The position numbers and the translations under genes were made by a program. Positions 1 to 20,964 of a stretch of 20,964 nt of DNA are shown here, in pieces; position 1 is the first letter of the stretch, and the number at the start of each line of letters is the position of its first letter. The stretch is from the NCBI RefSeq assembly GCF_900105015.1, contig NZ_FNLK01000013.1, positions 1 through 20,964 of the forward strand, given 5' to 3'. The notes beneath the pieces are model-generated. The model did not search any database. It saw only the letters and a program-made list of their open reading frames with translations, and was not told the origin of the DNA. The DNA comes from Schaalia meyeri (GTDB lineage Bacteria; Actinomycetota; Actinomycetes; Actinomycetales; Actinomycetaceae).

Positions 1-3205
<3,205 letters not shown>

Positions 3206-3447
3206 CAAAAACAAAACGTCAAAGCCCAGAAAAACCCACCACACAAAAAGGGCAGGCAATCCCAACCAAAAACACTCAAAAACAAAAAACAGGCATAAAA
3301 ACAAACAAACACACTATCGAGTTCACAAACAACACCCACACAATCAAAAACACGCACCACAAGCACGCATCCCCAAAAGGCAAGACCACACCAAACACCA
3401 GAAACCAGACCCACAGCCCAGCACCACCATTCGGCGCAACGGAGAAA
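3206..3447 (-). other. rRNA operon leader (5' external transcribed spacer)
   Basis: Lies between the candidate promoter at 3448-3477 and the 16S 5' end. It has the same extreme A/C (plus-strand) composition as the ITS. ORFs predicted here are low-complexity artefacts. Confidence 0.6.
3302..3333 (-). promoter_or_regulatory. BoxA-like antitermination / leader box of the rrn operon
   Basis: The reverse complement reads GTTGTTTGTGAACTCGATAGTGTGTTTGTTTG. From memory it closely resembles the conserved actinobacterial (e.g. mycobacterial) leader sequence TTGTTTGAGAACTCAATAGTGTGTTTGG. It is repeated in diverged form in the ITS (1295-1329). Confidence 0.5.
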
Positions 3448-3477
3448 ACAATACCCACCCCACAACCCCGCCGTCAA
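3448..3477 (-). promoter_or_regulatory. Candidate rrn promoter (TTGACG - 18 nt - TATTGT)
   Basis: On the minus strand, TTGACG occupies 3477-3472 and TATTGT occupies 3453-3448, with an 18-nt spacer. This would give a leader of about 235 nt. The call rests on hexamer match only, and further promoters upstream (3480-3700) are possible. Confidence 0.3.
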
Positions 3478-3691
3478 ATCGAAATCGCACAACCCCCTCA
3501 GGCCTGCAATTCGTTGAATTTCCGCCATTCACCTACCCATTGAGCACATCGGGACGGCCCCAATGCCCCAATTTTATGACGCAGGACACATAAGTCCGGC
3601 CGCAACGTGTCCCAGGTCTCCACCAAAGCCCAAAGAAACCCATCATCATTAGGATTAACAGACCGTAGCGAGCTCCTCCATTAAGCAACTC

Positions 3692-3721
3692 TTTACCGAC
3701 CCTTGACCGACGGGTTATACT
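3692..3721 (+). promoter_or_regulatory. Candidate promoter of the symporter gene (TTTACC - 18 nt - TATACT)
   Basis: TTTACC at 3692-3697 and TATACT at 3716-3721. The better-looking TTGACC at 3703-3708 is only 7 nt from the -10 and so cannot serve as a -35. The call rests on hexamer match only. Confidence 0.35.
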
Positions 3722-3769
3722 CAGGTCGCCAGTGTGGCCCCGCCACATCCGTCGATTCTAGGGAAGCCC

Positions 3770-5263
3770 ATGATCGCTACCATTTTGAGCTCGATCTCCG
3801 ACGTCATGTACACGTACGTCCTGGTCGCGCTCCTGATTGCAGTCGGCCTGTACTTCTTTATTCGTACGCGCGCGCTCCCGCTGCGCATGTTCGGGGAAGC
3901 AGTGCGCGTCGTTACCGAACCTCCGCACGAGGAAGGCGAGGTTTCCTCCTTCCGCGCCCTGATGGTTTCCACGGCCTCGCGCGTGGGGGTCGGCAACATC
4001 GCCGGCGTCGCAACGGCTGTGTCGCTGGGCGGCGCAGGATCCGTGTTCTGGATGTGGGTCATCGCGACGCTGGGCGGCGCGTCGGCCTTCATTGAGTCCA
4101 CGCTGGCACAGATCTACAAGAAACGCGGTCCTCACCACTCCTACGGTGGTCCCGCCTACTACATTCACACGGCGCTCAAGTGGAACTGGTTGGCCACGCT
4201 GTTTGCGATCGTCCTGATTGTCACCTACATGGGCGGCTTCAACCTGCTCGCCTCGTTTAACGTTGCCGACGCGTTCGGGCAGTACAGCTGGGCCAACGAC
4301 TGGACGCCCCGGATCGTGGGTGGCATTCTCGCGATCCTGATGGCCGTATCGATCTTCGGTGGCACGCGTCGCCTCACGGATGTCACAGGCTTCCTCGTTC
4401 CGATCATGGCGATCATCTACCTGGGCGTTGGACTAATCGTCATCGCCCTGAACTACCGCAACATTCCCACCATGTTCGCGGCGATCTTCTCCGGCGCATT
4501 CGATTTTTACGCGATGTTTGGCGGTTTCGCCGGTTCCGCGATGATGTACGGCATCAAGCGTGGCCTGTACTCGAACGAGGCTGGCGTTGGTTCCGCCCCG
4601 AACGCCGCCGCCTCGGCGTCGGTGTCGCACCCCACGAAGCAGGGCCTCGTTCAGATGCTGTCGGTCTTCATCGACACGATGATCATCTGCACGTTTACCG
4701 CCTTCGTGGTTCTGTCATCCGGCGTCGGATCGGGCCACGGCGTGACAGGCGCTCCGCTGGTCAAGGACGCGATGGCGACGGTCCTGGGACAGCCCATCGC
4801 GCAGGTTTTTATTTCGGTCGCGCTCTTCCTCTTCGCGTTCACGACCCTGGTGGGCAACTTCTACTACGCCGAAGTCAACTTCCGCTTCCTGCTGCGCAAC
4901 ATCCACTTGAAACACTGGATGCTCACCGCGTTCCGCGCCGTGGCCGCCGTGCTCGTGTTCGCCGGGGCCCTGCTGAAGTTCGAGGTTGCATGGAGCCTGG
5001 GCGACATCCTGATGGGCCTCATGGCCCTCATCAACCTGCCGGTGATCGTCGTCCTGGGACGCCAGGCCATCGACTGCATGAACGACTATTCGGCTCAGCG
5101 AAGGGCCGGACTGGAGCCCCACTTCAGGGCCTCCTCAATCGGCCTGAATCCCGCCGAGCTTGACTTCTGGCGCGACGACGCCCCGGATACCGCCGATGCC
5201 TCGGTAACCGAAGCCGCCGACTCCTCGGAGGACGCCGACCGCGCCACCCCGGTACCCGTGTAA
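3770..5263 (+). CDS. Alanine/glycine:cation (Na+/H+) symporter, AGCS family, 497 aa
   Basis: The multi-pass hydrophobic protein carries the family-typical RGLYSNEAGVGSAPNAAASA motif and the N-terminal IATILSSISDVMYTYVLVALLIAVGLYFFIRTRALPLRMF segment. I prefer the ATG at 3770 (GGGAAG SD at 3761-3766) over the ORF-track GTG at 3734, which adds 12 non-conserved-looking residues. Stop is TAA at 5261-5263. Confidence 0.9.
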   Translation: MIATILSSISDVMYTYVLVALLIAVGLYFFIRTRALPLRMFGEAVRVVTEPPHEEGEVSSFRALMVSTASRVGVGNIAGVATAVSLGGAGSVFWMWVIATLGGASAFIESTLAQIYKKRGPHHSYGGPAYYIHTALKWNWLATLFAIVLIVTYMGGFNLLASFNVADAFGQYSWANDWTPRIVGGILAILMAVSIFGGTRRLTDVTGFLVPIMAIIYLGVGLIVIALNYRNIPTMFAAIFSGAFDFYAMFGGFAGSAMMYGIKRGLYSNEAGVGSAPNAAASASVSHPTKQGLVQMLSVFIDTMIICTFTAFVVLSSGVGSGHGVTGAPLVKDAMATVLGQPIAQVFISVALFLFAFTTLVGNFYYAEVNFRFLLRNIHLKHWMLTAFRAVAAVLVFAGALLKFEVAWSLGDILMGLMALINLPVIVVLGRQAIDCMNDYSAQRRAGLEPHFRASSIGLNPAELDFWRDDAPDTADASVTEAADSSEDADRATPVPV

Positions 5264-5287
5264 GGAAACGGCGACGTGTTAGGAAGC

Positions 5288-5317
5288 CCCGGCCTCGTCC
5301 AAACAGACGAGGCCGGG
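5288..5317. terminator. Bidirectional terminator hairpin between convergent genes
   Basis: Perfect 12-bp stem: CCCGGCCTCGTC (5288-5299) pairs with GACGAGGCCGGG (5306-5317), with a 6-nt loop CAAACA. It is followed by TTCTT on the plus strand. It sits in the 73-nt gap between the symporter stop (5263) and the MDR stop (5337). Confidence 0.6.
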
Positions 5318-5336
5318 TTCTTGCGCGAGCAAGAGC

Positions 5337-6935
5337 TCACTTTGTGGCCAGCAGCGCCTCCTCGGCCTCCTTGGTCCACAGCCCGTCCTTCATGGCGGCC
5401 GCGACCTGCGGGAACTGCTCGGGCAGCTCGGACAGCGGGGTCAAACCCAGGTCGTGCAGGGACGGGAAGACCATGATCTTGCCGCCCGACGTGCGGTTGA
5501 TAACCGCGTTGATGGCGTCACCAAAACCCGCCATGCCGGTGACCGCATACAGCGAGATCGACGTGTCGATGATGCCCTCCTCGATCTTGTGCAGCACCGT
5601 GCGCATATCGGAGACGTCGGAGCCGGAGGTGCCCAGCATAAAGATGCGGCGCGCGATAATGCCCTGCAGGTCGAAGTCCCCGAAGGTACCCGCAGGGATA
5701 CCGGCGAAGGCGTTGATGATTGCGCCGGGGGCCGCCAGGTCCACCGCGCCGGCGACCAGCGCCGGGACAGGCACCAGGCACGTGATGTGCGTGTATCCGT
5801 ATTCGAGGGGCGTCACGGAGGTGTTGATGATCTCCAGGGGCACACCCTCGCGTTCGGCGACCGGGCCGACGACGGCCTTCAGGCCCGCCAGGCGTTCATC
5901 CGACAGGTCCGTACCCACGACGCTGATGCCGGGAACGCCCGAGGTCACGGCGCGCATCGTGTGCATCTGCCCCATCGGGCCGGCGGCGCCCACGATGGCG
6001 ATCGTGTCGCCCGCGCGCAGGTCGCCCGTGGCGGGAACCCACGAGTAGCCCTCGGCCGGATCATCCCCAGTGGTGCCCACGAAGCGGATGAAGTCGTAGT
6101 GCACGCGGCCGATATCCAGCGACACCTTGCGCTCGATGCGGCGCCCGCCCAGCACCACGTTGAGGACGCCGCGCGAGGCCAGCAGCTGCGCGATCTTCTC
6201 AATCACATCGGCGCGAGCGCCGAAGTAGATGATGTCATCGAAGGAGCCCTGGACCGAGTGCGCCTCATCCTCGCTGACCCGGGTAAGCGACGCCGGGGCG
6301 TGTGCGCTCGTCAGCGCGTCAACGTCCCCCTCCCCCACGACCAACAGCGCGCCGCCGTCGGCCAGGTGATCGCGTTCCTTCCACGCGTAGGAGCCCTCGA
6401 CGGTCGCCCACGGCTCGATGAGGCCGACGGCCGCGGCGGAAGGGGTATCGGACACGTGAATCAGGAACTCCTCGCCGTCGGGAGCCACGACGCAGCGCTC
6501 GTCAACGACCGTGTACTCCTGCAGGGCGCCGTCGAAGTTATAGCCGAAAGCGCCGTTCGACTTCGCGGTGCGCAGGTGCTTCCAGTCGGCCTGGACCAGC
6601 AGGCGGTCGCCGACCTGAAAGTGCGTGACGGCGTTCCCGACCGCGACCACGCGGACGACGGGCTCGTGGCCGGGGACAGTCGGGGCGCTGCCCGGGTGGT
6701 AGTTCGGGATCTCGGCGAGGGCGGCGGGGTCGATCCCCGATACGACCTGGCTCTTGCGCGGGTGCTTGTCGAACTGGTGGAGCAGCTTCGTGTCCGAGAA
6801 ACAGATGCCGCACGCCTCGACCTTGAGCAGCAGCTGGTGGTCCGAAATGGGATCCACGGGCTTGTCGGAAACGAGGCGGAACTGGTCGGCCCCCGTAATC
6901 TGGATGGCGTACTGGGTGGAGGGAACCTGGGTCAT
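5337..6935 (-). CDS. Zn-dependent MDR-family dehydrogenase (sorbitol/galactitol-1-P dehydrogenase-like), atypically long at 532 aa
   Basis: Contains a GroES-like catalytic domain with EACGICFSD (catalytic Zn Cys), GHEPVVRVVAVG and GDRLLV. An intact dinucleotide-binding motif, IAIVGAAGPMG, does not appear until about residue 315. I prefer the ATG at 6935, which has a GAAGGAG SD at 6943-6949. The ORF-track start at 6950 is a GTG lying within that SD. Confidence 0.85.
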   Translation of the reverse strand: MTQVPSTQYAIQITGADQFRLVSDKPVDPISDHQLLLKVEACGICFSDTKLLHQFDKHPRKSQVVSGIDPAALAEIPNYHPGSAPTVPGHEPVVRVVAVGNAVTHFQVGDRLLVQADWKHLRTAKSNGAFGYNFDGALQEYTVVDERCVVAPDGEEFLIHVSDTPSAAAVGLIEPWATVEGSYAWKERDHLADGGALLVVGEGDVDALTSAHAPASLTRVSEDEAHSVQGSFDDIIYFGARADVIEKIAQLLASRGVLNVVLGGRRIERKVSLDIGRVHYDFIRFVGTTGDDPAEGYSWVPATGDLRAGDTIAIVGAAGPMGQMHTMRAVTSGVPGISVVGTDLSDERLAGLKAVVGPVAEREGVPLEIINTSVTPLEYGYTHITCLVPVPALVAGAVDLAAPGAIINAFAGIPAGTFGDFDLQGIIARRIFMLGTSGSDVSDMRTVLHKIEEGIIDTSISLYAVTGMAGFGDAINAVINRTSGGKIMVFPSLHDLGLTPLSELPEQFPQVAAAMKDGLWTKEAEEALLATK

Positions 6936-7019
6936 GACTGACTCCTTCACTGGGAAAGGGGACGGGTGGAAGGCGAGGCCGAGGCCCAGACCGCGAGATC
7001 GGGGGCCGGCCTCTTCCGT

Positions 7020-8042
7020 TCACGAGAGCATCACCTGGCCGCCCGTGACGGGCACGGCCTGACCTGTCTCGTAGACCTGCTCGACAATGTAGAAGATCGC
7101 GCGCAGAACGTCGATGCCCTGCGCGCCGCGACGCATGGGGACCTTCGCCTCATAGAACTCTTTCACGTCGGCGACCGTCTTCGCACCGGGAACCTTCCCG
7201 GAGTTCAGGTACTGGACGAAGAGCCCGCGATCGGGATCGGACCACAGCGGCCCATCGTAGAAGTTTCCGGGGCAAATTGCGTTGACCTTCACGCCGTGGG
7301 CCACCATCTCCAGGGCAAAGGACTGCACCAGTCCGATGCCGCCGAATTTGCTGCCCGCGTAGGCGGCGTTCTTGTTCGAACCGACCAGGCCGGACTTGGA
7401 GTTGATCTGAATGATATCGCTCATCCACTGCGGGGCGGTCGAGTGCTGGCGGGCCAGCAGCTGCCCCAGGTGCTTGGTGACCAGGAAGAACGCCACGTAG
7501 TTGATGTCCGTGGAGAGGCGGAACGCAGCAGCATCCTGTTCCAGGACGGAACCCGCGCGCACGATTCCGGCGTTCGAGACGACCAGGTCGAGGCCGCCCG
7601 TGACTGCCTCGATCTCACGGGCCATCGCGGCAACCGAGTCCTCGTCGGCGACGTTGACCGTGATCGGGTGGGCGACGCCCTCGCCGCCGAGTTCCTGCGC
7701 CTTTGCCGCGGCCCCTTCACCGTTGAGGTCGGCAATGAACACGAAGCACCCGGCGTTGACCAATCCCCGGGCGATCTCCGCGCCGAAGCCCTGAGCTCCA
7801 CCCGTCACCAGCGCGACACGGCCGTTGATGGCGCGCTCGCCGGTGCGCGTGGCGCGAACCTCGTAGGTTTCCTCACCGACGCGCACAACGACGGGCAGTT
7901 CCGTCTCCTTCAGGGGGGCAGCGGGCGCCTCGGCCAGCGGGGCATCGAAGGTGAGGGTCGGTTCCTCCCGCGAGGGGGCCACGATCACCGGGCGCCCCAG
8001 GGCCTTCAGGAAGAGCCCGCGAACCTCGGGAGCGTTACTCAT
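7020..8042 (-). CDS. SDR-family oxidoreductase, sorbitol-6-phosphate 2-dehydrogenase (SrlD/GutD)-like, 340 aa with ~75-aa N-terminal extension
   Basis: The residues from GRVALVTGGAQGFG onward align by eye with E. coli SrlD along the whole core. Matching segments include IIQINSKSGLVGS, YAGSKFGGIGL, FYEAKVPMRRG and the C-terminal VTGGQVMLS. No in-frame start exists nearer the Rossmann motif. Confidence 0.9.
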   Translation of the reverse strand: MSNAPEVRGLFLKALGRPVIVAPSREEPTLTFDAPLAEAPAAPLKETELPVVVRVGEETYEVRATRTGERAINGRVALVTGGAQGFGAEIARGLVNAGCFVFIADLNGEGAAAKAQELGGEGVAHPITVNVADEDSVAAMAREIEAVTGGLDLVVSNAGIVRAGSVLEQDAAAFRLSTDINYVAFFLVTKHLGQLLARQHSTAPQWMSDIIQINSKSGLVGSNKNAAYAGSKFGGIGLVQSFALEMVAHGVKVNAICPGNFYDGPLWSDPDRGLFVQYLNSGKVPGAKTVADVKEFYEAKVPMRRGAQGIDVLRAIFYIVEQVYETGQAVPVTGGQVMLS

Positions 8043-8069
8043 GTTTTCTCTCTTTCTGTGCGCGATTCG

Positions 8070-9389
8070 TCAGTTGATCGATGTGGCTCGGGAGGCGACC
8101 TTTGCGGCGTCCTCGCCGTCCGCGATCGCCCTGCCCAGGGGCGCGTACTGCGCGATGCGCTCCGCGAGCGCATCGGGGCTCAGGCGACCCGTCCGACCCA
8201 GCAGGTGCAGGGCCGGATCCAGTGAGGACAGGGCCTCGTGCGCGACCAGCGCCCAGGTGGCCTCGTTGAGGTCGGCGAACTCCTGGCGGCGCAGCTCTTC
8301 GCACGTGAAGCGCTGGCGCGGCTGGTTGATATCGACACCCGAAATTTCGAGCATGCCGTGTGCCAACGCCAGCGCGTGGATCCGCTGAAGCTGCTCGGGC
8401 GTGTTGCGCGGCGGCATGTAGGTGACCGCGCGCAGCCCAATGTCTTCCATGTCCGCAAAAAGTTCGTCCAAGAAGTCGTCCTCGAACTTCTCGGCCTTCT
8501 TGTCTCCCGTCGGAGAGGCGGACACGTCGCCCAGGTAGGCGTAGGTGGCGATGGCGCCGATCGAGTCGGCGAAGGACACGACCTCGGCGGACGTGGGCAG
8601 CTCGTCGGTGGGTTGGATGTAGATGCGGTCCAGGTAGTTGGCCTTGAGGACTCCCAGCAGGTCGTACATCAGGTGCGGGTTGTCCGCGTCGGACATTACG
8701 TGCGCCAGCGAGTCCGGGATCCGCACCCCCATCGAGTCCAGGCCCTGGACCAGGGAAGGGCCGCGCCCGAAGCCGCGGATGAGAGCCGAGGCCATGGCCG
8801 CCAGCAGGTGACGCTCCGTGATGCCGCCCCCATTTGCGTACTGGGAGATGCCCACCATGTCTAGGCGCGGGTCGAAGGGCTCCAGGCCCAGGTCGGCGAG
8901 GATCCTGTTCGCCCTCTGGGCCATGGCAAGGGTGCGTTCCAACCGGGCCGCCCGCTTCGGTGCCAGCCACTGCGCGACCTTCTCACGCATCGGCGCGGGC
9001 ACGCCCTGGACCGTCATGTAGGCGACCCCCACGGAATCCGGGTTGTTGAGCTTGCGGTCACCAAGGGGCGTGCCCTGGCCGAAGCGGACGCGAATCTCGA
9101 AGCCGGTGACGGATCCCATGCCCAGGATGCGGGTCGCCTCGCTCATCTCGGCGGCGGCGGCGATGGAGTCGTGGTCGACGGAGCCGACGACCTTCAGACC
9201 CGCGCGTCGGGCGAGCAGCGCGGCGTGCGTGGGCGTGTAGGGGCTGAACGAGAAGCACGTGTGGATGTGGTTGTTCGACTCGGGCACCCACGATGGAAAG
9301 TGCTCGCGATCCGCGGTGGCGCGCAGCGCCTCAATGCGCTGAGCTGGCGTTAAGGCGGGGTCGTTGGTGATGTCCATGGGTTCTTCCAT
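8070..9389 (-). CDS. PHP (polymerase/histidinol-phosphatase) superfamily metal-dependent phosphoesterase, ~439 aa
   Basis: N-terminal NNHIHTCFS (HxH) and GSVDHDS motifs are typical of PHP domains. The start is placed at the ATG at 9389 (MEEPMDITND...); the ATG at 9377 is an equally plausible alternative. The first 91 codons of the ORF-track entry (to 9662) overlap the upstream E1 gene and the hairpin region, are Pro/Arg-rich, and are rejected. Confidence 0.8.
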   Translation of the reverse strand: MEEPMDITNDPALTPAQRIEALRATADREHFPSWVPESNNHIHTCFSFSPYTPTHAALLARRAGLKVVGSVDHDSIAAAAEMSEATRILGMGSVTGFEIRVRFGQGTPLGDRKLNNPDSVGVAYMTVQGVPAPMREKVAQWLAPKRAARLERTLAMAQRANRILADLGLEPFDPRLDMVGISQYANGGGITERHLLAAMASALIRGFGRGPSLVQGLDSMGVRIPDSLAHVMSDADNPHLMYDLLGVLKANYLDRIYIQPTDELPTSAEVVSFADSIGAIATYAYLGDVSASPTGDKKAEKFEDDFLDELFADMEDIGLRAVTYMPPRNTPEQLQRIHALALAHGMLEISGVDINQPRQRFTCEELRRQEFADLNEATWALVAHEALSSLDPALHLLGRTGRLSPDALAERIAQYAPLGRAIADGEDAAKVASRATSIN

Positions 9390-9433
9390 CTCTTCGTTGG
9401 GTGGAGAAAAACGTTGGTCGATCGTGTGGGGGG

Positions 9434-9480
9434 GGCGAGGCCGGGGCACAGGTGAGGAGGAGGTTCGCCCCGGCCTCGCC
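9434..9480 (-). terminator. GC-rich hairpin, perfect 14-bp stem (second hairpin downstream of the E1 gene)
   Basis: GGCGAGGCCGGGGC (9434-9447) pairs with GCCCCGGCCTCGCC (9467-9480), with a 19-nt loop. There is no U-tract immediately after it on the minus strand; TTTTT lies ~20 nt further on. This is a tail-less hairpin, so its terminator activity is uncertain. Confidence 0.45.
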
Positions 9481-9510
9481 GGGCTCGCGTCAGGGGTGCG
9501 AGCCGGGAGT

Positions 9511-9544
9511 GGGGGCGGGCCGGAAAGGGGAACGGCCCGCCCCC
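9511..9544 (-). terminator. GC-rich hairpin, perfect 12-bp stem, 6 nt after the E1 stop codon
   Basis: GGGGGCGGGCCG (9511-9522) pairs with CGGCCCGCCCCC (9533-9544), with a 10-nt loop. The TGA of the E1 gene is at 9551-9553 on the minus strand. No U-tail is present. Confidence 0.5.
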
Positions 9545-9550
9545 AAGGCA

Positions 9551-12004
9551 TCACAGGCCGGCGCGGTTCAGGCGCGCGATCTCGGCCTCGGTCGCGTGCT
9601 TCGTGGTGGGCACGTGGCCGGGCAGCGGCAGGATACGCTCGTGGATCGCGTCGAGGATCCACGACACCTGTGGGAAGAAGAACGACTCAAGCTCGGGTCC
9701 GGGCGTGATGCCGTTGCGAGAGCCGACCACGGCGATGGGCGCATCCAGCGCGTCGAAGGCCAGGGTCTGCACGTTCGCGGCTACCGTGTTGAGGAAGGAC
9801 CCGCGCTCGACCGCGTCCGAGGTCAGGATGAGACGGCCGGTCTTCTTCACGGACGCGATCAGCTTGTCGTAGTTCAGCGGGGCGACGAAACGCAGATCGA
9901 TGACCTCCGCGCTCAGCCCGTACTTCTCGGCCAAGACGTCGGCGGCCTCGAGGGCCTTGTAGACGGTTGCACCGTAGGCCGCGATCGTGATGTCGCTGCC
10001 CTCGCGGCGGATCGCCGGCTCGCCCTCTTCGGTCTCGTAGTATCCCTCGGGAACACCGCCGGGCTCGAAGTCCTCGCCCTTGTCGTAGAGCTTCTGGGAT
10101 TCGAAGAAGACGACGGGGTCGGTGCCGGACAGCGCCAGGTTAAGCATGCCCTTGGCGTCGGTGGGCGTGGTCGGGAAGTAGACCTTGAGGCCGGGGATGT
10201 GGGCTGTCAGCGCGCTCCAGTCCTGGCTGTGTTGGGCGCCGTACTTCGCGCCCACGGAGACGCGCAGGACGAGGGGCATCTTGAGCAGTCCGGCGCTCAT
10301 GGACTGCCACTTGGCCATCTGATTGAAGACCTCGTCGCCGGCACGTCCCAGGAAGTCGCAGTACATGAGCTCGACAACCGCCCGCCCGCCGGCCATGGCG
10401 TAGCCCACGCCCGCCCCGACGATGGAGGCCTCGGCGATGGGCGAGTTGAAGAGGCGCCGGTAGGGCAGCGCCTCGGTCAGGCCGCGGTAGACCGCGAACG
10501 CACCGCCCCAGTCGCGGTTCTCCTCGCCCCAAGCCGCCATCGTCGGGTCGGTCTGGAAGCGGTGCAGCATCGCCTCGAAGAGGCCGTCACGGAACTGGTA
10601 CATGCGCATCTTGGAGACAGGCTTGCCGTTTTCGTCCACGCTCGTGCGTACCTTCTTGGCCAGGGCCTTCACGCGCGGGTTGTCCGCCAGGTCGATCTCG
10701 GGGGTGGCGTCGTCGAAGGACTCGACCTTCTCGTTGGAATACATGACGGAGTCGATGTAGCCGTCCGCGACGCGCGAGGTGGTCTGGTCGTCGATGGTAA
10801 GCTTCAGGACCTTGACCAGCTTGTCGGTCAGCGAGGCCGTGTAGCCGTCGATGTCGTCCTGCGTGGTCAGGCCGTTGGAGATGAGCAGCTCGGAGTACTC
10901 CTTGATGCAGTCCGCCTGCTCCCACAGGTCGACCTCTTCCTTCGTGCGGTACGACGAGGCATCGGACGGCGAGTGCCCGGAGAAGCGATAGGTGATGGTG
11001 TCCATGAGGACGGGGCCTCGCCCCTTCTCCAGGATCTTCTTCTTGCGGGTGGTCGCATCCGCGACGGCCAGCGGGTTGAGGCCGTCGACGCGCTCGGCGT
11101 GCATGGCCTCGGGGTTGAGGGCCGCGCCCACGCGGGCGAGGATCTCATAGCCCATGGTCTCGCCGTAGGTCTGTCCGCCCATGCCGTAGAAGTTGTTAAA
11201 GAAGTTGAACAGGATTGGCGGGTTGCCGCCGTCCTCCTCGCGCCACAGGGAGCGGAACTGATCCATCGACGCGAAGGTGAGGGCCTCCCACACGGGGCCG
11301 CAGGCCAGCGCGGCATCGCCGACGTTGGAGATGACGATGCCGGGCTTGCGGTTGATGCGCTTAAAGAGCGCTGCGCCGTTCGCGATGGGGGCGCTTCCGC
11401 CGACGATCGCGTTGTTCGGATAGGAACCGAACGGCAGGAAGAACGTGTGCATCGAGCCGCCCAGGCCGCGATTGAAACCGGACTTGCGGGCGAAGATTTC
11501 GGCCAGCGCGCCGAAGAGGATGAAGTTCTCCGTCAGGTCCTTCGTGTCCGAGTACCCGATTTTCTCCGCGTAGGACAGGGTCTCGCCGCCGAGGAAGCCC
11601 TTCATGATGTCCTCGAGATGGGCCTCGTCCATCTGGTGCATGGCCGAGTAGCACTTAGCCAGGATCTCGCCGTGGGAACGGTGGGAACCGAAGATGAAGT
11701 CCTCGGGGGACAGCACGAAGCTCTGGCCCACGTAGGCGCTCTCCTGGCCGATGCCCAGGTGGGCGGGGCCGCGGTGGTTGTACTCGACGCCCTCCCACGC
11801 GCCGGTCTTTTTGATCGAGTCGAGCATGGACTCGAAGGTGCGCACGACGATCATGTCGTGGAGCATCTGGACCATGCCGTCCTGGCCGTAGCGGGCGATC
11901 TCGGTGTCGCGGTCGAAGCTGTACTGGTTGACGGGAACGTCGGGGAACTGCACGTGTCCCGGGCGACGCACCGCGGCGGGGTCGATGATGAGAGACTTAG
12001 TCAT
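9551..12004 (-). CDS. Fused E1 alpha-beta component of a lipoamide-dependent (acetoin/pyruvate/2-oxoacid-type) dehydrogenase complex, TPP-dependent, 817 aa
   Basis: The N-terminal ~400 aa resemble E1 alpha. Motifs there are [34 protein letters not shown], the TPP-loop region [11 protein letters not shown]...FFNNFYGMG, and YRFSGHS. The C-terminal ~352 aa (from [14 protein letters not shown], nt ~10609 downwards) resemble E1 beta, i.e. a transketolase-like Pyr domain plus C-terminal domain. Motifs there are [34 protein letters not shown] and [10 protein letters not shown]. Confidence 0.9.
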
Positions 12005-12036
12005 TTCTTTCTACTCTTCCTAAACGTAGGGATTCG

Positions 12037-13404
12037 TCAGAGCTTGATGGCCCACGCGGCCTCGCGGATAACCTCGGAGACCGTGGGGTGCGGGAAGACC
12101 ACCTGGCGCAGGTCCTCGACGGTGAGTTCCATTTCGACGACGGCCTGCGCGCCCCAGATCATTTCGGCGGCGTACGCGCCAAGCACGTGGATGCCGAGGA
12201 CCTGGTGGGTGTCGGGGTCAACGAGGATCTTCGCCTCGCCGGGGGCCTTGAAGCCGTTCTCGGCGATGAAGCGACCGGACATGAGGGCGGGGACCTTGGC
12301 GACCAGGACGGGGCGCCCCTCGCGCTTGGCCACTGATTCGGTCAGGCCGACGCCAGCCGCCTCGGGGATCGAGAACACGGCCCACGGGACGGTGTGCCAG
12401 CGCATGACCTCGCCGCGCTTCTTGGCGTTCGGGTCCAGGATGTTTGCCGAGGCGATCTCCGCCATGCGGTAGGCGGCGTGGGCCAGCAGGGAACGGCCAG
12501 TGACGTCGCCGATGGCCCACACGTTCGGCAGGTTCGTGCGCATGCGATCATCCACGACGACGCCGCGGTTGATCTCGAGGCCACTCTCTTCGGCGCCCCA
12601 ACCGTCAGTCGCGGGACGGCGGCCGACGGCCATGAGAACCACGTCGGCCTCGATGCTCTTCTTTTCCTCACCCTTGGAGTAGTGGACGATTCCTCCATCC
12701 AGGGATTCGACCCGGCAGCCGAGCTCGAAGGTCACGTCCCTCATGGCGGCGCGGGCCCCCGCGGCCAGGTCGTCGTCCATGAAGGGCAGGATCTCGGGGG
12801 CCATTTCGATGACGGTCACCTTCGAGCCGAGCGTGGAGTACAGGGAGGCGAACTCGACGCCGATGACGCCGCCGCCGATGACCGCCAGGCGGGCGGGCAC
12901 CTCGGGCAGGGACAGGATGCCGGTGGAATCAACCAGCGCGGGATTGTCCTGCGTGCCGGGCAGCGGGGGCATGACCGGGACGGATCCAGTGGCGATGATG
13001 ACGTGGTCCGAGGTGTAGGTCGCGCCCTCCACGGTGACGCGGCCGGGGGCCTCGAGGTGGCCCCGGCCGTTGATGACCGTGACGCCCGCCTTGCGCTCGG
13101 TGGATGTCACCCCGGCGACCAGGCCGGAAACGACCTGGTCCTTCCAGGCCTGCATCTGCGCCCAGTTGACGGACACGCCCTGGGCGTCGACGCCGAACTG
13201 GCTGGCTTCCTTGGCGTGCAGGTAGTTCTTGGCGCCGTTGAGCAGGGTCTTCGTGGGGATGCAGCCCACGTTCAGGCAGGTGCCGCCCAGGTACTGTTCC
13301 TCGACCAGCGCGACCTTCTTGCCCGCGTGCCCCAGGCGCTCGGCGGCCAGGTAGCCCCCGGGGCCGGCCCCCAGGACGATGACGTCAAAGTGTGTCTCGC
13401 TCAT
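12037..13404 (-). CDS. lpd: Dihydrolipoyl dehydrogenase (E3), 455 aa
   Basis: Contains the FAD-binding motif DVIVLGAGPGGY and the redox-active disulfide motif GGTCLNVGCIPTK. It also has an NAD-binding motif (LAVIGGGVIGVEF) and a C-terminal interface domain with HPTVSE. An AAGAGGA SD lies upstream. Confidence 0.95.
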   Translation of the reverse strand: MSETHFDVIVLGAGPGGYLAAERLGHAGKKVALVEEQYLGGTCLNVGCIPTKTLLNGAKNYLHAKEASQFGVDAQGVSVNWAQMQAWKDQVVSGLVAGVTSTERKAGVTVINGRGHLEAPGRVTVEGATYTSDHVIIATGSVPVMPPLPGTQDNPALVDSTGILSLPEVPARLAVIGGGVIGVEFASLYSTLGSKVTVIEMAPEILPFMDDDLAAGARAAMRDVTFELGCRVESLDGGIVHYSKGEEKKSIEADVVLMAVGRRPATDGWGAEESGLEINRGVVVDDRMRTNLPNVWAIGDVTGRSLLAHAAYRMAEIASANILDPNAKKRGEVMRWHTVPWAVFSIPEAAGVGLTESVAKREGRPVLVAKVPALMSGRFIAENGFKAPGEAKILVDPDTHQVLGIHVLGAYAAEMIWGAQAVVEMELTVEDLRQVVFPHPTVSEVIREAAWAIKL

Positions 13405-13420
13405 GTGTGTTCCTCTTTCC

Positions 13421-14761
13421 TCAGGCCAGGACGGTCACGTCGATGTTCTCGATGGCGGCGACGAGGTCGCGCAGGAATCGCGCGCCGTCCGCGCCGTCGA
13501 TGACCTGGTGGTCGATCGTGAGCGACAGGTTAAGGCGCTGCTGGGCGCCGACGGTACCGTCGGGGGCGAAGGACGGGCGCGGGGTGATCGAGCCAACGCC
13601 GAGGATCGCCGTCTGGGGCAGGTTGATGACGGGCGTGAAGGTCTCGATCCCGAAGGAGCCGATGTTGGAGACCGTAAAGGTCCCGCCGCCCAGGTAGTCG
13701 GGCGACAGGGTGCCGTCGATGGCGCCGCCGGCCAGGCGCTTGGCCTCGTCGGAGAATGCCTTGAGGCCCAGCGACTGCGCGGAGCGGATGACGGGGACCA
13801 GGAGGCCGCGCGGGGTGTCGCATGCGAAACCGAGGTGCACCTGCTCGAACTGGGTGAGGACGCCGTCTTCGAGGTGGGCGTTGAAGACGGGGTACCTCGG
13901 CAGGGTGCGCGACACCGCGAAGCAAACCAGGTCGTTGAGGGTGATCTTGTTCAGCCCCAGGGCCTCGTCGGCGTTCTTGACCTTCTTGCGCAGGGCGAGG
14001 ATGCCGGCCGCGTTCGCCGTGGTGTTCAGGGTCAGCTGGGCGGTCGTGGTCAGGGACTCCATCATGCGCTTTGCGACGACCTTGCGCACGCCCCTCAGCG
14101 GCGAGGAGGTGGAAGCACCCGGGAAGTCGGCGGCCAAAGCGACAGCCGGGGCGGCGGGTGCAGCCGGGGCCTCGGGGGCGCGGTCCGCGTCGGCGACGCG
14201 CACGCGGCCTCCGATGCCGGTGCCTTCCGTGGCACTCACGCCGGCGACGCGCGCGGCGGAGGTGAGGACGGGACCCGAGGCGATCGCGGCGGCGACGTCG
14301 CGCTCAATGACGCGTCCATGGGGGCCGGATCCCTCGGTGATAGCAGAAGCGTCGATGCCGGCGCTGGCGGCGAGGGCGCGGGCTCGCGGGGAGACGGCGC
14401 CCGTGGCTCGCTCGGTTACAAACGCTGGGGCGGCCGTTTCGATGGGAGCGGCTTTGTTATCCTGCGGGGCCTGCTCGCAGGCGGAGGCGTCGCCTCCGGG
14501 AACCAGGCCGGAGATGTCCTCTCCGGGATCGCCGACGATGATGAGGGGATCCTTGACGGGGACCTCATCGCCTTCTTCCCACAGAAGCTTCAGGACGGTT
14601 CCCTCGGCGGTCGAGGGCACCTCCATCGTCGACTTGTCGGTCTCGATGGACGCGAGGGTCTGGTCGACGGCGACGGTGTCGCCCTCGGCGATCATCCACT
14701 CGACGATGATGCACGACTCAACAGAGTTGCCCAACTGGGGCATCACCACGATAGTGGCCAT
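13421..14761 (-). CDS. Dihydrolipoamide acyltransferase (E2) with one lipoyl domain, 446 aa
   Basis: The start MATIVVMPQLGNSVE follows a perfect AGGAGG SD (rc of ~14767-14773). The lipoyl-lysine motif is ASIETDKSTMEV. There is an Ala/Pro linker and a subunit-binding domain (VSPRARALAASAGIDASAITEGSGPHGRVIERDV). The catalytic motif is TIDHQVIDGADGARFL, where the canonical form is DHRxxDG (Gln here instead of Arg). The 68 upstream codons of the ORF-track entry overlap the DeoR gene and are rejected. Confidence 0.9.
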   Translation of the reverse strand: MATIVVMPQLGNSVESCIIVEWMIAEGDTVAVDQTLASIETDKSTMEVPSTAEGTVLKLLWEEGDEVPVKDPLIIVGDPGEDISGLVPGGDASACEQAPQDNKAAPIETAAPAFVTERATGAVSPRARALAASAGIDASAITEGSGPHGRVIERDVAAAIASGPVLTSAARVAGVSATEGTGIGGRVRVADADRAPEAPAAPAAPAVALAADFPGASTSSPLRGVRKVVAKRMMESLTTTAQLTLNTTANAAGILALRKKVKNADEALGLNKITLNDLVCFAVSRTLPRYPVFNAHLEDGVLTQFEQVHLGFACDTPRGLLVPVIRSAQSLGLKAFSDEAKRLAGGAIDGTLSPDYLGGGTFTVSNIGSFGIETFTPVINLPQTAILGVGSITPRPSFAPDGTVGAQQRLNLSLTIDHQVIDGADGARFLRDLVAAIENIDVTVLA

Positions 14762-14771
14762 GTGTTTCCTC

Positions 14772-15521
14772 CTAGACGATGCGCAGCTTCGTGCGCTCGG
14801 CCAATTCCTTGATGGATTCTTCGGGGATCTCATCGTCGGTGATGATTCCGGTGACCTGGTCGATCCCCATGAAGCTGACGAAGCCGGCTTCCCCGTACTT
14901 GGAGGAGTCGGCGAGCAGCCACGTCTCTTGTGCGCGGGTGCGCATGATGGAACCGACCTGTCCACCCTCCACGAGTTGGGTGGTCAGGCCGCGGTCAACG
15001 CTGAATCCGTCGGTTCCGAGGAACGCGACACGCGCGTTGAAGTCATTGATGGCGCGCTCGGCGACCGGCCCCACGAGGGATTCGGACTCGGCGCGGAAGT
15101 GCCCGCCCGTCAGCGTGATGTTGAGGTTCGGGTTGGAACGGGCGTTGGCGAACACCAGGACGGAGTTGGTCAAAACCTGGACTCCCCGCTTGCCGGTGAG
15201 GTACTTGACGATGAGGGCGCAGGTGGTGCCGGCCTCGATCATGATGCGATCGTCGTCGTGAATCATGTCGGCCGCGGCCCGCGCGATGCGCTCTTTCTGA
15301 TCGACGCGGTCGCTTTGACGCAGGTGAATGTTGCGGAACGTGGTGGGCCGGGCACCTCCGTGGGTGCGCACGAGGTATCCCTGCTCGTCGAGGGTTTTCA
15401 AGGAGGCGCGCACGGTGACGGGGGAAACGCCCAGGTCGGAGGCGAGCTGGGCGACGCTCACCTCACCCTCGCGGGCGAGGCGATCCAGGATGTAGTTCGT
15501 GCGTTCCTCTGCACGTCCCAT
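14772..15521 (-). CDS. DeoR/GlpR-family transcriptional regulator, 249 aa
   Basis: Contains an N-terminal wHTH (ILDRLAREGEVSVAQLASDLGVSPVTVRASLKTLDEQGYLVRTHGGA) and a DeoR C-terminal sugar-phosphate-binding-type domain. I prefer the ATG at 15521 (AAGAGG SD 6-7 nt upstream) over the GTG at 15536. Its TAG stop (14772-14774) lies inside the SD of the E2 gene. Confidence 0.9.
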   Translation of the reverse strand: MGRAEERTNYILDRLAREGEVSVAQLASDLGVSPVTVRASLKTLDEQGYLVRTHGGARPTTFRNIHLRQSDRVDQKERIARAAADMIHDDDRIMIEAGTTCALIVKYLTGKRGVQVLTNSVLVFANARSNPNLNITLTGGHFRAESESLVGPVAERAINDFNARVAFLGTDGFSVDRGLTTQLVEGGQVGSIMRTRAQETWLLADSSKYGEAGFVSFMGIDQVTGIITDDEIPEESIKELAERTKLRIV

Positions 15522-15577
15522 GGGACACCTCTTCACAGATGAGCGACATTCCCGTCACTTTGCCTTTCGTTAAGGAC

Positions 15578-15606
15578 AGAATAGTCACAAAAGCGAAAGT
15601 ATGCAA
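15578..15606 (-). promoter_or_regulatory. Candidate promoter of the deoR-E2-E3-E1 operon (TTGCAT - 17 nt - TATTCT)
   Basis: On the minus strand, TTGCAT occupies 15606-15601 and TATTCT occupies 15583-15578, with exactly 17 nt between them. It lies about 55 nt upstream of the DeoR ATG. It is flanked by an imperfect inverted repeat (15558-15569 and 15588-15599). Confidence 0.45.
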
Positions 15607-15712
15607 CATCACGTGCGGGGCAAATACCCGCGCGCATGCCGCGCGATAACGCCCGCACGCGCGCGCGTTACGGCGGCACACGATCGGCCGTCATGTCAGG
15701 AAAAACGCCGAT

Positions 15713-15738
15713 GCGGGCGGCCCGCAAAGGCCGCCCGC
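15713..15738 (-). terminator. Hairpin with downstream T-run in the fucU-deoR intergenic region
   Basis: GCGGGCGGCC (15713-15722) pairs with GGCCGCCCGC (15729-15738), with a 6-nt loop. On the minus strand it is followed by ATCGGCG and then TTTTT (15705-15701). Confidence 0.45.
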
Positions 15739-15784
15739 ACGACAGCTACGCTCCCCCCCCCTCGCGCCACTCGCGCGACACAAG

Positions 15785-15806
15785 CGAAACGAAAACGAAA
15801 CGAAAG
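15785..15806. repeat. Tandem pentamer-like repeat: CGAAA CGAAAA CGAAA CGAAAG
   Basis: Read directly from the sequence: four head-to-tail CGAAA(A/G) units. On the minus strand they read CTTTCG TTTCG TTTTCG TTTCG. Confidence 0.8.
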
Positions 15807-15818
15807 AACTGGTCACCA

Positions 15819-15840
15819 GCGAGGCGATCAGCCGCCTCGC
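15819..15840 (-). terminator. Hairpin 15 nt downstream of the fucU stop
   Basis: GCGAGGCG (15819-15826) pairs with CGCCTCGC (15833-15840), with a 6-nt loop. On the minus strand it is followed within ~12 nt by the T-rich stretch TTCTTTCGTTTCGTTTTCGTTTCG. Confidence 0.4.
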
Positions 15841-15854
15841 GCGAGAAACACGCT

Positions 15855-16283
15855 TTACTCCCCGGGCTGGCGCACCCCAACCGTCAGGAGCAGGTTGCCG
15901 TACAGACGCTGCTCGCCCGTCGCCACAATGATGCCCACTTCCTCGCTGCGCGCCGCGTCGTAGAAATCAAAGCGGGACAGCTCCCCGAACTCGACATCCG
16001 GCAGCGCCTCGCGGAACTCGCGGTGGATCGGGATATCCACCGTCTCCCCGTCGGCCGGGGTCATGATCTCCGCGCGCTCGATCGGGATCGTCCGCTTCAG
16101 CACCTCCAGGACCTGAAGGACATCCAGCATGCCCGGGGCCAGGTTTAAAGACACGAGCTCGCAGCGCGCTGAGACGCCCGTCGTGTGCGGATAGTTCGCA
16201 TCCGCCAGCAGAACCTTCGACCCGTGGCCGGCAGCCGCGAGTGCGCGCAGGAACTGGGGGTGAGTCATTGGACCGTACAGCAT
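15855..16283 (-). CDS. fucU: RbsD/FucU-family sugar mutarotase (L-fucose mutarotase-like), 142 aa
   Basis: Aligns by eye with E. coli FucU. Matching segments are the GHGSKVLLADANYP region (compare GHGDEIIFSDAHFP) and the C-terminal VATGEQRLYGNLLLTVGV (compare ITGERAKYGNILLKKGV). Confidence 0.85.
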   Translation of the reverse strand: MLYGPMTHPQFLRALAAAGHGSKVLLADANYPHTTGVSARCELVSLNLAPGMLDVLQVLEVLKRTIPIERAEIMTPADGETVDIPIHREFREALPDVEFGELSRFDFYDAARSEEVGIIVATGEQRLYGNLLLTVGVRQPGE

Positions 16284-16295
16284 GAACTTGCCTTT

Positions 16296-17291
16296 CTATA
16301 GGTGAGAGCTGGCCCGGATGACCAGCTCGGGATCGATGATGATGTCCTGGGAGGGGCCGCCAGCCATCAGAGAGCACACCAGGCGGACCGCCGTGCGCCC
16401 CAGGCGGTCAAAGGGCTGACGAATCGTGGTGAGCGGGGGCGCATAGGAATCGGCGCCGTCGATGTCATCGAAACCGACCACGCGCACGTCACGCGGCACC
16501 ACTCCCCCTCGCTCGTAGATGTAGCGCATCGCGCCCAGGGCCAGCTGGTCGTTCGCCGTCTGGATCCCCTCGGGCAGTCGGCCCGCCGCACGCATCACGT
16601 CGTAGCCGTCGCGCGAGTCCCACGAGTCGGGCTGCAGCACCACCGGGGTCACCCCGTAGCTCTCGCAGGCCTGTTCGTAGCCTCGCCTGCGCATCTGCGC
16701 GTCCGACCAGCCCATGGGCCCCGAGATATGAACGACGTCGGTCAGCCCCTGAGCGAGGAGATGCTCGGTGGCCAAAGATGCCCCGCGCACGTTGTCCACC
16801 GCGACCGTCGAAATGCCGTCCAGCCCCTTCTCGCTGGTTAGCACGAGCACGGTCGGAAAGCGCCCCCCGGCTTCGAGCACGACGTCAATCGTCGGATCCT
16901 GGCCGCCCAGAATAATGACACCGTCCACGTCGAAGGGGGCGAAGTCGTTCCTCAAACGGCCGTCGGGTCCGTACGCGTAGGACAGGGACACGTGGTAGCC
17001 CGCCTGCGCGGAAGCGTTGAGGATCGACAGGAGGACGCGCCCGTGCCCGTGGAACATGGGGGCGGCCAACACGACCTGCAACACGTCGGTGCGTTTCGCA
17101 GCCAGCGCGCGCGCCGCGTAGTTGGGCACGTATCCCAGCTCTTCGACGAGTTTAGCGATGCGAGCACGCGTCTTTTCGGAAACCTCCGGGTCGCCGCGCA
17201 CGACGCGCGACACCGTATTGGTTGACACGCCGGCCTGCCGCGCGATGTCGGCCAGCGAGACCTTCTTAGGCGCGGGGCGGGACGTGGACAT
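16296..17291 (-). CDS. LacI/GalR-family transcriptional regulator, 331 aa
   Basis: Contains the N-terminal HTH VSLADIARQAGVSTNTVSRVVRG and the hinge YVPNYAARALA, followed by a periplasmic-binding-protein-like sugar-binding core. Start is the ATG at 17291. The 39 upstream codons in the ORF track lie inside the kinase gene. The gene overlaps the 3' end of the kinase gene by 26 nt. Confidence 0.9.
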   Translation of the reverse strand: MSTSRPAPKKVSLADIARQAGVSTNTVSRVVRGDPEVSEKTRARIAKLVEELGYVPNYAARALAAKRTDVLQVVLAAPMFHGHGRVLLSILNASAQAGYHVSLSYAYGPDGRLRNDFAPFDVDGVIILGGQDPTIDVVLEAGGRFPTVLVLTSEKGLDGISTVAVDNVRGASLATEHLLAQGLTDVVHISGPMGWSDAQMRRRGYEQACESYGVTPVVLQPDSWDSRDGYDVMRAAGRLPEGIQTANDQLALGAMRYIYERGGVVPRDVRVVGFDDIDGADSYAPPLTTIRQPFDRLGRTAVRLVCSLMAGGPSQDIIIDPELVIRASSHL

Positions 17292-18675
17292 GGGTCGATG
17301 CGCTCGCAGCGATGACGGCGGACCGCTCTCCTTGGGCCAGGGCACCAATCGTCTCCAGCTGCGCCAGGAGGGAACCGAAGGTCGATGCCTCGATGGGACC
17401 GGCCACAACGGTGACGCCCGCGAGCTTCGCGGTCAGGTCACACAGCAGATGGTTGCGAGCGCCACCACCGACCAGGTTGAGCTGGTCGGGGGCTGCGCCC
17501 GTCGCCTGCGTCAGCTCGCCGATCGCGCGCGCGTAGCGACGGGCAAAGGATTCGATGATGACGCGCACGTATGCCGCCATCGAGTCGGGTCGAGCCGCCC
17601 CCTGCGCGTCCAGTGCCGCGTCGATCTTGCGCTGCATGTCGCCCGGGGTAGCGAAGGCCTCCTCGTCGGGGTTGAAGGTGCCCGAGGCAGGGGGCAGCGC
17701 GCGGGCCTGCGCGACCAACTCGTCGGTGTCCGTGGGAGTGCCCTCGCGCTCCCACTGGCGCTGGATCTCCTGGAGAATCCACATGCCGGTGATGTTGAAG
17801 AGGGGGCGCACGCCCCCGTCGGTGCGTCCCTCGTTGGTGATGCCGAGCTCGAAGGCCGCGTCGCCCGTGAGGGGCGCGTCCTCGATGGCCCCCAGGACCG
17901 ACCAGGATCCGCAAGAGAGGAAGTAGGCGCGTTTACCTTCTTCGATGGGCAGGCCGTGGACCGCGCACGCGGAGTCGTGGGCGCCCCCTCGCACGACGGT
18001 GAGCGCCTCCAGGCCCGGCACTGTGCAGGGGCCGACGACGGTGCGGTCGGCGTCCAGGGACCCGAACCAGGCGCGCGGTATGCCCAGGCGGTTAAAAACC
18101 TGGTCGTTAAAGTCTGCGCCTCCCGGCGTCAGTAGGCCGGACGTGGAGGCAATCGTGCGGGACCAGCCAACCACGCCGGTCAGGCGGTAGGTGAAGTAGT
18201 CGGGCAGAAACAGGGCAGAGCGCACACGCTGGGCATCCCCCGGATTCTCCTGCAGGAAGGCGAAGAGCTGGTTCGCCGTGTTGATCGTCGCCGGCTGATT
18301 GCCCGTCATGTCAAAGAACTCGCGGTCACCGACGCGCACCCTGAAGGCCTCCAGGGTGCGGGAGGTACGTTCATCGCGGTACGCCACGACGTCGCCGACC
18401 AGGTTTCCGTCCTCGTCCAGGGGCGCCCAGTCGACGCCCCACGTGTCGATGGAAACGGTGCGGGCGTCGGGGAAATGCGCGAGCGCCTTCTTCAAACCAA
18501 CGATAGTCTCGGCCTCCATCGTCGCCACGTCCCACGTCAGGGTTCCGTCTTTGCGGCGCCGGGCCTGATGCTTAAAGCGGTAAATGTCGGTGACGTCCAG
18601 GCGTCCGTCGTGAAGCGTTCCGGCCAGGACTCGTCCGGAAGCGGATCCAAGGTCAACAGCAAGTACAGTGGTCAT
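17266..18675 (-). CDS. FGGY-family carbohydrate kinase, rhamnulokinase (RhaB)-like; probably L-fuculokinase by context, 469 aa
   Basis: Aligns by eye with E. coli RhaB. Matching segments are AVDLGSASGRV, TWDV, SIDTWGVDWAPLD, VAYRDERT, LPDYFTYRLTG, LSCGSWSVLG, ITNEG, NITGMWILQE, LVGGGARN and AGPIEAST. An AGGAGA SD lies 7 nt upstream. The gene sits immediately downstream of fucI. Confidence 0.9.
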   Translation of the reverse strand: MTTVLAVDLGSASGRVLAGTLHDGRLDVTDIYRFKHQARRRKDGTLTWDVATMEAETIVGLKKALAHFPDARTVSIDTWGVDWAPLDEDGNLVGDVVAYRDERTSRTLEAFRVRVGDREFFDMTGNQPATINTANQLFAFLQENPGDAQRVRSALFLPDYFTYRLTGVVGWSRTIASTSGLLTPGGADFNDQVFNRLGIPRAWFGSLDADRTVVGPCTVPGLEALTVVRGGAHDSACAVHGLPIEEGKRAYFLSCGSWSVLGAIEDAPLTGDAAFELGITNEGRTDGGVRPLFNITGMWILQEIQRQWEREGTPTDTDELVAQARALPPASGTFNPDEEAFATPGDMQRKIDAALDAQGAARPDSMAAYVRVIIESFARRYARAIGELTQATGAAPDQLNLVGGGARNHLLCDLTAKLAGVTVVAGPIEASTFGSLLAQLETIGALAQGERSAVIAASASTHVHVPPRA

Positions 18676-18787
18676 TGAAGGTCTCCTGTGGTGTGCCCTC
18701 GCTCGGCGTTTCCCATCGGTGGGCGGTGTGCGGCTTCCGTATCACCGAGACCGGGGCCTCGGTGAGGGAGTAGGCCGTGCGGGTGGA

Positions 18788-18830
18788 CCCGTTCGGGCTC
18801 AGGCGAAGAAGACACCCGAGCCCGAACGGG
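18788..18830 (-). terminator. Perfect 13-bp hairpin 7 nt after the fucI stop (partial terminator or RNA-stability element)
   Basis: CCCGTTCGGGCTC (18788-18800) pairs with GAGCCCGAACGGG (18818-18830), with a 17-nt loop. No U-tail is present. It lies in the 162-nt fucI-kinase spacer. Confidence 0.5.
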
Positions 18831-18837
18831 AATTGTT

Positions 18838-20601
18838 TCAGCGGTACATCGGGCCGAAGTTCTGGCAGGCACGGAAGTCCGCGCCCTCCAGGGATTCGGT
18901 GCCGAACGACGACCACGCCTTTGGCCGGAAGACGCGCTCCTCGGGCACGTTGTGCATGTTGACCGGAATGCGCAGCATGGACGCCAGGGTGATCAGCTGA
19001 CCACCGATGTGGCCGTAGGAGATCGCGCCGTGGTTCGCTCCCCAGTTGTTCATCACGTCGTAAACGCTCTTGAACGCCCCCTCGCCCGTGAGGTTCGGGA
19101 CGAACCAGGTCGTGGGCCATTCGATGTTCGTGCGCGCCTCGATCGTGTAGGCAACCTCGTCGGGCAGCTCCACGGAGTAACCCTCGGCGATCTGCATGAC
19201 CGGTCCCAGGCCCCGCACCAGGTTAATGCGGCACATGGTCAGGGGCATCTCGCCGGAGGTGCGGAAGTGCGTGGAGAAGCCACCGCCGCGGAAGTAGCCG
19301 GTCGAAGCCGGGTGGAAGGTCGTGGCCCCCAGCGTGGCCTCACGGTCCTCCTCGGTGAGTTCGTACCAGGGCTTAATGACGGGCTTGCCGTCGCGCATCG
19401 CCTTACCGGCGCCGTCAAGCGTGGTCGAACCGGAGTTGCGCAGGTCGAGCAGGCCCGCGGCTGCGCGGCCCTGCGGCTTCCAACCCGTCGCCTTCTCGAT
19501 GGCCTCCGGGCTCCAGTAGGTGCGCACGTCGGAGAAGATCTGCGGCGTGTTGGTCAGCAGGTACCCAAACAGCATGGACGCGCCGTTGAGCGAATCGTTC
19601 TCCGTGGCGACCACGGAGGGCTGACGGATCCCGGTCCAGTCGAAGTTCGTGTTCAGGATCGTTTCCATCACGTCGCCGTTGGGGAAGTGGTCCGTCCACT
19701 GGCGCTGGCCCTGGAAGCCCGCGGCGATGGCGCCGTGGCCACCTGCCTCCTCCTCGAAGCCCAGCTCAGCCAGGCGCGGGTTGCCGTGCATGAGGTCCCG
19801 TCCGATGAGCGTCATCTTCGTGACGAACTTCCACCAATCCTCGTGCTTGTCCGGGAACTGCCACTCCGGCGGGTTCCAGTCCTTGCCCTGGGTGAAGTTC
19901 TCACGGATCCACGTGTACGCCCGCTCGTACTCCTCGGGGTCGTAGATGCCCTCGTCGATGCGGCGCGTGAACTCGCTCATGTCGATGTATTCGTTGCGCA
20001 TGCCCAGGTACGAGCCGAAGAAGTCGGGGTCGACGACGGAGCCCGCGATGCCCATCGACACCGAGCCCATGGACAGGTAGGACTGGCCCTTCATCTGGGC
20101 GACGGCCAGGCCGGCGGTCGCGTAGTCCAACAGGCGCGTGCGCACTTCCTCGGGGATCGAGGTGTCGTCGGCATCCTGCACGTGCTCGCCGTAGATTCCA
20201 AACGCGGGGATGCCGATCTGGGCGTGGCCGGCCAGCGCGGCGGCCAGGTAGACGGCGCCCGGGCGCTCCGTGCCGTTGAAGCCCCAGATGGCGTGCGGCA
20301 TCGCCGGATCCATGTCCGTGGTCTCCGTGCCGTAGCACCAGCACGGGGTGACCGTGAGGGTCAGCCCGACGTTGTTGGCCCTGAACTTGGTGGCGCAGGC
20401 CTGCGCCTCGTGGACGCGTCCGATCGTCGTGTCCGCAATAACGACCTCGACGGGGCTGCCATCCGGGTAGCGCAGCGTGGAGGTGTAGAGGTCGGCAACG
20501 GACTTCGCCATGTTCATGGTCTGTTCTTCGAGTGACTCGCGTACGCCCTTGCGGCGGCCGTCAATCACGGGGCGGATTCCGATGCGGGGGTATTCTGTCA
20601 T
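18838..20601 (-). CDS. fucI: L-fucose isomerase, 587 aa
   Basis: Near-colinear match by eye to E. coli FucI. Matching segments are [114 protein letters not shown] and the C-terminal [19 protein letters not shown] is present. Confidence 0.96.
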
Positions 20602-20690
20602 TATTCCTTCATCCCTCTTGAAGATGTCGATGTCGGAGCGCGGGGGTTCTCACCCCCTCGGATCCTTCGGTTTACTGAAGTGCCGGGTCC

Positions 20691-20725
20691 GCGGGTCCCA
20701 CCCGCTCACGCTGGGTGGGACCCGC
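20691..20725 (-). terminator. Perfect 13-bp hairpin downstream of the ABC substrate-binding protein gene
   Basis: GCGGGTCCCACCC (20691-20703) pairs with GGGTGGGACCCGC (20713-20725), with a 9-nt loop. It lies 64 nt after the TGA at 20789-20791. No U-tail is present. Confidence 0.5.
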
Positions 20726-20788
20726 CGCGGGCCGCCGACGTCGATCTGCTTCGCCGGCCCCGGCCTGGTGCCCTATGGAGCTATCGGC

Positions 20789-20964
20789 TCACTCGTAGAG
20801 GTTCGCCTTGATCGCGGCGTTGTCGATGTTGGACTTGTCGTACCACGCGTAGCCCGAGTCGATGACCTTGGGCAGCTCGCCCTTGTTGATCGCGACGACG
20901 GCAGCCTTGACCGTGTAGTAGCCGATCTTGACGGGCGACTGGGTGACGGCGCCGGCCTCCGTGC
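20789..20964 (-). CDS. Sugar ABC transporter substrate-binding protein (RbsB/PBP1-like), C-terminal 57 codons only; gene continues past the right edge
   Basis: It is absent from the ORF track because it is truncated and short. My manual translation of the minus strand gives ...TEAGAVTQSPVKIGYYTVKAAVVAINKGELPKVIDSGYAWYDKSNIDNAAIKANLYE*. This has the typical C-terminal pattern of type-I periplasmic sugar-binding proteins. Location upstream of fucI suggests a fucose or related sugar transporter. Confidence 0.5.
   Translation of the reverse strand, partial: TEAGAVTQSPVKIGYYTVKAAVVAINKGELPKVIDSGYAWYDKSNIDNAAIKANLYE

Follow-up and report, generated by a model that had tools for sequence, protein, structure and literature searches.

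Genes and spacers of the locus

The window analyzed here, a 20,964-nucleotide stretch of Schaalia meyeri DNA, contains a string of seven minus-strand genes at positions 5337 to 15521, all of which were confirmed by open reading frame and gene calls and by profile searches. The string begins with a DeoR-family regulator (249 aa, 14772 to 15521; HTH_DeoR and DeoRC domains), followed by an E2 dihydrolipoyl acyltransferase (446 aa, 13421 to 14761; Pfam lipoyl, E3-binding, and catalytic domains), an E3 dihydrolipoyl dehydrogenase (455 aa, 12037 to 13404; TIGR01350), and a fused E1 alpha-beta protein (817 aa, 9551 to 12004; Pfam E1_dh, Transket_pyr, and Transketolase_C). It continues with a PHP-fold protein recognized from its predicted structure (439 aa, 8070 to 9389), an SrlD-like SDR matching the NCBIfam sorbitol-6-P dehydrogenase model (340 aa, 7020 to 8042; 206 bits), and a long Zn-MDR dehydrogenase (537 aa, 5337 to 6950; Pfam ADH_N). 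The original prediction placed these genes correctly but presented them in isolation, whereas they are the end of a co-directional array of 14 genes that opens with an ABC transporter. Between the transporter and DeoR, on the same strand, lie genes for the L-fucose isomerase FucI (587 aa, 18838 to 20601; NF008220), a rhamnulokinase-like FGGY kinase (469 aa, 17266 to 18675; TIGR02627), a LacI-family regulator (331 aa, 16296 to 17291; profile search and NCBI gene call), and an RbsD/FucU-family mutarotase (142 aa, 15855 to 16283; Pfam RbsD_FucU in the NCBI gene call, with a weak NCBIfam L-fucose mutarotase match), the last of which had been overlooked. These adjacent L-fucose genes indicate the substrate of the string, a connection that the original prediction did not draw.

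The first block is tightly packed, as predicted, with gaps of 10 nt (DeoR/E2), 16 nt (E2/E3), and 32 nt (E3/E1), and the DeoR stop codon, TAG, does lie within the Shine-Dalgarno sequence of E2 (tcTAGGAGGaaacacATG). E2 starts at an ATG at 14761, a length on which the NCBI gene call agrees; the longest DeoR open reading frame starts at a GTG at 15536, and the 249-aa protein starts at an ATG preceded by a GAAGAGG Shine-Dalgarno sequence. Gaps in the second block measure 161 nt (E1/PHP), 27 nt (PHP/SDR), and 69 nt (SDR/MDR). The 161-nt spacer (9390 to 9550, minus strand) holds the hairpins that had been noted, three of them, all GC rich (fold of −85.4 kcal/mol, z = −6.2). No U tract follows these hairpins and no U-tract terminator was called in the spacer; they may serve as a partial terminator or a stabilizer. 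Spacer length is not conserved: many other loci have 3 to 20 nt between E1 and PHP. A strong terminator-like hairpin at 15711 to 15740 (minus strand; 13-bp stem and T tract) parts FucI-kinase-LacI-FucU from DeoR, so that the former unit ends ahead of the DeoR promoter region.

FucI scores well above its model cut-off (NF008220, 1019.9 versus 775) and produces L-fuculose. The FGGY kinase falls below its own (TIGR02627, 341 versus 528 bits) and is presumably an L-fuculose 1-kinase; it is annotated as FucK in related Actinomyces (Ravcheev & Thiele, PMC5583593). No class II aldolase (Aldolase_II) is present in the Schaalia locus, and the genomes of Actinomyces that bear the cluster are reported to lack the fuculose-phosphate aldolase FucA (PMC5583593). 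One of the genomes in that study, HPA0247, corresponds to our locus L003 and carries the same cluster. The DeoR protein resembles AgaR, GlpR, and SrlR, scoring below the cut-offs of those NCBIfam models, and stands at the head of the unit in nearly all loci. We presume that it is a sugar-phosphate-responsive repressor of the E2-E3-E1-PHP-SDR-MDR unit.

Conservation and gene neighborhoods

The unusual E2-E3-E1 order highlighted by the original prediction is a stable feature of the cluster. Among the 76 genome loci with enough flanking sequence to be informative, 75 keep the order DeoR-E2-E3-E1-PHP-SDR and the remaining one has it rearranged but present, so that the synteny of PHP and SDR with the complex extends to every one of them. 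These loci come from Actinomycetaceae, Propionibacteriaceae, and Treponemataceae/Spirochaetaceae, together with metagenome-assembled genomes labeled Oscillospiraceae and Lentisphaerales; because the arrangement is conserved in other phyla, it is not due to chance. The MDR gene lies downstream of the SDR gene in 51 of 80 genome loci, with a short form in spirochetes. Genes for lipoylation (LplA, or LipA/LipB) accompany the cluster.

The cluster is found together with L-fucose or L-rhamnose genes: FucI and the kinase are also found in Tessaracoccus loci, and RhaA, RhaM, and FucU in spirochete loci. A TalC/FSA-family gene adjoins the cluster in eight Propionibacteriaceae loci, which is consistent with tetrose-4-P or 1-deoxy-F6P as a product. 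Some spirochete loci seem complete in themselves, without a visible isomerase or aldolase; taken together, these hold a transporter, FucU, DeoR, E2, E3, E1, PHP, SDR, an FGGY kinase, and MDR. Termite-gut spirochetes show a different picture. In the 17 loci flanked by at least 7 kb on each side, E1E2E3 is within reach in only 6, a RhaE-like class II aldolase and RhaA are found instead in 7, and both occur in 1; in T. primitia, aldolase, PHP, SDR, and MDR genes stand in a row with E1 not nearby. Of the 80 actinobacterial or other genome loci, a single one has Aldolase_II nearby. The spirochete arrangements imply that PHP and SDR can also occur alongside an ordinary aldolase route, and that an aldolase may act ahead of E1E2E3.

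A near-identical gene set occurs in Caldicellulosiruptor (C. bescii), where SrlD, SorE, LipB, LipA, E2, E3, E1, DeoR, and RhaA stand in a row (PMC8579813, supplement). We found no experimental characterization of the cluster in the literature.

Sequence relationships of the enzymes

The E3 protein exceeds its equivalog cut-off (TIGR01350, 463.6 versus 408.8), and the E2 translation contains a lipoyl-lysine motif, IETDKST. E1 and E2, however, fall below every NCBIfam cut-off for pyruvate dehydrogenase (PDH) E1 and E2 equivalogs (238.8 versus 321, 171.8 versus 393.9, and 261 versus 722). In a neighbor-joining tree, E1 belongs to a fused, sugar-linked clade beside aco-like E1s, a sister relationship that is weak (bootstrap 54 to 59%), with Listeria PdhAB and BCKDH outside. 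The fused E1 is only 33 to 39% identical to the aco-like E1s and 30% identical to Listeria PdhAB. Judged by sequence, the E1 is neither a PDH nor a BCKDH component. Neither this placement nor the gene neighborhoods, in which PHP and SDR stay with the complex, refute the original prediction. The clade includes alphaproteobacterial orthologues of the fused E1 (52 to 57% identical), with those at 52% identity carried on plasmids of Rhizobium, Agrobacterium, and Pleomorphomonas. Their sole partners are an AcoC-type split E2 (lipoyl/alpha-beta-hydrolase), a sugar kinase, a SorC regulator, sugar transporters, and a ketose 3-epimerase-like gene.

The family assignments of the original prediction hold for all seven proteins, with reservations for two of them, the MDR and the PHP protein. 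The SDR aligns to E. coli SrlD over its full length, including the VTGGQVM tail (36% identity, 153 bits), but reaches only 28% identity and 40 bits against a RhaEW SDR domain; its NCBIfam scores are likewise 206 bits for SrlD (below the cut-off of 307) versus 134 for RhaEW. It carries an N-terminal extension of ~70 aa with a conserved aPLLRGL-type motif, and its core is ~60% identical across phyla. We propose that the SDR would act as a 1-deoxyhexitol-6-P 2-dehydrogenase. For the MDR, ADH_N is the sole Pfam match, NCBIfam matches are weak and limited to IolM and Tdh, and no NCBIfam equivalog model was reached. Aligned in two segments with the short form from Treponema primitia, it proves to be built from a short MDR of 420 to 425 aa with a degenerate Rossmann-like insert of ~110 aa. 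Kinship to SorE and GatD is remote (26% identity between the short MDR and E. coli GatD), making the predicted GatD/sorbitol dehydrogenase type only a distant likeness. By analogy, we propose a SorE-like ketose-1-P C2 reductase.

The PHP-like protein has no Pfam match, but its AlphaFold2 model (pLDDT 92.9) shows a confident PHP fold, whose best Foldseek matches are TrpH/YciV-type PHP enzymes (3o0f, 2yb1, and 9etk). An hhalign comparison with RNase AM indicates that metal ligands H41, H43, H73, E98, H194, and D353 are kept, while three of the nine canonical ligands are replaced (D to F48, H to Y285, and H to N355), invariantly in the whole family, which makes the predicted phosphoesterase activity doubtful. 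The SDR gene always follows the PHP gene, and a natural fusion of a mannitol-1-P dehydrogenase-like domain with a member of this PHP family ties the protein to hexitol-phosphate chemistry. It probably acts on sugar phosphates, alongside the SDR.

A candidate route and its alternatives

SorE together with SrlD or SorD performs a two-step "flip" of L-sorbose-1-phosphate, and the MDR and SDR steps that we propose are the same flip. In the model that we tentatively favor, which draws on this analogy, the MDR and the SrlD-like SDR would flip a 6-deoxyketose-1-P to a 1-deoxyketose-6-P, and an Aco-type complex would cleave the latter to acetyl-CoA and tetrose-4-P. This precedent and the near-identical Caldicellulosiruptor gene set lend credence to the original suggestion that the dehydrogenases could generate a deoxy-keto sugar phosphate. 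The broader idea of an uncharacterized sugar-linked TPP/lipoamide cleavage system is also supported at its core, but the RhaE-like aldolase beside PHP-SDR in termite-gut spirochetes keeps a lactaldehyde-based explanation alive.

In that explanation, the main alternative but one that we consider unlikely, an aldolase would cleave L-fuculose-1-P or L-rhamnulose-1-P to DHAP and L-lactaldehyde. Lactaldehyde itself, or a C3 product that the SDR/MDR derive from it, would then be oxidized by the Aco-like complex, yielding an acyl-CoA (lactyl-CoA, for example), and the MDR and/or SDR would be a lactaldehyde reductase or dehydrogenase. A point against it is that we know of no characterized case in which a TPP/lipoamide system oxidizes a free aldehyde. 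Lactaldehyde oxidation was proposed in 2021 for the C. bescii E2-E3-E1 complex, in a rhamnose locus regulated by DeoR (RhaR2) in an organism without known lactaldehyde reductase and dehydrogenase (Rodionov et al., PMC8579813). A RhaE-like Aldolase_II adjoins PHP-SDR-MDR in many spirochete loci (T. primitia, L097, L158, and others), L158 combines the aldolase with E1E2E3, and a secondary match of the SDR is to the SDR domain of RhaEW, a lactaldehyde dehydrogenase. Against these points, Aldolase_II is missing from the Schaalia locus and rare near the 80 actinobacterial or other genome loci, cluster-bearing Actinomyces reportedly lack FucA (PMC5583593), and the SDR is far closer to SrlD than to RhaW. 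Locus L052 holds a complete RhaEW besides the cluster, so the SDR is no replacement for it. The alphaproteobacterial E1 orthologues occur with kinases and no aldolase, and the PHP protein, with its hexitol-phosphate dehydrogenase fusion partner, would have no role.

It is improbable that E1E2E3 is a pyruvate dehydrogenase turning pyruvate from sugar breakdown into acetyl-CoA and merely co-regulated with the sugar genes. In NCBIfam, the E1 beta part and E2 both match PDH models best, E3 is a bona fide dihydrolipoyl dehydrogenase, these anaerobes may be without another PDH, and the complex is dispensable from spirochete neighborhoods, as a general enzyme might be; yet all PDH E1/E2 scores are far under cut-off, Listeria PdhAB lies outside the E1 clade, the gene order is E2-E3-E1 with DeoR at the head, and linkage to PHP-SDR is tight in three phyla. 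Moreover, the alphaproteobacteria whose plasmids carry the E1 orthologue beside an AcoC-type E2 and sugar kinases possess a PDH of their own. Somewhat more improbable is an oxidative transketolase-like attack of E1 on an ordinary 2-ketose phosphate with CH2OH or CH2OP at C1, analogous to the sulfo-transketolase route for sulfoquinovose, which would yield an aldose and glycolyl-CoA rather than acetyl-CoA. Homology of E1 beta to the transketolase Pyr and C domains, XylB-like kinases beside the alphaproteobacterial orthologues, and an SftI/AraA-like isomerase in spirochete loci fit this idea, but AcoC-type E2 partners indicate an acetyl group, the SrlD-like SDR and MDR pair would have no role, and neither the fate of glycolyl-CoA nor the specific link to 6-deoxyhexoses would be explained. 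We think it very improbable that a genuine acetoin/2,3-butanediol dehydrogenase system (AcoABCL) merely lies beside sugar genes: the closest recognizable E1 relatives are aco-like, as are the closest characterized homologues listed for C. bescii (PMC8579813), but identity to aco-like E1s is low, butanediol dehydrogenase, AcoR, and AcoX occur in none of the loci, and linkage to DeoR/SorC regulators, sugar kinases, and deoxyhexose genes is constant.

Under the favored flip-and-cleave model, the cluster would be the lower half of an aldolase-independent catabolism of L-fucose, and of L-rhamnose in other lineages. The FGGY kinase would form L-fuculose-1-phosphate, whose C2 keto group the MDR would reduce to give L-fucitol-1-phosphate (equivalent to 1-deoxy-D-galactitol-6-phosphate). 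The SrlD-like SDR would then oxidize the penultimate carbon, at the methyl end, to a 1-deoxy-ketohexose-6-phosphate, a methyl alpha-hydroxyketone. We propose that the fused Aco-type E1 adds TPP to this ketone and breaks C2-C3, leaving hydroxyethyl-TPP and releasing tetrose-4-phosphate; the hydroxyethyl group would pass oxidatively to lipoyl-E2, E2 would form acetyl-CoA, and E3 would regenerate lipoamide with NAD+. In net terms, fucose, ATP, CoA, and NAD+ would give acetyl-CoA, tetrose-4-P, and NADH. We found no report of the proposed intermediates as natural metabolites in the searchable literature. Because C5 becomes the ketone and C4 the aldehyde, fucose and rhamnose would converge on one tetrose phosphate. 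By simple stereochemistry, fucose would yield D-threose-4-P or L-erythrose-4-P, not the central metabolite D-erythrose-4-P, and an extra epimerase or isomerase must therefore be postulated, for which the PHP protein is the sole candidate. Our guess is that it isomerizes or epimerizes tetrose-4-P (or a ketose phosphate) towards erythrose-4-P; alternatively, it could be a polyol-P phosphatase.

DeoR would keep the unit repressed until a sugar-phosphate intermediate builds up, and neither lactaldehyde nor propanediol would be formed. The cluster, conserved in bacteria of the mouth, gut, and termite gut, is probably an undescribed route that splits the deoxy-sugars fucose and rhamnose into acetyl-CoA and a four-carbon sugar phosphate.

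A conserved minus-strand gene array

The window is 99.98% identical to CP066065.1 (GCA_016127995.1), a 2.03-Mb chromosome from the Schaalia/Pauljensenia group of the Actinomycetaceae. From 20601 down to 5337, all genes lie on the minus strand. In the extended locus L081, the full array consists of an ABC ATPase, a permease, a binding protein, FucI, an FGGY kinase, LacI, FucU, DeoR, E2, E3, a fused E1, a PHP-like protein, an SDR, and an MDR; the last seven form the cluster considered here (15521 to 5337). The families originally assigned to the cluster proteins were borne out by profile searches of each protein. FucU, absent from that first gene list, is an RbsD/FucU-family mutarotase encoded between LacI and DeoR (15855-16283, minus strand), and its gene is kept in 31 related loci. 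At the other end, the window opens with the end of an rRNA operon on the minus strand, comprising the 5' part of a 23S rRNA gene (1-1267, its first ~1233 positions) and a complete 16S rRNA gene (1666-3207). A 230-aa open reading frame on the plus strand (368-1060) is spurious, as it lies inside the 23S gene. The plus-strand gene at 3734-5263, convergent with the MDR gene and kept at the same position in most Actinomycetaceae loci, encodes a 509-aa membrane protein that by its sequence looks like an alanine/sodium symporter-type carrier.

The intergenic gaps are those of the original prediction, and the DeoR stop codon does fall within the E2 ribosome-binding site. The hairpins predicted for the 161-nt spacer between E1 and PHP are present as three strong GC hairpins (z = -6.2), none of which carries a U tract. 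E1 and PHP are separated by merely 3-20 nt in many related loci, so the long spacer is a local feature. A terminator-like hairpin with a 13-bp GC-rich stem and a T tract (15711-15740, minus strand) lies 3' of FucU and parts it from the DeoR unit. Just upstream of this hairpin is a G9/C9 homopolymer (region 15711-15761), the site of the sole indel relative to CP066065.1 (9 versus 10 bases). Between FucU and the hairpin, four closely spaced TTTCG(T) direct repeats (~15785-15810, minus-strand reading) may represent a regulatory site or be nothing more than low-complexity sequence.

Scanning genomes with a PHP-like protein alignment gave 80 loci, onto which the window proteins were mapped by tblastn. 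Genes in high-GC loci were called with a GC3-based caller; longest-ORF calling gave many antisense artefacts. In every locus with enough upstream sequence, E1 immediately precedes PHP with E3, E2, and DeoR ahead of it, the one exception being Tessaracoccus oleiagri, where the two halves of the cluster lie a few kilobases apart. The SDR gene follows PHP in all loci where sequence is available, and the long MDR is downstream in 51 of the 80. Spirochaetes carry a short MDR of 420-425 aa, mostly after an extra FGGY kinase, and in a few of them alone a conserved 271-aa HD-like protein follows the MDR. The cluster is carried by Actinomycetaceae, Propionibacteriaceae (Arachnia, Tessaracoccus), Treponemataceae/Spirochaetaceae, and metagenome-assembled genomes labeled Oscillospiraceae and Lentisphaerales. 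A search for E1 homologues yielded close relatives throughout and no distant genomic context. The linkage of PHP, SDR, and MDR with the complex, on which the original prediction depended, thus holds across the genome loci. The cluster is real and nonrandom, and we found no characterized system that explains it. In print it has been noticed only as an unassigned “predicted dehydrogenase”; our search of the full-text literature found no experimental study of this system, which is touched on only by comparative genomics (PMC5583593, PMC8579813).

A TPP/lipoamide complex with sugar-linked relatives

Pfam and NCBIfam domains indicate that an alpha/beta-type TPP E1, a lipoyl E2, and an E3 are encoded together. 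E3 scores 463.6 against the TIGR01350 equivalog cut-off of 408.8, whereas the other subunits fall below the NCBIfam pyruvate dehydrogenase (PDH) equivalogs: 171.8 versus 393.85 for the E1 alpha part, 238.8 versus 321 for the E1 beta part, and 261.4 versus 722 and 249.5 versus 445 for E2. Gene organization differs as well. The PDH complex (PdhABCD) has separate E1 subunits in the order E1alpha-E1beta-E2-E3, whereas here a single fused E1 follows E2 and E3, an arrangement kept in related loci. In a neighbor-joining tree with reference E1s assigned by annotation, the fused E1 clade comprises an actinobacterial and spirochaete subclade (100% support) and an alphaproteobacterial subclade (100% support). 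This clade is sister to aco-like, SorC-linked E1s, with Listeria PdhAB (30% identity) and BCKDH (29% identity) outside, at deep-node bootstrap values of only 54-59%. E1 and E2 score far under every curated PDH model, and taken with the tree this suggests that E1 lies outside the PDH and BCKDH clades; the original prediction of an uncharacterized pathway is not refuted on this count. Judging from these comparisons, E1 appears to belong to a lineage of uncharacterized, sugar-linked, Aco-type enzymes.

The alphaproteobacterial relatives were found by tblastn against plasmids as fused E1s of 52% identity over 97% of the length in Rhizobium, Agrobacterium, and Pleomorphomonas. Their loci on R. johnstonii 3841 pRL8 (L082), Agrobacterium pAt15955 (L083), and Pleomorphomonas pSM30-1 (L084) represent a minimal version of the system, in which the genes after E1 encode a 78-aa lipoyl protein, an alpha/beta-hydrolase with a match to AcoC's C-terminal half, a PfkB- or XylB-like sugar kinase, and a SorC regulator. 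An AcoC-type E2, combining lipoyl and alpha/beta-hydrolase domains, is peculiar to acetoin-cleaving systems. Depending on the plasmid, the neighbors are genes for sugar ABC transporters, an RbsD/FucU protein, a psicose-3-epimerase-like protein, LipA, or a mannitol-dehydrogenase-family protein, and the substrate of this version is possibly a 1-deoxy-ketose. The nearest unfused E1s (33-39% identity) likewise occur in sugar loci with SorC regulators.

Among the closest known systems is the acetoin dehydrogenase enzyme system, AcoABCL (AcoA/AcoB E1, AcoC E2, AcoL E3). Like AcoABCL, the cluster encodes an alpha/beta-type TPP E1, a lipoyl E2, and an E3; its fused E1 appears nearest to aco-like E1s (at the same 54-59% bootstrap), and the orthologous alphaproteobacterial E1s use an AcoC-type E2. 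The proposed chemistry would also be shared, namely conversion of a methyl alpha-hydroxyketone to acetyl-lipoamide and an aldehyde with no decarboxylation. Unlike AcoABCL, the cluster has fused E1 alpha and beta parts in the order E2-E3-E1, a DeoR/SorC regulator instead of AcoR, and sugar kinases, an SrlD-like SDR, an MDR, and a PHP-fold protein as partners, and its proposed substrate would be a phosphorylated 1-deoxyketohexose instead of acetoin. Neither butanediol dehydrogenase nor AcoR nor AcoX is present in the window, L081, or the ~165 related loci, where sugar genes are found instead.

Deoxyhexose genes, dehydrogenases, and the PHP-like protein

FucI scores 1019.9 against the NF008220 equivalog cut-off of 775. 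The FGGY kinase beside it is rhamnulokinase-like (341 bits, below the cut-off); in related Actinomyces this kinase was named FucK from genome context (PMC5583593). FucI and the kinase adjoin the cluster in Actinomycetaceae and two Tessaracoccus loci, FucU and a CUT2 transporter do so in a metagenomic spirochaete-type locus (L090), and RhaA, RhaM, and a second isomerase-like gene do so in many termite-gut loci. We take these deoxyhexose genes as a clue that the substrate is L-fucose or L-rhamnose. A 467- to 475-aa protein with no Pfam match, encoded at 14875-16302 of the Treponema primitia locus L087 and with homologues in L165, L168, L169, and L171, is encoded together with RhaA and a CUT2 transporter. 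Its similarity to L-arabinose isomerase and to SftI, the isomerase of sulfoquinovose, is weak; the protein is a candidate for a new isomerase of deoxyhexoses.

No Aldolase_II gene (the fuculose-1-P aldolase type) lies within 10 kb on either side of the cluster, and one is nearby in only 1 of the 80 genome loci. For A. odontolyticus ATCC 17982 and for Actinomyces sp. HPA0247, the latter being locus L003 of our genome scan, Ravcheev and Thiele list FucI, FucK, FucU, and the ABC transporter, and the FucA aldolase was not found genome-wide in two related Actinomyces genomes (PMC5583593). Compared with the canonical L-fucose and L-rhamnose routes (FucIKA-FucO/AldA, RhaABD, and RhaEW), the upper pathway of FucI, FGGY kinase, FucU, and ABC transporter is the same, and spirochaete loci share RhaA, RhaM, and a RhaE-like aldolase. 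The actinobacterial loci differ in lacking a FucA/RhaD-type aldolase and a lactaldehyde reductase or dehydrogenase; they have the lipoamide complex instead. One metagenome-assembled Actinomycetaceae genome (L052) carries, 2-4 kb past the cluster and on the minus strand, a gene that by eye is DhnA/LsrF-type class I aldolase-like (14546-15505) and a complete bifunctional RhaEW aldolase/SDR gene (15870-17840).

Along its entire length the SDR shares 36% identity with E. coli SrlD (153 bits), yet it scores 206.4 against the PRK12384 (SrlD equivalog) cut-off of 307 in NCBIfam, and so is a relative of SrlD and not a member of that family. Its TGGAQGFG, NSKSG, and YxxSK motifs, which make up the classical Gly-rich NAD motif and the catalytic Ser/Tyr/Lys, are invariant across phyla. 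The N-terminal extension of 70-170 aa is variable in the alignment except for an aPLLRGL-type motif at the very N terminus (with R8 and G9 invariant), possibly a peptide for docking onto a partner protein. We rejected the extension as a remnant of the RhaE-RhaW linker: it is variable and shows no match upstream of profile position 409. The MDR has an ADH_N match, and its translation shows CGIC...GHE motifs, candidates for the Cys/His/Glu zinc ligands of the MDR catalytic domain. Relative to the short spirochaete homologues, it contains a degenerate second Rossmann-like insert (residues ~190-300), which explains why it had appeared oversized. Short-form MDR is 26% identical to GatD over 236 residues, the GatD model gives 30.7 bits against a cut-off of 550, and the best NCBIfam model for the family is IolM, at a low score. 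The MDR is a separate, uncharacterized subfamily, only distantly related to GatD. Speculatively, a conserved basic KH(K/P)R insert after its putative zinc-binding Cys may bind an anionic group.

An MDR beside an SrlD-type SDR recalls the L-sorbose module. SorE and SrlD/SorD are a known pair that converts L-sorbose-1-P to fructose-6-P via glucitol-6-P. The proposed redox flip from ketose-1-P to ketose-6-P through a hexitol phosphate would be common to both systems. They differ in that the cluster MDR falls in its own subfamily (with IolM, weakly, as the nearest model), the sorbose PTS is missing, and the substrate would be a 6-deoxy sugar phosphate, such that the product of the flip would be a methyl ketone and not fructose-6-P. 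Neither the window nor the related loci contain PTS genes for glucitol (srlAEB) or sorbose.

The Pfam PHP model does not match the PHP-like protein, and NF041577 (nucleoside-bisphosphate phosphatase) reaches only its N-terminal 67 residues (27.8 bits, cut-off 400). Its (beta/alpha)7 PHP fold is nevertheless predicted by AlphaFold2 with a pLDDT of 92.9, and Foldseek assigns a probability of 1.0 to 3o0f, 2yb1, and 9etk; TrpH/YciV-type phosphoesterases are fold matches at a TM score of ~0.7 normalized to the target. In a profile alignment with E. coli RNase AM, six of the nine metal ligands (HxH, D/H, H, E, H, H, DxH) are kept, and the three replacements (D to F48, H to Y285, and H to N355) are invariant in 41 family members. 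Under the YcdX ligand scheme, these replacements should abolish the third metal site and leave the second one weakened. The protein thus shares its fold and six of nine ligands with TrpH/YciV (RNase AM) and Cv1693, but it has ~150 extra residues and its genomic partner is a polyol-phosphate dehydrogenase instead of nucleotide or RNA metabolism.

An exhaustive search gave 115 cluster representatives of the PHP-like family at E <= 1e-30, and the family has thousands of members in public data. In one representative, a PHP domain 48% identical to ours is fused to a full-length mannitol-1-phosphate-5-dehydrogenase-like (MtlD-like) domain, and at 30-46% identity most partners are heterogeneous: methyltransferase, GNAT, LPG-synthase membrane domain, and PLP enzyme. 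Family proteins with such fusions are P0362, P0367, P0378, P0386, and P0418; of the fusions, the MtlD-like one alone enters our interpretation of the cluster protein. Such different partners suggest that the family has wider, unexplored roles. The MtlD-like fusion and the invariable adjacency to the SDR place the cluster protein at the level of hexitol or ketose phosphates. It may act by hydrolysis, like the known MtlD/phosphatase fusions, or by isomerization. A phosphatase in the middle of the pathway would waste the ATP invested, and we lean, with low confidence, toward an isomerase or epimerase. A role as the missing aldolase was rejected, as a RhaE-like aldolase lies directly beside the PHP gene in T. 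primitia and many metagenome loci.

Two proposed roles: cleavage of a 1-deoxy-ketose phosphate or disposal of lactaldehyde

The mechanism of the original prediction, in which the dehydrogenases supply a keto sugar phosphate that the complex cleaves, may now be given a substrate (L-fucose or L-rhamnose) and a precedent (the SorE/SrlD flip). Applied to a 6-deoxyketose-1-P, the flip would reduce L-fuculose-1-P to L-fucitol-1-P and oxidize this to a 1-deoxy-ketohexose-6-P, a methyl alpha-hydroxyketone of the type used by Aco E1; cleavage would then yield acetyl-lipoamide and a tetrose-4-P. Paper titles equate L-fucitol with 1-deoxy-D-galactitol and L-rhamnitol with 1-deoxy-L-mannitol. Stereochemistry would be lost at C5 and C4, so that fucose and rhamnose converge, in keeping with FucI and RhaA alternating from locus to locus. 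From the one center left, D-threose-4-P or L-erythrose-4-P is predicted, and an isomerase or epimerase would still be required to reach erythrose-4-P. In eight Propionibacteriaceae loci the cluster has a TalC/FSA-family gene as a neighbor, consistent with a tetrose-P or 1-deoxy-fructose-6-P intermediate. In loci without an isomerase, entry could be by reduction of aldose to alditol and subsequent phosphorylation. We regard the predicted mechanism as the best available explanation, with a chance of being correct that we put a little short of even. A fully specified version is a more doubtful proposal: an Aco-type complex would split the 1-deoxy-ketohexose-6-P made by the MDR/SDR flip of L-fuculose-1-P or L-rhamnulose-1-P into acetyl-CoA and tetrose-4-P, free of aldolase and propanediol for both 6-deoxyhexoses, with the PHP protein, lacking the third metal site, as a nonhydrolytic isomerase/epimerase delivering erythrose-4-P.

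The FGGY kinases led us to consider AI-2 (DPD) and 1-deoxyxylulose as substrates. In the Lsr route for AI-2, the kinase LsrK acts before the thiolase LsrF splits its substrate into acetyl-CoA and a phosphorylated fragment. The outline would be the same, in that an FGGY kinase phosphorylates a methyl-ketone sugar derivative that ends as these two products; Lsr processing (LsrK, LsrG, LsrF) differs in its substrate and in that LsrF is a thiolase of class I aldolase fold, without TPP or lipoamide. Nothing specific supports either compound for the actinobacterial cluster, and both are possible for the alphaproteobacterial orthologues.

A near-twin of the cluster occurs in Caldicellulosiruptor bescii, where a row of genes encodes a hypothetical protein (Athe_0697), SrlD (Athe_0698; 51% identical to E. 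coli SrlD), SorE (Athe_0699; L-sorbose-1-P reductase), LipB, LipA, E2 (Athe_0702), E3 (Athe_0703), a single E1 (Athe_0704), the DeoR-family RhaR2 (Athe_0705), and RhaA (Athe_0706) (PMC8579813 supplement). By gene annotation, Athe_0698-0706 shares with our cluster the E2-E3-E1 order, the single E1 gene, the DeoR-family regulator, the SDR and MDR neighbors, and a deoxyhexose isomerase next door; Athe_0697, upstream of SrlD, may or may not be a PHP homologue. C. bescii differs in also having FucA and RhaD1. Rodionov et al. (2021) described the complex, without experiment, as a [quoted passage not shown] involved in rhamnose utilization and suggested that it disposes of lactaldehyde (PMC8579813). 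Some Caldicellulosiruptor also have a FucR-regulated set of KbaY, GatD, AdhB, a kinase, and GatZ labeled “new fucose pathway enzymes” (PMC8579813 supplement). This set is a second predicted fucose route with a GatD-type MDR, and it could likewise run via a 1-deoxy-tagatose-6-P-like intermediate.

The gene contexts bear on the lactaldehyde suggestion in both directions. A metagenome scan returned 80 loci, mostly from termite gut, of which 17 had at least 7 kb on both sides. Of these 17, 6 contain E1E2E3, 7 contain a RhaE-like aldolase (in most cases alongside RhaA), and one contains both; in T. primitia, the genes for aldolase, PHP, SDR, and MDR are consecutive, and there is no E1 gene up to 10 kb away. 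These counts and the T. primitia arrangement keep the lactaldehyde model alive. The SDR speaks against it, being closer to SrlD (153 bits) than to the SDR domain of the true RhaEW of L052 (only 40 bits), a genome that carries both proteins, which disfavors a RhaW-type lactaldehyde dehydrogenase. A parallel-branch arrangement is also possible. In two aldolase-bearing loci (L097 and L103), LplA lies beside the MDR, which hints indirectly at a lipoylated partner elsewhere in those genomes.

Fucose and rhamnose rank among the main sugars of host and plant origin, occurring in mucin, human milk glycans, and pectin. Genome-based models of gut and oral microbes have an acknowledged hole, in that Actinomyces and other taxa possess FucI and FucK but no FucA. 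If cleavage of a 1-deoxy-ketohexose-6-P is correct, the cluster would fill this hole with new chemistry, and a lipoamide complex of the 2-oxoacid/acetoin type would for the first time have a sugar phosphate as its substrate. All six carbons would be used, with acetate via acetyl-CoA as the predicted product rather than 1,2-propanediol. The same model would account for the presence of a lipoylated complex with its own lipoylation genes in strict anaerobes, termite-gut Treponema being an example, and three large families that lack annotation, the PHP-like one among them, would gain functions. The model would further hint that 1-deoxy-ketose phosphates have a physiological role, as perhaps do aldolases of the FSA/TalC type.

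Follow-up and report, generated by a model that had tools for sequence, protein, structure and literature searches.

Gene content of the locus

The window, by which we mean the whole 20,964-nucleotide stretch analysed here, is the entire contig C3 of the Schaalia meyeri genome (2.03 Mb, 99.9% complete), so the region beyond position 20,964 corresponds to contig C8. On the minus strand, the C-terminal end of an ABC substrate-binding protein (SBP) is followed by fucI, a RhaB/FcsK-type kinase, a LacI regulator and fucU, and then, past a strong terminator, by DeoR-E2-E3-fused E1-PHP-like-SDR-MDR; domain and profile matches confirmed the order that the earlier note had given for the first five. The features, in the direction of transcription, are:

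20789..20964, minus: ABC sugar-binding protein gene, 3' end, 57 codons; remainder, ATPase and permease at the C8 end
18838..20601, minus: fucI, L-fucose isomerase, 587 aa; three Fucose_iso Pfam domains; NCBIfam FucI 1020 bits (cut-off 775)
17266..18675, minus: FGGY kinase of the RhaB / S. pneumoniae FcsK type, predicted L-fuculose 1-kinase (profile and PDB matches)
16296..17291, minus: LacI-family regulator (family match)
15855..16283, minus: fucU, RbsD/FucU mutarotase (99.6 bits)
15788..15805, minus: three tandem TTTCGTT repeats directly past the fucU stop codon (sequence motif)
15711..15740, minus: intrinsic terminator of the fuc operon; 13-pair GC-rich stem (10 G-C pairs), then a T-run
15565..15598, minus: inverted TTTCG(C/T)T ... 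AACGAAA element, candidate operator, ~30-60 nt upstream of DeoR
14772..15536, minus: DeoR-family regulator, first gene of the lipoamide-complex operon (family match)
13421..14764, minus: E2 dihydrolipoamide acyltransferase; lipoyl-lysine ETDKS, E3-binding domain, catalytic DHQVIDG motif
12037..13404, minus: E3 dihydrolipoyl dehydrogenase; TIGR01350, 464 bits (cut-off 409)
9551..12004, minus: fused E1 alpha-beta, ThDP-dependent, 817 aa (profile matches)
8070..9389, minus: PHP-like metalloprotein, 439 aa, core cluster member; cog0613 PHP fold, third-metal-site ligands not conserved
7020..8042, minus: SDR related to sorbitol-6-phosphate dehydrogenase and the RhaW domain; 75-aa N-terminal extension
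5337..6950, minus: divergent Zn-type MDR dehydrogenase, 537 aa; ~170-aa insert between its two domains

Homology shows the fuc operon to be a working upper pathway, in which ABC uptake, FucU, FucI and the kinase are predicted to deliver L-fuculose-1-phosphate. FucI is 70% identical to streptococcal FucI, and the kinase, which scores 341 bits against the rhamnulokinase model (under its cut-off of 528), has PDB matches to E. coli RhaB (3e-85) and to S. pneumoniae FucK 4c23 (1e-64). The C-terminal 57 residues of the SBP occupy 20789-20962 (the L003 orthologue is a Peripla_BP_4 protein), and the start of the SBP gene lies at the end of C8 together with the ABC ATPase and permease genes, preceded by rplJ-rplL-MerR; no aldolase adjoining the window was found there. 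The LacI regulator probably starts at the ATG at 17291, overlapping the 3' end of the kinase gene by 26 nt. Because the genome encodes four GH29 fucosidases, fucose, a mucin sugar, appears to be a real substrate of this oral bacterium. FucU, FucI, the FcsK/RhaB-type fuculokinase (4c23), dedicated uptake and a repressor are all shared with the canonical L-fucose pathway (E. coli fucPIKUR/fucAO plus aldA; S. pneumoniae fcs operon).

In the neighbouring operon the E2 gene begins 11 nt past the DeoR stop codon, with MATIVV as its real start. Pyruvate dehydrogenase (PDH) models score highest for both E1 and E2; the lipoamide cluster is not the housekeeping PDH, which is encoded separately by AceE (1285 bits) and an E2 of its own; two E2 domains besides that of the cluster lie elsewhere in the genome. 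The SDR scores 206 bits against SrlD, under the cut-off of 307, and 134 bits against the SDR domain of RhaEW. A SorE-like label for the MDR was rejected as the protein is too divergent (best NCBIfam match 37 bits; PDB E about 1e-6). The DeoR regulator, the SrlD-like SDR and the PHP gene, together with a HAD protein in Bacteroidales, lend the cluster a phosphosugar flavour. Our literature search found no paper describing the E2-E3-E1-PHP-SDR-MDR cluster.

The hairpin and T-run between fucU and DeoR indicate two adjacent operons rather than one. The earlier note was right to name the DeoR gene of the E2-E3-E1 operon as the next gene on the same strand, with the correction that it opens a separate transcription unit. 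The arms of the inverted element upstream of DeoR recur in the palindrome TTTCGTTAGCGTTAACGAAA at the fucose ABC promoter (C8:238463). The shared TTTCGTT/AACGAAA motif, which was defined post hoc, is confined in its inverted form to the two operon promoters in G000; G017, G015 and G007 each have a single copy, within the fuc/lipoamide locus. This element probably serves LacI and/or DeoR in a joint control of both operons.

Missing lower-pathway enzymes and distribution of the cluster

The absence of a class II aldolase, FucO and AldA from the 21-kb window, reported previously, was confirmed, and a search for fucA, fucO and aldA beyond the window and genome-wide, set beforehand as a refuting test, found none. 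The proviso that fucA simply lies outside the window was not borne out, with 0 matches genome-wide both for PF00596 (class II aldolase) and for a purpose-built HMM. Across the genome, the best FucO-type Fe-ADH match reached 27 bits, under the cut-off, and the search for AldA-type aldehyde dehydrogenases returned a single 57-bit Aldedh match and no real ALDH. In contrast to the canonical pathway, FucA, FucO and AldA are therefore absent genome-wide; PF00596, FucO-type and AldA-type proteins are absent from the sibling genomes too, including the single-contig G017. The class II aldolase-family genes of siblings G087 and G115, their only such genes, were rejected as fucA and are AraD epimerases (378 bits).

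Within the genus, the E1 gene lies ~9 kb from fucI in 19 of 20 fucI-positive genomes and is absent from all four that lack fucI. Twelve other Actinomycetaceae have fucI but lack an E1 orthologue; in 11 of them a class II aldolase is encoded at most 3 kb from fucI, and relative to related genomes with fucA the lipoamide-complex operon sits here at the place of that gene. Across 80 fucI loci from all phyla, the cluster was present in eight, none of which had an aldolase in the locus, compared with 48 of the 72 others. Independent lineages also have the cluster beside fucI: the Bacteroidales locus reads E1-PHP-SDR-HAD-MDR...AraC-kinase-fucI and the Rikenellaceae locus fucosidase-fucI-E. coli-type FucK...GntR-E2-E1-PHP-SDR-MDR; in Arachnia the cluster lies 11 kb from fucU, which adjoins a lipoate ligase gene, and no PF00596 match was found in that genome. 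The Rikenellaceae SDR orthologue carries a class II aldolase-like N-terminal domain, and in G046 a FucA-like gene has been retained next to the cluster (an LsrF-like gene also adjoins), so an aldolase is not always absent where the cluster is present. The best NCBIfam match of the G046 FucA-like and the G062 fucI-adjacent aldolases is 3-oxo-tetronate-4-phosphate decarboxylase (129-149 bits, below cut-off).

Were the adjacency incidental, a promiscuous aldolase encoded elsewhere (Fba, DeoC) might act on fuculose-1-phosphate, or the fuc genes might serve another sugar such as D-arabinose, or the pathway might be a remnant; the cluster would act on an unrelated substrate, for instance acetoin or a polyol phosphate. 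Consistent with this, a single class II FBA and a single DeoC are encoded in the genome, the fuc genes and the cluster are separate transcription units, and G144, G078 and G055 have the cluster without a canonical fucI. We nevertheless regard this explanation as very unlikely: these three clusters still come with a kinase of the RhaB type and with an isomerase distantly related within the FucI superfamily, and FBA and DeoC are generally known to have the wrong stereochemistry or substrate class. Moreover, the fuc genes and the cluster are neighbours in each of Actinomycetaceae, Arachnia, Bacteroidales and Rikenellaceae although gene orders and regulators differ, and the distribution complementary to fucA, the 19/20 co-occurrence and the motif common to both promoters all argue against it. 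Taken together, the missing enzymes, the co-occurrence, the other lineages and the shared element make a link well supported, and the lipoamide cluster is probably tied to fucose catabolism; the functional connection suggested in the earlier note gains support from comparative genomics across three lineages and from two promoters with a common motif.

Candidate routes from L-fuculose-1-phosphate

We infer that DeoR-E2-E3-E1-PHP-SDR-MDR, adjacent to the fuc operon but separately transcribed, replaces the FucA/FucO/AldA branch. To the fuller proposal, in which this replacement would work through a ThDP/lipoamide complex cutting a methyl-ketone sugar phosphate into acetyl-CoA and a C4 phosphate, we give an about even chance. 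The proposed chemistry is modelled on two known systems, the L-sorbose SorE/SrlD pair and acetoin dehydrogenase. The MDR would reduce C2 of fuculose-1-phosphate to L-fucitol-1-phosphate, and the SrlD-like SDR would oxidise C5, next to the methyl group, to give a 1-deoxy-ketohexose-6-phosphate with a CH3-CO-CHOH- end. The ThDP-dependent E1 would cleave this ketol, with the acetyl group passing over lipoyl-E2 to CoA and E3 re-oxidising the lipoamide, and the leftover tetrose-4-phosphate, predicted to be D-threose-4-phosphate, would be isomerised into the pentose-phosphate pathway. The PHP-like protein would be an obligatory partner, without a step of its own in this scheme. That this conserved protein is left without a task counts against the route, as do the terminator separating the two operons, the aldolase-like domain of the Rikenellaceae SDR and the FucA-like gene of G046.

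SorE (an MDR, L-sorbose-1-phosphate reductase) and SorF/SrlD (an SDR, D-glucitol-6-phosphate dehydrogenase) together relocate the carbonyl group of a hexose phosphate to its opposite end, and here too an MDR and an SrlD-like SDR stand next to a ketose-1-phosphate-forming step. By this precedent, in which reduction of the ketose-1-phosphate falls to the MDR and oxidation at the far end to the SrlD-type SDR, the roles assigned previously (reduction by the SDR, re-oxidation by the MDR) are probably reversed. In contrast to the sorbose pair, the SDR here falls below the SrlD cut-off, the MDR is not recognisably SorE, a divergence that counts against the route, and the 1-deoxy-ketose phosphate product would need a C-C cleavage absent from the sorbose pathway. 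Acetoin dehydrogenase (AcoA/AcoB E1, AcoC E2, AcoL E3) is, to our knowledge, the only such complex whose substrate is a CH3-CO-CHOH- ketol and not a 2-oxo acid; the cleavage gives acetyl-CoA and an aldehyde. It shares with the cluster a ThDP E1 (alpha plus beta), a lipoyl E2 and E3, whereas here the alpha and beta parts of E1 form one fused protein, the E2 belongs to the standard PDH-type acyltransferases, the substrate would presumably be a phosphorylated C6 ketol, and a DeoR sugar-phosphate-type regulator and PHP, SDR and MDR genes accompany the complex beside deoxy-sugar genes. By our own stereochemical derivation, the tetrose phosphate from L-fuculose-1-phosphate is expected to be D-threose-4-phosphate or L-erythrose-4-phosphate, not directly D-erythrose-4-phosphate; the predicted D-threose-4-phosphate is not a central metabolite, which counts against the route. 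Possible tetrose-phosphate outlets in the genome are transketolase, a short Tal/FSA and two RpiB genes.

The overall logic resembles that of LsrF, the 3-hydroxy-5-phosphonooxypentane-2,4-dione thiolase of AI-2 catabolism, which releases the methyl-ketone end of a deoxy-sugar phosphate as acetyl-CoA, with DHAP as the remainder. LsrF acts as one enzyme of the class I aldolase fold and uses neither ThDP nor lipoamide; no LsrF homologue was found in the genome, which has only one DeoC-family match. The LsrF conversion of a deoxy-diketo sugar phosphate to acetyl-CoA and DHAP, and the LsrF-like gene adjoining the G046 cluster, favour a variant of the main route without a carbonyl flip. C5 of fuculose-1-phosphate would be oxidised to 2,5-diketo-6-deoxyhexose-1-phosphate, E1-E2-E3 would remove acetyl-CoA, a RhaW-like SDR would oxidise the remaining C4 aldehyde to 3-oxo-tetronate-4-phosphate, and the PHP-like protein or aldolase-like domain would decarboxylate this to DHAP and CO2. 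Every conserved protein would then have a role, the endpoint would be a central metabolite, the fusion of the SDR to either a PHP or a class II aldolase-family domain would be explained, and the decarboxylase matches of the G046 and G062 aldolases would fit. However, the variant comes purely from chemical reasoning, would yield 3 NADH per fucose and calls for a decarboxylase of the PHP fold, of which we know none; one alcohol dehydrogenase would suffice, yet two are strictly conserved, so the SDR would have to be an aldehyde dehydrogenase. We consider it unlikely.

The PHP-like protein as a possible aldolase

The gene at 8070-9389, absent from the earlier note, is a conserved cluster member, and its domain is fused to the SDR in G144, G078 and G055. 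The best structural matches of its product are the cog0613 phosphoesterases BAD_1165 (3o0f) and Cv1693 (2yb1) and RNase AM (Foldseek E 2.5e-12 to 4e-10, TM 0.67-0.74 on the target), and its structural relatives are all phosphoesterases or nucleases. The HxH and Glu motifs of the cog0613 enzymes are retained, but the protein has a ~130-aa helical insert and new invariant residues (N39, N115-P117, E192-R193-H194, R328-N329, N355). None of the 29 homologues in the alignment has the Asp of the S-D-G motif; the D-H motif His is present in the window's protein but missing from the Bacteroidota and fused forms. Since the third-metal ligands are not conserved, it may not be a plain phosphatase.

The earlier note did not raise the possibility that this protein is the missing aldolase. 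As a new metal-dependent fuculose/rhamnulose-1-phosphate aldolase, it would yield DHAP and L-lactaldehyde, which the SDR would convert to lactate and the MDR to pyruvate for E1-E2-E3 acting as a dedicated PDH; this amounts to the canonical pathway with a non-homologous aldolase and full oxidation of the C3 half. RhaEW (YuxG) was shown experimentally to be a bifunctional L-rhamnulose-1-phosphate aldolase/L-lactaldehyde dehydrogenase (Rodionova et al. 2013, PMC3870299), and the kinship of the SDR to RhaW, a proven lactaldehyde dehydrogenase, along with its score below the SrlD cut-off, counts against the acetyl-CoA route set out above. The Rikenellaceae orthologue still has the aldolase-like domain of such a fusion, whereas the window's SDR has only the 75-aa N-terminal stub, and other genomes have a PHP-like domain in that place, which looks like a swap of equivalent functions. 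The 134-bit RhaEW match, the PDH models that score best for E1 and E2, and the unconserved third-metal ligands agree with this reading. Nonetheless, all structural relatives are phosphoesterases or nucleases, Rikenellaceae has PHP and aldolase-like domains together, so that they are not simple alternatives, and with an AceE-type PDH already in the genome a second, single-sugar PDH would be redundant. MDR enzymes include no known lactate dehydrogenases, and 3 NADH per fucose would probably be awkward for fermentative anaerobes. We know of no aldolase in the PHP fold, and we judge this explanation improbable.

In C. saccharolyticus, rhamnose is reported to be converted to 1,2-propanediol and acetate at 1:1 (review, PMC4187192). 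The bacterium studied here is predicted to take up, isomerise and phosphorylate fucose; if the proposed cleavage of a methyl-ketone sugar phosphate by the lipoamide complex is true, the breakdown would then be finished by an undescribed, acetyl-CoA-yielding route without the usual aldolase.

The fucose genes and the lower pathway

The Schaalia meyeri assembly (2.03 Mb in 15 contigs, 99.9% complete) contains the window as an entire contig, C3, and the nearest named relatives of its fucI locus are Actinomyces bouchesdurhonensis, Pauljensenia hongkongensis, and Schaalia suimastitidis. All genes from 5337 to the window's end lie on the minus strand; they form a fucose operon and, beside it, a cluster encoding a DeoR regulator, the E2, E3, and fused E1 subunits of a lipoamide complex, a PHP-like protein, an SDR, and an MDR.

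Features of the window (coordinates, strand, description)
1-1267, minus, 23S rRNA gene, 5' part
1666-3207, minus, 16S rRNA gene, complete
3734-5263, plus, Na+/alanine symporter gene
5337-6950, minus, divergent MDR
7020-8042, minus, SDR
8070-9389, minus, PHP-like protein
9551-12004, minus, fused E1 alpha-beta
12037-13404, minus, E3
13421-14764, minus, E2
14772-15536, minus, DeoR
15711-15740, minus, strong terminator
15855-16283, minus, FucU
16296-17291, minus, LacI-family regulator
17266-18675, minus, FGGY kinase
18838-20601, minus, FucI (NCBIfam NF008220)
20789-20964, minus, sugar-binding protein, last 57 codons

The contig break is explained by the rRNA operon (1-3207) at the contig end, which lies ~2 kb past the last gene of the cluster with the symporter gene between them. 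The terminator at 15711-15740 rules out a single operon running from fucI through E1, and a scan for sigma-70 promoters gave no hits.

The upper pathway follows the established route. The identity of the L-fucose isomerase is unambiguous, as FucI scores 1020 bits on NF008220 against a cut-off of 775. The FGGY kinase belongs to the rhamnulokinase branch, with 341 bits against that model (cut-off 528) compared with 77 bits against E. coli-type FucK; it also matches the crystallised Streptococcus pneumoniae L-fuculose kinase (FucK, 4c23) at 1e-64. Four GH29 alpha-L-fucosidases are encoded in the genome, which leads us to regard fucose as a genuine substrate; for the same reason, accumulation of fuculose-1-phosphate in a dead-end pathway is implausible. 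With FucU in the locus and these fucosidases in the genome, D-arabinose is unlikely to be the true substrate.

The earlier note had stated that the window holds no class II aldolase, fucO, or aldA-like gene, with the reservation that fucA might lie just outside, and its claim was borne out in the window, beyond position 20964, and genome-wide. No protein in the whole genome matched Pfam PF00596, the class II family of L-fuculose-1-phosphate aldolase, in a search that was positive in 11 of 14 control genomes, and a second HMM built from seven actinomycete aldolases likewise found none. The best match to FucO-type Fe-ADH reached 27 bits, under the cut-off, and a single weak 57-bit Aldedh match was all that resembled an AldA-type aldehyde dehydrogenase. 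The genome encodes one class II FBA and one DeoC, and no PFL was found in it.

A fucA gene just past the window's edge is also ruled out. At the neighbouring contig end (3' end of C8) lie only the genes for the ABC ATPase and permease and the beginning of the binding-protein gene, with rplJ-rplL-MerR upstream; about 690 bp are absent between C8 and C3. In P. hongkongensis, whose chromosome is complete, the gene order is the same, with no aldolase on either side. The PF00596 matches in two sibling genomes (G087 and G115) could have been a hidden FucA; they proved to be AraD epimerases, far from fucI. The lower pathway is thus outside the canonical FucI/FucK/FucA route: FucA, FucO, and AldA were all looked for, and nothing in the genome qualified as any of them.

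Distribution of the cluster and a shared upstream element

Among 24 sampled genomes of the genus, 20 carry fucI, and 19 of these 20 have an E1 orthologue ~9 kb away on the same contig, a pairing that holds at sequence identities down to 76–78%. E1 is absent from all four genomes that lack fucI, and none of the PF00596 matches in the sampled genomes lies near fucI. Across 150 Actinomycetaceae genomes, 12 have fucI without the E1 orthologue, and 11 of the 12 encode a class II aldolase within about 3 kb of fucI, which implies that the site beside fucI is held by either fucA or the lipoamide cluster; one genome, G046, has both.

We extended the comparison to 80 fucI loci from all phyla, in which aldolases were surveyed by HMM search of six-frame translations (high-GC DNA). 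Eight loci contain the cluster (four Actinomycetaceae, three Bacteroidales, and one Rikenellaceae), and no aldolase lies in the 20 kb retrieved for any of the eight, whereas 48 of the 72 others have one. In Bacteroidales the order is E1-PHP-SDR-HAD-MDR ... AraC-kinase-fucI. For Rikenellaceae it is transporter-fucosidase-GH116-fucI-FucK (E. coli type, 551 bits) ... GntR-E2-E1-PHP-SDR-MDR, and the fucosidase and true FucK of this locus further disfavor the D-arabinose reading. An Arachnia genome places the cluster 11 kb from fucU and encodes no class II aldolase anywhere. Since regulators and gene orders vary among these lineages, the association is not merely one inherited block. From this distribution, together with the upstream element described next, the functional link between the cluster and fucose catabolism is well supported and, in our judgment, highly probable.

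The two operons may also share regulation. Some 50 nt upstream of the gene for the ABC ATPase is a 20-bp palindrome, TTTCGTTAGCGTTAACGAAA, that is kept in four relatives, and the same arms, ~20 nt apart, form a conserved block 30–60 nt upstream of DeoR. The pattern TTTCG[TC]T-N(0-26)-A[AG]CGAAA occurs in the 2-Mb genome only at these two upstream sites, and the exact pattern is found once per genome in three relatives (G017, G015, and G007), each time in this locus. Because the motif was defined post hoc, after the sites had been seen, it is suggestive, not proof, of a common regulator. Between the fucU stop codon and the terminator, positions 15788-15805 hold three tandem repeats of TTTCGTT, a 7-mer that also forms the arms of the candidate operators.

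Several loci in other genomes show further variation. The stretch between fucose genes and lipoamide cluster includes, in Arachnia, a lipoate-protein ligase gene (L006:15174-16307) directly after fucU. In the A. bouchesdurhonensis locus (L001), the tblastn matches for E1, E2, E3, and MDR cover only short segments and do not keep the gene order, a pattern suggestive of rearrangement or decay of the cluster in that genome. A variant in genome G144 (L081:14286-15983 and L082:7151-11119), with the same arrangement in G078 and G055, lacks canonical fucI; it encodes a RhaB-type kinase (403 bits), a PHP-SDR fusion of 794 aa, and a 566-aa protein that only faintly resembles the FucI superfamily. G046 has a second operon (L085:2478-7244), convergent to the MDR end of its fucI-linked cluster, with genes for GntR, a bifunctional aldolase/SDR (656 aa), a cupin, an LsrF-like 3-hydroxy-5-phosphonooxypentane-2,4-dione thiolase (456 bits, cut-off 297), and a FucA-like class II aldolase; it may be another acetyl-CoA-forming deoxy-sugar module.

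The lipoamide complex, the PHP-like protein, and candidate chemistries

The cluster encodes ThDP-dependent E1 alpha/beta, lipoyl E2, and E3 together. The best named matches of the fused E1 are PDH E1 models, all under their cut-offs, and an orthologue at 70% identity or more is present in only 13 of 151 Actinomycetaceae genomes. A housekeeping PDH role for this E1 is ruled out by AceE (1285 bits, cut-off 860) and a separate E2, both on contig C11, in a genome that also encodes an OdhA-type protein outside the cluster. The SDR (340 aa, no class II aldolase domain) scores 206 bits against the SrlD model NF009050 (cut-off 307), and the MDR has generic MDR domains only, its best NCBIfam match being IolM at 37 bits. 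The MDR is 537 aa long, compared with about 420 aa in Bacteroidota and G046, with a ~170-aa insert between its GroES-like and Rossmann domains.

Homology and genomic association are our observations here, and from them we infer the chemistry. In the scheme that we favor, the MDR and SDR would together relocate the C2 carbonyl to C5, in the manner of SorE and SrlD acting on L-sorbose-1-phosphate, giving a 1-deoxy-ketohexose-6-phosphate. The complex would then cut the CH3-CO-CHOH- end of this compound to acetyl-CoA, much as the acetoin dehydrogenase system cleaves acetoin. Fuculose-1-phosphate and rhamnulose-1-phosphate differ only at C4, which would become the aldehyde carbon of the co-product; by our own stereochemical derivation, both substrates would yield D-threose-4-phosphate. 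Outlets for a tetrose phosphate are encoded in the genome (transketolase, a short Tal/FSA-type enzyme, and two RpiB paralogues). The 2-Mb genome has two RpiB/LacAB-family genes (C14:68118-68531 and C6:26344-26721), and one of them may encode a tetrose-phosphate isomerase comparable to EryI of the erythritol pathway. This carbonyl shift and cleavage is plausible, and we put its chances at roughly even.

The start of the PHP-like gene is the ATG at 9389; a 530-aa ORF (8070-9662) was rejected as the gene, its first 91 codons being a Pro/Arg-rich read-through that overlaps E1. The S. meyeri protein matches no Pfam model. Homologues from Bacteroidota are recognised by the PHP model, and at least 3,629 proteins belong to the family. 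The predicted structure (pLDDT 92) matches cog0613 PHP phosphoesterases, RNase AM among them, in Foldseek (3o0f, 2yb1, and 9etk). The PHP fold with its N-terminal HxH motif and bridging Glu is present, and H41, H43, and E98 are invariant. The trinuclear metal ligand set is incomplete: S-D-G aligns to F-S-P, His73 of the D-H motif is not conserved in the family, and the final D-x-H motif is G-x-[DE]-x-N. Conservation is lost at both the Asp and the His ligand of the third metal site, while the family has a new set of invariant residues.

Domain fusions add to this picture. In three Actinomycetaceae genomes without canonical fucI, the PHP-like domain is fused to the SDR (~790 aa), and the fusion gene adjoins genes for a RhaB-type kinase and a distant FucI-superfamily isomerase; the orthologous Rikenellaceae SDR carries a class II aldolase-like N-domain instead, as in RhaEW. 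These PHP-SDR and aldolase-SDR fusions open a serious rival reading, and because the scheme of carbonyl shift and cleavage gives the PHP-like protein no role, two alternatives deserve weight. In one, the PHP-like protein would itself be an aldolase of a new kind, with the other cluster proteins oxidizing lactaldehyde to acetyl-CoA. In the other, C5 is oxidized directly, acetyl-CoA is removed, the C4 aldehyde is converted to 3-oxo-tetronate-4-phosphate, and the PHP-like protein decarboxylates this to DHAP. On rhamnose, C. saccharolyticus forms propanediol and acetate 1:1 and induces a 12-gene cluster of mostly unknown function (review, PMC4187192).

Comparison with known systems and implications

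The favored scheme, with carbonyl shift followed by cleavage, has partial counterparts. The acetoin dehydrogenase system resembles the cluster in complex type, and ketol cleavage is shared only under the proposed scheme; SorE/SrlD is the counterpart for the proposed carbonyl shift, RhaEW for SDR ancestry (its N-terminal class II aldolase domain is missing from the window's SDR), and LsrF for making acetyl-CoA from a deoxy-sugar phosphate. In none of these does a ThDP/lipoamide complex act on a sugar phosphate, and a full-text literature search returned no description of such a route. We tentatively propose, at somewhat below even chances, that oral, gut, and other anaerobic bacteria have a third, so far undescribed way to use L-fucose and probably also L-rhamnose: a PDH-like ThDP/lipoamide complex would act directly on the sugar phosphate, converting the methyl end to acetyl-CoA and keeping four carbons as sugar phosphate, with no lactaldehyde or 1,2-propanediol, and the route would also depend on a PHP-fold enzyme that has been remodelled for a new activity other than that of a phosphatase.

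Such a route would have several consequences. To our knowledge, no 2-oxoacid-dehydrogenase-type complex works on a sugar phosphate, and this would be the first; functions would also be assigned to the PHP-like family (>3,600 proteins) and to a distinct fused-E1 family. The prediction is directly testable, as Schaalia strains are culturable and partly tractable. Metabolic reconstructions now score such genomes as 'fucose pathway incomplete', a gap that would be closed. For bacteria of the mouth and gut, the fucose of mucins and other host glycans is both a key nutrient and a key signal, and the 1,2-propanediol that they form from it by fermentation is the basis of cross-feeding to propionate producers. 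If the route is real, the predicted fermentation products, ATP yields, and cross-feeding would change for every organism that carries it.
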